A stretch of DNA of 64,000 nt from Thermodesulfobacteriota bacterium (GCA_049320885.1 JBMORA010000031.1:1-64000); one strand, 5' to 3'. Numbered from the stretch's first letter, positions 1 through 64,000 are shown. Notes: generated from the sequence alone by a model not told the origin. Made by a program: numbers and translations.

Positions 1-548
1 TGTTCCAGCAATATGTATTTTGGGGGCCAATATCGCTGTTTTCGACCCCAAAAAAGCAATTATAGAAAACCTCGTCTTCACGTAACTCGGAACAATTTTC
101 AGCTTGCCGGATGGAACGTCCGATTGCTATGGAATTCATTTTTTTCTTTATCAATGCCATAAAAGATCGGCTGCCAACGGCGATTGATTGCGTCCACATC
201 GATTCCCTCTGAAGGTCTGAATTGGATACCGCTGCGTTCACCCATTTGCGATGCGCGATTTGAAAATTCGAAAAATCCGTAAATCCGGCCAATCTCCGAA
301 TCTCTTCATAATCAATCAGAACACATTTTTTCCGGGGCGCCTGGATCTCATTATAGCCGCCGTGCATCCATCGTTCCGGATGATCCACGACCCCGGCGCG
401 CACCATATTCATGTCAATGTATACGATACACCGCAATAAATGTTCACCGCCTTCGATGATCGCGGCATGATAGCGATCTTCCCAAAATGCTCCTTTCCGT
501 TTCTTTCTCTGATTATATTCCTGTCCGGTTCTTCCGGCCACCAGCTGC
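1..548 (-). pseudogene. 5'-truncated RAYT (REP-associated tyrosine transposase) fragment carrying the long C-terminal region; runs off the window edge
   Basis: Manual translation of the minus strand gives ...AFWEDRY...YIDMNMVRAGVVDHPERWMHGGYNEIQAPRKK...WTQSIAVGS...GPQNTYCWN. Bases 361-544 are identical to 732-915. The N-terminal HUH half is absent. Confidence 0.8.
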
Positions 549-915
549 GGGTTGGGGTCGGGCCACGGCATATGCCTGATTATTAATCATTAGTGTTCCA
601 GAAATAGGTGTTTTGGAGGTCAATATTGCTCTTTTCAGCATTAAAAAATGCATTATAGACAGCTTCCCCCTCCCGGACCTGGAATTCTTCAGCTCCTTCT
701 ATTATATCTCTGCCCTTTGCCCGAAAGCCGGCGTGCATCCATCGTTCCGGATGATCCACGACCCCGGCGCGCACCATATTCATGTCAATGTATACGATAC
801 ACCGCAATAAATGTTCACCGCCTTCGATGATCGCGGCATGATAGCGATCTTCCCAAAATGCTCCTTTCCGTTTCTTTCTCTGATTATATTCCTGTCCGGT
901 TCTTCCGGCCACCAG
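361..915. repeat. 184-bp exact direct duplication (361-544 = 732-915, offset 371)
   Basis: Direct comparison: both copies run cgtgcatccatcgttccgg...tcttccggccaccag. Confidence 0.95.
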
Positions 916-1152
916 TTGCATGGATCTGGAAAGAACATCGTTGCCGGTGGCGTCGTAGGCGAGCAAATGGATATGATTGGATGTCACCGTATAATCCAGA
1001 ATTTTCAGTCCGTATCGTTTTCTCGCTTCATAGAGCCATTGAAGCCATCGGAGGCGGTCCTTTGAGAATTTCAACAAGAATTCCCGTTTATGGCATCTAT
1101 GGGTGATATGCCAGATATGTCCGGGAATGTAATGTCGATAAGCACGCGCCAC
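583..1152 (-). mobile_element. RAYT / IS200-like Y1 HUH transposase, apparently with an internal deletion in the C-terminal part
   Basis: HITHRC motif, NHIHLL (HUH), FWEDRY, YIDMNMVRAG (catalytic Tyr). GTG start with GAGGAG RBS. After WMH it skips about 70 aa that are present in the 1-548 copy. Confidence 0.9.
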
Positions 1153-1255
1153 AAAAACTCCTCAATATCGATCTTTTTGGGGGTAAAAAATGCATTATCG
1201 CTATGAAATCAAGGCTCTCATAACCCAATTAAAATTTTAAATCAAGATGTTAACT

Positions 1256-1303
1256 TGGTGCGACCCCCGGCGACCCGGCGCCCGGCGACCCGGCGCCGGC
1301 GAC
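1256..1303 (+). repeat. RAYT-end motif TGGTGCGACCCC followed by degenerate CG(A)CCCGG tandem units
   Basis: cgacccccgg-cgacccgg-cgcccgg-cgacccgg-cgccgg-cgac. Bases 1256-1267 are a 10/12 inverted match to 554-565 (ggggtcgggcca). Confidence 0.7.
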
Positions 1304-1515
1304 AATTCGCTTGCCAGATAAAAAGGAGGTTTAGGTGATGTTTTATCGACCAGTGTTCTTTTTTTGATCCACCACCGAAACATAATCGCATCCTCCAAAT
1401 TTTCAGTTCGCTCGTTACCGGAATGCAAAGGCAATCGAATTCACCTGATTTGATGCAATTTTTGGATATTAAAAAAAGCAGAAACATTTCCTTGCATTTG
1501 TTTTATCCAGAATTT

Positions 1516-2667
1516 TTAGACCCGGCGTATTTGCCTCATGAACATTTTGTACATAATTCTGATTTGGATCATCAGGTTTCCAGGAATGAGTTCAGGGTTC
1601 GCTGTCATCCGTTTTTTGGCCAGAGCCATCATTTGATCCATGCTGTTTTCAGGAAGTGCATACTGCCTCTTTTCCGGTTTTGGCAGCAGCGTAAACGATT
1701 TTGCCGGGCATGTGGTTACGCAAAGACCGCAGCCGATGCAGCGATCGGGGTTGAGTTCTGCAATTCCGTCTGCATTCATTGAAAGGGCGGCTGTCTGGCA
1801 TCTTCTGACGCAGACTTCGCACCCGGTGCAGTTGGAATTATCCAAAATGACATAGTGATTGCTGCTGACAATCTCCGCGGGTTTGGGGTGAGATTTTATG
1901 CCCAGGAGGACACCGCAGCAGTCGCCGCAGCAAAGGCACATGCCCGCCGGGTTTTGAGATGTAGCGGGTTGTGTGACCAGTCCCGCTTTCTGTCCCTTTG
2001 TTAAAATGGCAACGGCTTCTTTATAAGTAATTTTCCTCCCCAGGTTATGTTCAATATAGTATTCGGCCATTGTATTAAACATAAAACAGGATTCGAGCAA
2101 TTTCCCGCACCCTTGGTCGAGTTTGTTTTTTGTTGTTCGGCAAATACAATTCGCAATCGCAATTTGTTTTCTGGTTTTTAAAAATTCTACCGCGTCATCG
2201 TATGATGCGACATTATGTTTAACCGCAAGGGATTTTTGTATGGGAATGGTCCGTAAAAAGTAGCCCCCATGTCGAGCCAAGGAAAGCCCCATTGCTTCCG
2301 TGAGGTATTGGTCCATTAATGCTGCCAGTTCTTTGTCCATCCGATTTACCTGGTATTCAAATATGCCGTGGACAAAGGGGGTGGCTCCGTATAAAATTTT
2401 ATGATTTTCTTTTCTGCTGAACAATAATCCCCTTTTCGCCATGTCTGCCAACCTGTCTTTTGCTTCTGCTGGGGGCAGAGAGAGCTTGCCAGCGACAGCT
2501 TCAGGTGTTTCCAGGAGATGCGTTAGGCCAAGATAAATACGTGCGTCTTCTTCTGAAAATAGTTTTTGTAAAATCTTGATTTCAATTCCTGATTTTGTTG
2601 AAGGGAAGCCTACGGAATAAAGATCGAGTCTTTTTTGGAGCTTTCTGTAAACGCTTGTTGACATCAT
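1516..2667 (-). CDS. Multi-iron-sulfur protein (N-terminal HTH-like region, Cys-rich core, C-terminal 2x[4Fe-4S] ferredoxin domain)
   Basis: CICR, CLCCGDCC, CTGCEVCVRRC and CIGCGLCVTTCP motifs; AGGAG RBS. Confidence 0.85.
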   Translation of the reverse strand: MMSTSVYRKLQKRLDLYSVGFPSTKSGIEIKILQKLFSEEDARIYLGLTHLLETPEAVAGKLSLPPAEAKDRLADMAKRGLLFSRKENHKILYGATPFVHGIFEYQVNRMDKELAALMDQYLTEAMGLSLARHGGYFLRTIPIQKSLAVKHNVASYDDAVEFLKTRKQIAIANCICRTTKNKLDQGCGKLLESCFMFNTMAEYYIEHNLGRKITYKEAVAILTKGQKAGLVTQPATSQNPAGMCLCCGDCCGVLLGIKSHPKPAEIVSSNHYVILDNSNCTGCEVCVRRCQTAALSMNADGIAELNPDRCIGCGLCVTTCPAKSFTLLPKPEKRQYALPENSMDQMMALAKKRMTANPELIPGNLMIQIRIMYKMFMRQIRRV

Positions 2668-2820
2668 GCTTCTCCTTTATTGCTTCAAATCCTTCAGAAA
2701 GAATTACGCAGGCATCACTTTCCCGAGCAATACGGCCGAAACCCAGCATCATGCCTTCGGCTGGCAATACCCCTGTCAACCGTCATTCCAGCTCGCTGTA
2801 AATGCAATCATATGGAAATT

Positions 2821-3594
2821 CTATAGATCCCTGGCGATCAAGGCCGCGCCGAGGGCTCCGTTAATCTGGGGGTCAACGGTCTCCAGGGATTTCATTCGGA
2901 GGTTAATACCTTCCGACAAGGCGTCAAACACACCGGCATTTTTGGCAACCCCGCCGGTCATGATGACATCTTCCGCCACAACAAGGCTTCGTGCCTGGGA
3001 TGCAACCCGGTTTGCCATGGCCCGGTGAAGGGCGTTCAAAATATCGTTTATCGCCTTGCCTTCATTTACCAGGGAAACGACTTCGGTTTCAGCAAAAATA
3101 ACACACTGGCTGGAGATGCTGATATTTTCGGTTGAATCTGCGGAGCGCGATCCCATTTCCTCCAAGTCCACTCCCAGCGCATCGGCCATAATTTCGAGGA
3201 ATCGGCCGGTTCCGGCCGCACACTTGTCGTTATAGGAGTACCGGATCACCTTGCCGGCATGGTCCATTTTGATCACTTTTGAATCCTGCCCGCCGATGTC
3301 AATCACCATTTTCGCGGATGGGTGGATCCACCAGGCCCCCTTTGCATGACATACAATTTCGGATTCGAGTTTATCGGCAAACTGGATTTCTTTCTGTCCA
3401 TAGCCCGTCCCGACGACAGCATGAATGTCTTCCATTGACAGCGCGGCCTTTTGCAATGCCAATTTGAAGACCGTTTGTGCCGACTCGCGCGGGTCAAGCC
3501 TGGCATGAATAACTTCGCTTGCAATAATCGTGTCACCTTCCAGAATGACAGCTTTCGCTGTCCGCGAACCGATATCACATCCGGCAGTGATCAT
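2821..3594 (-). CDS. Acyl-CoA dehydratase activase / aryl-CoA reductase ATPase subunit (BadF/BadG/BcrA/BcrD family)
   Basis: GCDIGSRTAK, GTGYG, IDIGGQDSK, NDKCAAGTGRF, CVIFAETE, TGGVAKN. Confidence 0.92.
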   Translation of the reverse strand: MITAGCDIGSRTAKAVILEGDTIIASEVIHARLDPRESAQTVFKLALQKAALSMEDIHAVVGTGYGQKEIQFADKLESEIVCHAKGAWWIHPSAKMVIDIGGQDSKVIKMDHAGKVIRYSYNDKCAAGTGRFLEIMADALGVDLEEMGSRSADSTENISISSQCVIFAETEVVSLVNEGKAINDILNALHRAMANRVASQARSLVVAEDVIMTGGVAKNAGVFDALSEGINLRMKSLETVDPQINGALGAALIARDL

Positions 3595-3648
3595 ATTTCA
3601 CCTCTTTCTTTCGCTTCTATCGGCTTTTTGCCGCAAGAATTCATTGGC

Positions 3649-4431
3649 TTATCGGATTCGTTCCCCTGCAATGAGAGCCGCTCCAATAGCACCGGCCAAT
3701 TGCGGATCCAGCCTTGTAATCCGTTTGATGCGGCGGCCGAGGATCTGGCCCAGAGCCCTGACCACACCGTCATTTTTGGCCCCTCCTCCGGTAATGCAGA
3801 TATCATCTTCAATCTTCATCGTGTTGGCAAGCATGGATACCCGGTTTGCCATGGCCGCATTGATTCCGGCACAGATATCCTCCGGCCGGCTCCTTGCGTT
3901 AATATGTTTGATCACGTCGGCCTGCGCCCACACGGTGCAAACCGAAGCAAACGGAATCGGCGCCGTTGATTTGGCAGAAAGCTTGCCGAGCTCTTCGGTT
4001 TCAATATTCATCACTTTTGCCATTATATCGAGAAAACGCCCGGTACCGGAGGCACATTTGTCGTTGGTCACAAACTTGTCAATATTGCCCTGCCGATCCA
4101 GCCGGATCACTTTACAGTCCTGTCCGCCGATATCGATTACGGTTTTGGTGGAAGGAATGATCCAGCGGGCGCCCTTGCCATGGCAGGAAATTTCCGAGAC
4201 TGTGTCCGTAACAAAGGCGATTCTTTCGCGTCCGTATCCGGTCCCGATGCAGCAGGCGATATCATCCTGTTGGATGCCCGCTTGCGTAAACACTTTCGCC
4301 ATCACTTCACCGGCCGATTGAACAGGATTTGGACCCGACTTGATCACGGCGGCGGCGATGATTCTTTTTTTTTCCATGACAACCGCCTTGGTGGTCAATG
4401 ACCCCACATCACATCCTGCAACAAAGCTCAT
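3649..4431 (-). CDS. Acyl-CoA dehydratase activase / aryl-CoA reductase ATPase subunit (second paralog)
   Basis: GCDVGSLTTK, GTGYGR, IDIGGQDCK, NDKCASGTGRF, CTVWAQAD; ATGA overlap with the upstream gene. Confidence 0.92.
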   Translation of the reverse strand: MSFVAGCDVGSLTTKAVVMEKKRIIAAAVIKSGPNPVQSAGEVMAKVFTQAGIQQDDIACCIGTGYGRERIAFVTDTVSEISCHGKGARWIIPSTKTVIDIGGQDCKVIRLDRQGNIDKFVTNDKCASGTGRFLDIMAKVMNIETEELGKLSAKSTAPIPFASVCTVWAQADVIKHINARSRPEDICAGINAAMANRVSMLANTMKIEDDICITGGGAKNDGVVRALGQILGRRIKRITRLDPQLAGAIGAALIAGERIR

Positions 4432-5831
4432 AACAGCCCCCTTATGGTAAAAAATTCTTCCATTCTCATCACGGTCGTGTCCCAGCTTTCCACGCGGCCG
4501 TCAAAAGAATCCGCGTAAACCAAATGGGTTGGGAACCCCGCCGCTTCCAGATCCCTGGCAATCAATTTGACATTTGACCAGGTATTGCGGCAACCGGGCG
4601 TACCGTTATAGATGCAACAATCCGCTTTATAGATTCTGGCAAGTGAAAGGGTATCTTCAAGCCACATGTTGGGAGCGTCATAAGGTCCCCGGATGGTGCG
4701 GGTCATTGGCATACGGGCGTTGATATCCGCAAGGGAATCAATCATGGTATCGAGATTTTTTGTATTTATCTGGTAGGTTGTACCTGGTATGCCGGTCGTG
4801 TAAGGGGCATCCTCTGCAAATGTTCGTGTCAGGATACTGCCCATATGCGCAATGCCGTTTTTAGCAAACCAGTCCCACATGCCGACATTCAGCGAGTAAT
4901 TATCGATATATATCAGAAAGGCCCGGATTTTTTCTTCCCCGGAGTTCAACCCGGACCGCCCTTCCGCTGCATTCTGCCGTACGATTTCGAGCATTTCCCG
5001 CAGCATCTTGGTGTATTTTTTTCTACCGGAATAGATATAGCGCGAGGCATAAATCAAAATGTGATACAGGCCGGGCACAGGGTTGGGTACAAGGCGCTGC
5101 ATTTCTTCCAGCTCATCAAGCAGGGCATCCTGTATTTTCTTCTCTTCCAAAAGTTCGCGGAGCCGGTCGATATCAAATTTGCATCCTGAATGTGTCTCGA
5201 TAAATCGGATGAATTCCCGGTAGTCTTTATGATGATATTCCTGGACCTCTTCGGTGGTGAGTTCGGCAGGGTAGTCAAGTCCGTAATAAGGAACATCAAG
5301 ATACTGGGCGGCAAAACTGTAGGCATTGGCGTTCGTGTCACAGACGCCCCCCATATTGAGCGCCACCATATCAATTTCCGCCCCGGCCCCCGCAAGGTAG
5401 GCCCCCATGGCACCGCGTTGGGACGAACAGCCGGTTTCCGAAAAACCCACTTCGGTACAGAAGTCCATAAAATCATAGGAGCCGCGCTTCCACAGCATGG
5501 AGGTCAATGCGGTTCCGATTTCAAGGGTCACCGGCACTAGGTTGTCCACTGCATAAAAGATGGCGGGATCAAAGCAAAAGGTTGTCATCACGACCTTTTT
5601 GCCGTCTTTTTTGGCGTTGACGATGTTGGTGTAGTATTCTCCAAAAAGATCGATAAACGTGATAGCGGGTTTGCCAAGGGCCAGCAGCGGTGTCAGGAGT
5701 CCGCTGTCATAGGGAGCGAACTGGAGAAGCCTGGCCAGCTCCTTGGGAGTCGCATTTTCCGTTTTTTTGGCGATATTGAACGTGGCCGCAAACAACCAAT
5801 CAAGATTATATTCCAGTAATTCTGGTCTCAT
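4428..5831 (-). CDS. 2-hydroxyacyl-CoA dehydratase / benzoyl-CoA reductase-family subunit (HgdA/BcrB/BzdO-like)
   Basis: Spaced Cys ligands (ETGCS, GVCD, PGCR) and the characteristic C-terminus DSFDGR...RMEEF; ATGA overlaps on both sides. Confidence 0.8.
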   Translation of the reverse strand: MRPELLEYNLDWLFAATFNIAKKTENATPKELARLLQFAPYDSGLLTPLLALGKPAITFIDLFGEYYTNIVNAKKDGKKVVMTTFCFDPAIFYAVDNLVPVTLEIGTALTSMLWKRGSYDFMDFCTEVGFSETGCSSQRGAMGAYLAGAGAEIDMVALNMGGVCDTNANAYSFAAQYLDVPYYGLDYPAELTTEEVQEYHHKDYREFIRFIETHSGCKFDIDRLRELLEEKKIQDALLDELEEMQRLVPNPVPGLYHILIYASRYIYSGRKKYTKMLREMLEIVRQNAAEGRSGLNSGEEKIRAFLIYIDNYSLNVGMWDWFAKNGIAHMGSILTRTFAEDAPYTTGIPGTTYQINTKNLDTMIDSLADINARMPMTRTIRGPYDAPNMWLEDTLSLARIYKADCCIYNGTPGCRNTWSNVKLIARDLEAAGFPTHLVYADSFDGRVESWDTTVMRMEEFFTIRGLL

Positions 5832-7012
5832 TCCGCACCTTTGCTTGTTGTGGCTGTTTCATTCTTCTGATTTTTGGATTTCAGTTGTTCGATAAATGCA
5901 CTGACTCTCATTTTCAGCCTTCCGGTTTCGGTCAGCGGACCGTATTCTTTTTCGATCCGCAGACACGGGATCCCCATCTGTTCAAGATCCCTTTCCATCA
6001 GGCCATTTTCCGTACCGTGCATATCGCAGAACCGGATGTTCTGGAGAATGACACCGTCCACATTTGCCGCCCGGATTCTTTCCGCAACTGTTTTCAGACG
6101 GGTCTTATACCAGCCGAACATGCGGGGGCAGGCTGAGCCGGCGAGATAACGCCGGGTAAGCGCCACGATGGGTTCTTCATCTTCGTTAACCAGCTCGTTT
6201 TCACTACGGATGCCGAAACAGACGTTTTCACCAACAACAACCGCACCCGCATCTTCGATCAGGGAAACCAGCTCAACAGAATCACAGATGCTCCCCCCCA
6301 GAAAAATCCGCTGCTTGCCTTTTTGAACGGAGTTGTCCCGTTTTTTTGCGGTTTGAATCAGGTCTGCCAGGAGTTCTGCAAAATTTTCCGCGGGCATTAT
6401 GGTTGAAGCAATCAGGGATGAAAATGCCTCTGTTCCGGAAACAGCCACTGGATCATTGGCCCTCAACTGTTCCATGTCCAGGATGAGTTTTCGAACGCGA
6501 TTTAGCTGCCGGATGGTTTTTGTTAATTTTTCGTCCGATATCGTCACCTGGAATTGCTCTTCAACGGCTGCGATCAATTTCCTTACCTGGTTCACATACC
6601 AGATAAACGCATGCCCGTCAGGCTTGTGCGGCACATCGAAGTAGTGCAGCCAGGAAGGCAGTGTCCCATCAATGTCCTTTCCCATCTTCCTCCAGCAATC
6701 ATCCAGTCTTCGCATGGCATCACAGCCGTTGGAAATCACCACGCCGTCAAGAAAGCTGTATTTCCCGGAACCGGCAAACTGCAGAACCGCCTTGGGAAAG
6801 GTGCAGGCAAAGGGACCATAGTAGGCATCTCCGATTTCCATGCTGTCGGCGCCAATGCCCCGCAGCCTTATCGGCAGAATCTCTGCCGCATAAAATACCT
6901 CGATCGGCAGGAAAGAGCAGGTGTATCCAACGACCTTTTTGCCCTTTTCCTTCCAGTCACGTACAGGCGCAATGTCGATATTGGTAGCAGCTTCATAAAG
7001 CGTCATACCCAT
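5828..7012 (-). CDS. 2-hydroxyacyl-CoA dehydratase / benzoyl-CoA reductase-family subunit (HgdB/BcrC/BzdN-like)
   Basis: GYTCSFLPIE, FACTF, NGCDAMRR, RFCDMHG, IPCLRIE...RVSAFIEQL. Confidence 0.85.
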   Translation of the reverse strand: MGMTLYEAATNIDIAPVRDWKEKGKKVVGYTCSFLPIEVFYAAEILPIRLRGIGADSMEIGDAYYGPFACTFPKAVLQFAGSGKYSFLDGVVISNGCDAMRRLDDCWRKMGKDIDGTLPSWLHYFDVPHKPDGHAFIWYVNQVRKLIAAVEEQFQVTISDEKLTKTIRQLNRVRKLILDMEQLRANDPVAVSGTEAFSSLIASTIMPAENFAELLADLIQTAKKRDNSVQKGKQRIFLGGSICDSVELVSLIEDAGAVVVGENVCFGIRSENELVNEDEEPIVALTRRYLAGSACPRMFGWYKTRLKTVAERIRAANVDGVILQNIRFCDMHGTENGLMERDLEQMGIPCLRIEKEYGPLTETGRLKMRVSAFIEQLKSKNQKNETATTSKGAE

Positions 7013-8499
7013 GATCTTTCCTCCTCATTCAGGACGAAATTACGCAGCCTTTTTCTGGCCTCCTGAATCTCCTGATCCTGTCCGTCGTCTTCCGGCGTAA
7101 AGAAATCGCAGAATTCTTGCACAAGTACCGGGAAAACGGTTCTTGCCAGCGGCCGGAACGAATGGCCTATCTCCGCTGCAAACCAGCCAACGGTTTTTTC
7201 AATCTCATACAGGTCCAGAGCCCCCGTGAATTCCCGTAATTTTGAAACCAGCACCTCGGGCCTGCCGTCATAAAGCGTATTGGCCATTCTGCAGAGCGAG
7301 TTGAGGATATCGGCCAGGTCATAGGTGGCCCATGACGCAAGCCCTGTTTCCAGCGCCTGGATGGTAACTTCTTCCGGCAAATCCTCAACAAGTTCGATTT
7401 TTCGTTTAACCAACCGTGATTTTGAATTCTGGCGCACGGCTATATGACGCAACTGCTGAACGAGAAATTCCGGATTCTCGGCAGCTACATCCATAAACAC
7501 TTTTGCTATGGTTTCCTTGCCGTCGATCAAAGCGTTTCTGGCCTTAATGAAAAGCGCCGGATCGGCATTTTTCAAAACGGCCCGCGTTTTCCCGGAAAGA
7601 TCCATTGTGAAGCGGGGAGCGCCGGATTCTCCGACAAGGGCGCTTCCGGTATGAATCTGCCTGACAATTTCGGCAAGGTTGTTCAGCAGATCGCCGGCCT
7701 TATCGCCATCCAGCTCCCGGAAAAAGGAAAGCAGGATATCCGCCAGCATGTCTGGAGAAAGCGCATTGAATCGTTTGGTCATTTCGGCCAGAAGCAGGAT
7801 CGCGAAATTTGCGATCCCCGGAATATAGGAAAGGAAAATAATAAATTTGGCCGGGTATTCAAAAGCCAGTTCGCAGAGTTGGACAATCAAAGCGTCGTAG
7901 TCTTCCTTTGAATTATCGAAAAGCTCCCGAAGCTCACCGAAATCCGTATGATCCAGCCAGCTTTGAATCTGGGGAATAATTTTTTCCGTAAAAAAGCGTG
8001 GATTATCAGATCGAAGGGAACCGGCTGTCCTGAACAGGGATGTCAGGATTTCAGCGATTTTCCCGGTATCAATATCAGATAAAAAATCCCCGACAATTTT
8101 TTTCTTTTTCGCTTCCGGAAGATGTTCAAAAGCATTCGTGGCCGCATGCAGGATACCGATGGCGCCATTCATCAAGTCCGGAGCCGCTTTGCCGGCCCTT
8201 TCCAGGAATTCCGGGCTTTCAAAAAGGCGGGAAAGCGCATCTTCCGATTCGGTGCCAACCGGTTTTGCCAGGCGCTTTCCGATCATCACCCGATACAGCC
8301 TGGCAAACGCCTTTTTTCCCGCATGTTCTTTTGACCAGTGCGCCAGAACATTTGAAATCAGAGAATCAAGCGTATTGCGACATGCCCTGGTCTGCAGGGT
8401 GTCGGCTATAAATCTTCCCATGGAGTAGCCGCTGTTCTTTTTTTCATCATCCCCGGCAATCACGTAGATACTGTCTTCAAAAGCGGGTGTCATAACCAT
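7003..8499 (-). CDS. Hypothetical, probably alpha-helical repeat protein co-transcribed with the dehydratase/reductase genes
   Basis: 498-aa ORF with GAGG RBS, overlaps the downstream start, recurring IDxGKIAEIL-like units. Confidence 0.75.
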   Translation of the reverse strand: MVMTPAFEDSIYVIAGDDEKKNSGYSMGRFIADTLQTRACRNTLDSLISNVLAHWSKEHAGKKAFARLYRVMIGKRLAKPVGTESEDALSRLFESPEFLERAGKAAPDLMNGAIGILHAATNAFEHLPEAKKKKIVGDFLSDIDTGKIAEILTSLFRTAGSLRSDNPRFFTEKIIPQIQSWLDHTDFGELRELFDNSKEDYDALIVQLCELAFEYPAKFIIFLSYIPGIANFAILLLAEMTKRFNALSPDMLADILLSFFRELDGDKAGDLLNNLAEIVRQIHTGSALVGESGAPRFTMDLSGKTRAVLKNADPALFIKARNALIDGKETIAKVFMDVAAENPEFLVQQLRHIAVRQNSKSRLVKRKIELVEDLPEEVTIQALETGLASWATYDLADILNSLCRMANTLYDGRPEVLVSKLREFTGALDLYEIEKTVGWFAAEIGHSFRPLARTVFPVLVQEFCDFFTPEDDGQDQEIQEARKRLRNFVLNEEERSWV

Positions 8500-8603
8500 T
8501 TACCTCAACAATTCGTTTCCTGGGTTTTTTCCCAGGGTTTTGATTAGCATCATTACCCATCATGCGAGATGACTGGTCTGTCTTCTTCCCAAAGATAGAA
8601 GGG

Positions 8604-9275
8604 TCAGGGTCGGTGGCCCGTTTTGTCCTTGAGCATTTTTAAAGCAAAGGTTTTTTCATTACGGGCATAATCCTGAATTGTTCTTACGGCCTCTTCAGGT
8701 TTTCCCTCGCTGGCATATTTTGCCATCCGCTGAAAAAAAACTTTGTTCTTCTCCAAATCCGCTTTCCGATAGGATAGTGATGCGTATTGTATCCGTCGGT
8801 TGTAAGGCCAGAGCTCCAGCAGCGTCTGTTTCAGCATCGGGTTTCTGGCCGCTTTCATCGATACGGCTGCAAATTCAAAGATGCCGTCATAATATTTCTC
8901 AACATTTTCTTCCCTGGCCGCGCATTCAATTTTTTCAAGTGCCGTCCCTAACGCCTGAAAATCCTTTTCCGTTGCGCGTTCAGTTGCCCTGCGGGCAACC
9001 ATGCCATACAGGGCTTCAAAAATATCATAAAACCAATCGACGTTTTCCGGGGTTATCTCGGTAACCCGTGCTCCTTTGCGTGGGATTATCTCAACCAATT
9101 TGTTTTTTCCAAGAAGCTGCAGTGCTTCCCGTATTGGACTGCGGCTTACACCAAGCTCTTCCGCAAGCTTGGTCTCAAGAATTCGTTCCCCGGGTTTCAG
9201 CTCATTCCGGATGATTTTCTCGCTGATTTCCGCCACTACTATATCACTGAGATTATTCGGTACCGTAAACGTCAT
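8604..9275 (-). CDS. GntR family (FadR/FCD) transcriptional regulator
   Basis: LKPGERI-ETKLAEELGVSRSPIREAL wHTH. Start set at ATG 9275 (AAAGGA RBS). Confidence 0.92.
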   Translation of the reverse strand: MTFTVPNNLSDIVVAEISEKIIRNELKPGERILETKLAEELGVSRSPIREALQLLGKNKLVEIIPRKGARVTEITPENVDWFYDIFEALYGMVARRATERATEKDFQALGTALEKIECAAREENVEKYYDGIFEFAAVSMKAARNPMLKQTLLELWPYNRRIQYASLSYRKADLEKNKVFFQRMAKYASEGKPEEAVRTIQDYARNEKTFALKMLKDKTGHRP

Positions 9276-9297
9276 GGCCTGATATCCTTTGCGGGAT

Positions 9298-9344
9298 TTT
9301 TTTGTATACTGTATACAATATACAAAAAATGTCCTATCTGTCAA
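9298..9344 (-). promoter_or_regulatory. Sigma70-type promoter (TTGACA-N16-TATATT) overlapped by a 32-bp palindrome, probable GntR operator
   Basis: TTTTTTGTATACTGTATACAATATACAAAAAA at 9298-9329; -35 at 9344-9339, -10 at 9322-9317. Confidence 0.75.
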
Positions 9345-9411
9345 ACAAAAGAATATTTGGATAATTGGGACTAATTGGGACAGGAGAATTATTGTATTTT
9401 TCCAATTATGG

Positions 9412-9624
9412 GGAACCCTGTGGGGCGAGCGTTTCAAAAGCCTGATCGTGGAAAACGGCGAGACCCTGATCAACTGCCTGGCCTATATCGATCTCAATCC
9501 CATCCGCGCCGGTCTCGCGGCCCGACCGGAAGAATACCGCTGGAGTTCCATGGGCTATCATTTCCAGACCGGCAACCGGGATGATTTCCTGTCTTAGGAG
9601 TTCGGGCTGACGGAATTCTGTTGA
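9412..9624 (+). pseudogene. RAYT transposase internal fragment with premature stop
   Basis: GTLWGERFKSLIVE...AYIDLNPIRAGL...EEYRWSS, then TAG at 9595-9597; no N-terminal HUH region. Confidence 0.85.
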
Positions 9625-9677
9625 ATGCTCCGGAATTAAATACATAAATAGTAAAACATGAGAACCCAGAACAGCCG

Positions 9678-9706
9678 TTGACAAACCCCTGTCCGGTTGG
9701 TATCAA
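9678..9706 (+). promoter_or_regulatory. Putative sigma70 promoter of the alpha/beta hydrolase gene
   Basis: TTGACA-N17-TATCAA with an extended -10 TG. Confidence 0.5.
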
Positions 9707-9784
9707 CCCGGACATGACCAGTTGTTGCACCAGCCGGTTGCGGGCGCGCCAACCGGCTTTCAATCCACGTGATAGCGGAACCGA

Positions 9785-10720
9785 ATGAAACCGATCCAAC
9801 CCCGATCTCAACCCGAATCCTGCCGCTGGGGCGACCTGAGCGGAGAAGTGCATCGCCTTGAAACCCGGGACGGGCAGGAACTCGCCGTCAGCCGGATTTT
9901 TTCCAAGGGGGAAGGCCACCGTCCATTTCCCGTCATCCTGGTCCACGGGACCTATTGCACCAGAACGTTCTGGATCTCGCCCAAGGGGGTGGGCATGGGG
10001 GCGTATCTTGCCGGCCAGGGTTTCGACGTATGGGTGCCGGACATGCGCGGCCACGGCCTGTCCCCGAAAACCGCGGCCTATTCCCGCATCAACGCCGAGG
10101 ATCAGATCCGCTTCGATTTACCGGCGATCCAGGAGCATGTGTTCCGGATCACCGGAAAGCCGGCGTTCTGGATCGGGCATTCCTTCGGCGGCCTGTATAC
10201 AGTGGCCGCCCTCGGCATGCAATGGCTCCGGCATGACCTGGTCAAGGCCGTGGTGACCTTCGGCAGCCAGATCAGCCACGGCGACCGGTATCTCAAAATT
10301 CCGCCCGTGGTTTGGATTGTCAGCCTTCTGATGAAGATGCTCGGCCACCTGCCGGCCCCGCGGCTGGGGCTGGGCCCGGAGATCGAACCCGCCGGCGTCA
10401 TCCTGGAAACCATCCGCTGGAAAAAATGGCGCGGCGAGTGGACCGCTTCCGACGGCAGATCCTACTGGGACGGATTGGGCGGTATCAAGACGCCGGTAAT
10501 GACCGTTGCCGCGGCCGACGACAAGAATGATCCGGCCGAAGGCTGTCTGCAATTCCATGAACGCTACGGCAGCCGGGACAAGGCCTTTGTGGTTCTCGGT
10601 ATAAAGGAAGGCTTCCGGAAGGACTACGACCACGTGGGCATGGTGGTCAGCAAGGAAGCGCAGGTCGAGGTGTGGCCGAAAGTGGCGTCCTGGCTGATGG
10701 AACGGGAAAAAACTTCGTGA
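9785..10720 (+). CDS. Alpha/beta-fold hydrolase (lipase/esterase-like)
   Basis: ILVHG, DMRGHG, GHSFGG nucleophile elbow, YDHVG catalytic His. Confidence 0.88.
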   Translation: MKPIQPRSQPESCRWGDLSGEVHRLETRDGQELAVSRIFSKGEGHRPFPVILVHGTYCTRTFWISPKGVGMGAYLAGQGFDVWVPDMRGHGLSPKTAAYSRINAEDQIRFDLPAIQEHVFRITGKPAFWIGHSFGGLYTVAALGMQWLRHDLVKAVVTFGSQISHGDRYLKIPPVVWIVSLLMKMLGHLPAPRLGLGPEIEPAGVILETIRWKKWRGEWTASDGRSYWDGLGGIKTPVMTVAAADDKNDPAEGCLQFHERYGSRDKAFVVLGIKEGFRKDYDHVGMVVSKEAQVEVWPKVASWLMEREKTS

Positions 10721-10742
10721 TCCGGCGCTGGATATCCATCGA

Positions 10743-13700
10743 TTAAACACCCGGAGGCGACCCGGCTTCCCGTTTCCCCAGGGCTTCCAGGATGGTGAGG
10801 CCGATTTTCTCGATCGTATAGGGCTTTTTCACGTATTTCGACACCCCCAGACGCTGGGCTTCCCGGATGCGGTCGGTTTCCGAAAATCCGCTGGCGATGA
10901 TCGCTTTCTGGGCCGGGCGGAATTCGATTATTTTTCTATAGGTATCCAGTCCGTCGATCCCGGGTTCCATGATCATATCCAGCAGCAGCAGATCCACCTC
11001 GTTGTCCTTCAGATATTCGACCGCCTCTTCTCCGCTGGCCACCGTATGCACGGCATATCCCAGTTCGTTCAGGATGGCGGAAGCGATTTCCCGTTGTTCC
11101 CGTACGTCGTCCACCACCAGAACGGTTTCGCCGCCTCCCCGGTACACTTCCAGCGGATATTCCTCGGTCCTTTCGAGTTTTTTGCGGGTGATGGGGAAAT
11201 AGAGAGTGAATTTGCTGCCCCGCCCCACCCGGCTTTCGGATTCGATGTACCCCCTGTGATCCTTGACAGTGCCCCACACCACCGACATTCCGAGTCCGGT
11301 GCCGCTTTTCCCCATCTTTTTTTTCGTGTAGAACGGCTCGAAAATGCGTCCCAGATCCTCCGGGGAAATCCCGACGCCCGTATCCGCAACCGTCAAGACG
11401 GCGTAGTCTCCCTCGTTGACTTCCTCGTAGCCTTTCAGCGGCTGGTCCACATAGCGGTTTTCCGTGGAGACGCGGATGTCTCCGCCGTCGGGCATGGCCT
11501 CGGCGGCATTGGATATCAGGTTCATCAACGCCTTGGACAGGTGGACCGGAGAACCCGAAATATTCAGCAGATCCGGTTCTAAAAACGTCCGTACCCGGAC
11601 ATGCTCATGGAAGGAAAGCAGTCGGTGATATTCGGGGCTTTGCAGATACTCCTCGATGATCCGGTTGAGGTTCACGATTTCAGCGATGGCAACCCCTCTC
11701 CTGGCCAGGGTGAGCAGGTCCTGGACGATGGTGGCCGCTTTTTTTCCCGACTGCGCGATGATTTCAATGGGATTCCGCAGCGGGCTGTCCTTGGGCATTT
11801 TGAGCAGCATCAGCTCGGGGTAACTGACGAGTCCGGACAGAATGTTGTTCAGGTCATGGGCCACGCCGCCGGCGAGGGTGCCGATGGCCTCCATTTTTTC
11901 AGCCTGGTGCAGTCTGGTTTCCAGGTCTTTTTTGGTCTTGTCGGCCTGCATCCGTTTCGCCGCACCCATGGAGAGCGCCACGATATCCGCAATGGAGTTG
12001 GCGAAATTCTGCTCATCGATGTGCCATTCACGCCGCATTTCGGTATTCTCGAACCTCACAAAACCGGCCAGTCGGCCGCCTTCCAGGATGGCGGCATCCA
12101 GAACGGACCGGATGCCGAGAGCCGGCAGATAGTGACGGGCGAATTCGACCATGCGCTCATCCGCACAGGCATCCGCAGCCGCGATGGTCCGGCTGGTTTC
12201 CAGCGCCCTGAAATAGACGGGATAATCCGAGAGCGGGAGTTCCCCGGACCGGGAATGGCGGTTGGCGCTCAGCACATACAGCCCCATGCAAACGCTGTCG
12301 GTCTGTTTCCGGTTGAAAAGCCAGACGCTGCTGCGCTCGGTTGCAAGGGTCCGCCCGGCAGTCTCCATGATGACGGTCAGGGATGCCTCCAGTTCTCCGG
12401 CATAGATGGTCTCGTGACTCGCCAGATACAGCAGGGCGTTGTTCTGCTTCCGGAGACGTTCCTCGCTTTCGGCTTGCAGTTTTTCAAAGCGTTTGCGCTC
12501 CACGATTTCCTTTTCGAGTTCCGCCGTCCGCTCCTTGACCAGCTCCTCCAGGTTATCCCGGTGCCGGGAAAGCTGAATTTCCGCCTGTTGTCGCTCCCGG
12601 ACCTCTCCCTGCAGGCGTTCGTTGACGGTTTCCAGCGCTTCCCGGGAGGTTTCCAGATGGCCGATATAGGTTTGAACCGTATCGGCCATCCGGTTGAAGG
12701 CCCCCGCCAGTTGGCCCATCTCGTCGCGGGTCCTGATTTGCAGCCGATGACTGCGATCGCCCTCCTGGAACCGCCGGATACCGAAAATCATATCCGTGAT
12801 CTTGCTCGTCAAGGCTGCGGCCATGAAGATGGCGATGAAGATCACCGCCAGCACCATGATGGCCGTATAAAAAATCAGCGACTTGAAAGTGTCCCGGAGC
12901 GTCGAGCGCATCAGGGCTTGATTTTCCTGTTTTTCCCGGTCCAGGTCCTCGTCGAAACGGGCTTGAACCCCCCGGATGGTCGCCGCGGTCTCCATGGCGG
13001 GGCGGTGGAATTCATCCACGTTGGCGCCGATGGTGACATACCCGAAGCCCCTTGCCTGCCGCCCGTATATGCCGGTGTAATAAGGGATGGTGGCCGCCGT
13101 GGTCAGTTTCCACAAACCGCTCCAGAAAATCAGGAAGGAACCCGAACCGCCGTGCTGGGTCAGGTTGTGCCATCCCACGCATTGGGGGGCGAAATTCAAA
13201 TACCGCCCGTCCAGGCCCAGAAATCCGCGGGCCGTCAGTTCGGCAGCGGGCTTTTTGGCAAGGGATGGCTCCTTGAACTCCGGCGCCCGCTGCTCAAAGA
13301 CAGCCATGGAGCCGTTGCATTGTTTGTAGAGTTCATACAACTCCTCATCCAGCCAGGGAACAGCCCGCTCACCGGTTTCCGGATCGAACCCCACAATGAA
13401 ATAATCCCGGGGATGGGAGACATTCCGGCCCCGGTAATCCCACATGAAGGCGTAATTGCCGCTTCCGGCGTCGGACATGGGGGCATAGCGTTCTTCCGTC
13501 GGCACCACATGATCCGTGAACTCCATGATATGGGTATGGTCCAGGGCCAGGGTCACATACCCCTGGATCCGGCCGTCTTTGGTCACCGGCGCGCACCAGC
13601 GCACCAGCCCCTGAAACCGTTTCCCCAAAGGGTTTTCCTTGCCGGCGTATCCGGATTTCTCCGGTTCGAAGGGAATGCCCAGCTTTTCGACAGCCTCCCG

Positions 13701-14465
13701 GCTGTAGGTTCCGATGACGCGGCTGCCGACGTAAGGCCCGATGACCTCGGAGACATGGATCTCGCCGGGTTTGAGGTTTTTCAGTTCCTGGAAATACGTC
13801 TCCGCCTGGCAGTAGGTGTTCCTGCGATCGGAAACATTCCGTAACCGGTTGTCCAGGATTCCCGATGGGGAGACCTTGACGATTTCCTGGCCGTCCGGAT
13901 TAATGAAGGTCATTTCCAGATAAACGGGACGGTTTTCGACGATCCCGTTCTCTTCGGGCGGGCGGTAATGGAAATCCCGCCGGTTGTCGTCGTTCTGAGC
14001 GATTACGCCAGGGAGGGCCTCCGTCGGCTTTTTTTCCCCGGGAACCCAGGTCCTGCCTTCCGCATCCAGGAGCCAGGGTGCATGCAATATCACCGGCCTG
14101 AAACGGGTGGCCAGAAAACTCCGGTATTGTTCCCGGTCCGGTGAAAGCCGGGAAGCCGCTTCAATGTCCCGGTCACGATCATACAAAAAGGCGGCGACCG
14201 CCTTGGCCGTATCCGTCGTAAGGCGCTCGATGGCCTCACGGGATTTCTCATCCAGGGCCCGGATGGAATTTTTCGTCGACAATTCCGTCACCCCGTCCAC
14301 CACCCGGCGGGTGCGGGAGATCATCTCCAGGTTGTTTTCTTCCACTGTTCCGGCGAGATCGAAAATTTCGCTCCAGGCGAACCAGGCCAGGGCAATGAGC
14401 GGCAATACCTTGATGAAAACGAAGATGACCAGCAATTTGGTGCGGATGCCTGGTGAACGGTTCAT
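10743..14465 (-). CDS. Membrane-bound hybrid sensor histidine kinase (large periplasmic Cache-like region, HAMP, GAF, HisKA, HATPase, REC)
   Basis: Two TM segments, DEMGQLA..FNRM (HAMP), GVAHDLNNIL (H-box), NAAEAM, DTGVG, GTGLG, VVDD...LLDMIM...KP. Start set at ATG 14465. Confidence 0.92.
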   Translation of the reverse strand: MNRSPGIRTKLLVIFVFIKVLPLIALAWFAWSEIFDLAGTVEENNLEMISRTRRVVDGVTELSTKNSIRALDEKSREAIERLTTDTAKAVAAFLYDRDRDIEAASRLSPDREQYRSFLATRFRPVILHAPWLLDAEGRTWVPGEKKPTEALPGVIAQNDDNRRDFHYRPPEENGIVENRPVYLEMTFINPDGQEIVKVSPSGILDNRLRNVSDRRNTYCQAETYFQELKNLKPGEIHVSEVIGPYVGSRVIGTYSREAVEKLGIPFEPEKSGYAGKENPLGKRFQGLVRWCAPVTKDGRIQGYVTLALDHTHIMEFTDHVVPTEERYAPMSDAGSGNYAFMWDYRGRNVSHPRDYFIVGFDPETGERAVPWLDEELYELYKQCNGSMAVFEQRAPEFKEPSLAKKPAAELTARGFLGLDGRYLNFAPQCVGWHNLTQHGGSGSFLIFWSGLWKLTTAATIPYYTGIYGRQARGFGYVTIGANVDEFHRPAMETAATIRGVQARFDEDLDREKQENQALMRSTLRDTFKSLIFYTAIMVLAVIFIAIFMAAALTSKITDMIFGIRRFQEGDRSHRLQIRTRDEMGQLAGAFNRMADTVQTYIGHLETSREALETVNERLQGEVRERQQAEIQLSRHRDNLEELVKERTAELEKEIVERKRFEKLQAESEERLRKQNNALLYLASHETIYAGELEASLTVIMETAGRTLATERSSVWLFNRKQTDSVCMGLYVLSANRHSRSGELPLSDYPVYFRALETSRTIAAADACADERMVEFARHYLPALGIRSVLDAAILEGGRLAGFVRFENTEMRREWHIDEQNFANSIADIVALSMGAAKRMQADKTKKDLETRLHQAEKMEAIGTLAGGVAHDLNNILSGLVSYPELMLLKMPKDSPLRNPIEIIAQSGKKAATIVQDLLTLARRGVAIAEIVNLNRIIEEYLQSPEYHRLLSFHEHVRVRTFLEPDLLNISGSPVHLSKALMNLISNAAEAMPDGGDIRVSTENRYVDQPLKGYEEVNEGDYAVLTVADTGVGISPEDLGRIFEPFYTKKKMGKSGTGLGMSVVWGTVKDHRGYIESESRVGRGSKFTLYFPITRKKLERTEEYPLEVYRGGGETVLVVDDVREQREIASAILNELGYAVHTVASGEEAVEYLKDNEVDLLLLDMIMEPGIDGLDTYRKIIEFRPAQKAIIASGFSETDRIREAQRLGVSKYVKKPYTIEKIGLTILEALGKREAGSPPGV

Positions 14466-14637
14466 GGTCCCATCATATAATGTAACGGTTCGCCATGCAA
14501 TCCGATTGTGATGAGGGCGGCGCAATCGTCCATGGCCGGGACTCGGCAATACCCATTCCCGTTCAGGGAATGTCCGGATCATTGACTGGTGACGGTGAAT
14601 TTTGTTAATGAAAGGTCATTCCACAAAGGGAGGGGAT

Positions 14638-16797
14638 ATGAGCCTCAACAATGCCATCTGGAGAGATGAAAACGGTGTCTGTCACGTCCAAGGAAAGGAC
14701 AAGGCGGAGGTCTTCGGCCTGATGGGGTATGCCCATGGAAAAGACCGGGGGATGCAGATGATCCTGATGCGGATCCTGGGACAGGGGCGTGCAGCCGAAC
14801 TGCTGGACTCGAGCGATGAACTGCTTCGCATCGACACCTTCTTCCGAAGAATGAACTGGACTGGCGCTGTTGCCAGGGAACTGGAAAAGCTGACCGCGGA
14901 TGCGGCGACTGTTCTGGAATCCTATTGCCGCGGGGTCAACCGGGCCTTTTCGGAGAAAACACCATGGGAATGCCGGTTGTTCGGCTTCAAACCGGAGCCC
15001 TGGCGTGGCGAGGATTCGATTCTGATCTCCCGGATGATCGGGTATCTCACCCTGGCCCAATCCCAGGGCGAAATGGAAAGGCTGCTTATTGAGATGATCC
15101 AGGCCGGTGTGGACCGGGGACGGCTGGATGAACTGTTCCCGGGGATCCTCGGCGGCCTCGATATCGATCTGGTGAAAAAAATCAAGCTCCAGGAACGCCT
15201 CGTCTCCCCCGAATCCCTCTGGAATATCGCGGCGCCGGTGATGATGGCGTCCAACAACTGGGTGGTTTCCGGCCGGAAGACCGCTTCCGGAAAACCGGTC
15301 ATCGCCAACGATCCCCACCTGGAGATCAACCGGCTGCCGAATGTCTGGTATGAAATGGCCCTGCAGACAAACGGTTCCTATGCCATGGGCGGGACAATGC
15401 CCGGAACACCGGCCCTGCTGGTGGGTCGCAATCCGGATCTGGCCTGGACAGCGACCTATACCTTCATGGACGGAACCGACTCCTGGATTGAGAAATGCAG
15501 GGACGGCAAATATTTCCGCGAACCGGACCAATGGCTGGACTTCAGCCGGCGCAAGGAAATCATCAACCGCAAGAAAAAACCGCCGGTCACCGTGATTTTC
15601 TATGAAAACAACCATGGCGTCCTGGAAGGCGATCCGAACCAGGAGGGCTATTATCTCGCCACGGCATGGGCCCCCTCATTTTCAGGCGCACTCACCTTCA
15701 ACAGCATCATTGACATCCTGGACGCAACCACCGTGAGCCGGGGGATGGACCTGCTCGGACGCATCGAGACCTCCTGGAATTTCGTCCTGGCGGACAAGCA
15801 GGGGAATATCGGCTACCAGATGTCCGGATTGATGCCGAAACGGAGGAAGGGGGTCAGCGGTTTCGTTCCCCTGCCCGGCTGGGAAGAACAAAACGACTGG
15901 CAGGGATTTGAATCCCCTGATGATCTGCCGCGGTCCTACAACCCGGATTGCGGCTACCTGGTCACCGCCAACCAGAACCTGAACGAATTCGGCCGGGTGG
16001 AGCCGATAACCGTCGGCATGGGCCCTTACCGCTCCGATCGCATCGCGACCCTGCTTGCCCGGGAAAACCGGATCACCTGCGAGTTCATGTACAAGCTGCA
16101 TTATGATGTCCATTCCACCCAGGCGGAAACCTTCATGGCCGTTCTCTCCCCTCTGCTGCCGGACTCGGAACAGGCGGCCATACTGAAAAACTGGAATGGT
16201 GACTACACCGCCGACTCCCGGGGCGCGTTTCTGTTCGACGGGTTTTACAGACAGCTGTACCGCGAAGTGTTCGGCCGCCACGGTTTCGGCCCGGAAGCCG
16301 TGGATCAAATCGAAAAACACACCGGTATCTTCAACGATTTTTATATCCATTTCGACCGGATCCTCCTGCAGGAAGAATCAGCCTGGTTCGGGGGCCGCAC
16401 CCGCGCGGAGATCTACCGGGAGGCGGCTGAAAAAGCCCTGGCCTCACCGCCTGAAAAATGGGGAACCGGACGAAGAGTCCTGATGAAGAATATCGTCTTT
16501 GACGGCAAGCTTCCAGCATTTCTCGGATTTGACCGGGGACCCATCACCATCATCGGCAGCCTTGCCACACCCCATCAAGGCCAGATTTTTGAAAGCGCCG
16601 GCCGGCTGACCACCTTCGCCCCATCCTTCCGGATGGTCACCGATATGGCCACGGACGAAATCCACACCAATCTGGCCGGCGGTCCATCGGACCGGCGGTT
16701 TTCCAAATGGTACTGCTCGGATCTGGAAAACTGGAAAAACGGCAAATACAAAACCATCGACCTCCGGCCGGAGCGGACAAGGCTGGAGTTTGTTTAA
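14638..16797 (+). CDS. Penicillin acylase family (Ntn-hydrolase, S45) protein
   Basis: RDENGVCHV, GYAHGKDR, autocleavage SNNWVV, ANDPHL; no obvious signal peptide; GGAGG RBS. Confidence 0.92.
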   Translation: MSLNNAIWRDENGVCHVQGKDKAEVFGLMGYAHGKDRGMQMILMRILGQGRAAELLDSSDELLRIDTFFRRMNWTGAVARELEKLTADAATVLESYCRGVNRAFSEKTPWECRLFGFKPEPWRGEDSILISRMIGYLTLAQSQGEMERLLIEMIQAGVDRGRLDELFPGILGGLDIDLVKKIKLQERLVSPESLWNIAAPVMMASNNWVVSGRKTASGKPVIANDPHLEINRLPNVWYEMALQTNGSYAMGGTMPGTPALLVGRNPDLAWTATYTFMDGTDSWIEKCRDGKYFREPDQWLDFSRRKEIINRKKKPPVTVIFYENNHGVLEGDPNQEGYYLATAWAPSFSGALTFNSIIDILDATTVSRGMDLLGRIETSWNFVLADKQGNIGYQMSGLMPKRRKGVSGFVPLPGWEEQNDWQGFESPDDLPRSYNPDCGYLVTANQNLNEFGRVEPITVGMGPYRSDRIATLLARENRITCEFMYKLHYDVHSTQAETFMAVLSPLLPDSEQAAILKNWNGDYTADSRGAFLFDGFYRQLYREVFGRHGFGPEAVDQIEKHTGIFNDFYIHFDRILLQEESAWFGGRTRAEIYREAAEKALASPPEKWGTGRRVLMKNIVFDGKLPAFLGFDRGPITIIGSLATPHQGQIFESAGRLTTFAPSFRMVTDMATDEIHTNLAGGPSDRRFSKWYCSDLENWKNGKYKTIDLRPERTRLEFV

Positions 16798-16809
16798 GGT
16801 GACGACGCC

Positions 16810-17610
16810 ATGAAACTTCACCACCTGCGAAACGCCACGTTTGTGATTGAAACCGGGGCCACTTGTATTCTGATCGACCCCATGCTCTCCGGTCCGGGCA
16901 AGCTGCCGCCGTTTTCGGTGATCCGCCATAAGGCCAGAAGGAACCCCCTGGTTCCCCTGCCGTCCAATGCGGCGGAGATCCTGGACCGGGTCACCCATTG
17001 CCTGATCACCCACAGTCAGGCCTTCGGCATCAAGGCCTTTCAGCATACCGACCATCTGGATCGCGCCGGGGAATCGTTTTTGCGCCGCAACAATATCCCG
17101 GTGGCGTGCCCGCGGCAGGACGGCGCGTATCTGAAAAGGCAGGGCCTCCGGGTGGAATGGGAATTGGATTTCTGGCGGCCGGAGCCGTTTCCGGGCGGAG
17201 AGATCCTCGCCGTTCCGGCCCGGCATGGTCATGGCTGGATTCACAGGCTCATGGCCAACGGCGCCGGCTTTTATCTCCGGTTTCCGGAAGAGCCTTCGAT
17301 CTACATCAGCGGGGATACCGTATATACGCCCGAAGTGGAACAGGCCCTGAAGGAACTGAAACCCGATATTTCCGTGATGGCCGCAGGCAGCGCCCGCCTG
17401 GATGCGGGCGGGCCGATCCTGATGCCGCTGGACGAACTCCTGGCCTTTGCCCGGAACGCTCCCGGAAAGGTCATCGCCAACCATCTGGAGGCCCTCAACC
17501 ATTGCCCCATAACCCGCGGACAACTGAGGCAGGCTCTCGAAAACAGCGGATCGGCCTCCAAAACGATCATTCCGGCAGACGGGGAGACCATACCCGTCGA
17601 TATCGGTTGA
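16810..17610 (+). CDS. Metallo-beta-lactamase-fold hydrolase (UlaG-like)
   Basis: LRNAT, LIDPML, TH...HTDHLD, PARHG, YISGDT, NHLEALNH. Confidence 0.85.
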   Translation: MKLHHLRNATFVIETGATCILIDPMLSGPGKLPPFSVIRHKARRNPLVPLPSNAAEILDRVTHCLITHSQAFGIKAFQHTDHLDRAGESFLRRNNIPVACPRQDGAYLKRQGLRVEWELDFWRPEPFPGGEILAVPARHGHGWIHRLMANGAGFYLRFPEEPSIYISGDTVYTPEVEQALKELKPDISVMAAGSARLDAGGPILMPLDELLAFARNAPGKVIANHLEALNHCPITRGQLRQALENSGSASKTIIPADGETIPVDIG

Positions 17611-17691
17611 CGGTCCGGCAGGCATGGCTCTCACACCCGCCCGGCTCCGGCGAAGCTGAAATCCACCGATGGGAGGGAGGCGGAGGCTCCG

Positions 17692-17916
17692 TCATTTGAA
17701 ATCGATTTTCACCTTCTTGAAGCTGTCGTGCCAGGAACAGTTGTTGCAGTAGGTTTCCGTATGGTCTTCGATGGCGGGAGGCGTGTCGCCGCCGATTTCC
17801 GGATCGAAACAGACCTCCCCGGCTTCGCAATGAAATACATATACGGTGTGCTCATCATCGGGGTCCTTGACGTAAAAGGTCTGGGAACCGCATGTCGGGC
17901 ATTTCATTTTTTCCAT
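17692..17916 (-). CDS. Small zinc-ribbon hypothetical protein
   Basis: CPTC...CNNC; GGAGAGG RBS. Confidence 0.7.
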   Translation of the reverse strand: MEKMKCPTCGSQTFYVKDPDDEHTVYVFHCEAGEVCFDPEIGGDTPPAIEDHTETYCNNCSWHDSFKKVKIDFK

Positions 17917-18041
17917 GTGTATCCTCTCCGGCGTTTTTTTTGGGGTTCATGGTAAAAAAAACCGGGCGTTCTGTCAACCGCCATCGTTCCGCCATCGTTC
18001 CGCCAGGTTCCTTGGAAGCCATGGCGGGGAGACGGACGGCA

Positions 18042-18716
18042 TCAAAAGACCCGGCGGCGGAATCGTCCCGTATCGGACCGGTAGACGGCGGCGATGAAGG
18101 CCGCCACTTTTTCCAGATCCTTCCGCCCCGGACGGATCTCCACGCCGGAACTGACATCCACCGCATCGGGTTCGGCGTCGCTGATGGCCCGGGCCACATT
18201 GTCCGCCGTCAGGCCGCCCGCCAGAATAACGGGACGGTCTTTTCCAAGCGGCCGGGCCGCTTTCCAGTCCCAGGCCATGGCGTTGCCGCCCGGCAGTTTC
18301 CCGCCGGCGCATTCCACCAGATAAGCCGTCGCCCGGTACTCCGGTGCCGATTCCATGGCCGGGGAAGCGCCGATGAACAGCACCTTGACCACCCGAAGCT
18401 TTTTTTCAACCAGGCGCTCCACCAGCCCGGGAGGCTCCTGGCCATGGAGCTGGACTCCCGTCAGCCCGCACCGGGAAACCGTTTCCATGATGACATCATA
18501 ATCGGCGTTCACGAAAACGCCGATGCTTGCGACATCCGGCGGCAAGCCCCCCGCTATCTCCCGGGCTTTCTCCAGCGTCACATGCCGCGGACTTTTGGGA
18601 AAGAACACCAGGCCGATGGCGTCGGCCCCGAGTTCGGCGCATGCCAGGGCCTGGTCCGCATCCGTCAAACCGCAGATTTTCACCTGGGGAACGGTTCGAT
18701 CCGGATGGCCGGTCAT
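18042..18716 (-). CDS. trpF: Phosphoribosylanthranilate isomerase
   Basis: VKICGL, SPRHV, VQLHG, LAGGL, VDVSSGVE; ATGA overlap with trpC. Confidence 0.95.
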   Translation of the reverse strand: MTGHPDRTVPQVKICGLTDADQALACAELGADAIGLVFFPKSPRHVTLEKAREIAGGLPPDVASIGVFVNADYDVIMETVSRCGLTGVQLHGQEPPGLVERLVEKKLRVVKVLFIGASPAMESAPEYRATAYLVECAGGKLPGGNAMAWDWKAARPLGKDRPVILAGGLTADNVARAISDAEPDAVDVSSGVEIRPGRKDLEKVAAFIAAVYRSDTGRFRRRVF

Positions 18717-19498
18717 GATCCCCCCCCGAGCAGCCGGCGCAGGTGCTCCTCCGGATCGGCCGACCGCACCAGACTCTCGCCGATGAGAAAATGCCGGATG
18801 CCGCATTTCAGGTTCCCCTCGATATCCTGCCGGTCCGTGATGCCGCTGGCCGCCACCGGTATCTGACCGGATGTCATCCGTGAAACCATGCGCATGGCAT
18901 TGCCGATATCCGTCTCGAAGGAACTCAGATTGCGGTTGTTGATGCCGATCAATCGCGCCCCGGCGGCCACGGCCGTCTCCAGGTCGGCCTCCGAATGCAC
19001 TTCCACCAGGCAATCCAGATCCAGCTCCCGGCAAAGGCCCAGATAGTCGCCCAGCTGGCCGGGAGTGAGGATCCGGACGATCAGCAACACCGCATCGGCG
19101 CCCACGGCCGCGGATTCAACCAGCTGATAGGCGGAGACGGTGAAATCCTTTCGCAGCACCGGCAGGGATACGGCCCCACGGGCTTGCCGCAAATCGTCGA
19201 CGCTGCCCTTGAAAAAAGCGGTCTCGGTCAGCACGGACAGCGCCGAGGCCCCGCCGGTTTCATATTGCCGGGCCAGAACGGCCGGATCCAGGTCCGGCCG
19301 GATCGCCCCTTTGGAAGGCGACGCCCGTTTGATCTCCGCGATGATATGGATTCCCGGTTTTTCCATGGCAGCGGCAAAGGGCCGTTTCACCCGGCCGGCA
19401 GCCGCATCCCGCAGCCGCGCTTCCGGAATCCGCTTTGCGGCCGCTGCGACTTCCTGTTTCTTGTGCTCGACGATGACGGATAAAAAATCCTTGCCCAT
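18713..19498 (-). CDS. trpC: Indole-3-glycerol phosphate synthase
   Basis: IAEIKRASPSKG, SVLTE, LRKDF, LVEVH, GINNRNL. Confidence 0.96.
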   Translation of the reverse strand: MGKDFLSVIVEHKKQEVAAAAKRIPEARLRDAAAGRVKRPFAAAMEKPGIHIIAEIKRASPSKGAIRPDLDPAVLARQYETGGASALSVLTETAFFKGSVDDLRQARGAVSLPVLRKDFTVSAYQLVESAAVGADAVLLIVRILTPGQLGDYLGLCRELDLDCLVEVHSEADLETAVAAGARLIGINNRNLSSFETDIGNAMRMVSRMTSGQIPVAASGITDRQDIEGNLKCGIRHFLIGESLVRSADPEEHLRRLLGGGS

Positions 19499-19522
19499 CT
19501 TCCACTCCTCCCATGAATCCGG

Positions 19523-20542
19523 CTATCCGTTCCGGCGGGTGTATTCCGCAAGGGCCGCCAGTTTTTCCGCTGCGGCTCCGGAGTCAAGGGCTTCCGCCGC
19601 CGCCTTGATTCCATCCGCCAGGTTTTCGGCCCTGCCGGCGGCCATCAGGGCCCCGGCGGCGTTCAGCGCCACCACATCCCTGCGGGGGCCCTTTTTTCCG
19701 GCCAGGATATCGCGGGTGATGACGGCATTCTCGGAAGGAGTCCCGCCCGCCAGTTCGGCAGGCTCGGCCTGTTTTTCAAAAAATAGCTCCGGAGCGATGT
19801 CATATGTCCGGATCAGGCCGTCCCTCAGTTCGGATATGCGCGTGGGAGCGCAGACCGACATTTCATCCAGGCCGTCGTGTCCATGGACCACCAGGGCTCT
19901 CTTGGCCCCCAGCAGCCGCAGGGCGTTGGCGAACATTTCCGTCAGTTCCGGGGCAAACACGCCGAGCAGCTGGCAATTGGCCGCCGCCGGGTTGGTGAGC
20001 GGCCCGAGCATGTTGAAAATGGACCGCAGCCCGATTTCCTTCCGGGCCTTGGCGGCGTATTTCATGGCGCCGTGATACAACGGGGCGAACAGAAAGCCGA
20101 TGCCGATCTCGGCAATGGCCTCCTCGGTGATTTCCGGCGCCGTGTCGATTTTGACACCCAGGGCCTCCAGGAGATCGGCACTGCCGCAACGGCTGGAAAT
20201 GGACCGGTTGCCATGTTTGGCCACGGTCACCCCGCAACCGGCCACCACGAACGCCGTGGTGGTGGAAATGTTGAAGGTGTTGGCCCCGTCGCCGCCGGTG
20301 CCGCAGGTGTCGATCACCGTGCCGGCCGAGGTTTGAATCCGCTGGGCTTTCTTGCGCATGGCCTGGGCCGCGCCGGCCAATTCCTCGAAGGTTTCCCCCT
20401 TGGTGGCCAGCGCCCCCATGAAGGCGCCGATCTGGGCGTCCGTGATCTCACCCGAAAAAATATCGGTGACCATTTGCGACATCTCCACATCCGTCAGGTT
20501 TTTTCTTTTCATGATCTTGCCCAAATTGTCCTTGAAAGCCAT
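19523..20542 (-). CDS. trpD: Anthranilate phosphoribosyltransferase
   Basis: DTCGTGGDG, NISTT, KHGNRS, GPLTNP, GLDE. Confidence 0.96.
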   Translation of the reverse strand: MAFKDNLGKIMKRKNLTDVEMSQMVTDIFSGEITDAQIGAFMGALATKGETFEELAGAAQAMRKKAQRIQTSAGTVIDTCGTGGDGANTFNISTTTAFVVAGCGVTVAKHGNRSISSRCGSADLLEALGVKIDTAPEITEEAIAEIGIGFLFAPLYHGAMKYAAKARKEIGLRSIFNMLGPLTNPAAANCQLLGVFAPELTEMFANALRLLGAKRALVVHGHDGLDEMSVCAPTRISELRDGLIRTYDIAPELFFEKQAEPAELAGGTPSENAVITRDILAGKKGPRRDVVALNAAGALMAAGRAENLADGIKAAAEALDSGAAAEKLAALAEYTRRNG

Positions 20543-20588
20543 GGCTGCTCCTTCCATCTGTTTCGTCATTAGAATTGCTCCAAATTCC

Positions 20589-21179
20589 TTACCGGGCCCG
20601 GGCCTGGAAATCCTCCGCGATTTGCAGGAAATTGCGCAGCAGGCGTTTCCCCACCGGGGTCATGATGGATTCCGGATGGAACTGAATCCCTTCGGTGGGG
20701 TGGGTCACATGCCGGAGTCCCATGATTTCGCCGTCATCGGACTGCGCGGTGACTTGCAGGCAGTCCGGCAGGCCCTCCCGCTGCACCGCCAGGGAGTGAT
20801 ACCGCATGGCCTGAAACGGTTTGGAAATTCCCTGGTACACCCCCTTGCCGTCGGAGGTGATCAGGGAGGTTTTGCCGTGCATCAAACTGCGGGCCGGAAT
20901 TACTTTCCCACCGAAGGCCTCCGCGATGCTCTGGTGACCGAGACATACGCCCAGAATGGGCACCCGGCCGGAAAAGCGGCCGATGGCCGCAAGGGAGATT
21001 CCGGCCCCCGTAGGTCTTCCGGGACCAGGCGAAATCACGATCCCCTTCGGCCCCCAGGATTCCAGTTCCGAAAGGCCGACGGCGTCGTTGCGTACGACCC
21101 GCATGTCCGCCCCCAGCATTCCCAGGTGCTGGACCAGGTTATAGGTAAAGGAATCGTAATTATCGATCATGACGATCAT
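20589..21179 (-). CDS. trpG: Anthranilate synthase component II (glutamine amidotransferase)
   Basis: IDNYDSFTYNL, SPGPG, GVCLGHQ, QFHPES. Confidence 0.96.
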   Translation of the reverse strand: MIVMIDNYDSFTYNLVQHLGMLGADMRVVRNDAVGLSELESWGPKGIVISPGPGRPTGAGISLAAIGRFSGRVPILGVCLGHQSIAEAFGGKVIPARSLMHGKTSLITSDGKGVYQGISKPFQAMRYHSLAVQREGLPDCLQVTAQSDDGEIMGLRHVTHPTEGIQFHPESIMTPVGKRLLRNFLQIAEDFQARAR

Positions 21180-22687
21180 GGCAGGGCCTCCTTCCGCATT
21201 CCGCTGTTGTGTAAGAGTTCAAGGGCCCGCTGAATGGCTTTGGCCTTGTTGACGGTCTCCAGACGCTCCCTTTCCGGGTCCGAATCCGCCACGATGCCCG
21301 CCCCGGCCCTCACCGTCAGCCGGCCGTCTTCAATGCAGGCCGTACGGATGGTGATGGCCAGGTCCATGTTGCCGCTGAAGGAAATATACCCCACGGCGCC
21401 GCCATAGGGCCCCCGCGGCTCCTTCTCCAGTTCCGCGATGATTTCCATGGCCCGGATTTTCGGCGCGCCGGAAAGGGTTCCGGCGGGAAAGGTGGCGCGC
21501 AGCAAATCCCAGGCGTCTTTTCCGGCCTGCATATCACAGCAGATGTTGGACACCAGATGCATCACATGGGAATAGCGTTCGACGATCATCAGATCCGTCA
21601 CCTGCACGGTACCGGTTTCCGCCACCCGCCCGAGATCGTTGCGTCCCAGATCCACCAGCATCAGGTGTTCGGCACGTTCCTTTTCGTCCTTCAGAAGTTC
21701 ATCCGCGAAATTCCTATCCTCCTGTTCGTTCAACCCCCGGGGCCTGGTGCCGGCGATGGGGCGGAGAGTGGCGACACCGTTTTCCAGCCGCACCATGGTC
21801 TCGGGGGATGAACCCACCAGGGCGATTTCGTCCAGCTGCATGAAATACAGATAGGGGGACGGGTTGATATAGCGCTGGGCCCGATAGAGACGGAGAAGAT
21901 CCGGCGGCGGTTCGCACACGAAAGACTGCGCGATGACGGCCTGGATGATATCCCCCTCGCGGATATACGCCTTGGTCTTGCGGACATGGGAGCGATATTC
22001 CTCATCTTCAATGGTTTGAGAAAGGGCGTATCCCTGGCCGGTATCCGGCAAACCCTCCATCTGGATGGGCCGTTCCATCCTGTTCAGCATGGCCGCAAGA
22101 CGCGAGGAAGCCGAATCGTAGGCGGCCCCGGGGTCACCCGCATCCTTCTCCCCCTCACCCAGAAAGGTGACGGCCACGCACAGCAAGGTGTTCCGGATAT
22201 TATCGAAAATGAGCAATTCGTCCGGAATGATGAAATGGGCCAGGGGTTTCTCATCCGGCCAGCCATTTGGAATGCGCTCGAAAAAGGAAACCATCTCATA
22301 GGTCAGATATCCCACCATCCCGCCCCAGAATCTGGGCAATCCGTCGATATCGGCCGCCCGGTACCGGCTCATCAACTCGCGCAGGATTCCGAGCGGATCG
22401 CCGCCATGGGGAATTCCCGTCACAAGGCCTTTTTTCCGCACTTCCACCCGGTCCCGGTACACCCGGATATGACTGCTGGCGGATGTTCCCAAAAAACTGT
22501 AGCGCCCCCAGCGCTCGCCGCCTTCCACACTTTCCAAAAGGAAAACGGGACCTTTGTGATAAAACTTCTTTAACAGTGAAACCGGTGTTTCCATATCCGC
22601 CAGGATTTCAACGCACACCGGAACGACGGTATGCGTCATCGCCAGTCGTTGGAATCCGCTTTTGTCGGGAAATTGTTTCAACAGCAT
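21176..22687 (-). CDS. trpE: Anthranilate synthase component I
   Basis: LLESVE, NPSPY, PIAGTR, EHLMLVDLGRND, GTLSGAPK. Confidence 0.96.
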   Translation of the reverse strand: MLLKQFPDKSGFQRLAMTHTVVPVCVEILADMETPVSLLKKFYHKGPVFLLESVEGGERWGRYSFLGTSASSHIRVYRDRVEVRKKGLVTGIPHGGDPLGILRELMSRYRAADIDGLPRFWGGMVGYLTYEMVSFFERIPNGWPDEKPLAHFIIPDELLIFDNIRNTLLCVAVTFLGEGEKDAGDPGAAYDSASSRLAAMLNRMERPIQMEGLPDTGQGYALSQTIEDEEYRSHVRKTKAYIREGDIIQAVIAQSFVCEPPPDLLRLYRAQRYINPSPYLYFMQLDEIALVGSSPETMVRLENGVATLRPIAGTRPRGLNEQEDRNFADELLKDEKERAEHLMLVDLGRNDLGRVAETGTVQVTDLMIVERYSHVMHLVSNICCDMQAGKDAWDLLRATFPAGTLSGAPKIRAMEIIAELEKEPRGPYGGAVGYISFSGNMDLAITIRTACIEDGRLTVRAGAGIVADSDPERERLETVNKAKAIQRALELLHNSGMRKEALP

Positions 22688-22719
22688 GTTTCCGCCTTTC
22701 CGTAAAATGTTTCCGGGCC

Positions 22720-22755
22720 AAAAAAAGGGGCCGTGGATTCGTCCACGACCCCTTT
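22720..22755 (-). terminator. Intrinsic terminator hairpin in the trp leader (proximal to trpE)
   Basis: Minus strand AAAGGGGTCGTGGA-cgaa-TCCACGGCCCCTTT followed by further T's. Confidence 0.85.
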
Positions 22756-22761
22756 GAATAC

Positions 22762-22795
22762 AAAAGGCCGTGGGCTCTGGAGCCGCCCACGGCCT
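22762..22795 (-). terminator. Second terminator-like hairpin in the trp leader (distal)
   Basis: Minus strand AGGCCGTGGGC-ggctccaga-GCCCACGGCCT followed by TTTG. Confidence 0.75.
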
Positions 22796-22816
22796 CTGTT
22801 TTCTATCGAACCATCC

Positions 22817-22918
22817 TTACATCCGTATTGGCAAGGTTCCGCCGGCAGGCCCCGAGTATCCGCCCCGCCACCACCAGCGAAAATATTCGTTGATTGAATG
22901 GATGTTGTGATGTTGCAT
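22817..22918 (-). CDS. trpL: trp operon leader peptide, 33 aa (MQHHNIHSINEYFRWWWRGGYSGPAGGTLPIRM)
   Basis: Manual translation: three consecutive TGG codons, AAGGA RBS upstream, terminator hairpins downstream. Too short for the ORF track. Confidence 0.88.
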   Translation of the reverse strand: MQHHNIHSINEYFRWWWRGGYSGPAGGTLPIRM

Positions 22919-23005
22919 CAATTTCTTTTCCCTTGGATATCGTCCTGATTTTTCCGACTACTAGATCGCTTCTTTTTTGTCAAGAAATTTGTTGCCGTTC
23001 CGTCT

Positions 23006-23764
23006 CTAGTCCGGAGGCAACGCGGATTCGATGACGCTCCGCACTTTATCCATCAGGATTTCCAGGTTCTCCGCATCATACCCGTGGATATCGATGGGGG
23101 GATGAATCGTCATCAACACCCGTCCCGGGAAGAGATCCACCGTGTTTTTGGGAAGAATCTCCCCGGTTCCCACGATGGTGATGGGCAGAATGGGCAGTCC
23201 GAGGTCCGCGGCGAATCGAAAGGCGCCCTTTTTGAACGGCCCCATCCGGCTGGTTTCGCTCCGGGTTCCCTCGGGGAAAAACAGCACGGAAGTCCCATTG
23301 ACGATCCGGGTCTTTGCCTGATTGATGGAATCGATGGCCGACTGGGTGTTGGAGCGGTCGATGTAAATATGTTCCAGTTTTTCGCAGGCGATCCCGAGAA
23401 ACGGGATCTTGCGCAGGGCCGATTTCATGACCCATTTGAAATCGACGCCCAGCCATCCGTACAGGACGAATATATCGAAATGGCTCTGATGATTGGAAAC
23501 CACGACATAGGAACGACGCTTGTCGATATGTTCCCGGCCGACCACCCGGACGAACATGGGCGTCATATAACTGTTGATCCTCGCCCAGGTGACGCCGCCC
23601 ACCAGGCTGCCGAGCCGCGGCATCCCCATCAGGGCAATGAGGAAGGCCAGGCTGCCGAAAAAAGCCGTGGTCAGGGCCAATACCGGGATATATACCAGCC
23701 ATTTGTACGGCTGATACAGGGCATGCAGGATGAGTTGTCCGTATGGATTGTTTCTCACAGGCAT
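23006..23764 (-). CDS. plsC: 1-acyl-sn-glycerol-3-phosphate acyltransferase (PlsC family)
   Basis: NHQSHFD (HX4D), IYIDR, FPEGTRS. Confidence 0.9.
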   Translation of the reverse strand: MPVRNNPYGQLILHALYQPYKWLVYIPVLALTTAFFGSLAFLIALMGMPRLGSLVGGVTWARINSYMTPMFVRVVGREHIDKRRSYVVVSNHQSHFDIFVLYGWLGVDFKWVMKSALRKIPFLGIACEKLEHIYIDRSNTQSAIDSINQAKTRIVNGTSVLFFPEGTRSETSRMGPFKKGAFRFAADLGLPILPITIVGTGEILPKNTVDLFPGRVLMTIHPPIDIHGYDAENLEILMDKVRSVIESALPPD

Positions 23765-24029
23765 TATCTCGCTTAGGTTCCATCAATTTGCGGTATACCT
23801 AACCGAATCGCAAAAACCTGTCAATGTGTAAGTTCAATCCCATGGTGGTGCAATCAGGGGAACCCGCGGATGGAATACGGATTGAATTCCTCGGGCGCTT
23901 GAGGTATGAATGGCGTAACAGCATACCCGGACAAACCACCGGGTCGCCCTCCCTGTCCAGGCGGATGGTTTGATGAAAATCCGCGGAACGGCCATCGGCA
24001 ACAACACGAACAACGAAACAAGGAAAATC

Positions 24030-27000
24030 ATGGAGAGTTCCGCCTGCATCCTCGGCATCGACATCGGCTCCGTCACCATTTCGGCGGCTGTGGTGGCGCC
24101 GGACAAAACCGTTCTCGATACCGCCTACCGTTTCCATTACGGAGATATCGCGACTCATCTGGAGGCCGTCCTGACGGGATTTTCCGGCAAGAGAATCTCG
24201 GCGGTTTCGGCAACCACTTCCACTCCCGGATATATTCATGCTGATTTCCGGTGCGACAACCGGATCGCCTTGATCGAGGGGGCGAAACACCATCACCCCG
24301 GCATCGGTTCGATCCTGGTGGTGGGCGGGGAAAAATTCGGCCTGATTCGGTTCGATGAAAACGGTAATTATTCCAGTTATAAATCCAATACTTCCTGTGC
24401 GGCCGGCACCGGCGCCTTTCTGGATCAGCAGGCCGCCCGGCTCAACCTCGGCGGAACCGAGGAATTGAGCCGCATTGCCTATGCAAACAAGGGGCAATTG
24501 CCGAAAATCGCCTCCCGTTGCGCCGTTTTCGCAAAAACGGATCTGATCCACGCCCAACAGGAGGGCTACCGCATCGAGGAAATCAGCGATGGTCTTTGTT
24601 ACGGGCTGGCAAAAAATATCGTGGACACGCTCCTGACCGGTCCCGCGCCCGTCGGCCCGATGCTCTTCTGCGGCGGGGTGTCGAAAAACAGGGCGGTGGC
24701 CGGCCATATCCGGCGCCTCACCGGAATGGACCTGATCACCGATGAAAACGCCCCTGTTTACGAAGCCATCGGCACGGCATTGCGGCTGATCCATACGCAA
24801 ACCGCCGCGTCCATGCTTGAAATTCGTCAAAATGGGGAAAATAACGGCGGCGGTTTGAGCTTCAAGCACCTGTTCACCCCCCCCCAAGCCGCTGCCGAAA
24901 AATACACCTATCCACCCCTTGCGCTGCGCCACTCCCGATACCCGGACTTTACCGATCATGAAAGCTATGAATATCTTCCCCGTCTTCGCAACGGCGATTT
25001 TCGGGTGGATGTGGATCTGTACAGTCTTCCGGAAAACGCGGGAACCTGTCCGATCCATCTCGGCATCGACATCGGTTCCACCAGCACCAAAGCGGTTCTT
25101 CTGGAAACCCGCGGGCAGGTCCTGGCCGGTTTTTATACCCGCACCGCCGGCCGGCCGGTGGAGGCGGTGTGCGCTCTGTTTGAAGCCGTGGACGATCTCG
25201 CCCGAAAAAGGAAAATCCGCTTCGAAGTAATCGGCGCCGGCACCACCGGTTCGGGCCGCAAATTCGTCGGACGCCTGATCAACGCCGATACCGTCATCGA
25301 CGAAATCACCGCCCATGCCAGGGCCGCCTGCGAATTGAACCCGGATGTGGACACCATCATCGAAATCGGCGGTCAGGATGCGAAGTTCACCACCCTTTGC
25401 AACGGAACGGTTTCCTTTTCCATCATGAACACGGTCTGCGCCGCCGGAACCGGAAGCTTCATCGAGGAACAGGCCAGGAAACTCGGCTGCTCCATCCATG
25501 AGTATTCCGCACGCACGGAAAATGTGCGCGCCCCCATGTCCAGCGACCGCTGTACGGTTTTCATGGAAAGAGACATCAATCACTACCTCAGCGAGGGCTA
25601 TACGACGGCGGAAGTCCTCGCATCGGTTCTGCATTCCGTAAGGGAGAATTATCTCCAGAAAGTGGCGGTTGAACGGAATATCGGCAAGACCATTCTGTTC
25701 CAGGGAGCCACGGCGAAAAACAAGGCCCTGGTGGCGGCCTTCGAACAACGCCTGGAAAAGCCCATCCTGGTTTCCCGGTACTGCCACCTGACCGGCGCAT
25801 TGGGGACGGCGCTCATGCTGGCCGACATGGGGAACGAACGCAGCACGTTCCGGGGCTTCGATATTTATAAACAGCAAATCCCCATCCGATCCGAAGTCTG
25901 CGAACTCTGCACCAATCACTGCAAGCTGACCCTGGCGCATCTGTCCGGGGAAACCGTCGCCTACGGCTTTCTGTGCGGCAGGGATTACGATGTCAAAAAA
26001 CGGATGGAAAACAACCCTTCCGGATTCGATCTGATCCGGTCCCGTAAATCCGCCTTTCGCGTTACCAGGGAGGACCGGTCGAACGATTCGCTTGCCGGTT
26101 CCGGAAACATCACCATCGGCATTCCGGCGGGCTTGTTTCTCGTGGAGGCCCTCCCCTTCTGGCGCCGTTTCTTCCATCAGCTCGGTTTCCGCACCCTTTC
26201 AAGCGAACGCTTCGATCAGGCCCTCCAGCAGGGCCGGCAACTCACCGGCGCCGAATTCTGCGCTCCCATCACGGCCATGCATGGTCACGTTCACCACCTG
26301 CTTGAAAAGGCGGATCATGTCTTCCTGCCGGCCTATCTGGAGATGCGCCAGAAAACCAAGGGCCTGCGAAGACAATTCTGCTATTATTCCCAATTTATGC
26401 CGGCCCTGGCCGATATCGTGGCGGAAAAGGACCGGAACCGGCTGCTGACTCCCGTGCTGCACTACCTGTACACGAGTTTTCATGCCCGGATGCAATTGTT
26501 CCAATCCCTGCGGACCATCGCTCCGACCCTTTCTTTTTTCGACATGTCGGCCGCATACGAAAGAGCCCGGGCCTTCGTCCGAAGGTCCGAGGACCGGCTG
26601 AAGGAGATCTACCGCAAGGAAACAGAGGCATCCAGTGACATCGGCGTCGTTCTGCTGGGAAGGCCCTATTCCATCCTGTCGCCTTCCATGAACAAGGGGA
26701 TTCCCTCCCTGTTCGGATCGCTGGGCATCAAGGCCTTTTTTCAGGACATGATTCCCTGCGAAGATCAATCCGTATCCTCCATCGCCCCCCTCCTGAAGGA
26801 AATCAGGTGGCATTACGGCGCGAAAATCCTGGAAGCGGCCGAAGTCATCGCCAAGACGGACGGATTGTACCCGGTGCTGGTCACTTCCTTCAAGTGCGCG
26901 CCGGATTCATTCGTCAAGGACTACTTTCAGAAAATCATGGCCGGCCATGACAAACCCTATCTGATTCTGGAGCTGGACGAACACGGCTCCACCGTGGGCT

Positions 27001-28349
27001 ACGAAACCCGCATCGAAGCAGCGATCCGCTCCTTTCGGAACCATGATTCGTCCAACCGGAAACCCGCGCGAAAACCCGCTCCGGCGGACTACCGCGGCAT
27101 CAATCCGGACCCGGCGAGGTCGCTTCTCGGGAAGACCGTCGTTTTGCCCAATTGGGATTCCCTGACCTGCCGCCTGCTGACCGCCAACCTCCAGCGGGAA
27201 GGCCTGAATGCCGTCCTGATGGATGAAACCGAGGAGTCCATCCGGAAAAGCCTGCGCCTGAACACCGGCCAGTGCATTCCGCTCAACGCCATCACCCAGG
27301 GGTTCGCGGAATGCATCCGGCGGCACGACCTGAACCCGGCGGAAACCGTTTTGTGGATGACCACCTCGAATACCTGTAGCCTCAGCATGTATCCGCATCA
27401 TATCAAGACGCTGCTGAACGCCATGGGGGGCGGCCTGGAACAAACCCGGGTATTCGCAGGGGAGTTGTCCTTCCGGGAGGTTTCCATCCGGGCGGCCGTC
27501 AATGCCTATTTTGCCTATATGTTCGGCGGCATGGTCCGGAAAATGGGATGCAAGGTGCGGCCCTATGAAATGGAAAGAGGCCGCACCGATCAGGTCATCC
27601 GTCAGGGCATGGACATATTGACCGCGGCGTTCAGGGGGAACATGAGCAAAATGGAAGCGCTGGAACGAGTGGTGACGGAATTTGAACGGATTGAAATCCG
27701 GCGGGTGAAAAAACCCCTGGTGGCTGTGTTCGGCGACCTGTATGTCAGGGATAACGATGTCATGAACCAGGGCCTGATCCGCTTCATCGAGGAAAACGGC
27801 GGCGAAGTCATCACGACCCCCTACCTCAGCTATGCGAAAATGGTGGCCGGGCCCTATTTCCGGAAATGGCTCCGGGAAGGCCTCTATGTAAGCCTCCTGT
27901 CCTATAAAGCCCTGTTGTCCACCCTCAGCCTGCGGGAAAAAGTCTATTACCGCTATTTCGAGCGCATCCTGAAGGAACCGGCTTTCGATTACGACACCCC
28001 GCCGGAATCCATTCTGTCCGCTTACAATATCAAAATCGAAAACACGGGCGAGTCCCTGGACAATATCTTGAAGGTGTTTTACATCCAGAAACACTATCCC
28101 GATGTGGCCCTTTTTGTCCAGGCCAGTCCCTCTTTCTGCTGCGCTTCGCTGATCACCGAAGCAATGGCCGGGGCCATTGAGCGCAACACCGGCGTACCGG
28201 TGGTTTCCATCACCTACGACGGCACCGGCGGGAGAAAAAACGAGGCCATTATCCCCTATCTCACGTACCGTCGCCGGTCTTCAGCTGGAAAGACGCCAGA
28301 AACGGGTCCGTATGGGGACTTGCCAGCACATCTTCTCCGATCTTCATGA
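24030..28349 (+). CDS. Fused double CoA-activase plus reductase/dehydratase-like protein (PlsA/Ger-like; candidate plasmalogen or ether-lipid synthase)
   Basis: Two ASKHA activase units (GIDIGSV..CAAGTGAF..CAVFAK; GIDIGSTSTK..GGQDAK..CAAGTGSF..CTVF), CELCTNHC, then domains with EFCAP, FCYY, LLGRPY, FKCAPD, GQCIP, SFCC; about 1440 aa. Confidence 0.85.
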   Translation: MESSACILGIDIGSVTISAAVVAPDKTVLDTAYRFHYGDIATHLEAVLTGFSGKRISAVSATTSTPGYIHADFRCDNRIALIEGAKHHHPGIGSILVVGGEKFGLIRFDENGNYSSYKSNTSCAAGTGAFLDQQAARLNLGGTEELSRIAYANKGQLPKIASRCAVFAKTDLIHAQQEGYRIEEISDGLCYGLAKNIVDTLLTGPAPVGPMLFCGGVSKNRAVAGHIRRLTGMDLITDENAPVYEAIGTALRLIHTQTAASMLEIRQNGENNGGGLSFKHLFTPPQAAAEKYTYPPLALRHSRYPDFTDHESYEYLPRLRNGDFRVDVDLYSLPENAGTCPIHLGIDIGSTSTKAVLLETRGQVLAGFYTRTAGRPVEAVCALFEAVDDLARKRKIRFEVIGAGTTGSGRKFVGRLINADTVIDEITAHARAACELNPDVDTIIEIGGQDAKFTTLCNGTVSFSIMNTVCAAGTGSFIEEQARKLGCSIHEYSARTENVRAPMSSDRCTVFMERDINHYLSEGYTTAEVLASVLHSVRENYLQKVAVERNIGKTILFQGATAKNKALVAAFEQRLEKPILVSRYCHLTGALGTALMLADMGNERSTFRGFDIYKQQIPIRSEVCELCTNHCKLTLAHLSGETVAYGFLCGRDYDVKKRMENNPSGFDLIRSRKSAFRVTREDRSNDSLAGSGNITIGIPAGLFLVEALPFWRRFFHQLGFRTLSSERFDQALQQGRQLTGAEFCAPITAMHGHVHHLLEKADHVFLPAYLEMRQKTKGLRRQFCYYSQFMPALADIVAEKDRNRLLTPVLHYLYTSFHARMQLFQSLRTIAPTLSFFDMSAAYERARAFVRRSEDRLKEIYRKETEASSDIGVVLLGRPYSILSPSMNKGIPSLFGSLGIKAFFQDMIPCEDQSVSSIAPLLKEIRWHYGAKILEAAEVIAKTDGLYPVLVTSFKCAPDSFVKDYFQKIMAGHDKPYLILELDEHGSTVGYETRIEAAIRSFRNHDSSNRKPARKPAPADYRGINPDPARSLLGKTVVLPNWDSLTCRLLTANLQREGLNAVLMDETEESIRKSLRLNTGQCIPLNAITQGFAECIRRHDLNPAETVLWMTTSNTCSLSMYPHHIKTLLNAMGGGLEQTRVFAGELSFREVSIRAAVNAYFAYMFGGMVRKMGCKVRPYEMERGRTDQVIRQGMDILTAAFRGNMSKMEALERVVTEFERIEIRRVKKPLVAVFGDLYVRDNDVMNQGLIRFIEENGGEVITTPYLSYAKMVAGPYFRKWLREGLYVSLLSYKALLSTLSLREKVYYRYFERILKEPAFDYDTPPESILSAYNIKIENTGESLDNILKVFYIQKHYPDVALFVQASPSFCCASLITEAMAGAIERNTGVPVVSITYDGTGGRKNEAIIPYLTYRRRSSAGKTPETGPYGDLPAHLLRSS

Positions 28350-29823
28350 TCTGATAGAGCCGGCTGCCGACAATGAAAAATCTCGCCTTGCCGTTACCGC
28401 CTTTCGGCATCTTGGCGGAGGCGGGAAAGGCGAACTCGATTTCGCGGCCGTAATGGCTCCGGATGGAAACATCCTGTTCGCTTTTGACGATTCCCTTGAT
28501 GTTGTTCATGGCGCCGTTGACGGCGCCGTCCATCAGCACATTGTAATCCGCCTGGCGCATCAGTTCATCGGGATAGTCGGCATAGCCCACCAGGCAGGCG
28601 GAATCCTCCTTGTCCACCATATACATGAAAATATCCACGGGGCCCACCGGGGTATCGAGGGTCTGTTTAGTGGAAACGGCTTTTCCGGGTAAAATGATGG
28701 AAAACCCGCCTTCGGGAGGCGAAAACCGGGTGCCTTCCAGCACCGTCGGATCAGGGGGCAATTCCTCCACCAGGCCATCCGCTCTCGGAATCGCGGCAGC
28801 ATCCGTCCGGTCTTTTCCCGATCCGCGACAGTCGATCCAGGACTCCAGGTCCCTTGTTGTGTGTCTGCCCCGGGCCCTGAAACAGTCCTTGTCCGCCGCG
28901 ACGATCTCCACCCGGATGTCGGGAGCGGTGATATACATGTTCAGAGCCGCGAGACTGGCGGTGTATTTACCGTATTTTTCATGATACCGGTCCTGAGCTG
29001 CCTTGACTTTTTCCAGTTCCTCGTCGATGGCGGCGACAAATGCCCGGTTGCGGTAGTCGACGAAACCGGGGATGGCGAAAACAGCCATGATGCCGGAAAA
29101 AGCGGTAACCCAGACCAGACCGACACCAATAAGCATCGCCATGGCGGTTCGATCCGCAGTTGCCGGATATTGTTCCCGGAGGGATTTTTCATCCCGGACG
29201 ACGTACCGGATGAATTCGACAACCGCCATCAGGGACGGTACGAAAGTCCAGAAAAAAAGCAGGTAGAGGACTCCCTGGACATATTGTTTCAGATAGAATT
29301 TATGTCCGCCGATTCCCCCGGTGAAAAAGGTCAGCAACAGCAGGATGGACTTGGCGGGCGGGGATTTCAGGGCCAGGCCGCAATGGGGGCAGGTTTTCGC
29401 GGTTTTTTTGGCGATCCGGCCGCAGGCTTCGCAATAGATATCATCCGGTCCTTTCACTGCGGCTTGAACGGTTGCTTGAACCGGAAGGGGTGCCGATTGC
29501 GGTTTCACCGCCGCAACCGCCGCTTCTTTTTCCGTAATGGCGGGTTTCGGCTTGCCCGGCTTCGGGGCCGCGCTTTTTTTCGCCGGCAGGTCCTGTTCCT
29601 TCTGGATGGCGCAGACGGCCCCGGCCTTTTGAAAGGCTTCCTGAATTTTTTTGCAGGTAGCGAGATCGGCGTTTTTTTTCACCACCACAACCTTGCCGGA
29701 AAAGAAGGATTCAAGGGTGGCGGGGTTTTTATACATTCCGGACAGCGCGGTTTTGACGTTTTGGACGGAATGCCCGTCGGTGATTTCCCCCTTGAAGACG
29801 ATTCGATAGGTTTCCGTTTCCAT
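28261..29823 (-). CDS. Multidomain membrane protein: N-terminal alpha/beta domain, Zn ribbon, TM2 domain, pilin-like domain, C-terminal periplasmic domain
   Basis: CEACG..CPHCG; FTGGIGGHKFYL (TM2); GIMAVFAIPGFVDYRNRA (pilin-like helix). Start set at ATG 29823 (GGAG RBS); ATG 29853 is an alternative. Confidence 0.75.
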   Translation of the reverse strand: METETYRIVFKGEITDGHSVQNVKTALSGMYKNPATLESFFSGKVVVVKKNADLATCKKIQEAFQKAGAVCAIQKEQDLPAKKSAAPKPGKPKPAITEKEAAVAAVKPQSAPLPVQATVQAAVKGPDDIYCEACGRIAKKTAKTCPHCGLALKSPPAKSILLLLTFFTGGIGGHKFYLKQYVQGVLYLLFFWTFVPSLMAVVEFIRYVVRDEKSLREQYPATADRTAMAMLIGVGLVWVTAFSGIMAVFAIPGFVDYRNRAFVAAIDEELEKVKAAQDRYHEKYGKYTASLAALNMYITAPDIRVEIVAADKDCFRARGRHTTRDLESWIDCRGSGKDRTDAAAIPRADGLVEELPPDPTVLEGTRFSPPEGGFSIILPGKAVSTKQTLDTPVGPVDIFMYMVDKEDSACLVGYADYPDELMRQADYNVLMDGAVNGAMNNIKGIVKSEQDVSIRSHYGREIEFAFPASAKMPKGGNGKARFFIVGSRLYQIMKIGEDVLASPHTDPFLASFQLKTGDGT

Positions 29824-29883
29824 ATCCGCTCCGCTGTTGATCATTCTGCTCATGATTGTGCGCCGCTAAAATTCTTTTTCCGG

Positions 29884-30633
29884 TTAGCCCTCAACCCGCG
29901 GTATCCGCGACCGGCATTTCCGGGAAGCGGGTCTTTCCCGCAACAGCACATAAGTGGCGCCAGCGCCACCGTCATGACGTCTGGCGCTGGTGAACGCCAA
30001 CACCCATTTCCGCCAATATCCGGTGGTCAGCCATGCATGCACTTTTTCCTTCAGCACCGGCCCCTTGGGGGAAGAAAGACCGCGACCATGAACAACCAGC
30101 ACCGCGCGTTTACGGGTGGCGATGGCGTATGTCAGGAAGGCATCCAGGGCGGCCCGGGCATCCGCCACCCCGTAGCCATGCAGATCGATATGATCCTGAA
30201 TGGAAAAATCTCCGTGATGCAGGCGCCTGGCCATGATCGGGTGCACCCGGTATCCGAGGCCCTCCCGGTATTCAGGGGTCAGGGAAACCACAAATCCCTG
30301 CCCGGTTTCCACCAACTCGTTCAATTTCCGGAAGGTTTCCGCTTCCGGATGATCGCTGGTTTCCTTCGGTTTCGTATCCGGTGCGGTTTTTTCCCGCCGG
30401 TTGCTCCTGGAAAACGGAGTGACATCCGCCATGGCCGCCAGAAACAAACGACTCTCCTGCTCCGGGTCTGGCTCGGAGCAGGCGTCGGCCTTCAGAACCG
30501 CCGGCGGCTGGAACGGCCTGATGCGCTCGGAACCGCACCGGTTGCGTGGGGACGGAAAAAGGCCGCTGGTTTTCATCAGATTTCCCAAATCGGCAAAAGA
30601 GGTACAGCATGGGGCTTTGTTGTGTGATTTCAT
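29884..30633 (-). CDS. Smr/MutS2 domain endonuclease
   Basis: IDLHG, VVHGRG, GGAGATYVLL. Confidence 0.88.
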   Translation of the reverse strand: MKSHNKAPCCTSFADLGNLMKTSGLFPSPRNRCGSERIRPFQPPAVLKADACSEPDPEQESRLFLAAMADVTPFSRSNRREKTAPDTKPKETSDHPEAETFRKLNELVETGQGFVVSLTPEYREGLGYRVHPIMARRLHHGDFSIQDHIDLHGYGVADARAALDAFLTYAIATRKRAVLVVHGRGLSSPKGPVLKEKVHAWLTTGYWRKWVLAFTSARRHDGGAGATYVLLRERPASRKCRSRIPRVEG

Positions 30634-30645
30634 TCATCCCCCTTT

Positions 30646-31074
30646 TTATCGGGATCTGAATATCTCCCGTAACATTTCGCCGGTTCGGTACCGGAAATAG
30701 TCCGAGATGATCCGACCGTGATCAAACACCATGGGACCGGGAAGGGCGTGTTCATGGAAAACACCCGCTTCCTTGGCGTCGTCATCCGCTTTGGGCGCGC
30801 CTTTGGCCCTGGCGATGAATACCACGCTGACGGTATGGTGCCGGGGATCACGGGCAGGATCCGAATAGGCGTGAAACTGCTCCACCAGGCTTACATCCAA
30901 ACAGGTTTCCTCCCTGGCTTCCCGGCGGGCGGCCGCCTCCAGCGTTTCACCGTAATCCACAAACCCGCCGGGCAAGGCCCAACCATGGGGAGGATTCTTG
31001 CGACGAATCAGCACGATACCCTCATCCACTTCGATGATGATATCCACGGTCAGGTATGGATTCTTCGGCAACAT
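30646..31074 (-). CDS. NUDIX hydrolase
   Basis: [22 protein letters not shown]udix box, RDPR; start codon uncertain. Confidence 0.9.
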
Positions 31075-31248
31075 TGTCAACGGACGGCTCTGCTCTTTCT
31101 CCCCGACCGGATGGAAACCGGAAAATTCCCGCGTATCCAACCCCGGCCCCGACGAAATTCATGTAGATGACTGGATGGTATCCGTATTCCTTAATAGAAC
31201 ACAATGGAGCCGAAATCAAGTCACCCGGTATGGTTTTTGCGCGCCTGG

Positions 31249-33375
31249 TCACATAAAGCGGTAGGTAATGAACCCCATTATACTGTATTGATTGTATATT
31301 TCCGCAATCTGGTCATAACGGGCCGCGGCGTTGAAATGCCATGCGCGGTGAAATCGTTTCAGATAGTCCAGACTTCCGTTGGCTCCGATCCTGGATATGG
31401 TTTCAGCCGAATGTTCTTCCGAAAACTGATAGCTGGGGCCGCCGCTCAGGGATATCCGTTCGTCCGGTCCGAAGGCATAGTCCAATTGAAGATTCAGGGC
31501 GTTGTTGAGGAATAGTCGCGGACTGTAATACCCCCCCGGCAGCGGCGAAGCCTCGGTGTCCTCAAATCCCCCGTGATCCTCGGAATAATGGGTGAGGGAA
31601 AACAGATCCGAAATCGAGACGGTGAAAACGTCTCTTTCCATCACCGGCAGTTTCGCCTTGGCTCCGATCCCGTAAACGGCGTTGTTTCCGGCAGTATCGG
31701 CGCTGATGAAACCGGCATGGGGTGTCGCCTCTATATGAAAACGCTTATCCGTGTACGAGATCTCGCAAAAGGCGGTGTTGGATCGGGCGGCGCCGATTTT
31801 GGCCCCGGTGACGGGGTCCGTGCCGCCGCCGATGGAAAGCAGGGAATCGGTCTTGATCTCCCGCCGGATTCCGGCGGACAGCTCCAGATCCGATCGCCGG
31901 AACAGATACTGCAACAGGAACTCCCCGGCGCCCTCGGCTTCTTCCATGGCATGATAGGATGCCGAGGCTTCCAGGTTCCGTTCCGGATCCAGCCGGTATT
32001 GGAGATCCAGCGTAAAAAACCGGCCGTGAATATCCTCCTTGTCCCGCCAATATTTTTCCAGGCCGATTTTCCCGCCGCAGGTGAGAAACGGTGTCGGGTC
32101 CCCGCTGCCGCCCGTGGCCAACTGAAAGCCGCTCAGTTCATAATTCTCCTCATCACTGCCTTGATCGAAAAACCGGACGCCCGCCATGACTCGCGGCTCA
32201 CGGCCTTTCATCAAATCCCGTTCCAGGGAGGATGCTCCGATGTTTCCGGGTTGATAGGCCAGGGCCTTACGGGAATGATGGATGGCCATGTCGTTGTCGC
32301 CTTTCCAGGCGTAGGCATTGGCCAGCCCCTGGTGGGCCGCGGGATTACCGGGCTGCCGCTGCAGGATGACATGGTACTGGGCAATGGCCTTGTCCAGGTT
32401 TTCCTTCCGGGAGCCCAGCAGCCGGGCGTATTTCAAGCGGATATCGACCCTGCCCGGATGCTTCCCGACCAGTTTTTCATATTGGCCGGCGGCCTGTTCG
32501 TAAGTGGTCTTTTCACCGGCCAGCAGCTCCGCATATGCCAGCCTGGTATCCAGACGATCCCGTCTCTTCAACACGGTTTCGAACTGGATTTTGGCGCTGT
32601 CGAAATGACTGCCGGTCCTGGCCAGGGCCTTGGCATATTCCTCCCGCATATCCAGATCTCCCGGGTATCGGTCCACCAGCTTGCGGTACTGGGAAACCGC
32701 ATCTTTTCGATGGGCGGCTTCTTTTGCATACAGGCGGGCCAGTTGGAGATTGATTTCCCGGTCCCCGGGATATTTCCGGGCGATTTTTTCATATTCGGCG
32801 ATGGCCTCCTTGCGGTAGCGGCCATCCCAGAGCAGCAGTTTCCGGTATTCGGCGTTGAGGACTTTGTTTTCGGGGTTGGAAGCGCCCAGTTTCCGATATT
32901 CTTCCACCGCCTCGCCCATGGTTTTTTTATCCGCCGCCAGCAATTTGGCCAGTTTATGACGATTGACCCGGTCCTCCCGGACCGCCAGGCCCATGCGGTA
33001 ATATTTGATGGCGTCCTTTTTACGGTAGGCATACCGGGACCACTCGAGGAACCCGGCCTGTTTGAAGGCGATCTCGGCATCCTTTGGAAACCGCTCCAGA
33101 TAGCGGTCATATTGCTCGATGGCCTTATCGGTCAACCCCTCGGCTTCGTAGGCCTTGCCCAGCAGCCGCATGGCTTCCGGATCGTCCGGCTTGATTTCGA
33201 CAAGTTTCTCAAAGGCTTCGATGGCGGCCTTGTAATTGTGAATGCGCATATTGGCCTTGCCCCTGGACATGTACCAGGACTCCTTCAGCTCCCCGCCGTA
33301 AAGCGGCCCGGCCGAGAGCAGCAGCGACCAGAGAAAAACCAGGCGAAAAGCCGTCAGAGAAAGCGGTCCCTTCAT
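31249..33375 (-). CDS. TPR plus C-terminal beta-barrel outer-membrane protein, BcsC-like exopolysaccharide exporter
   Basis: Signal peptide, about 10 TPR-like repeats, C-terminal amphipathic beta-strands containing GGYYSP and ending FITYRFM; 4 bp downstream of the synthase gene. Confidence 0.75.
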   Translation of the reverse strand: MKGPLSLTAFRLVFLWSLLLSAGPLYGGELKESWYMSRGKANMRIHNYKAAIEAFEKLVEIKPDDPEAMRLLGKAYEAEGLTDKAIEQYDRYLERFPKDAEIAFKQAGFLEWSRYAYRKKDAIKYYRMGLAVREDRVNRHKLAKLLAADKKTMGEAVEEYRKLGASNPENKVLNAEYRKLLLWDGRYRKEAIAEYEKIARKYPGDREINLQLARLYAKEAAHRKDAVSQYRKLVDRYPGDLDMREEYAKALARTGSHFDSAKIQFETVLKRRDRLDTRLAYAELLAGEKTTYEQAAGQYEKLVGKHPGRVDIRLKYARLLGSRKENLDKAIAQYHVILQRQPGNPAAHQGLANAYAWKGDNDMAIHHSRKALAYQPGNIGASSLERDLMKGREPRVMAGVRFFDQGSDEENYELSGFQLATGGSGDPTPFLTCGGKIGLEKYWRDKEDIHGRFFTLDLQYRLDPERNLEASASYHAMEEAEGAGEFLLQYLFRRSDLELSAGIRREIKTDSLLSIGGGTDPVTGAKIGAARSNTAFCEISYTDKRFHIEATPHAGFISADTAGNNAVYGIGAKAKLPVMERDVFTVSISDLFSLTHYSEDHGGFEDTEASPLPGGYYSPRLFLNNALNLQLDYAFGPDERISLSGGPSYQFSEEHSAETISRIGANGSLDYLKRFHRAWHFNAAARYDQIAEIYNQYSIMGFITYRFM

Positions 33376-33379
33376 AGCG

Positions 33380-36300
33380 TTATGATCCTTCTTTCAGGCG
33401 GAATCCGACGCGAAACACCAGCGGCGCCATTTTCTGTTGATAAACAAGTTCCATTTCCATGGTCCCGGCCTCCTGGTTTCCCAACATCCATTTTTCGTTC
33501 CCTTGAATTGCCGGGGTGAAAACCAGAAATCCCCTGCCGGCCGCGGACCGGTTCCGCAGAAGGGCGGCGACCCGCCGCCGGCCGTTGGCCAGGCGCATGA
33601 AAGTAAGGCTTTTATATCGGACCTCGGAGCGTTTCAAGACCATTGAGGAAGAAAAGCAGGAAAAAATGCCCCGGATGAAATAAAACCCCATCAGGAGATT
33701 GCTGCGGGTGTGTTCCCCGTGGACGTCTTCCCAGGTGGCCGGGTCCGCGAAGGTGCGCAGCAGGAGTTGATTGCGATCCCCGGGGTCCCGGAATTGGAAA
33801 CAAAATCCGCACCGGCTGCGGCCGCCTTTTTCCCGGTCGTGATAGACCAATCTTGCGGGAATGCGCAGCGGCTCCGCTGCGAACAGGGTCAACTCCACCG
33901 CCCCGGGAATCCGGTCCTCCGGTCCGGTCCGGAAGGACAAACCCGTGAGGCTGATGTCGCTGGTGGCGGCGCTGAGCGAGACACCACCGGACGTGAGGGT
34001 GAACGGAATGGAAACCCGCAGTCTGTCGGAAGCGCGCCTTTGGGGACGCTCCCAGGCAACCAGCAGGGCCGCCGAAAGCAGCAGCATATTGTAAACGGCC
34101 CATCCCAGGTTGAAAAGATAGGCATCCTTTTCGATTTCGAAATAATAGAATTCCGCCACGCCCTTGATGATGGCCACGGCGTTGATCACGGCCATCAGCA
34201 GCGTGACGGCGGAGGAGGAGAAATCAAACCGGCGCCGGTCCGAGACGATGCCCTTGGGGGTCACCTTGAAGCCCAGGCTTCCGGGCAGCAGCAGGGAGAA
34301 CATGGACAGAAACAGCGGGAAGCAGACCGCCTTCTCGTAAATCACGCCCCAGAACATCCGGGGCCATTTGCGCAAAAGCGCTCCCGAGAGCAGGGGCAGG
34401 CAGATCATGTAGGGCAGCATGTAGGCCAGCAGCACCGATACATCCGCCAGAATCGGATGGAGATGAAACAGCAGATAATACAACGGCGTGATCCAGAAGA
34501 TGACCCGCACCACAGGAAAAAAGAAGTAATACAGGGAGGCGAAATAGCCGAACCGATGCCGAAGGCCCAGGCCTTTCCGGACCAGGGGATTGTCGCGGAA
34601 AAAAATCTGCAGGCAGCCCTGCATCCAGCGGCGCCGCTGCACGATATAGGAGGAGTAGTTTTCCGCGGTCAGGCCCACGGCGAGATCCTTGTCCACGAAG
34701 ACCGATTCGTAGCCCCTGGCGTGGAGATGCTGACTGCTGTGAATATCCTCGGTGATGCTCATCAACTGGAAGCCGCCGATATGCTCAAGCGCCGATCTCC
34801 GGAACACGGCCCCGCTGCCCACGAAAAAGGCCCCTTTCCATCCGTCCCGGCCCCCCTGGATTCCGTGGTTGAACATGTCCTGCTCGTTGGGGATCAGGCC
34901 TTCGCAATGAAAGGCGCGCTGAAAAATATCCGGATTGTAGAAATGGTGGGGGGTCTGGACAACGCCGACTTCGGAATTCTGGAAAAAAGGCACGGTTTCA
35001 TCCAGGAAGCTGGCCACCGGAATGTGATCGGTATCGAAGACCACCACCAGTTCCCCCCCGGTCAGGGACAGGGCGTTGTTCAGATTGCCGGCCTTGGCGT
35101 GTTGTTTCGGCCCTTTGATATAACGGGCACCGCAACTCCCGGCCAGCGCGGCCACTTCTTGCCGGTGGCTGTCGTCCAGCACGAAAACGTTCTTGTTCCG
35201 ATACCCCATGGAACAAGCGGCCAGCAGGGTTTTTTCGAGGATGTCGAGGCTTTCGGAATAGATGGGAATGTACACATCCACGGATGGGCAGTAGTTTTCC
35301 GGTTGTTGCGGCAGCTCCCGTTTCCGCTTTTTCAGACCGACCTGCAGCAGCAACAGGAAAACCGTGGACAGGCAATAGAATTCGGCGGCCAGCAGGGAAA
35401 TGCTGATAAAGGGACCGAGGGCTTCCAGAAAATTGAGCGAACACGCAACCCGCCAATTCAGGTATCGCAGACACAGGGCGAAGCCGGTGATCAGGAATCC
35501 GGCCTTGAAAAACGCATACCGGTCGAGGCCTTCCCAGCGGGAAAGCAGAAACAGGGCCAAACAGGCCATGGAGAGATGCAAAGGGAAATGGCTCCGAAAA
35601 CCGCGAAAATCAAACGGTTTCAGGAAGTCGAAAAAATCCGTCAGATCACGCGCCACATGAACCTGCAGCGCCCGATCGAACCACAGCCAGTTGTGGAGAT
35701 AATACGGAGTATCCTTCCCGGCCCTGGCCTTCCGCCATAACTCGCCGAGCTTGTGCTCACTCAATTGCCGGGCAAGATCCGGATCACCGATGGCGGCCAG
35801 GGAACGCACCGTGGCGTACAAAGGGAGCGCCTCGAACCGGGACTTCGATTTGCCGTCGATGGTATAGCGGTCATCGAACCGCCGCCGGTTTTGCCATTCG
35901 GATTTCCAGAAAGCCAGCATCCGGCCGATCAACTCGGTTTTGTTCCGGCCATGCCAGTAATCATCCACGGCCACCCGCCAGTAAATGGGAAACGCATCGT
36001 AACTGAAATCGGCCTTCCGCCCCTTTCCCGGTTTCATCAGCGTCGGTTTACCGGTCTTGCGGTCCAGATAGACGATTTCCGGCGGCAGGGGCAGTTTTTC
36101 CTGCAGGAAAATCCATTCCAGGATTTCATAGGAGGAAACCACCAGTTCCTTCCAGGGATGTTCCTCATCCACCTCGGCAAACAATTCATAGGCGTAGGGC
36201 GCCAGATAGGCAACGTGGACGGTGGGAAACGCCTCCTGGAGACTCCAGTTCCCGGCGGTGGGATAGTATTTGTCCTGGAGCCGAATGACCTCGTTTCTCC

Positions 36301-36766
36301 AGATGTCCTGAATGATCCTACGGGCGTCATCCCGGTATGCAGCCGTGGAGAATTTTTCCGCCGCCAAAAGGAGGGCCAGGGCGATATCCGTATCTGCATC
36401 CGTGGCGGAATTGCGGTCCTGTTTCCATTTCCAGGCGAACAAGTGATCCCCCCGGACCATCAGATTCTCCCGTGTCCACTGGTAGACCTGTTTGAAGGTC
36501 CGGTGATCGTTGGACCAGACCGCCCGCAGCAGGGCGTAGCCCTGCCCCTCCGAGGTCGTGATGTTGTTCTCGTCGAGACTGATCACCCGACCTTCCCGGA
36601 TATACGTGTATTTGTAGAAACTCCACAGTTCGTGAAGGCTGTTGACCAGGGCATGGGATTTCCCGGCCGGCGCCGCCGCCAGGGGAAGCGGGGAAGGCAG
36701 GAGCCAGAAGGCGGCGGCCAGCAGCGGGATGGTTACAAGTGGATGTGACAATACAATTCTGTTCAT
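33380..36766 (-). CDS. GH8 endoglucanase (BcsZ-like) fused to cellulose synthase catalytic subunit (BcsA-like GT2) with PilZ
   Basis: GH8: TTSEGQGY, NSATDAD, FSYDA. GT2: DDS, HAKAGNLN, FDTDH, QTPH, FFVGS, ITED, QRRRW, FKVTPK. PilZ: RASDR and DISLTG. Confidence 0.92.
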   Translation of the reverse strand: MNRIVLSHPLVTIPLLAAAFWLLPSPLPLAAAPAGKSHALVNSLHELWSFYKYTYIREGRVISLDENNITTSEGQGYALLRAVWSNDHRTFKQVYQWTRENLMVRGDHLFAWKWKQDRNSATDADTDIALALLLAAEKFSTAAYRDDARRIIQDIWRNEVIRLQDKYYPTAGNWSLQEAFPTVHVAYLAPYAYELFAEVDEEHPWKELVVSSYEILEWIFLQEKLPLPPEIVYLDRKTGKPTLMKPGKGRKADFSYDAFPIYWRVAVDDYWHGRNKTELIGRMLAFWKSEWQNRRRFDDRYTIDGKSKSRFEALPLYATVRSLAAIGDPDLARQLSEHKLGELWRKARAGKDTPYYLHNWLWFDRALQVHVARDLTDFFDFLKPFDFRGFRSHFPLHLSMACLALFLLSRWEGLDRYAFFKAGFLITGFALCLRYLNWRVACSLNFLEALGPFISISLLAAEFYCLSTVFLLLLQVGLKKRKRELPQQPENYCPSVDVYIPIYSESLDILEKTLLAACSMGYRNKNVFVLDDSHRQEVAALAGSCGARYIKGPKQHAKAGNLNNALSLTGGELVVVFDTDHIPVASFLDETVPFFQNSEVGVVQTPHHFYNPDIFQRAFHCEGLIPNEQDMFNHGIQGGRDGWKGAFFVGSGAVFRRSALEHIGGFQLMSITEDIHSSQHLHARGYESVFVDKDLAVGLTAENYSSYIVQRRRWMQGCLQIFFRDNPLVRKGLGLRHRFGYFASLYYFFFPVVRVIFWITPLYYLLFHLHPILADVSVLLAYMLPYMICLPLLSGALLRKWPRMFWGVIYEKAVCFPLFLSMFSLLLPGSLGFKVTPKGIVSDRRRFDFSSSAVTLLMAVINAVAIIKGVAEFYYFEIEKDAYLFNLGWAVYNMLLLSAALLVAWERPQRRASDRLRVSIPFTLTSGGVSLSAATSDISLTGLSFRTGPEDRIPGAVELTLFAAEPLRIPARLVYHDREKGGRSRCGFCFQFRDPGDRNQLLLRTFADPATWEDVHGEHTRSNLLMGFYFIRGIFSCFSSSMVLKRSEVRYKSLTFMRLANGRRRVAALLRNRSAAGRGFLVFTPAIQGNEKWMLGNQEAGTMEMELVYQQKMAPLVFRVGFRLKEGS

Positions 36767-36834
36767 GCCGTCCGTGAGTCGTCCTTGAAAAAAAAGAGAC
36801 TCTATAAATCAGCGCCCCCCTGCTGTCAATCGTT

Positions 36835-37725
36835 TTACCAGTGGGGCTGGTTCCCGATTCTTTTTCCCATGATTTCCAGAGTGTCCGTTACCACCATGAA
36901 GGTCTGGGGATCCATACGACGGATCAGTTGTTTCAGACGGGCCAGTTCCTGAAAGGTAATCACCGTATACAGGATTTTTTCCTCCTGGCCGGAATACCCG
37001 CCCTCCCCCGGGATCACCGTGACGCCGCGCTTGATTTCGTTCATGATGCCGTCGGCGATCTTCCGCCATTGCGGGGAAATGATCAGCACCGCCTTGCGCT
37101 GGCTCAGCCCGGTCACCACCAGATTGATGATCCGGGAGGATACGAAAATAAAAATCAGGGTATACAGAGCGCTCTCCAGGGAAAAGAGCAACCCGGCGGC
37201 GGCCAGCAGCAGAAAATTGAAGGCCAGCACCGTGCTCCCGATCCGGATGGAGAAGCGTTTCATCAGAATGATGGACAGGATATCCGTGCCGCCGGATGAA
37301 CCGTAGGAGCGCAACGTGATCCCGGCGCCGGCGCCGAACAGAATCCCGGCCAGCAGCGCGCTCAAAAGCGGATCATGGACGTCAAAGGGGACCTGAATCC
37401 AGGATACCGCCAGGGTGAACATCAGCATTCCCACCAGGCTGTAGTAGAAAAACCGCCGGCTGACATAAATCCACCCCAGGACGAACAGGGGGATATTCAG
37501 GAGGAAATACAGGAGGCCCATATCCCAGGACGGCAGGATGAAATACACCAGCATGGCCAGCCCGGTCACGCCGCTGCTGATGAACTGCCTGGGAATCAGG
37601 ATGCCGTTCACCGCCAGGGCGCAGAGCAGGCTGCCGGCCAGCATGAGCGCCAGGTTCCAGGCGATAACGCCGGGGGATGAGCTGCCGGCTTTTTCAACCG
37701 AAATCGTTTTTTCGTCGGATGTCAT
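36835..37725 (-). CDS. YitT family membrane protein
   Basis: SSGVTGLA, NIPLF, SSGGTDI, RGVT..GEGGYSG, DPQTF. Confidence 0.9.
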   Translation of the reverse strand: MTSDEKTISVEKAGSSSPGVIAWNLALMLAGSLLCALAVNGILIPRQFISSGVTGLAMLVYFILPSWDMGLLYFLLNIPLFVLGWIYVSRRFFYYSLVGMLMFTLAVSWIQVPFDVHDPLLSALLAGILFGAGAGITLRSYGSSGGTDILSIILMKRFSIRIGSTVLAFNFLLLAAAGLLFSLESALYTLIFIFVSSRIINLVVTGLSQRKAVLIISPQWRKIADGIMNEIKRGVTVIPGEGGYSGQEEKILYTVITFQELARLKQLIRRMDPQTFMVVTDTLEIMGKRIGNQPHW

Positions 37726-37936
37726 GAAAGAGCCCTTTCGTCAGGGGGTTGCGAAGAACAAATCCGCTACCTTCTCAAACGGTTATGGGATTCCGCGCTT
37801 GTCCATGCGGCTTCCGGAATAATCTGTTTAGCTTTTTTTGGCGCTTGTTTCAAGGAATCCGCTGCGGTTGGTTCCGCGCGCGGGAAAAAATCCGGGATTC
37901 CAGGGGACCTCGGGGAACAAGGTCACGATTATTTTC

Positions 37937-37974
37937 TTGACTTTTTATGTTTCCAAATTATATTGTGCACGATA
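37937..37974 (+). promoter_or_regulatory. Sigma70 promoter (TTGACT-N16-TATATT) with overlapping palindrome TATTGTGCACGATA, putative MarR/OhrR operator
   Basis: Motifs read directly upstream of the DUF1499 and MarR genes. Confidence 0.55.
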
Positions 37975-38040
37975 ATTTTGAACGCCATATAAATGAAGAA
38001 CCCCAACGGGCCTGACCACAACCAGAAAGGATAGCCCCAA

Positions 38041-38478
38041 ATGAACAAACCGATACTGCTCACCGTCTGCACCATGATGCTGGCCGGCTGCGCGGGCAGT
38101 CCCCCTAAACACATCGGCCTGCGGGACGGCCGTCTGGCGCCCTGCCCCGGCAAACCCAATTGCGTCATCAGCGACGCCAACGATGCGGAACATTATATCG
38201 ACCCCATCCGGTACACCGGCGACCGGAAAGCCGCCATGCAGCGGCTCAAAGCCGTGGCGATCTCCTTTGACCGGAGCCGCATCGTGTCCGCAGACGAGCG
38301 CTACCTGCACATGGAATTCAAATCGCTGGTGTTCCGGTTTGTCGACGATGTGGAATTTTATTTTCCCGACGAACCCCTCATCCACGTCCGCTCCGCCTCG
38401 CGGATCGGCTATTCCGATCTGGGGGTCAACCGGAAACGGGTGGAGGCCATCCGCGCGAAATTCAATGAAGGCAAGTAA
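38041..38478 (+). CDS. DUF1499 family lipoprotein
   Basis: Lipobox LAGC; CPGKPNCV, FVDDVEF, RSASRIGYSDLGVNRKR. Confidence 0.88.
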   Translation: MNKPILLTVCTMMLAGCAGSPPKHIGLRDGRLAPCPGKPNCVISDANDAEHYIDPIRYTGDRKAAMQRLKAVAISFDRSRIVSADERYLHMEFKSLVFRFVDDVEFYFPDEPLIHVRSASRIGYSDLGVNRKRVEAIRAKFNEGK

Positions 38479-38526
38479 CCACAACCGATTCCGGGGAAAT
38501 TTCAGGGATCGGGCAAGGGGGCTGCG

Positions 38527-39003
38527 ATGAACCGCGACGAACTGCTGCGCCTGGACAACCAGCTGTGTTTTCTCCTGTACGCGACCTTCCGGAAAATCGC
38601 CGGGCTCTACCGGCCGCTGCTGGATAAACTGGGAATCACCTATCCCCAATATCTGGTGATGCTGGTGCTGTGGGAGCATGGCCCCCTTTCGGTGGGTGAA
38701 ATCGGGGCCCGCCTGCACCTGGACTCCGGAACCCTCACGCCCCTGCTGAAACGGCTGGAAAAACAGGCGCTGGTCCACCGGAATCGCTCGGCGGAGGATG
38801 AACGCAGGGTCACCATCCGCCTGACGGAAGCGGGCGCGGCCATGAAGGCGTCGGCCTACAGTATCCCGGAAGCCATGATCTGCAACAGCGGCGTGACCGC
38901 GTCCCAGTATTGGACCCTTAAAAAAGAACTCGATTCCCTGCTGGCTCAAATCCCGACATCCGGACAATGTAAAAAGGAAACCATGCATCATGAGCATCCG
39001 TGA
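38527..39003 (+). CDS. MarR family regulator, OhrR-like
   Basis: LDNQLCFLLY with sensing Cys, TYPQYLV, LDSGTLTPLLKRLE, DERRV. Confidence 0.88.
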   Translation: MNRDELLRLDNQLCFLLYATFRKIAGLYRPLLDKLGITYPQYLVMLVLWEHGPLSVGEIGARLHLDSGTLTPLLKRLEKQALVHRNRSAEDERRVTIRLTEAGAAMKASAYSIPEAMICNSGVTASQYWTLKKELDSLLAQIPTSGQCKKETMHHEHP

Positions 39004-40240
39004 CATGATGGGCTGCAGGCTCGCCTGCTCGACACTGTTACTGCTGATCCAACTGCTCTGGAACCTGCTTCCGGGACAGCCGGAAGCCGCGCTGTCGGCC
39101 TCACTTGGAGTGGACAACCTGGTTTTTGAGGGGATCGAAACCAATTATGCCGGCGATTACGACAAGGCCCTGAATCTGTTCCAGCAGGTGGAGACGCTGG
39201 CGCCGGACCATCCGGCCGGGGCTTTTTACCAGGCGTCGGTGCTGTTTTGGAAAAACAGTCTGGACCCCAACAACCCGCGTTACGACGACGACATCCGGCG
39301 CCTGCTGGAGCGGGCTATCGCCGTGTCCCAAAAACGCCTGGACAAACAGGCGGACGATCTGGATGCCCTGCATTACATGGGACTTGCCTATACGTATCTG
39401 GGGCGCATGGATGCCCACCGGGGCCGATTGTACGAAGGCGGCGTCCAGGGGGAAACCGGCCGGAAATATCTGGAAACCGCCATGCAACTTTACCGGAACA
39501 GCGCCTCCGGGAATGCCGGGAAAAACGAAAACGCCGCCTTGGTGTATGAAGACATCCACTTCCCCTACGGCGCCTATGTCTATTTCGCCGGACGGCTTCC
39601 CCGGTTTCTCCGGATGTTCAATTTTTTGTGGTTCATCCCCCGGGGTTCCGCTCCGGAAGGCATCGCGGCCCTGGAAAAAGCCCGGAAAAACAGCCGCCTG
39701 CACCATCTTGGCGCCACCCATCTGCTGGTAAGCATCTACGCCCATCTGGAACCCGGCAAAACGAGGGAAGCCCTTGCATTGTCCACGGAATTGACCCGGC
39801 GGTTTCCCGACAATCCGGTCCTGGATCTGCAGCAGGCGCGCCTGTTGCTGCTCAACGGGAAATACGAGGAAGCCCGCGCCCATACCCGGTCCATCCTAAA
39901 CAAGGTGCGGACGGCCCGTCTCAATTACGATGCCTGGGTTCTCAATGCAACCCGTCTGATCATTGCTGAGATCGACATCCACAAAGGGGAACTCCAGGCA
40001 TCGACGGCCGCGCTCGCCGACATCGAATCCTCGGCCAAACCCGAGATCGCCGCCGTGCTCTCGCCCCAGATCCTGCTGCTGAAGGGCATGATCGAGGACC
40101 TGAAGGGCTTGCGTCGGGAGGCGGTCCGCTATTACAAAGCCGTTCTCGATCAGGAAGACCGTTTTCGCAACCGGATGGCGGAGAAGGAGGCGCAACGGAG
40201 AATCGAGCAGGCGTTTTCCCCGGGTCTTCCCAGGGGTTGA
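38990..40240 (+). CDS. Exported TPR-like helical protein
   Basis: Hydrophobic N-terminus and several TPR-like helices (ALHYMGLAY, FPDNP); start uncertain. Confidence 0.7.
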   Translation: MSIRDMMGCRLACSTLLLLIQLLWNLLPGQPEAALSASLGVDNLVFEGIETNYAGDYDKALNLFQQVETLAPDHPAGAFYQASVLFWKNSLDPNNPRYDDDIRRLLERAIAVSQKRLDKQADDLDALHYMGLAYTYLGRMDAHRGRLYEGGVQGETGRKYLETAMQLYRNSASGNAGKNENAALVYEDIHFPYGAYVYFAGRLPRFLRMFNFLWFIPRGSAPEGIAALEKARKNSRLHHLGATHLLVSIYAHLEPGKTREALALSTELTRRFPDNPVLDLQQARLLLLNGKYEEARAHTRSILNKVRTARLNYDAWVLNATRLIIAEIDIHKGELQASTAALADIESSAKPEIAAVLSPQILLLKGMIEDLKGLRREAVRYYKAVLDQEDRFRNRMAEKEAQRRIEQAFSPGLPRG

Positions 40241-40254
40241 ATCCGGTCCTTCGG

Positions 40255-41088
40255 TCAAGATCCGGTTTTCTTCCCCCGGGCTTTTTTCACCGCATGATCC
40301 AGGACCCTTTCCACAACCCCGGGCAGCCAGCGTTTGATGAGATAAACCAGACGTCCATCCATGCCGGGGATGATCATGAAGCGATCTTGACTCATCCCCC
40401 TCATCATTTCCCGAGCCACATCCCGGGCGGACATGAGTTTCGCCGTCTGGGAAATGGCCCGGGTTTCCGGCGGCTTGCCGATATTCTCCAAGGCGTATCC
40501 CGGCGTGTCCGTATCCGGCGGGCACAGCACGGATACCCGGATCCCCATGGGCTTGAATTCATTTCGCAGAACTTCCGACAAACCGACCACGGCGAACTTG
40601 GAGGCACAATAATCCGCATAACCGAAAAGACCCAGGAACCCGGCGATGGAGGCCACATTGACGATATGGCCGCCGCCCTTTTCCTGCATTTGGGGCGCAA
40701 GGACGGCGATGGTGTTCCATGTCCCGTATACATTGATCTTCATGGTTTCGTCGAACTGCTCAAAGGATATGCTTGCGAAATAATCCGGTTTGGCCCTTCC
40801 GGCTGAATTGATCAGGATGCCCGGAATCCCGAACTCCGTAACGGCCCTGGTCATCACCTGTTTCACCGCTTCCGGATCCGCCACATCCAGCTGGTAATAA
40901 CCGCATGGCCGGGCATCGCTTGCCCGGTGCCGCCGAATCTGCCGGGCAGCCTCCTCCAGCGGACCGATACGCCGGGCAAAAATCACCACATGGGCTCCCC
41001 CGGCGGCCATCAATTCGGCTGCCGCCAGACCGATCCCGCTGGACCCGCCGGTGATATAAACGACCCTATCCTCGAAGCCTTTTTTCAT
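40255..41088 (-). CDS. SDR oxidoreductase, 3-ketodihydrosphingosine-reductase-like subgroup
   Basis: TGGSSGIG, NSAG, YCASK, PPDTDTPG..EN..KP.ET; ATGA overlap with the upstream gene. Confidence 0.85.
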   Translation of the reverse strand: MKKGFEDRVVYITGGSSGIGLAAAELMAAGGAHVVIFARRIGPLEEAARQIRRHRASDARPCGYYQLDVADPEAVKQVMTRAVTEFGIPGILINSAGRAKPDYFASISFEQFDETMKINVYGTWNTIAVLAPQMQEKGGGHIVNVASIAGFLGLFGYADYCASKFAVVGLSEVLRNEFKPMGIRVSVLCPPDTDTPGYALENIGKPPETRAISQTAKLMSARDVAREMMRGMSQDRFMIIPGMDGRLVYLIKRWLPGVVERVLDHAVKKARGKKTGS

Positions 41089-41729
41089 GCCGGTGGAGGA
41101 TCGCATGCTTCCAATGCTCCCGATTCCTGACCGGACTGGATTCTCAAAACAACCGTTTTATTCGCGGGAATCCGGGAACGGATCTCCGGAAGGGCCACCG
41201 GCCGGTCATCCAGCCGCGCCTCCGCCGCCGTCTCCGAAGCGGCGTCCAGGGCATCCAGGATTTCCGGCAGCAGTTTCGGCGGGACATGAACTCCCTGCCG
41301 CAGCACGCGCGGACCGATCTCACTGACAATCAGGTTGAACAGCTTCAGGGTCACCATTCCGGCCCCCCGGCTTTTCCCGGATTGGCCGGCGTGCAGGGAT
41401 ACATTGTCCCGGAATACGGAATAGTTTCCCGAACGCCGGAAAGACGCGCCCACCAGACCGGGCATGGCTGCCGATAAGGCCAGGGTGTCGCCGCCACTGA
41501 GCATGGCGGTTGCCAGGTCGTCCACGGCCCTGCCGTTCAGGAAGATGGTCTGAATCCGGTTCTCCGCATAGGCCGGTTCCAGACGCAGATATCCGTTGAG
41601 GAAATCCCGGATGGACAGCGTTTCCGCTATCGGAATCTGCACCCCCTTGGATAAAAAAGGGTAAAAAATCGAAAAAAACGCCGGTTGTTCCAGCAGGATG
41701 CTCAGGCAGGGAGTTGGGGTTGATTCCAT
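41085..41729 (-). CDS. Hypothetical protein with an internal ubiquitin/MoaD-like segment
   Basis: IQTIFLNGRAVDDL...LSGGDTLALSAAMPG; lies between AOR and the SDR gene; start uncertain. Confidence 0.65.
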   Translation of the reverse strand: MESTPTPCLSILLEQPAFFSIFYPFLSKGVQIPIAETLSIRDFLNGYLRLEPAYAENRIQTIFLNGRAVDDLATAMLSGGDTLALSAAMPGLVGASFRRSGNYSVFRDNVSLHAGQSGKSRGAGMVTLKLFNLIVSEIGPRVLRQGVHVPPKLLPEILDALDAASETAAEARLDDRPVALPEIRSRIPANKTVVLRIQSGQESGALEACDPPPA

Positions 41730-41779
41730 GACGCCTTCGATGGCAACGGGTGCCGGTTCCTTCAAGTCGCACGGGGATC

Positions 41780-41805
41780 GCCGGGAGCCCCGGAAGGCTC
41801 CCGGC
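41780..41805. other. GC-rich hairpin downstream of AOR (no U-tract)
   Basis: GCCGGGAGCC-ccggaa-GGCTCCCGGC. Confidence 0.6.
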
Positions 41806-41826
41806 ACCCGTGCTTCGCTTGGTGTT

Positions 41827-43575
41827 TCAGTCTTTCCGCCAGTTGAAAACCTGATCCAGATCGTTATCCGTCACCTGGAAGACCACATTGTGCGGCGGCA
41901 GGGCTTCGCGCTTGAAATAACCGGGCAGGCGGTCATCCTTGGCGGTGAACCCGGCCCGGCGATTGAAATCCAGCTCCATGGCCAGGATTTTCTTGCCCAG
42001 TTCGGTCACGCCATCCGCGGTCAGGTCCTGGCCGGTAAACGCACCGATGACATCCAGCATGTCCTGGAAGGTTTCAGGCTGATCCAGAATGGCGAAGGCG
42101 ATGAAAAGACAGTACCCGGTGGCGTCGATGGCCGCCGTGGCGATCTGGAGGTTGCGGGAGAGTTCGATCTGGCCGGCGGGTAAAAGCGGATTGACGGTTC
42201 CGCCCACTCCCAAAACGTTGGCGGTAACGGCGTAGCCGGCGGTATGATCGGCCCCCATGGGACTGGTGGCATAGGTGACCCCCACGCCCTGGACAGCCCG
42301 GGGATCGTAGGCCGGCATGGATTGGCCCTTCACGGTGGGAACCCGCTCTATACCGAATACCTTGCCGGTGACCTCGGCGCCGCTCCCCAGGATGCGTCCC
42401 AGGGGCGTCCCCTGCCCCACTTCCCTGACCAGACGGAGTGCGGCCTCGCCATCCCCGAACGCTGCCACACCGGCTTCCATGGCGACTCCGATGGTGGCGC
42501 CCATCTCGATGGTGTCGACGCCGAAATCATCATCCAGCCGATCCAGCTGGGCGATGACGTCCGGATCATCGATGCCGCAGTTGGCGCCGTGGGCCCAGAC
42601 GGTTTCATACTCCGGCTGTTTGGTGAGGAATTTTCCGTTCTTGTCGTGAAAGATTCCGGAGCATTGAATCACGCAACCGCGGTGACAGCCGTGGGTGGGA
42701 TTGCCGCCCCGGGCCTTTTCCAGTTCCGCATAGGTTTCGCCGCTGATTTTTGATGCCCCGCCGAACCTGCCGGTGGTGAAGTTATGGGTGGGGAACGCGC
42801 CGGCCTCGTTGATGATATTGGTCAGAACATTGGTGCCGTAAGCCGGCAGGCCCTGGCCGGTGACCGCATGGCGTTTCAATCCCTGGACAAAGCGTTTGTT
42901 GGCTTCCTTGAATTGATCCGGATTCTTCGGTGACCGCATGGGGCACCCGGCATCATCCAGAACGATGACCTTCACCCCTTTCGATCCCATGACAGCCCCG
43001 GGTCCGCCGCGACCGGCATGCCGCGTGGGCCGGAATTCCATGTCCGTGAAGGCCACGGAGGCCGACGGCAGTTTCATTTCACCGGCGGGACCGATGGAGA
43101 TGCAGGCCACCTTATCGCCATCTTCCGCCTTGATGCGGTCGATGAGATCGTAGTTGCCGAGCCCCTTCAAGCCGCCTTCCGGCATCACCGTTACGCCTTC
43201 CTTGTTGATCTTGATTTTATAAAGGGCGCCCTCGGCGGGTTTCCCCTCCAGAATGATGGCGGCGTATCCCAGCCGGCCCAGGACCTGGGCCGCCTGGCCG
43301 CCGGAATTGGCTTCCTTGATCCCGCCGGTCAGCGGGCTCTTGCAGCCCACGGATATTCGCCCGGACTGGGCGGCGGCGGAACCGCTCAGCAAGCCCGGCG
43401 CGATCACCAGTTTGTTCTCGGCGCTCAACGGGTGGCACAGGGGTGGTACTTCCTTGGCAATGACGGCCGACGTCATTCCGCGTCCGCCCAGACCGGCATA
43501 TTCTCCCAATGGATGGGTGGTTGCCCGGGGACCGCCGGCAGCCCCCATATCGATCCGCAGTATCTTGTCCATCAC
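41827..43575 (-). CDS. aor: Tungsten-dependent aldehyde:ferredoxin oxidoreductase family
   Basis: KSPLTGGIKEANSGG, AGRGG.GAVMGSK, CHRGCVIQC, PEYET, DDFGVDTI. Confidence 0.92.
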   Translation of the reverse strand: MMDKILRIDMGAAGGPRATTHPLGEYAGLGGRGMTSAVIAKEVPPLCHPLSAENKLVIAPGLLSGSAAAQSGRISVGCKSPLTGGIKEANSGGQAAQVLGRLGYAAIILEGKPAEGALYKIKINKEGVTVMPEGGLKGLGNYDLIDRIKAEDGDKVACISIGPAGEMKLPSASVAFTDMEFRPTRHAGRGGPGAVMGSKGVKVIVLDDAGCPMRSPKNPDQFKEANKRFVQGLKRHAVTGQGLPAYGTNVLTNIINEAGAFPTHNFTTGRFGGASKISGETYAELEKARGGNPTHGCHRGCVIQCSGIFHDKNGKFLTKQPEYETVWAHGANCGIDDPDVIAQLDRLDDDFGVDTIEMGATIGVAMEAGVAAFGDGEAALRLVREVGQGTPLGRILGSGAEVTGKVFGIERVPTVKGQSMPAYDPRAVQGVGVTYATSPMGADHTAGYAVTANVLGVGGTVNPLLPAGQIELSRNLQIATAAIDATGYCLFIAFAILDQPETFQDMLDVIGAFTGQDLTADGVTELGKKILAMELDFNRRAGFTAKDDRLPGYFKREALPPHNVVFQVTDNDLDQVFNWRKD

Positions 43576-44113
43576 CAGCCTCCTTTCCCTGTTGTCAGGA
43601 ATTCCTGTTGCATTGATCCTGTCTGAAACCGGTTATCGAAACGATTCCAAGAAACCATCGTCAATGGTGCTGTTGGGAAAATGAAAACCTCCGGTGCCGT
43701 TCGCGTTCAGCCAAGCAAGCATATCCACAACAAGAGGAAGGCGGATCTGCGTGTCCGGTTAGGGAGGAAAGCATTCGAGCCATCGGTCCGATACAAAATT
43801 CTTGTTTATGACCGCGAGATGGAATCTGAGCTAAGAATCAGAAAGAACTTATAAAAATTCAAGCCTTTTGTCAATTCATATTGTCCACGCCCGTGTCAGG
43901 CTGCTCATCCATAGAAAGTCCTCTGGAATAATAACGCCATCCTCCGACCCAATTCCGCTCATTTCCGTTCCAATTCCAGTGGAAAATAATCGCATTTTTA
44001 TCAGGATAACCTCAAAACTTCTGCTTGACAACTTCGGCCGATATTATCTATTTGAAACCATTCTATTCATGGTCGATATCGACTGGACATCTTGAATATG
44101 GAAGGGATGATGC

Positions 44114-46918
44114 ATGCGTGTTTTCTGGGGTTTTCTTACACTTTTGGTACCTTACCTGATATATCCCGGCCTCGGCAATGCCGCTTTTATTGGTTCCGTG
44201 AGTTCTTCCAAAACCACCGTGTGCCTCGAAAACTGTGACAAGATTGGTACACTAACGATTTCGTTTGATCCCGGCACGATCATTCTGGCCGGCGATTGGA
44301 TTACGCTCGATTTTTCGCTGGGAGTAACCAGTTGCGAAACGGCCAGTTACCTTACCTCGGGTCAGGCATCCGGGAATGTGGTGGTCGAGGCGCCCAATGA
44401 ACTTTTAATCAGATATACGCAGGGATCTTCCAGGACAAGAGTGGATTTCCAGGCCGGGGTGACAATTGGACCCGGCGGGACCTATTCATTCACCCTCGGG
44501 AAACAAGCCGTCAGTATCAATGAACATCAATTCGGCGGAACCACCGTTAATTCATCCATCAATGCCGGCGGAGTCAGCGGCAATAATTTTATGACATTCA
44601 TGCCTCCGAACCCCGAGCGCGCCGACGTCATAAGTTGCGGGATACCCGCGGCATTTGAATGTAGCGTCAGCGCTTCCACGACGAATGTATGCCTTGAAAG
44701 ATGCGATAATACCGGCTCCCTCGCGTTTATCATCGGCCCCGGTACGACAATTCAGCCCGGTGACTGGATCGCGATTGATCTGCCGACAGGTATTACAAAC
44801 TGCCAATCTGTGGATTATGCTGCCACCGGTCAACCGAGCGGAAGCGTCACGATCGTCGGATCGAATGAAATCCGGATCAACGGTTTGCAAGGAGACGGGC
44901 GGCTCACGGCGAGCTTCCAATCCAGTGTATCCGTGAATGCCGGCGGTACCTATTCATTCGGAATCGGCGGATATTCCATTCAAATGGATGCGAACCGATT
45001 TTCCGGCGGGCCGATTCGCGCCGATATCAGCAGCGGCGGAACAAGCGGCTCGAATTTTTTGTCATTCAGCACCACCACGCCCATGTTCGCAATTGCACGA
45101 AAATGCTCGGGTGCGCCCGAAGTGAAAACAGGCGATGTAAGCTCCTCCGGACCGACATTCGCGAATCTGAGCGGAATCATAAATCCGAAAGGGTATGCCA
45201 CAACCTATTATTTCAAGTACTGGTCTGACAACTCAAACGAAACCACCGCTGCACGGACGCTGGATGCCTCCTTTACGACCAATTCCGTATCGGAAGGCAT
45301 CTATAATCTGCTACCGGGTACACTTTATTATTACCAATTATGCGCAGATAACCATGAGGGAAATGCCGCCGGCCTCGTAAAAAATTTCCAGACGGTTTTC
45401 ATTCCCTTGTTCAAGCCGATCAATCCGACCCCGGAGATGCATGCGGAAACCCTTCCCGTAACGACCGGCCTTCAATGGGAAAACGGCGGCGGTGCTACTA
45501 GCTATGATATTTATTTTGGAACATCTCCCGCTTTAACGACAAGCCATTTCGTCGGCAATACAACTTCCACCACCTATTCTCCGACCCACCTGGATTATGG
45601 ACAGACATATTATTGGCGGGTTGATGCACGTGATTCAGAATATGTGGTAATAGGAGACACTTGGTCTTTCTCAACGGAACAAGCATTGTTTTTCGGGCAT
45701 GTCGCCTGTGATCAGTTATGGCAAACGTCGATTTGCATTGTTAACCCCAATGAAACGCGGACGCTGTGCGGCACACTTTTCGCTTATGATCAGCAGGGGC
45801 AACAGGTGGGCGCAAAAGTCATTTCTCTCCCGATCCATGGGCGGAGAGAAATGGAAGTTTCCAAGCAATTTGCCTTCCCGGGGAAAATCCGCTACATGGT
45901 GTATAAGTCGGATTTTGCGGCTAGTGGTTATACAACATTCCTTCAACCCGGAAAATATCGCGCCTCGATCCCTGCCGCCACAAAAATCAACAGCGGGAAT
46001 ATCTACGTCCCGCATGTGACGTCCGATGAAAATTGGTGGACCGGGATCTGTCTCCTGAACACGATGACGACCACGAAAGAGGTAACTATTCAATTTAATA
46101 ACGGCACCGAAAAGCGGATCATACTGGGGGAAAATGCGCAGGCGTCATTTACAATCGAAGATCTGTTTGGAGGAATGCATCAGCCGGACATCCATTCCGC
46201 GATTGTTAAAAACGGGAACGGCCTCGTTGCCCTACAACTGTTCGGCAGCAACTGGGACAGGGGCAGCGATATCTTATGCGGAATGGAATTGGGGGATAAA
46301 AGCGCATCCAATATGTTTTTCCCCCATGTTGTCAGCGATGCCACCTGGTGGACCGGAGTTGTGGCGTATAATCCCAACGATCTGCCGGTCAGCCTGACGA
46401 TTTCGCCCTATACAGATGAGGGCGTATCCTATCCAGTCCAGACAATCCAGCTTGCCGCAAAAGAAAAATACATCGGTGCGGTGGATCAGTTGGCACTTCC
46501 GGTCGACACGGCCTGGCTTCAAATTTCATCCACATATCCGGTTTCGGGTTTTGAGCTGTTCGGTACTCGTGATTGGAATCGGCTTGCCGGATATACCGTG
46601 GTGAACAAATCAGGGAAAAACGGAATTTTTTCTGAAATCAATAAAAAAGGATGGAAACGGATGGCTTTTGTAAATACCCAGCCCAATTCCGCAAACGTGC
46701 GCTTGAATGCCTATAACGACAATGGAGATATGATCGCATCCGAAAGCATCGTAATTGAAGCCTACTCAAAGAGGATTTCTCTGCCCGCCGCTTTATTCAC
46801 GGCAGATATTGCCGGCGCCACCCATATTACCTACACATCAGACCGGGCTGTAGTTGGTTTTCAATTGAACGAATCCGACGACAATTTGCTATTTGACGCC
46901 ATGACATGTCTTCCATAA
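44114..46918 (+). CDS. Secreted multidomain beta-rich protein with internal repeats and Fn3-like modules
   Basis: Signal peptide, two ~155-aa N-terminal repeats, Fn3-like segments (LLPGTLYYY; YYWRVDA), four C-terminal repeats. Confidence 0.8.
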   Translation: MRVFWGFLTLLVPYLIYPGLGNAAFIGSVSSSKTTVCLENCDKIGTLTISFDPGTIILAGDWITLDFSLGVTSCETASYLTSGQASGNVVVEAPNELLIRYTQGSSRTRVDFQAGVTIGPGGTYSFTLGKQAVSINEHQFGGTTVNSSINAGGVSGNNFMTFMPPNPERADVISCGIPAAFECSVSASTTNVCLERCDNTGSLAFIIGPGTTIQPGDWIAIDLPTGITNCQSVDYAATGQPSGSVTIVGSNEIRINGLQGDGRLTASFQSSVSVNAGGTYSFGIGGYSIQMDANRFSGGPIRADISSGGTSGSNFLSFSTTTPMFAIARKCSGAPEVKTGDVSSSGPTFANLSGIINPKGYATTYYFKYWSDNSNETTAARTLDASFTTNSVSEGIYNLLPGTLYYYQLCADNHEGNAAGLVKNFQTVFIPLFKPINPTPEMHAETLPVTTGLQWENGGGATSYDIYFGTSPALTTSHFVGNTTSTTYSPTHLDYGQTYYWRVDARDSEYVVIGDTWSFSTEQALFFGHVACDQLWQTSICIVNPNETRTLCGTLFAYDQQGQQVGAKVISLPIHGRREMEVSKQFAFPGKIRYMVYKSDFAASGYTTFLQPGKYRASIPAATKINSGNIYVPHVTSDENWWTGICLLNTMTTTKEVTIQFNNGTEKRIILGENAQASFTIEDLFGGMHQPDIHSAIVKNGNGLVALQLFGSNWDRGSDILCGMELGDKSASNMFFPHVVSDATWWTGVVAYNPNDLPVSLTISPYTDEGVSYPVQTIQLAAKEKYIGAVDQLALPVDTAWLQISSTYPVSGFELFGTRDWNRLAGYTVVNKSGKNGIFSEINKKGWKRMAFVNTQPNSANVRLNAYNDNGDMIASESIVIEAYSKRISLPAALFTADIAGATHITYTSDRAVVGFQLNESDDNLLFDAMTCLP

Positions 46919-47117
46919 AACCACTTCAGCATTATCGCATTTCCATGGGTTATAGCGCTGGAATGAACCCGGTTGTATTTCGAGCTGCCAGGTTGAAGCT
47001 TGGCTTCGTCAGACGGGCATTGTCTGATCGTAGTTCTTAAAACATCCGGAATTCAATGCTGGTCTCCCTGGCGTAATTTTCCTATCTGACTATCGCCATT
47101 TCCTGCATACCGATGGA

Positions 47118-47453
47118 TTAATGAAAGTTAAGAATCATGCTGTCATTGGGCACAAACTTCCCATATGGCATTCCCGTATCTTTGGCGACGTAATCCGGCA
47201 CTACAATACCGGAATCAAATTGAGCATAATTGGTAAACGTGCGGCCATCGATCCGTACTTTCATGCCCCTCACGGGGTTTTTCAGCGGGACGACAGCGCT
47301 GGACAGCCGGTATTGATCCTTTAATTCGGAATACCCAAGCTCGCCGGCGCGCTGCCCGATGTCCACCTGCAGGTAATGCCTGGCCCCCTTCGCGATATTG
47401 TCTTTGAATTCTTCATATATATTCGTTAATACATCCTGTAGTTTCCGATTCAT
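47118..47453 (-). CDS. Hypothetical protein
   Basis: 111-aa ORF with a strong GGAGG RBS. Confidence 0.7.
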   Translation of the reverse strand: MNRKLQDVLTNIYEEFKDNIAKGARHYLQVDIGQRAGELGYSELKDQYRLSSAVVPLKNPVRGMKVRIDGRTFTNYAQFDSGIVVPDYVAKDTGMPYGKFVPNDSMILNFH

Positions 47454-47646
47454 CGCTTTCCTCCCCGAAAAGGTTTTTTCCAGAAAACAGCAGACCGGTT
47501 TTTGGCATTCAAGTAAAAATTAGGACCCTCTCCGGCCTTTGCAATGGGGGCATATGATAAGATTAATGATAGTTAAAAACTACCATTAACAGGGAAGCAT
47601 TGAGAGGATCCACATCCGCCAGGCAGAATAGCCGACCAAATAGCGC

Positions 47647-48807
47647 CTATAGCGGCGAACGAAACGGTTCCGCATATCCGGTCAATTCAACGTATCCATG
47701 ACCGGTCAGCGGCTTCTGTTGCCTTTCGGCAATAACACGGACGCTCCCTTCCCAATAGGTGACGCCTGTACTTTGGTGGGTGGTTAATTCTTGATCATCC
47801 AAATTGGACCGTATTTGGAGCCGCAGTTCTAAATCAGGAATCTCAATTTGCCATTGACTCGGATAAACGGCTTGGGTTGAAGGACTTTTCCATTTCTTGT
47901 CCACCTGGACGTGAACCTGTTTCAATGCTAACGATATTTTCTGCCCCCGGGCGTCAATGAATGTTCCGCCCGAAGCCGGGGAAAACCCGCCGTCCATTTC
48001 TCGAACAAAAAACAACATCAGTTCGGTCTGGTCGTCAAACTGGAGGCTGAACCAGTCCCATCCAATGGCGACGGGATCCAAGGGCGCCGAACTGTATTCA
48101 TGATCCATCCAGGCATTGCCGCTGATGGCATACGAAACGTCATCGATTGTAATGAAACCGTCGGCCTTGAGACGGGTATACGAATAATAACAGGAAGCCC
48201 TCTCAGGTGACCGCCCTTTTCGGCTATAGCCATCATTGCCATGGGCCACGAGGGGTTTCAAGGCTTTCAAATGGATATCCAAGGCAAAGTCGTCGGACCG
48301 GCATTTGAGTCGGTGTTCATCCGTTTTAATGGTTGCCGACCAATTTTTGAGATACACATGAATCTCCTCTTTCCGGGCATCGACACCAGCCAGTTTCAGC
48401 GCCCCCCGGGTCATGAGGTCATCATGGAAAAACCGGTTGCGGCTGATATCTGAAATCGCTGCATGGCCGAAATAAATCTGCGCAAAGCGCCAATTGGAAG
48501 AAGCGTTCACGGTTATTTCCATTTCCTGATTGGTGGAAATCTGGGATCTGAAAAACGTCAATTGGAATCCGAACTGGTTGCCCTTCGCATCAAAAACATT
48601 CCCGGTATAATACCACCATTCGGTCCGATAACCGCTATGTTCGCCGTGGTCATCCGGAAATTGGAAGCCGCAAGGCCCGTCCACTTTAAAATAATCGCCG
48701 TCGTGGCCCGGTTGGGGGATGGCCCGGACAGGAAAAACAGCCCCATAAATGATTGCCAGGGCCATCCATAAGTGATGGATTTTTAGACTAGCCATAAGCC
48801 TTCTCAT
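47647..48807 (-). CDS. AttH/CrtC-like lipocalin-domain periplasmic protein
   Basis: FPDDHG.H..YRTEWWY.TG, WMDHEYS, GWDWFSLQ, YWEG, GYVELTGY. Confidence 0.88.
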   Translation of the reverse strand: MRRLMASLKIHHLWMALAIIYGAVFPVRAIPQPGHDGDYFKVDGPCGFQFPDDHGEHSGYRTEWWYYTGNVFDAKGNQFGFQLTFFRSQISTNQEMEITVNASSNWRFAQIYFGHAAISDISRNRFFHDDLMTRGALKLAGVDARKEEIHVYLKNWSATIKTDEHRLKCRSDDFALDIHLKALKPLVAHGNDGYSRKGRSPERASCYYSYTRLKADGFITIDDVSYAISGNAWMDHEYSSAPLDPVAIGWDWFSLQFDDQTELMLFFVREMDGGFSPASGGTFIDARGQKISLALKQVHVQVDKKWKSPSTQAVYPSQWQIEIPDLELRLQIRSNLDDQELTTHQSTGVTYWEGSVRVIAERQQKPLTGHGYVELTGYAEPFRSPL

Positions 48808-51433
48808 TCAAAAGGGTTGCCGGAGGTATGCGATACACCGAACGGATCGCCGGAATTGCGGCAAAAAAAGCCGCCAGGAAGATCAGGGGCAACGACATCC
48901 AGATCATCTTGCCATTAACGCGATATAAGAACGTCCAACCGAAAGATTGGGCATTGATGACATAGATCAATAGAAAGGAAAGGACAACGCCGCATAGAAC
49001 GCCTAAAATTTCCCCTGCGATAACCATGAAAGCGGACTCGCAAAAAATCATTTGGCGGATTTGCCTTGGCGAGGCGCCGATGGCAATCAAGGTGTTCAAT
49101 TCGCGGGCCCTTTCCAAAACCAGAATGGTCATGGTCGTTGCAATGCCAAGCGTTGCCACCAGCAAGGCAATCAGCAGCAAAATGAAAGTGACCGCAAACG
49201 TCTCATCAAAAATGTCAAGGATTCGGTTCCGCAAATCATTTCCCTGAATGACATTCAAGGTACCGTTTGATTGCAACAGCAGCTGTTTTCTCAAATGAAT
49301 AATTTTCTGCTGACGGCCCTGGTCATCGTCACTTGGGGAATCCTTTACAAAAAGACGCACGCCGCTCCATGCAGGAGAAGCCGGCGCTCCCTTTGCACCA
49401 GCTTGACTTTCCAGTACGCTGAAAGAACAAAAAACAACACCGCCCTGGGTTCGGTAGTCCCGGATAATACCCAAAACAGGCAACTGCATCGGGGTTGCAT
49501 TGACCACTGACTGAAAAAGGTGCCCTACCCCCAAACCCGTCCGGGCCGCCATCACTTCGGAGATCAATACGCCCTTGCCATCGGCGGCCAGCCGGTAAGC
49601 GGTTTGGGGATCTCCCTTGACCCACATGAAATTGCCGTATCGGGCAAACTTCAAAAGGTCCGTGGCTTCCAATTGAAATCGGACCCCGCTTTTTCCAGGC
49701 ATCTGGTAGTTGAGATAAAATTTCCTCATCGGTATGGCATCAAAATCCGAATCCGCCTGCCTGATCAACGCAATGGCCGCCATATTCAACAAATCCCGAT
49801 TTTGATTCAGTTCCCCCAGGCGCGGGCTTACAAACAAATCGCCGCTGACGGTCTGATGCACCCACAATCCGACGGTTTGACGAAAACTGTGAATCATAAT
49901 GACCAAAGCCGTAAAAAGAGCTACGGCCGTAATCAAGGCGCCCACCGATACGGCTGTTTGGGTGCCCTTCCCGTGGGTAATATAGCGCAACGCCAGGTTG
50001 CCGGCCGCTCCGAAAAATCGGCCCGCAAGGGGCGCGCTTTTTTTGGATGCATGTTTCAGCAGAAAAGGCGTTATCAGGGCAAAGCCTGCAAACAACAGGA
50101 GCGCCGCTGCATAGCCGGGCAAAGGGAAGCCCGCTATTCCGGGTGAAAATGAGAGGGGCAGGATTGACAACAAACACAACAAGCCCCCCCGCAACCATTT
50201 TCGCAAATCAGAGCGTTGGTCCATGTGATTGACCGGGGAGGAGAACACTTCCCGCGGCTCGACCCCCATGGCCTGTTTTGCAGGCATATAGGCGGCCGTG
50301 ACCGATATCGCCATGGTCATACCGAATGAAACCAACAGCTCCCATGGGCTTAACGACAGGCTCGTCACGTTGACCCGCACGAAAAGGGTGGCAATGGTTT
50401 TGCTGATGCCCGCCACCATGAAGGAGACGGCCGCGAGACTGCCGGGAATGGCAATTGCCCACCCCACCATCCCCAAAAACGCCCCTTCGGCTAAAAAAAG
50501 CCAGAAAATGGTATTGTCCGACGCACCCAATGATCGCAAGATTGCCAATTCCGTACGCCGGGCGGTGGCATTCACCGTAATCAGACTATACACCAGAAAC
50601 ATGCCGACAAACAGGGAGGCAAACCCCAGTACGGATAGATTCAGCTGATAGGCACGGATTAACTGCCGGCCGCTTTGATTGGTATCCGACGGATCGGAAA
50701 GAACCGCATGGGGCGCGATCTGTTTGGTGATGCGGTCGATGTCCAGCGGTTGGACGTCTTTTGCAAAGGCGATGTCGATTGAATCCACCCAACCAGAGAT
50801 ATTGGAAAATTCTTGAAAGGTGGCGATATCGACCAGCGCCATCATGCCCCCTTCCACCAGTGATACATCAGCGCTGGAAAGGATCCCGACAATGATGAAC
50901 TCATTCTTTTTGGCGGCATTGATGAGCGTGAAGGGGGCGTTTACTTCCAATCCATACCGATCCGCCAATTGTCGACTGACAATCAAGGCATGGGGTTTTC
51001 GCATCAGGTCGAACCATGCCCGGGATGCGTCACCGCCGCTGATCGCGGTTGACCAGTGGCGCATGGGCCGGTCCAAAATGGGATCAATTCCCACAAGCAA
51101 AATGGGTTCCTCCTCTTCACCTTCAGGCGAGACGTATGTCTGAAGAAGCGGGGAAACCGTTTCAATTTCAGGTTCGATAAAGAGAGTCCGCACCAGGTGC
51201 TCGGGCACACGCCCGCCGGGATTGATGACAACCTTGTCGGCCTTGCCGGCAATAGCATTCATACCGCGTGTAAAGGCATCCATGGAAGCATGCACCGCCA
51301 ACCGCACGCTGGTGAAGACCGCCGCCCCCATGGCAATCCCCAAGACAACCGCCATCGTCCGGAAACGATGGCGATACATCTGCCGTAAACTGAACCAGAC
51401 AAACAGTCGCAATGAGAAGGTTACGGTTCGCAT
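48788..51433 (-). CDS. FtsX/MacB-like ABC transporter permease (duplicated, AttF/G-like)
   Basis: Two RRxELAILRSLGA / ERARELNTLIAIGA modules, many TM helices, INAQSFGW. Confidence 0.9.
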   Translation of the reverse strand: MRTVTFSLRLFVWFSLRQMYRHRFRTMAVVLGIAMGAAVFTSVRLAVHASMDAFTRGMNAIAGKADKVVINPGGRVPEHLVRTLFIEPEIETVSPLLQTYVSPEGEEEEPILLVGIDPILDRPMRHWSTAISGGDASRAWFDLMRKPHALIVSRQLADRYGLEVNAPFTLINAAKKNEFIIVGILSSADVSLVEGGMMALVDIATFQEFSNISGWVDSIDIAFAKDVQPLDIDRITKQIAPHAVLSDPSDTNQSGRQLIRAYQLNLSVLGFASLFVGMFLVYSLITVNATARRTELAILRSLGASDNTIFWLFLAEGAFLGMVGWAIAIPGSLAAVSFMVAGISKTIATLFVRVNVTSLSLSPWELLVSFGMTMAISVTAAYMPAKQAMGVEPREVFSSPVNHMDQRSDLRKWLRGGLLCLLSILPLSFSPGIAGFPLPGYAAALLLFAGFALITPFLLKHASKKSAPLAGRFFGAAGNLALRYITHGKGTQTAVSVGALITAVALFTALVIMIHSFRQTVGLWVHQTVSGDLFVSPRLGELNQNRDLLNMAAIALIRQADSDFDAIPMRKFYLNYQMPGKSGVRFQLEATDLLKFARYGNFMWVKGDPQTAYRLAADGKGVLISEVMAARTGLGVGHLFQSVVNATPMQLPVLGIIRDYRTQGGVVFCSFSVLESQAGAKGAPASPAWSGVRLFVKDSPSDDDQGRQQKIIHLRKQLLLQSNGTLNVIQGNDLRNRILDIFDETFAVTFILLLIALLVATLGIATTMTILVLERARELNTLIAIGASPRQIRQMIFCESAFMVIAGEILGVLCGVVLSFLLIYVINAQSFGWTFLYRVNGKMIWMSLPLIFLAAFFAAIPAIRSVYRIPPATLLNEKAYG

Positions 51434-52125
51434 GAGCCTTTATAAATCCGGCCGTCTTTCAGGCAAAACTGGCGGTCTGCGAATGGGTCGGCGATTTCGC
51501 TGTGGGTGGCGATAACGAGGGTCCTTTTCATTTCCCGATTCATATCGACCAATAAGCGAATGACCGCTTCGCCGTTCCTGCTGTCCAGATTGCCGGTGGG
51601 CTCATCCGCCAGTATAATGGCTGGGTGATTGATCAGTGCGCGCGCGATGGCCGTGCGCTGCATTTCACCGCCGGAGAGTTGGGCCGGAAAATGATCCAGA
51701 CGTTTTCCCATTTCCAGCCAATTAAGCAATTCTTCGGCACGCGACCGGATTTCCGCCTGCCCGGCGCCAGCCAGCAGCGCCGGCAAACAAACGTTTTCAA
51801 GCACCGTAAGGGTGGGCATGAGGTTAAACGCCTGGAAAATCATCCCGACAACATGGCGGCGATAAGCCGTCAACTGCTCCGTCGGCACCGCCGCCAAATC
51901 CACACCGGCAACCTGTAAAAGACCGCTGGTGGGTTTATCCAATCCACCCAGCAGCGCCAGCAAGGTGCTTTTACCTGATCCGCTGTTTCCTTTGAGGACG
52001 ATCATTTCAGCAGGAGCGATACGCAGATCAATGCCGATAAGCCCCACCACTTCGGTTGCCCCGCGCTGATGGATCCTGGTCAGTCCGCTGGCCTCGATAA
52101 TCCAGTTTTGATTTTGTTTATCCAT
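51421..52125 (-). CDS. ABC transporter ATP-binding protein (LolD/MacB-like)
   Basis: GNSGSGKST, LSGGEMQR, ILADEPTGNLD. Confidence 0.95.
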   Translation of the reverse strand: MDKQNQNWIIEASGLTRIHQRGATEVVGLIGIDLRIAPAEMIVLKGNSGSGKSTLLALLGGLDKPTSGLLQVAGVDLAAVPTEQLTAYRRHVVGMIFQAFNLMPTLTVLENVCLPALLAGAGQAEIRSRAEELLNWLEMGKRLDHFPAQLSGGEMQRTAIARALINHPAIILADEPTGNLDSRNGEAVIRLLVDMNREMKRTLVIATHSEIADPFADRQFCLKDGRIYKGSCEP

Positions 52126-52262
52126 AGATAGCTGTGCCCGGCCATTCCTGGTAATGTAGTCTTCACGTCATTATACATGTTTTTAGCGAATAGCAACGAT
52201 CATGATCCGGGTTGAAAAAAACGGGCGCCAATGCTTAACTGGACAAGACCGAGGAAAATGCA

Positions 52263-53063
52263 ATGCAGCCAACCACCCGACATCGAAATATAACCTTGAA
52301 GCGGCTTCTGCTGGACAGCTATCAATTCCTGCGGTCCCAATCCTTTGTGGTACGGTGGGCCGGCAAACCGTTCTCTCCCAGTTTTACATATGCAGAAATG
52401 GACATTACCTATAAATGCAATTTAAAATGTTTCAATTGCAATCGTTCCTGCACCCAGGCCCCCAGCAATATCGAAATGCCAGTTGGCATGGTCGAAACAT
52501 TTATCCGCCAGAGCATTGAAAAAAATATTCTCTGGCAGCGGATACGGTTATTGGGGGGGGAACCCACCTTGCACAGCCGAATTTTTGATATTATTCGTAT
52601 TCTGACTGATTATCAACGGAAGGACAACCCACATGTCAGCCTGGTCATCGGAACCAACTATTTTGGTCCGGAAGTGCATCGTGTGTTGGATCGATTGCCG
52701 CCGAACATCGCCGTCAAAAGCACCCTGAAAAAATCCCGCAGAAACCTGTTTAGACCATTTAATGTGGCCCCAAAGGATACGTTTTATAACCGCTTTTCGG
52801 ATTACTCCTGCGGATGCCGCATCATCGCTGACTGTGGTTTGGGGGTAACACCTTCTGGTTACTACATGTGCGCGGTGGCAGGCGGCATCGACCGGGTGTT
52901 CAAGTATCATTTGGGACGACAAAATCTTCCCGACAAATCCGATTCCTTATCGGATCAGATGGCTGCATTTTGCTGTCTTTGCGGTCATTTCGGTTTCATG
53001 TGGCCTACGAAAAAAAGTAAAATTTCCAAGACCTGGCTTACGGCTTATGACAATTTGAGGTAA
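52263..53063 (+). CDS. Radical SAM protein with Cys-rich C-terminus
   Basis: CNLKCFNC (CxxxCxxC), GGEPTLH, additional C-terminal Cys residues. Confidence 0.85.
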   Translation: MQPTTRHRNITLKRLLLDSYQFLRSQSFVVRWAGKPFSPSFTYAEMDITYKCNLKCFNCNRSCTQAPSNIEMPVGMVETFIRQSIEKNILWQRIRLLGGEPTLHSRIFDIIRILTDYQRKDNPHVSLVIGTNYFGPEVHRVLDRLPPNIAVKSTLKKSRRNLFRPFNVAPKDTFYNRFSDYSCGCRIIADCGLGVTPSGYYMCAVAGGIDRVFKYHLGRQNLPDKSDSLSDQMAAFCCLCGHFGFMWPTKKSKISKTWLTAYDNLR

Positions 53064-53079
53064 AGGAATACCGCTTCAA

Positions 53080-54303
53080 ATGAAAATACTGCATGTTATC
53101 GGGCAGAGACCGGAAATGACCGGCAGTGGCGTTTATCTCCAGGCACTTGCCAAGGAATCAACAAAACAGAACCACCAGAATTATTTGGTGGCCGGCGTGC
53201 CGCTGAACAAGATGCCCGAATTGGAAAATATCCCTCCTGATTGCTGCCAATATGTCCATTTTGAATCCGATCATCTGAATTTTCCGGTGACCGGCATGTC
53301 GGATGTCATGCCCTATGGGAGTTCACTTTTCAAAGAACTGAAAGGCGAGCGCCTCGACGCCTATAAAACAGCTTTCGGCCAAACGCTGATGGACGCCGTA
53401 ACCCTTTATCGGCCGGATATCATCCATACCCATCATCTGCTGGTGGTGACCGCCCTGACACGGCAATTGTTTCCCGATTTACCCATTGTAACCACCTGCC
53501 ACGGGACAGACCTCAGACAATACCATAACTGCGACCATCTAAGAACCTTCGTTAAAGAACATTGCTGCCGGTTGGACAGGATCATCGCCCTGACAACGGA
53601 TCATAAAAAAGCGATCAACACCGTATATGATATCCCCCTTGACAGGATTGCGACCATTCCCGGAGGATATGATGATCGGATCTTCAACCGGATACCCAAG
53701 ACCGTCGGCAGCAAGGTCCATATTCTGTATGCGGGCAAATTGAACCGGAGCAAAGGCGTTCCCTGGCTGTTGCGATCTCTTGCCAAAATACAAGACCAGG
53801 TCTGGCACCTTCATATGGCTGGAAGCGGCAAGGGGCCTGAGTATGAGGAATGTCTTGCCCTTGCCAGAAATTTGGGCCAAAGAGCAACCATCCATGGGTA
53901 CGTCAGCCACCATCAATTGTCCGCCTTAATGAAAAAAGCCCATATTCAAGTGCTGCCTTCCTTTTTTGAGGGCCTTCCCCTGGTCCTGTTTGAAGGGCTG
54001 GCATCCGGTTGCCGCGTCATCACCAACAACCTGCCCGGATTCGATGAAATCTTTGGCAAGGCAAAACGAAAAACAGTGGATCTGATACAACTGCCGGAAC
54101 TTGAAACCATTGACCGGCCGTATCAAAAGGATGAGCAATGGTTGATAGACGAGTTGGCGGAAAGAATAATGGAAATGATTTCCACTGTAAGGGAATGCCC
54201 CGATTTTGATGACCCCCATGCAGAAAAAATCGCCTCGCAATATACATGGCGGAAAATTTTCAAACGTGTCGAATCTGTATATCTCCAAGCGCTTGGTGAC
54301 TAG
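53080..54303 (+). CDS. Glycosyltransferase family 4
   Basis: PDIIHTHH, HGTD, YAGKL..SKG, PSFFEGLPLVLFE. Confidence 0.9.
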   Translation: MKILHVIGQRPEMTGSGVYLQALAKESTKQNHQNYLVAGVPLNKMPELENIPPDCCQYVHFESDHLNFPVTGMSDVMPYGSSLFKELKGERLDAYKTAFGQTLMDAVTLYRPDIIHTHHLLVVTALTRQLFPDLPIVTTCHGTDLRQYHNCDHLRTFVKEHCCRLDRIIALTTDHKKAINTVYDIPLDRIATIPGGYDDRIFNRIPKTVGSKVHILYAGKLNRSKGVPWLLRSLAKIQDQVWHLHMAGSGKGPEYEECLALARNLGQRATIHGYVSHHQLSALMKKAHIQVLPSFFEGLPLVLFEGLASGCRVITNNLPGFDEIFGKAKRKTVDLIQLPELETIDRPYQKDEQWLIDELAERIMEMISTVRECPDFDDPHAEKIASQYTWRKIFKRVESVYLQALGD

Positions 54304-54508
54304 GTTCCTTGACCTGGATTTCAGTTGCACTAAAAACCGCTTCCTTTATTTCGTTGCCCAAAAGAACAAAAAAAACCGTAATTCCGTTTCGCTTGTGAAA
54401 AACTGAAGGCCTTCCCTGCATTTGCGCCCCATACCAGAACCCCCATTGAAAAAATTCGGAAAATCTAGGCTCGTAACAATTTTAAAACCATTTCAACAAC
54501 CAAAGTTC

Positions 54509-54557
54509 TTGACAAGCGGCCCGTTTCTTAATATTGAACAAATTATCTTTTTGTTCA
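54509..54557 (+). promoter_or_regulatory. Putative promoter (-35 TTGACA) and TetR operator palindrome
   Basis: TGAACAAA-N7-TTTGTTCA at 54535-54557, upstream of tetR. Confidence 0.65.
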
Positions 54558-54607
54558 TTTATTCATTTTAACCATGCCGATGATCCGGCGCCGACGAAAC
54601 GGGTGCC

Positions 54608-55198
54608 ATGCGCAAGAAAGAAAACCTGGAAACGATTTTGGAGGCGGCCCTGGCCGTGTTCGCGAAATTCGGTTATCGCAAGGCGACCCTGGAGGATATC
54701 GCCGGCCGGCTGCGGATGACCAAGAGCAATCTCTATATCTACGCGGCAAGCAAGCGGGAGCTGTACCAAAAGACCGTGGCCTGGGCCCTGCTGCGCTGGC
54801 AGATGCGCGTCCGCGAGGCGGTGGAACGGGAATCCGGGGCCCGGGAAAAATTCACGGTGATGTGCTTCAAGGCCGTGGAGTATCTTTCGGAAGACGAGGA
54901 GTTCCGCCAGGTGCTCCTCCAAGACCCGGATATTTTTCCCATGTTTCCGGTGAACGATCCGTTTCAGGAGATCAACCGGAATTCCGTGCTCATGATCCGC
55001 GGCATCCTCCAGCAGGGCATCCGGGAAGGCGTGTTCCGGCCCGTGGATCCGGAAAAAATGTCCGACGTGATTTTCATGATCTACAAGATGTTCATCATCC
55101 GAACCTATGTAAAAACCGACGAGCGGCAACTCCAGGAGGCCTTCGCCGACACCTTCGAGCTGCTGGTCAACGGTCTGTTTGTCAGGAGCAATGCATGA
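54608..55198 (+). CDS. TetR/AcrR family regulator
   Basis: ILEAALAVFAKFGYRKATLEDIA...KSNLYIY..SKRELY. Confidence 0.9.
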   Translation: MRKKENLETILEAALAVFAKFGYRKATLEDIAGRLRMTKSNLYIYAASKRELYQKTVAWALLRWQMRVREAVERESGAREKFTVMCFKAVEYLSEDEEFRQVLLQDPDIFPMFPVNDPFQEINRNSVLMIRGILQQGIREGVFRPVDPEKMSDVIFMIYKMFIIRTYVKTDERQLQEAFADTFELLVNGLFVRSNA

Positions 55199-55256
55199 AG
55201 GCCTTCATCCCAGGCGCCATGCTTCCCATTCCACCCTTCACATCCAGGAGGTCACC

Positions 55257-55658
55257 ATGAACGCCACATTTCAGTATCTGAGTCCGGAATGGCGGGATCA
55301 GGCCGAACAAAAACTGAAGGCCGAACTTCCGCCGGAGCGCATGAACCACATCACTTCCTCCATGTCCAACATTTACATTCATTGTCCGGACGGGAAGGAC
55401 CGTTACCTGTTTTTCCATTACGAAAACGGGAGCCTGAAGCAACTGCTGGCCGGGGAAGGCGAGCCGCCCGCAGCCGAATTCAGGATCACCGGCGACTACG
55501 AGACCTTCGCCAAAATCACCCGGGCTGAACTCAGTTCCCAGAAAGCGCTGATGACCATGAGGCTGAAACTGAAAGGCAACATGATCAAGGCCCTGAAACT
55601 GGCTTCCGTCGCCGACCGGTTGAACAAAGTTCTTTCCGGCATTCCGACGAATTATTGA
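55257..55658 (+). CDS. SCP2 sterol/lipid-binding domain protein
   Basis: YLSPEW, ITGDYETF, KALMTMRLKLKGNM; AGGAGG RBS before ATG 55257. Confidence 0.85.
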   Translation: MNATFQYLSPEWRDQAEQKLKAELPPERMNHITSSMSNIYIHCPDGKDRYLFFHYENGSLKQLLAGEGEPPAAEFRITGDYETFAKITRAELSSQKALMTMRLKLKGNMIKALKLASVADRLNKVLSGIPTNY

Positions 55659-55683
55659 TATCATTGACCAGGAGGAAATCACC

Positions 55684-56910
55684 ATGGCAGCCCTGCTCGA
55701 AAAAACCAGCCCATATTATATCGATTTTCCCAAACGCCTCAAGGACGTCCAGGAGGCAATGGCCGCCCAACAAATCGATGTCTACCTCGGTTCCCGGCTC
55801 CGCACCTTGTCCTGGATGACGGACGCCTTTTGCCCCTGGCGCAGCTTCATCGTCATTCCCGGCGAAGGTCTCCCCACGGTTTTCACCTTCGTCATCGACG
55901 CCGCCAGAATCGCCGACGATTCCTGGCTGGGGGAATCCCAGGTCTATGGGTTCGCGCCCATGGGCGGTCAGGACCAGATCGAACAAATTTCCGATTTCAT
56001 CAAGGACCTGCTGAAAAACGGCAAGGGAAGAATCGGCATCGAAAGCGGCATGTCCAATTATCTCCCCGAAGGCTGGTTGACCCATTATGAGTACAACCAG
56101 TTCCAGAGCGCGCTCTCGGGCGCCGAGCTGGTCAATGCCCACACGATCATGGACAAGCTGGCCCTCATCAAGGACCAGGGCACCATCAACCGCTTCCGCG
56201 AAGCTTCCCGGATCGTGGACGTGGGGCATCAGGCGGTGCTGGCGGCCCTGAAAAACGGCGGTTACAAGGGCATGACCGAAACGGAAATCGCCGGCCTGGC
56301 GGCCTATGCCATGCGCAAGGAAGGCAGCGAGTTCGAATGGTCCTTCACCGGAGGCAACGAGATCGCCAGCGGCTACCGCACCAGCTATATGGGCGGCGCC
56401 TGCACGCCCGCAACCCGCCGGAAAATCCAGGCCGGTGAGCCGCTCATGGTGGACATCCACTCCATGTTCATGCTCGGGCTGGGCGATCATGCCCACAACT
56501 ACCTCATCGGACCGGCCACGGACCGTCAGTTCTGGCATGCCAGCAATTTTGTGGACATCGTAGCGTTGACCCTCAAGACCTATCGGGCGGGCATCACCCC
56601 CTCCAGACTGGCCGAGGAAATGATGAATTTCGCTGACTCCCGGGGCTTTTCCGATTACATGGTGCCCGGCTTCGAGCACGGAATCGGGATGATGGGGGAC
56701 GAATGGCGGATCGGACTGAACGACGGCCCCTTCCCGTACTGGACCAATCCGGACCATGTCTACCAGGAAAATGAAGTCCTGATCTGCGCCATGCAGTACG
56801 CCTGTCCGGATGAAAAAATCGGTTTCCGCTATGAGAACCCCATCGTGATTCAACAGAACGGTTGCGAGGCCCTGTCCAAATTTCCGCTGGGCATTGAGGA
56901 AATTGTCTGA
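55684..56910 (+). CDS. M24 (Xaa-Pro peptidase/creatinase-fold) family hydrolase
   Basis: Creatinase-N-like domain, GMTETEIA, MVDI..LGDH, HGIG, FRYEN. Confidence 0.85.
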   Translation: MAALLEKTSPYYIDFPKRLKDVQEAMAAQQIDVYLGSRLRTLSWMTDAFCPWRSFIVIPGEGLPTVFTFVIDAARIADDSWLGESQVYGFAPMGGQDQIEQISDFIKDLLKNGKGRIGIESGMSNYLPEGWLTHYEYNQFQSALSGAELVNAHTIMDKLALIKDQGTINRFREASRIVDVGHQAVLAALKNGGYKGMTETEIAGLAAYAMRKEGSEFEWSFTGGNEIASGYRTSYMGGACTPATRRKIQAGEPLMVDIHSMFMLGLGDHAHNYLIGPATDRQFWHASNFVDIVALTLKTYRAGITPSRLAEEMMNFADSRGFSDYMVPGFEHGIGMMGDEWRIGLNDGPFPYWTNPDHVYQENEVLICAMQYACPDEKIGFRYENPIVIQQNGCEALSKFPLGIEEIV

Positions 56911-57043
56911 TTTCCAGGCCGTTGGGGACGTCGCCGTCCCCGGCGGCCGGACGCAAGCGAACCGCGGGGAGGCCGTCCCTCCCAGAGCACAGGCCGAAAC
57001 GACTGATTGAAGAGCGGCCCACGGCCGCTCATGGTCATGTAGC

Positions 57044-57241
57044 TCATGAAAAACGCCCGGGCCCTCCGGGAGCGCAGGCGCCCAGGCCCTTGCCTCCCAG
57101 ACAGGTACCGGCGCTCATCAGCTTTTTCACGTTGACGGAGCGGCAGCGGGGGCATTCGGTCCCTTCCTCCGAATCCCCCTGCATCATCAGTTTTTCAAAC
57201 CCTTTGCCGCAGGCGTTGCATTCATATTCATAAATCGGCAC
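57044..57241 (-). CDS. FmdB family zinc-ribbon protein
   Basis: (M)PIYEYECNACG...CPRC; GTG start with AAGGA RBS. Confidence 0.85.
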   Translation of the reverse strand: MPIYEYECNACGKGFEKLMMQGDSEEGTECPRCRSVNVKKLMSAGTCLGGKGLGACAPGGPGRFS

Positions 57242-57360
57242 GTCGGTTCCTTCCTTTCCCCGAATAAGTTTCCCTGCCCAACAGCCGCCGGTGGTGTTCC
57301 GTCCAGCCCTTCCGCCCGGCGACCGCTTCCGGCCAACCCGGACCGGTCCGACCGTCTGGT

Positions 57361-57388
57361 AATATAGGGTCGATTCCCCGGATTTCAA
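57361..57388 (-). promoter_or_regulatory. Putative sigma70 promoter of the FmdB-family gene
   Basis: TTGAAA-N16-TATATT on the minus strand. Confidence 0.5.
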
Positions 57389-57445
57389 GCCCCCGGCAAA
57401 ACCGGCCACCTCCTGCGGCGTCTTGTCCCGGGCACGGAGTTCGAT

Positions 57446-58117
57446 TCACACGCCCAGCGCGCTGCGGATGGCCTTCACCGCTGCGTTGATGCCGATAAAC
57501 CCGGTGTTGATCACCAGGTCGTATTGCAGCGGATCATCCACATCCGCGTTGAAATACTTGCGGACAAAAGCCTTTCGATCCGATTCCGTGCGGATGACGC
57601 GACGTCTGGTTTCCTCCTCCGGTGAACCGAACTGCCGGCAGACATTTTTGACCCGGATTTCAAGGGGCGCGATGATCCGCACGCTGAAACGCTTTTCCCG
57701 CGGGATGAGGTAATTGGCGCCCCGGCCGACGATGACCGCCCGGCCGTGTCTGGCGATGGTGCCGATGATTTTCATCAGATGGTGCAGGTATTCGTCCGGC
57801 CAGAGATGGCGGTCCAGAATCGCCGCGGATACCCAGTCCTCGATCATGGAAAGCCCCCTCTCGTCCAGGGTTTCCATCAACATCTTGCTGACGTGGGCGC
57901 TCTGGGAGATTTCCCGGATGAATTCCTGATGAAAAAAATCCAGCTTCAGCTCTTCGGCCAGTTGTTGCGCCACCAGACGCCCCCCGCTTCCGGGTGCCCG
58001 GGAAATGGTGATCACCGGCACGTTTTCCGCAACCGGTTTCTCTTCCTGATGCAACCGCTGCCAGCGTTGCGCCTGTTCCTCGACAATCTGATGAATGGAG
58101 CGGGTTCTGGTCTGCAT
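57446..58117 (-). CDS. Cytidylate kinase-like family protein
   Basis: VITISRAPGSGG, VIVGRGA, YDLVINT; GGAGG RBS before ATG 58117. Confidence 0.88.
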   Translation of the reverse strand: MQTRTRSIHQIVEEQAQRWQRLHQEEKPVAENVPVITISRAPGSGGRLVAQQLAEELKLDFFHQEFIREISQSAHVSKMLMETLDERGLSMIEDWVSAAILDRHLWPDEYLHHLMKIIGTIARHGRAVIVGRGANYLIPREKRFSVRIIAPLEIRVKNVCRQFGSPEEETRRRVIRTESDRKAFVRKYFNADVDDPLQYDLVINTGFIGINAAVKAIRSALGV

Positions 58118-58471
58118 ATGCCCTCCTTTCTGTTGATGACGAAGACGGAACGCCCCATCCGGCGGGTCGGTCATCCGGAACAACGGTTCCAGCGAGGGCC
58201 CCGCCGATGTCAACCTATTCGGATTGTAATAAGAAATCGTCTCAAATGAAAATGGAGAGAGGAGAAGGAGAGCCGCCGCCCAGGGGTTTCCGGCAAATAC
58301 CGCGCAACAGTCTTTTTCGCGGAGCAGTCCGTCCGTTTCCGGTTTGAATCTACTTCCACTTTAAATGGAAAACCACCCTCAGTCAATACAAAACCAAGCA
58401 GTCGTCCCGGAACAACGATTCGATGATTTTTTCTCCGGCTCGGTCACAGTGCGCTTCGGCAGGGGATGGAT

Positions 58472-59266
58472 TTATTGGCTGGCCGGATGGGCGCTTTTTT
58501 TCGCGGCAACGCTTTTCCTGATCCAGTCGATCCAGATGTCAAATCCCTCCCCGGTCTTGGCCGACAGGCGAAAAATCGGCATCTGCGGATGAATCTGGCG
58601 GATATGACCCTCCGCCGCCGCCACATCGAAATCGAGGTAGGGCAAGAGGTCGACCTTGTTCAGCAAAGCCACGTCGCTCTCCCGGAACATCAGGGGATAT
58701 TTCAAGGGTTTGTCCTCCCCTTCGGTGACACTCAGGACCACCGCCCGGGCATCCTCTCCGATATCGAATTCCGCCGGGCACACCAGGTTCCCGATGTTCT
58801 CGACCACCAACAAATCCAAATTGTCGCTGTCGATCCCGTCAAAGGCGGTCTGGATCACATGCGCGGTCAGGTGGCAGTCGCCGCCGAATTCGTCCGTATT
58901 GATCTGCACCACGGGCACACCGGCCCTGGCGAGGCGGTCCGCGTCATTGGTGGTGCAGATGTCGCCCACAATCACGGCGCATTTCAGCTCATCCCGGAGC
59001 AGGTTCAGGGTTTTTTCCAGGGTGGTGGTCTTGCCCGATCCCGGGGAACTCATCATGTTCAAAACAAAAATACCCTTGCCGGAAAAAATCGCACGGTTTC
59101 TGCGGGCCATTTCCTCATTGACGTCCAGCACCCGGCGGAGCACCTTGATCTCCCTTCCGGCCGTGGTCTTGCTTTCCACCCCGCCGCCGTGACGGTGTTC
59201 ATGGTGGTGTTTATGGGAATCCTCATGATGACGGAATCGTATCATCTTCATTTCCACATCCAGCAT
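58472..59266 (-). CDS. hypB: Hydrogenase nickel incorporation GTPase HypB
   Basis: His-rich N-terminus, SSPGSGKTT, CH, ENIGNLVCPAEFD, EGEDKPLKYP, NKVD. Confidence 0.95.
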   Translation of the reverse strand: MLDVEMKMIRFRHHEDSHKHHHEHRHGGGVESKTTAGREIKVLRRVLDVNEEMARRNRAIFSGKGIFVLNMMSSPGSGKTTTLEKTLNLLRDELKCAVIVGDICTTNDADRLARAGVPVVQINTDEFGGDCHLTAHVIQTAFDGIDSDNLDLLVVENIGNLVCPAEFDIGEDARAVVLSVTEGEDKPLKYPLMFRESDVALLNKVDLLPYLDFDVAAAEGHIRQIHPQMPIFRLSAKTGEGFDIWIDWIRKSVAAKKSAHPASQ

Positions 59267-59366
59267 GGCGATAACTCCTGTAAAATTGTAAATTGATCCG
59301 GATGGAACCCGATACCCATCATGCTTGCATCACGCGCTGAAATCAATCATTTTGTGCTGTCCACCG

Positions 59367-60788
59367 TCAAATACCGAACACCCGCTTCATGGGAATCCCC
59401 TCTTCCGGATCGCCCTTCAGCACGGCGTACGCCTTGACCCCCTCGAGTTTCTTGGACAGTCTGGGCACCAGGGAAGTGTTTTTCATCTGCAACTCCATGA
59501 AAATATCCGTGGGCGGCTGGAAGCCCGCCTTGCGGCTCAATTCCCGGGTGAAACAATAAACATCCTCCAGTTCGTCGACCTTGACGATCTGGTTTACATG
59601 CAGGAATATTTCCGGAAAGGTCTTGAAAGCCTCCCGGACCCAGGGCGTATTGGAAAAAGTCTCGGCATAGACCCGTTCAATGCCCATCTCTTCCGCCAGG
59701 CGCAGAATCTCCCGGATCACCTGATAGAAAATGGGCTCGCGGTTTTCCAGCAATCCATCCTGACACTGTCCACTCAGGTCGTCCCGAAGCGCCCGGACGG
59801 TTTCAATGGCGTCCACCGCCAGGGCCATGCGGCCTTCCCCGTTCCGGAGAATGAAAAGCGGCAGCAGGTGGGCCTTCATGACAAACACGCCCTGATGAAA
59901 AACTTTTAAAATCTGATAATTGCGATCCAGGATCCAGGGGAAAACGGTCCAGTAAATGTTCTCCACATGGCGATCGGCCTGGAAGGTCTTTTTGTCCGCA
60001 GTGCAATCTCCGGTCTGTTTCCCCAACAAAAGGTACCGGGAATCGCGACGCGCGAATTCATAATCGATTTCACGTCCCGCCGGGCAGATCAGGCCACCGG
60101 TGCCGGCAAGGGGCGTGATTCTGCCGATCTCGAAAAGGGCCATGGCGATTTCATCGGCAAAAACAGCCAGCCGCTCACTCTTCGGATCGGCGACATCGAA
60201 GGACGTGGCCTGGAAAAGACGCGCAAGGATGTCCTTTGCCAACACCAGGGCCAAGGCCTTCCGACAGGCGGCGCTTCTCTCGCCGGCCCCTATGCTGGCA
60301 ATCTTTCTGGTCAGGATTTTAGCGGCTGCTTGGGGCAATTCTCTTTCCGGGATGGAATTGAGCACATCCCGGCGGATGAAGCCATCGGCCAGAAACGGCC
60401 GCAGATCCGTTTTCCCGGCCCGGAGCAGTTCCTCCTGATTGTCCCGGATGATGCGGCCCACCAGCGACGGCGGGTTCAGATTGCAGAAAGGCTCCAGGCG
60501 CAGATCGAATTCCCTGGCATAATCACGATGCCAGGTATCGAAAAAACCGAACACGGCGGCCTTCAGGTTGAATCCGGGCTTTTCCAGCAATTCCGTGATC
60601 AGCCTGCCGGCGGCCAGATTCAGGCCTTTCTTGTTTTTCCGGGTATTTTTCGGGGAAACGAAGCGATAGTCGCTGGGCAGACGTCCATACAACCGTCTGG
60701 CCTCCTGCAAAGGGATGCAAACCGGTCCGTTATGTTCGGTGAACCCGATAATATACGGGTTGTATTCAGGTCGCTCCGGTGTCGGCAT
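59367..60788 (-). CDS. Hypothetical protein (about 473 aa)
   Basis: Long ORF with backbone-like codon usage, no family recognised; start uncertain. Confidence 0.7.
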   Translation of the reverse strand: MPTPERPEYNPYIIGFTEHNGPVCIPLQEARRLYGRLPSDYRFVSPKNTRKNKKGLNLAAGRLITELLEKPGFNLKAAVFGFFDTWHRDYAREFDLRLEPFCNLNPPSLVGRIIRDNQEELLRAGKTDLRPFLADGFIRRDVLNSIPERELPQAAAKILTRKIASIGAGERSAACRKALALVLAKDILARLFQATSFDVADPKSERLAVFADEIAMALFEIGRITPLAGTGGLICPAGREIDYEFARRDSRYLLLGKQTGDCTADKKTFQADRHVENIYWTVFPWILDRNYQILKVFHQGVFVMKAHLLPLFILRNGEGRMALAVDAIETVRALRDDLSGQCQDGLLENREPIFYQVIREILRLAEEMGIERVYAETFSNTPWVREAFKTFPEIFLHVNQIVKVDELEDVYCFTRELSRKAGFQPPTDIFMELQMKNTSLVPRLSKKLEGVKAYAVLKGDPEEGIPMKRVFGI

Positions 60789-60935
60789 GACAAATTCCGC
60801 CTGGGTTCGTTGGCAATCGGGTTGGTACTTACCCCCCACCGGGTTCTCCCCGCCCGGTGAAACGGAATCACTTTTCTATAATTCCGTCGAAAAGTCAAAC
60901 GGTCCGAAGCGACCATCGCGCTGATTTTTCACGGG

Positions 60936-62726
60936 TCAGAACCCATACCCGCGCCTTACGGTCTCCGGGTCCAGGGACGTCAGCAATTCCTTCATCCGCT
61001 GGGCGACTTCTTCGTACTTCAAGCGGACTTCCTCCCGGAAGTCCTCATGGATCGTATCCATGGCCGCCTTGCATTTTTCCATGATCCGCCGGCTCTGCCG
61101 CCACAGATTCTCGGCCTGCCGCACCGCTTCCTTGGAATTTTTCATGACCGTGCCGGAATACCGGCTGACCTGCTCCTTCAAATATCGATAGCCGTCATCC
61201 AGATGGGAAGAGATCTCATCGACCTTCAGCGTTTCCTGGGTGATCATGTGGAAATGATGCCCCATGATGCAGTATTTGATCACCTCGCCGAACACCTGCC
61301 GGTTTTTGAAAAAATGCCGGCCGACGAATTTCAGGTACTGCCAGCCGTAGGGGCTGAACGACTGCATGGAAAGCGACTTCAACAGCATGAGGATTTCCTT
61401 GCCGCCGATCTCCCGCTCAAAATGGGGTGCCTCCCCCAGATTGTCCAGAAACCGGGTACAGCGGGAGAAGTAGTTTTTCAGGTTTTTGTCGTAAATCGCC
61501 CCCAGCACCTCACGATACCCCGCCTTTAATCGCCCCGGCTCCATCTTCGGCTCGAAATTCAGTCTCAGGCAATGGGTATTGTTGCCGTTGGAAGTCGACC
61601 GGATGCGGCCTTCGCGTTCCAGACGGTGGTACAGATCGGTGCCGGGCAGGGCGGTCAGCAGACCCACCATGGCCTTGGGGATGGCGGCCTGCTGGATGAA
61701 GGATATCTGACGTTGGAAAATTTCTTCCGTATCGTTGTCGAAGCCGAGGATAAACCCCGCCATGACTTCCATTCCATGCCGCTGGATGGATTGCACCGCT
61801 TCCCGTAAATCGGTTTTCAGATTCTGCAGCTTGCCGGTTTCCCTCAGGCTTTCCACTGAAGGCGTCTCGATGCCGATGAACACTTCGTTGAATCCGGCGT
61901 CCCGCATGCGGCTCATCAGCGCGGTGTCTTCCGCCAAGTTGATGCTGGCCTCGGTGAAGAAACGGAAAACAAACCCATGCTCGGATTGCCAGGTCTGCAA
62001 CGCGGGCAGCAAATCCGTTTTCACGCTGCGTTTATTGCCGATGAAGTTGTCGTCCACGATGAAGACAGGCCCCCGCCATCCCAGATGGAAAAGGGTGTCC
62101 AGTTCCGCCAACACATCCCGCGGCGACTTGACCCGGGGACGGTTGCCGTAGACCTTCCAGATATCGCAGAACTCGCATCGGAACGGGCATCCACGGCTGT
62201 ATTGGATGGACATGGAAGCATAGGCATCGAGGTTCAACAGGTCGAAACGGGGAATCCGGCTGCGGGTAATATCCGGTTTTTCCAGACACTGCACCAGGGC
62301 GGGAGCGGTTCCAGCCTCCAGCCGGGCAAAAAAGGACGGAAAAATCTCCTCGATCTCGCCTGCCACAATATGGTCCACGCCGGTTATTTCCCGGAAATGG
62401 GAATTGGCGTAAGGCCCTCCCAGGATCGTCCTTTTTCCCAATCGCCGGCAGGCGGCGACGACCTGTTCCACCGATGCCTGCTGAACGATCATGGCGGAAA
62501 TGAATACCGCGTCGGCCCAGCGGATATCGTCCTCCCGGAGCTCCTCGATGTTCATGTCCACCAGTTTCAACCGGCAGGGATCGGGAAAATACGCCGCCAG
62601 GGAGATCAGTCCCAGGGGCGGCTGGCCGCTCTTTTTCCCGATAAACCGCAGGGCATATTTGAAACTCCAGTAAGTATTGTTCGGCACTTCAGGATAAACC
62701 AATAGAATATTTTGTAATTGCAGCAT
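60936..62726 (-). CDS. B12-binding radical SAM protein (DUF4070-type, HpnP-related family)
   Basis: YWSF..PPLGL, SAMIVQ, SRGCPFRCEFCDI, VDDNFIGNK, GFILGFDND. Confidence 0.9.
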   Translation of the reverse strand: MLQLQNILLVYPEVPNNTYWSFKYALRFIGKKSGQPPLGLISLAAYFPDPCRLKLVDMNIEELREDDIRWADAVFISAMIVQQASVEQVVAACRRLGKRTILGGPYANSHFREITGVDHIVAGEIEEIFPSFFARLEAGTAPALVQCLEKPDITRSRIPRFDLLNLDAYASMSIQYSRGCPFRCEFCDIWKVYGNRPRVKSPRDVLAELDTLFHLGWRGPVFIVDDNFIGNKRSVKTDLLPALQTWQSEHGFVFRFFTEASINLAEDTALMSRMRDAGFNEVFIGIETPSVESLRETGKLQNLKTDLREAVQSIQRHGMEVMAGFILGFDNDTEEIFQRQISFIQQAAIPKAMVGLLTALPGTDLYHRLEREGRIRSTSNGNNTHCLRLNFEPKMEPGRLKAGYREVLGAIYDKNLKNYFSRCTRFLDNLGEAPHFEREIGGKEILMLLKSLSMQSFSPYGWQYLKFVGRHFFKNRQVFGEVIKYCIMGHHFHMITQETLKVDEISSHLDDGYRYLKEQVSRYSGTVMKNSKEAVRQAENLWRQSRRIMEKCKAAMDTIHEDFREEVRLKYEEVAQRMKELLTSLDPETVRRGYGF

Positions 62727-62931
62727 TGTCGAGTCCTCCGACATGTATGAAATTGAATTGGTTTTGATCGGTGTCCATTTCGTGCGAATCGTGGCCCCTG
62801 AATACTCATGTAGCCCGAAGATCACCTGCTGGCAATGTTTATATGCTGCTTTTACAATAGTTTTACAAGGCCTGCATGTCGCCTTCCTACCGACGTTTTC
62901 CGCGAAAAGATTTCGCTGTCGTATCGGGCCG

Positions 62932-63090
62932 GAGCGCCTTTTTCCCGGCGCCGGCAATTTTCGGTGAATGTCCTTGATAAGAATGACATCTATGAATTGA
63001 TTGAGAAGCAGTCCCGGATCATTTTCCGCATTAAACCGGACCGGATCGATGTCCTATCAGTGATCCACGGAGCATGGCGGCTACCGCAAA
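62932..63090 (+). pseudogene. Degenerate RelE/ParE toxin remnant
   Basis: ERLFPGAG in one frame, then DIYELIEKQSRIIFRIKPDRIDVLSVIHGAWRLP in another frame; no N-terminus and no antitoxin. Confidence 0.6.
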
Positions 63091-63435
63091 AAAACAGCCG
63101 GGAAGTGGATTTCCCGGCGGTAAGGTACGATATGGATCTGTCTCTGTCTTTCCGCGGCCTCCTCCCGGGGTGCCAAGATCGCCAGCAAGAAGGTGCTGGA
63201 TCTTTCCAAGTTGATATAAAACTGAGGGCGAGCCAAACATTCTTGATGAAATATCATTACCTATCGGTGAGCACGGCACGGCGGGACTGAATATATGTCA
63301 ATTATTTTGTGAATCCAATGGATTAGTTTTTCAAATATCCCGCAAGATATTGACTTTTTAGTTACATCGGTCTATTCATTCTCTGCATTGCAGCAACTGT
63401 TTGGTAATGCTTAATTTCGATAAAGGAAGTACCCC

Positions 63436-64000
63436 ATGCCAACAATTGTAATATATGGTGCCGGTGGATTCGCCAGAGAGGTCGCCTGGCTCATTCCCTC
63501 ATCCAATATGAAACAATATGAAATCGCATGTTTTATTTCCGATACCCCGGAAGAACAGGGTTTGGTGATCAACGGGATTGCCGTAATGAGCCTTGAAGAG
63601 ACCCGAAAAAGATATCCATCCGCATCAGCCATTGCCGCCATTGGGAATCCCGCTGGCCGGGAAATCATCAGCAACAGGGCAAAAGAAAACGGGTTCTGCT
63701 TCGCAACCATTATACACCAAGAAACCCTGAAGTCCGAATGGATTAAGATCGGCGAGGGAACTGTAATTTGCGCTGGGAATATTTTAACGACAAATATTGA
63801 AATCGGGCGGCACGCCCAGATCAATCTGGGGTGTACCATTGGTCATGATGTTATTATCGGTGATTATTCGACCCTCTCTCCAGGGGTGCATGTCTCCGGT
63901 AGAGTTCATATCGGAAACCGTGTGTATATCGGTACGGGTGCTGTCATTATCGCAGGGACCTCTGAACGTCCCATCGTGATTGAGGATGATGTCGTCATCG
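63436..64000 (+). CDS. NeuD/PglD-family sugar acetyltransferase (truncated by the window end)
   Basis: Manual translation MPTIVIYGAGGFAREV...AIGNP...IHQ...hexapeptide repeats, IGHD; AAGGA RBS. Confidence 0.9.
   Translation, partial: MPTIVIYGAGGFAREVAWLIPSSNMKQYEIACFISDTPEEQGLVINGIAVMSLEETRKRYPSASAIAAIGNPAGREIISNRAKENGFCFATIIHQETLKSEWIKIGEGTVICAGNILTTNIEIGRHAQINLGCTIGHDVIIGDYSTLSPGVHVSGRVHIGNRVYIGTGAVIIAGTSERPIVIEDDVVI

What the first reader, a model, noticed from the sequence alone, without database searches (positions are those of the whole stretch)
33380..36766. Single-polypeptide glucanase-synthase: GH8 (BcsZ-like) fused to a BcsA-like cellulose synthase
Seen: one uninterrupted 1128-aa ORF with a signal-peptide-like N-terminus, a GH8 domain retaining TTSEGQGY, NSATDAD and SYDA, then a processive GT2 with all BcsA hallmarks (HAKAG, DxD, QTPH, FFxGS, TED, QRRRW, gating loop FKVTPK) and PilZ. 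Known: in characterised bcs operons BcsZ is a separate periplasmic protein. Inference: only three hydrophobic helices lie between GH8 and the GT domain, an odd number that puts GH8 in the periplasm, tethered at the glucan channel exit. The enzyme could trim or size the chain as it is made, giving cello-oligosaccharides or short glucan. I do not know a characterised example, but I could not search for one.
Basis: partly seen in the sequence, partly recalled or inferred. Interest (0 to 1): 0.85.

Follow-up and report, generated by a model that had tools for sequence, protein, structure and literature searches.

The report
Two-gene cellulose exporter with built-in cutter
This bacterium appears to make and export a cellulose-like polymer with only two proteins: a synthase that carries its own cellulose-cutting enzyme, and an outer-membrane pore predicted to plug directly onto the synthase's exit, without the helper subunit that textbook systems need.

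Summary
The fusion is real. It is conserved across Nitrospirota, Myxococcota, Bdellovibrionota, Fibrobacterota and Desulfobacterota. Catalytic residues of both enzymes are invariant (111 of 111), and charge bias and a model place GH8 in the periplasm.

The unit is a two-gene system. A TPR/16-strand BcsC-like porin follows in 44 of 44 loci with room, and BcsB was not found in this genome or 48 others. A complex prediction (0.65, best control 0.00) docks the porin's first TPRs on the synthase's periplasmic loops plus GH8. Some relatives join everything into one ORF of 1,500-2,000 aa.

Best reading: c-di-GMP-gated secretion of cellulose, with GH8 as tethered trimmer and docking platform in place of BcsB.

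The signal-GH-3TM-GT2 layout has a precedent (GH17-GT2 NdvB). Ten literature searches found no GH8-BcsA fusion. This scan noted the architecture before in a Nitrospira-type genome.

The parts
33380..36766 (-). GH8-BcsA-PilZ-PilZ fusion gene, 1128 aa (P0001)
   Evidence: AlphaFold2 model pLDDT 89, pTM 0.78
36674..36766 (-). Signal-peptide-like N-terminus (aa 1-31), variable among homologues
   Evidence: 107 of 111 rows have a hydrophobic core, 100 a small-X-A/G site after it, 11 look lipobox-like (my own proxies, SignalP not run)
35627..36670 (-). GH8 (alpha/alpha)6 domain, aa 33-380; catalytic E73 (36548-36550) and D257 (35996-35998)
   Evidence: E73 sits in the column where CelA 1cem has E and 1kwf has Q; D257 aligns to CelA D278; both 111 of 111; VIA Z 39.6, rmsd 2.3, 324 aligned to 1kwf
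35582..35683 (-). Fixed-length junction, aa 362-395
   Evidence: W362-P395 spacing is 33 in 111 of 111; conservation 0.74 against 0.73 for GH8
35339..35581 (-). Three helices equal to BcsA TM2-TM4; TM1 is missing
   Evidence: superposition on 4p00_A starts at model 386 = chain 35; mean K+R in successive loops 0.4, 2.3, 0.05, 2.8
34562..35287 (-). Processive GT2 catalytic domain, aa 494-735
   Evidence: D578, D580, D674, Q710, R711, R713, W714 invariant in 111 of 111
34052..34561 (-). TM5-TM8, gating loop, and family-conserved periplasmic loops (H768/H770; F876-E879, A882)
33791..34042 (-). PilZ 1 (R911xxxR915; D937xS939xxG942)
   Evidence: Pfam E 4e-13; motif counts
33395..33640 (-). PilZ 2 (R1046xxxR1050; N1072xS1074xxG1077)
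   Evidence: both Arg 111 of 111; hhalign to PilZ 1 probability 94.5, E 7.7e-8, two controls 0.1 or less; no Pfam hit in P0001 itself, best homologue E 7e-4
31249..33375 (-). BcsC-like exporter gene, 708 aa, 4 bp downstream: signal peptide, TPR superhelix, 16-stranded beta-barrel
   Evidence: Pfam BCSC_C E 8e-10; model pLDDT 95.8 with 16 long strands; best folds BcsC 9b8a and 6tzk, VIA Z 30.9, rmsd 5.5, 354 aligned
32917..33291 (-). Conserved N-terminal TPR cap of the exporter (mature aa 1-125), predicted to dock on the fusion
   Evidence: complex prediction 0.65 against best control 0.00; conservation
31258..32193 (-). Outer-membrane beta-barrel of the exporter

Best explanation
A two-protein, BcsB-independent secretion system for a beta-1,4-glucan (cellulose). 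Step 1 (inferred from motifs): c-di-GMP binds PilZ 1, perhaps also PilZ 2, and frees the gating loop. Step 2 (homology and invariant motifs; activity not shown): the GT2 polymerises UDP-glucose and pushes the chain through TM3-8. Step 3 (predicted): the first TPRs of the BcsC-like porin sit directly on the periplasmic loops around the channel exit and on the flank of GH8, so the chain passes to the TPR rail and 16-strand pore without BcsB. Step 4 (inferred): the rigidly attached, catalytically intact GH8 both helps form that docking site and cuts stalled or stray chain, or releases finished chain, at one enzyme per synthase.
For: Exporter gene follows in 44 of 44 loci with room, of 54. BcsB (PF03170) not found in the own genome, 98% complete, nor in 48 genomes bearing the fusion. 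TM1, part of the BcsB-binding groove (TM1-3; PMC8892547 section 7), is absent. Complex prediction: 0.65, best of 3 controls 0.00; the mark was reached by 116 of 157 solved and 2 of 215 mismatched pairs, and these counts hold only roughly with my alignments; runs agree in at least 91% of contacts; partner pLDDT at least 84. Exporter interface residues are more conserved than the rest of the cap (0.81, n=22, against 0.66, n=103; p 0.002). The synthase loop residues are kept in fused but mostly not in unfused synthases (E879: 42 of 43). One-ORF versions join fusion and exporter. 12 of 20 channel residues match R. sphaeroides BcsA, against 11 of 20 for E. coli BcsA. The genome has 18 GGDEF matches.
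Against: No activity, product or expression data. Scores are below the curated cut-offs for BcsA (525 of 699) and BcsZ (92 of 299). N412 and E477, shared by both proven synthases, are replaced (A743; S/T/V808). The fusion-side interface is not significantly more conserved than the rest of the chain (0.84 against 0.75, p 0.07). Completeness of the 48 genomes was not given, and a divergent BcsB substitute elsewhere could be missed. 3 of 54 loci carry a broken fusion (L005, L011, L050).
Confidence: 0.63

Rival explanations
1. Oligosaccharide factory: GH8 sits over the exit and cuts every chain to cello-oligosaccharides or short glucan, which leave through the pore or stay in the periplasm.
For: One intact GH8 per synthase on a fixed 33-residue junction. 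NdvB/Orphan uses the same layout to process its chain (PMC10237404 abstract and passages).
Against: A TPR rail and BcsC-type barrel are kept in 44 of 44 loci, with total length varying from about 526 to 1230 aa, as expected of a periplasm-spanning guide for polymer. The TPR cap is predicted on the exit loops themselves. GH8 enzymes invert and so cannot cyclise as GH17 does (recalled).
Confidence: 0.15
2. Same machine, other linkage: a mixed-linkage (1,3;1,4) or otherwise non-cellulosic beta-glucan, with GH8 acting as a lichenase.
For: Family-wide changes at channel positions N412 and E477. The GH8 model fits a beta-1,3-1,4-glucanase (5xd0, Z 39.4) as well as CelA (39.6). The fused synthases form a long-branch clade.
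Against: All signature motifs and 8 of 11 stacking residues match R. sphaeroides BcsA. The top fold and sequence hits are BcsA, BcsC and cellulases.
Confidence: 0.13
3. GH8 is mainly a structural stand-in for BcsB, inserted after an uncleaved first helix that acts as TM1 or as the BcsB anchor; or GH8 is clipped off and roams like ordinary BcsZ.
For: Some superpositions start at model residues 20-26 against the end of BcsA TM1, though pLDDT there is 47-61. GH8 residues 45-54 and 348-350 lie in the predicted interface.
Against: N-termini vary in length (22-111 aa) and mostly carry cleavage-like sites. Catalytic residues are invariant. The junction is as conserved as the domain and fixed in length, unlike a cleavable linker.
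Confidence: 0.09

Closest known systems
Canonical Bcs systems (E. coli bcsABZC, R. sphaeroides BcsA-BcsB; PDB 4p00, 9b8v, 3qxf, 6tzk)
   Same: BcsA fold and motifs, PilZ control, a GH8, a TPR plus 16-strand porin.
   Different: No BcsB, although its C-terminal tail is described as indispensable (PMC8892547); no TM1; GH8 is covalently attached, whereas E. coli BcsZ is reported not to associate stably with BcsA (10.64898/2026.08.24.745826 Discussion); second PilZ; shorter exporter (708 against 1157 aa).
Pseudomonas NdvB/'Orphan' GH17-GT2 cyclic beta-1,3-glucan synthases (PMC10237404)
   Same: Signal peptide, periplasmic hydrolase, three TM helices, GT2, further TM helices in one chain.
   Different: GH8, not GH17; BcsA motifs and PilZ intact here and absent there; paired with an outer-membrane polymer channel.
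Known Bcs fusions BcsAB and BcsZC (PMC7112194)
   Same: Core Bcs genes do fuse.
   Different: The passages seen name no BcsZ-BcsA fusion; that survey assumed bcsA and bcsB in every functional locus.
BcsB-less cyanobacterial XcsA/XcsB/XcsC (PMC12430437, PMC8892547)
   Same: A PilZ synthase working without BcsB, with an endoglucanase.
   Different: They use HlyD and TolC and a separate endoglucanase; here the only conserved neighbour is BcsC-like.

Membership tests
BcsA cellulose synthase | D,D,D,Q(Q/R)xRW, HAKAG, QTPH, TED, FxVTxK motifs | tested here: met
BcsA cellulose synthase | BcsA fold with TM3-8 channel and C-terminal PilZ | tested here: met
   VIA Z 38.9, rmsd 3.3, 646 aligned to 4p00_A
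BcsA cellulose synthase | Curated score cut-off TIGR03030 | tested here: not met
   525 against 699.1 bits
BcsA cellulose synthase | Product is beta-1,4-glucan | not testable with these tools
   12 of 20 channel residues shared with R. sphaeroides BcsA; N412 and E477 differ
GH8 | (alpha/alpha)6 barrel with catalytic Glu and Asp | tested here: met
BcsZ | Separate soluble periplasmic protein; NF008305 cut-off | tested here: not met
   fused; 92 against 299 bits; fused GH8s form their own clade, SH-aLRT 100, apart from E. coli BcsZ in a quick tree
Type I-III Bcs systems | bcsB present | tested here: not met
   0 of 1 own and 0 of 48 other genomes; control rings in E. coli
Type II Bcs systems | bcsG pEtN transferase | tested here: not met
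   0 of 1 own genome
BcsC | Signal peptide, TPR array, 16-stranded barrel | tested here: met
   below the NF008520 cut-off (59 of 858), so BcsC-like rather than an orthologue by score
NdvB/Orphan | Signal-GH-3TM-GT2 topology | tested here: met
NdvB/Orphan | GH17 domain and no PilZ | tested here: not met
   GH8 and two PilZ
Cyanobacterial Xcs | HlyD-like partner gene beside the synthase | tested here: not met
   no HlyD among 18 neighbours scanned; only the BcsC-like gene recurs across the loci
PilZ (second copy) | Binds c-di-GMP | not testable with these tools
   both motifs conserved; fold by hhalign

The most novel reading that the evidence does not exclude
A class of cellulose secretion machine in which the synthase hands its chain straight to the outer-membrane porin: the porin's first TPRs cap the channel exit on a surface built from synthase loops and a fused cellulase, and BcsB is abolished. 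In some lineages the whole trans-envelope machine is one gene, probably cut into two proteins by signal peptidase at an internal signal sequence.
Probability: 0.5. Interest if true: 0.85.

Novelty: new variant of a known kind. Interest (0 to 1): 0.72.

Why it matters
It makes three open questions of the cellulose field testable in a two-gene (or one-gene) system: what the operon cellulase is for, why BcsB is needed, and how the chain gets from synthase to porin. A direct synthase-porin contact is not among the structures my fold searches returned, and I know of none. A cultured, sequenced carrier exists (Nitrospira moscoviensis, ALA57435.1), and the system may contribute to the matrix of nitrifier and sediment biofilms (inference). 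It could also be a compact cassette for making cellulose or defined glucans in laboratory strains.

Tried and rejected
Frameshift or chimera: rejected. Cytoplasmic GH8: rejected on charge bias and signal-like N-termini. Dead GH8: catalytic residues invariant. Standalone close GH8 relatives P0125 and P0130 look like fragments (1.9-kb contig; labelled partial).

One origin of the one-ORF forms is undecided: the tree needs 3 changes, but holding them together is not rejected (p-AU 0.214; 27 of 43 fused rows used). The careful synthase tree did not finish; the quick tree was used, and it leaves the sister group of the fused clade open.

My first channel-residue mapping had offset errors and was redone. 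Expression: no RNA holder listed. Plasmids: 93 records match GH8 only, none covers 80% of the GH8-junction query. The promoter and terminator scan gave nothing usable directly upstream. G+C of the two genes equals that of their neighbours. Pfam does not see PilZ 2 in P0001.

Full report
OBSERVATION. The minus-strand ORF 33380-36766 is 1128 aa without a stop. Pfam gives GH8 47-296, GT2 494-775 and PilZ 909-1002, and the quoted motifs are present. A homologue search scored 7,999 candidates and found 336 hits. All 120 listed, the query and 119 others at 52-75% identity, carry both GH8 and GT2. I aligned 111 of these 120, dropping nine shorter ones (A1). A genome scan gave 54 loci from Nitrospirota, Myxococcota (including cultured Anaeromyxobacter), Bdellovibrionota, Fibrobacterota and a Desulfosudis-labelled MAG. 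In 53 of 53 loci that cover it, the junction lies in one alignment piece. Three of 54 loci are broken elsewhere in the gene (L005, L011, L050). Contigs of a second study bridge this genome's junction without indels; run X1 may be the source and is not counted.

TOPOLOGY. The AlphaFold2 model (pLDDT 89, pTM 0.78) superposes on BcsA 4p00_A from model residue 386 = chain residue 35 (Z 38.9), so the three helices are TM2-TM4 and TM1 is missing. Mean K+R counts in successive loops are 0.4, 2.3, 0.05 and 2.8, which reads out-in-out-in and puts GH8 in the periplasm. 107 of 111 N-termini have a hydrophobic core and 100 a cleavage-like site (proxies only). The GH8-TM2 junction is fixed at 33 residues in 111 of 111 and as conserved as GH8 itself, so it is probably rigid.

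CATALYTIC SITES. E73 falls in the column where CelA 1cem has E and 1kwf has Q, and D257 aligns to CelA D278 (the role of D278 as base is recalled; PMC8892547 gives E55/D243 for BcsZ). Both are invariant, as are the GT2 residues. Of 20 channel residues listed for R. sphaeroides BcsA, 12 are identical here and 11 in E. coli BcsA (hand-mapped). N412 and E477, shared by both proven enzymes, are replaced throughout this family, so linkage stays open.

SECOND PILZ. Residues 1043-1124 carry both c-di-GMP motifs and align to PilZ 1 (probability 94.5; controls 0.1 or less). It is missing or altered in L001, L002, L048 and L054 and in the one-ORF forms, so it is accessory.

THE REAL UNIT IS TWO GENES. 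Four bases downstream lies a 708-aa gene whose model (pLDDT 95.8) is a TPR superhelix plus a 16-strand barrel, best matching BcsC. It follows the fusion in 44 of 44 loci with room; 10 loci end too soon. No other neighbour is shared widely. BcsB was not found in the own genome (98.2% complete) or in the 48 genomes searched out of the 54 loci (completeness not given). BcsG was not found in the own genome, and the fused GH8 is its only GH8. The cassette is patchy: 2 of 151 genomes of the own order, both of the own genus, and 13 of 251 Nitrospirota. The same 13 hold all synthases of this clade in that sample. This suggests lateral spread (inference).

WHAT REPLACES BCSB. I folded fusion residues 33-905 with the exporter's first 125 mature residues. 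The score was 0.65 and the best of 3 controls 0.00. The mark was reached by 116 of 157 solved and 2 of 215 mismatched pairs (roughly valid with my alignments); runs agree in at least 91% of contacts; partner pLDDT is at least 84. The cap touches the synthase's periplasmic loops (445-448, 768-773, 875-882) and GH8 (45-54, 348-350). This supports binding and does not show it. Cap interface residues are more conserved than the rest of the cap (0.81 against 0.66, p 0.002). On the fusion side the excess is not significant (0.84 against 0.75, p 0.07), but the loop residues are kept in 43 fused and mostly not in 15 unfused synthases (kin are not independent). The TPRs behind the cap vary widely in number.

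ONE-GENE FORMS. L019, L022, L028 (86-91% alike; P0123 equals L022) and P0122, P0124, P0126 (43-51% to each other and to the first group) join fusion and exporter into 1517-1996 aa. All four groups drop PilZ 2 and keep a hydrophobic segment ending in a small-X-Ala site before the cap (read by eye). Cleavage there would give the two usual proteins (inference). One origin or several is undecided.

ORIGIN. Fused synthases form one clade (43 of 60 rows, SH-aLRT 99, quick tree). Their GH8s form one clade apart from E. coli BcsZ, nearest to uncharacterised GH8s that are often attached to PMT-like membrane domains. Of 10 unfused Nitrospirota synthases fetched, 7 begin directly at the TM2-equivalent helix (by eye), and no BcsB appeared among 48 of their neighbours; tandem PilZ tails are common among unfused synthases of this phylum. 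A TM1-less, N-out synthase would accept an upstream secreted hydrolase by simple fusion (inference; the tree does not show these to be the sister group).

LITERATURE. Ten searches found no description of a GH8-BcsA fusion; the library lacks most subscription papers. Seen as passages: PMC9693552, 10.1101/814665, PMC7112194 (BcsAB and BcsZC fusions only), PMC12430437, PMC5165239, 10.1101/2020.02.11.943704, PMC6252331, PMC13375341, PMC5070118. Seen more fully: PMC8892547 passages and first part of section 7; 10.64898/2026.08.24.745826 passages and Discussion; PMC10237404 abstract and passages. The last is the true precedent for the layout. I opened no supplements; those of PMC7112194 and the 752-sequence GH8 table of the 2026 preprint could list this fusion. 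The architecture is in databases under automatic names, and this scan noted it before in a Nitrospira-type genome (unchecked note, re-tested here). That note calls the pore miniaturised; here the barrel is a full 16 strands and the TPR part is what is shorter.

VERDICT. A real, conserved variant of the Bcs system that I could not find described. Shown: the ORF, domains, conservation, gene pairing, and BcsB not found. Predicted: topology, folds, direct docking. Inferred: product, c-di-GMP control, role of GH8. New variant of a known kind; interest 0.72.

Noticed in passing
L019:9953-14962, L022:9983-14968, L028:10010-14995; P0122, P0124, P0126; L012 cut at contig end: Single ORFs of 1517-1996 aa joining GH8, synthase, PilZ, an internal signal-like helix, TPRs and the barrel: a whole secretion system in one gene.
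   Followed up: partly
P0144, P0150, P0151, P0154, P0186, P0193 and others: A family of about 870-aa proteins with a PMT-like (GT-C) membrane domain followed by GH8; also GH8 behind a Ser/Thr kinase (P0156) or an LPG-synthase TM domain (P0149).
   Followed up: no
P0244; ESM Atlas row 3: Other GT2/GH8 fusions: GT2 before GH8 in P0244 (959 aa) and a 61-member cluster, commonest in Actinomycetota. Synthase-GH8 fusion probably arose more than once.
   Followed up: no
L094-L103: Unfused, mostly TM1-less BcsA-like genes of Nitrospirota without BcsB nearby; neighbours include BcsS (L101), BcsG with DgkA (L102), a galactose-oxidase-like protein (L103) and unknown 230-aa genes.
   Followed up: partly
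window 44114-46918 (+): 934-aa ORF without Pfam or NCBIfam hit in a lower-G+C stretch; the Atlas model resembles DUF5719-bearing proteins.
   Followed up: partly
window 23799-29853 (-): Run of poorly annotated genes (792, 204, 395 aa without hits; 530 aa with zinc ribbon and TM2), overlaid by a 1459-aa antisense frame at 23970-28349.
   Followed up: no
window 37945-41807 (-): Four ORFs without family hits (399, 260, 209, 240 aa) around a short-chain dehydrogenase, upstream of the fusion; not matched at the same place in the congener locus L104 for the two tested.
   Followed up: no
G000 C1:323161-324120 and C35:1437-2249: Two other, distant GT2 synthase-like genes in the same genome (27-29% identity).
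   Followed up: no
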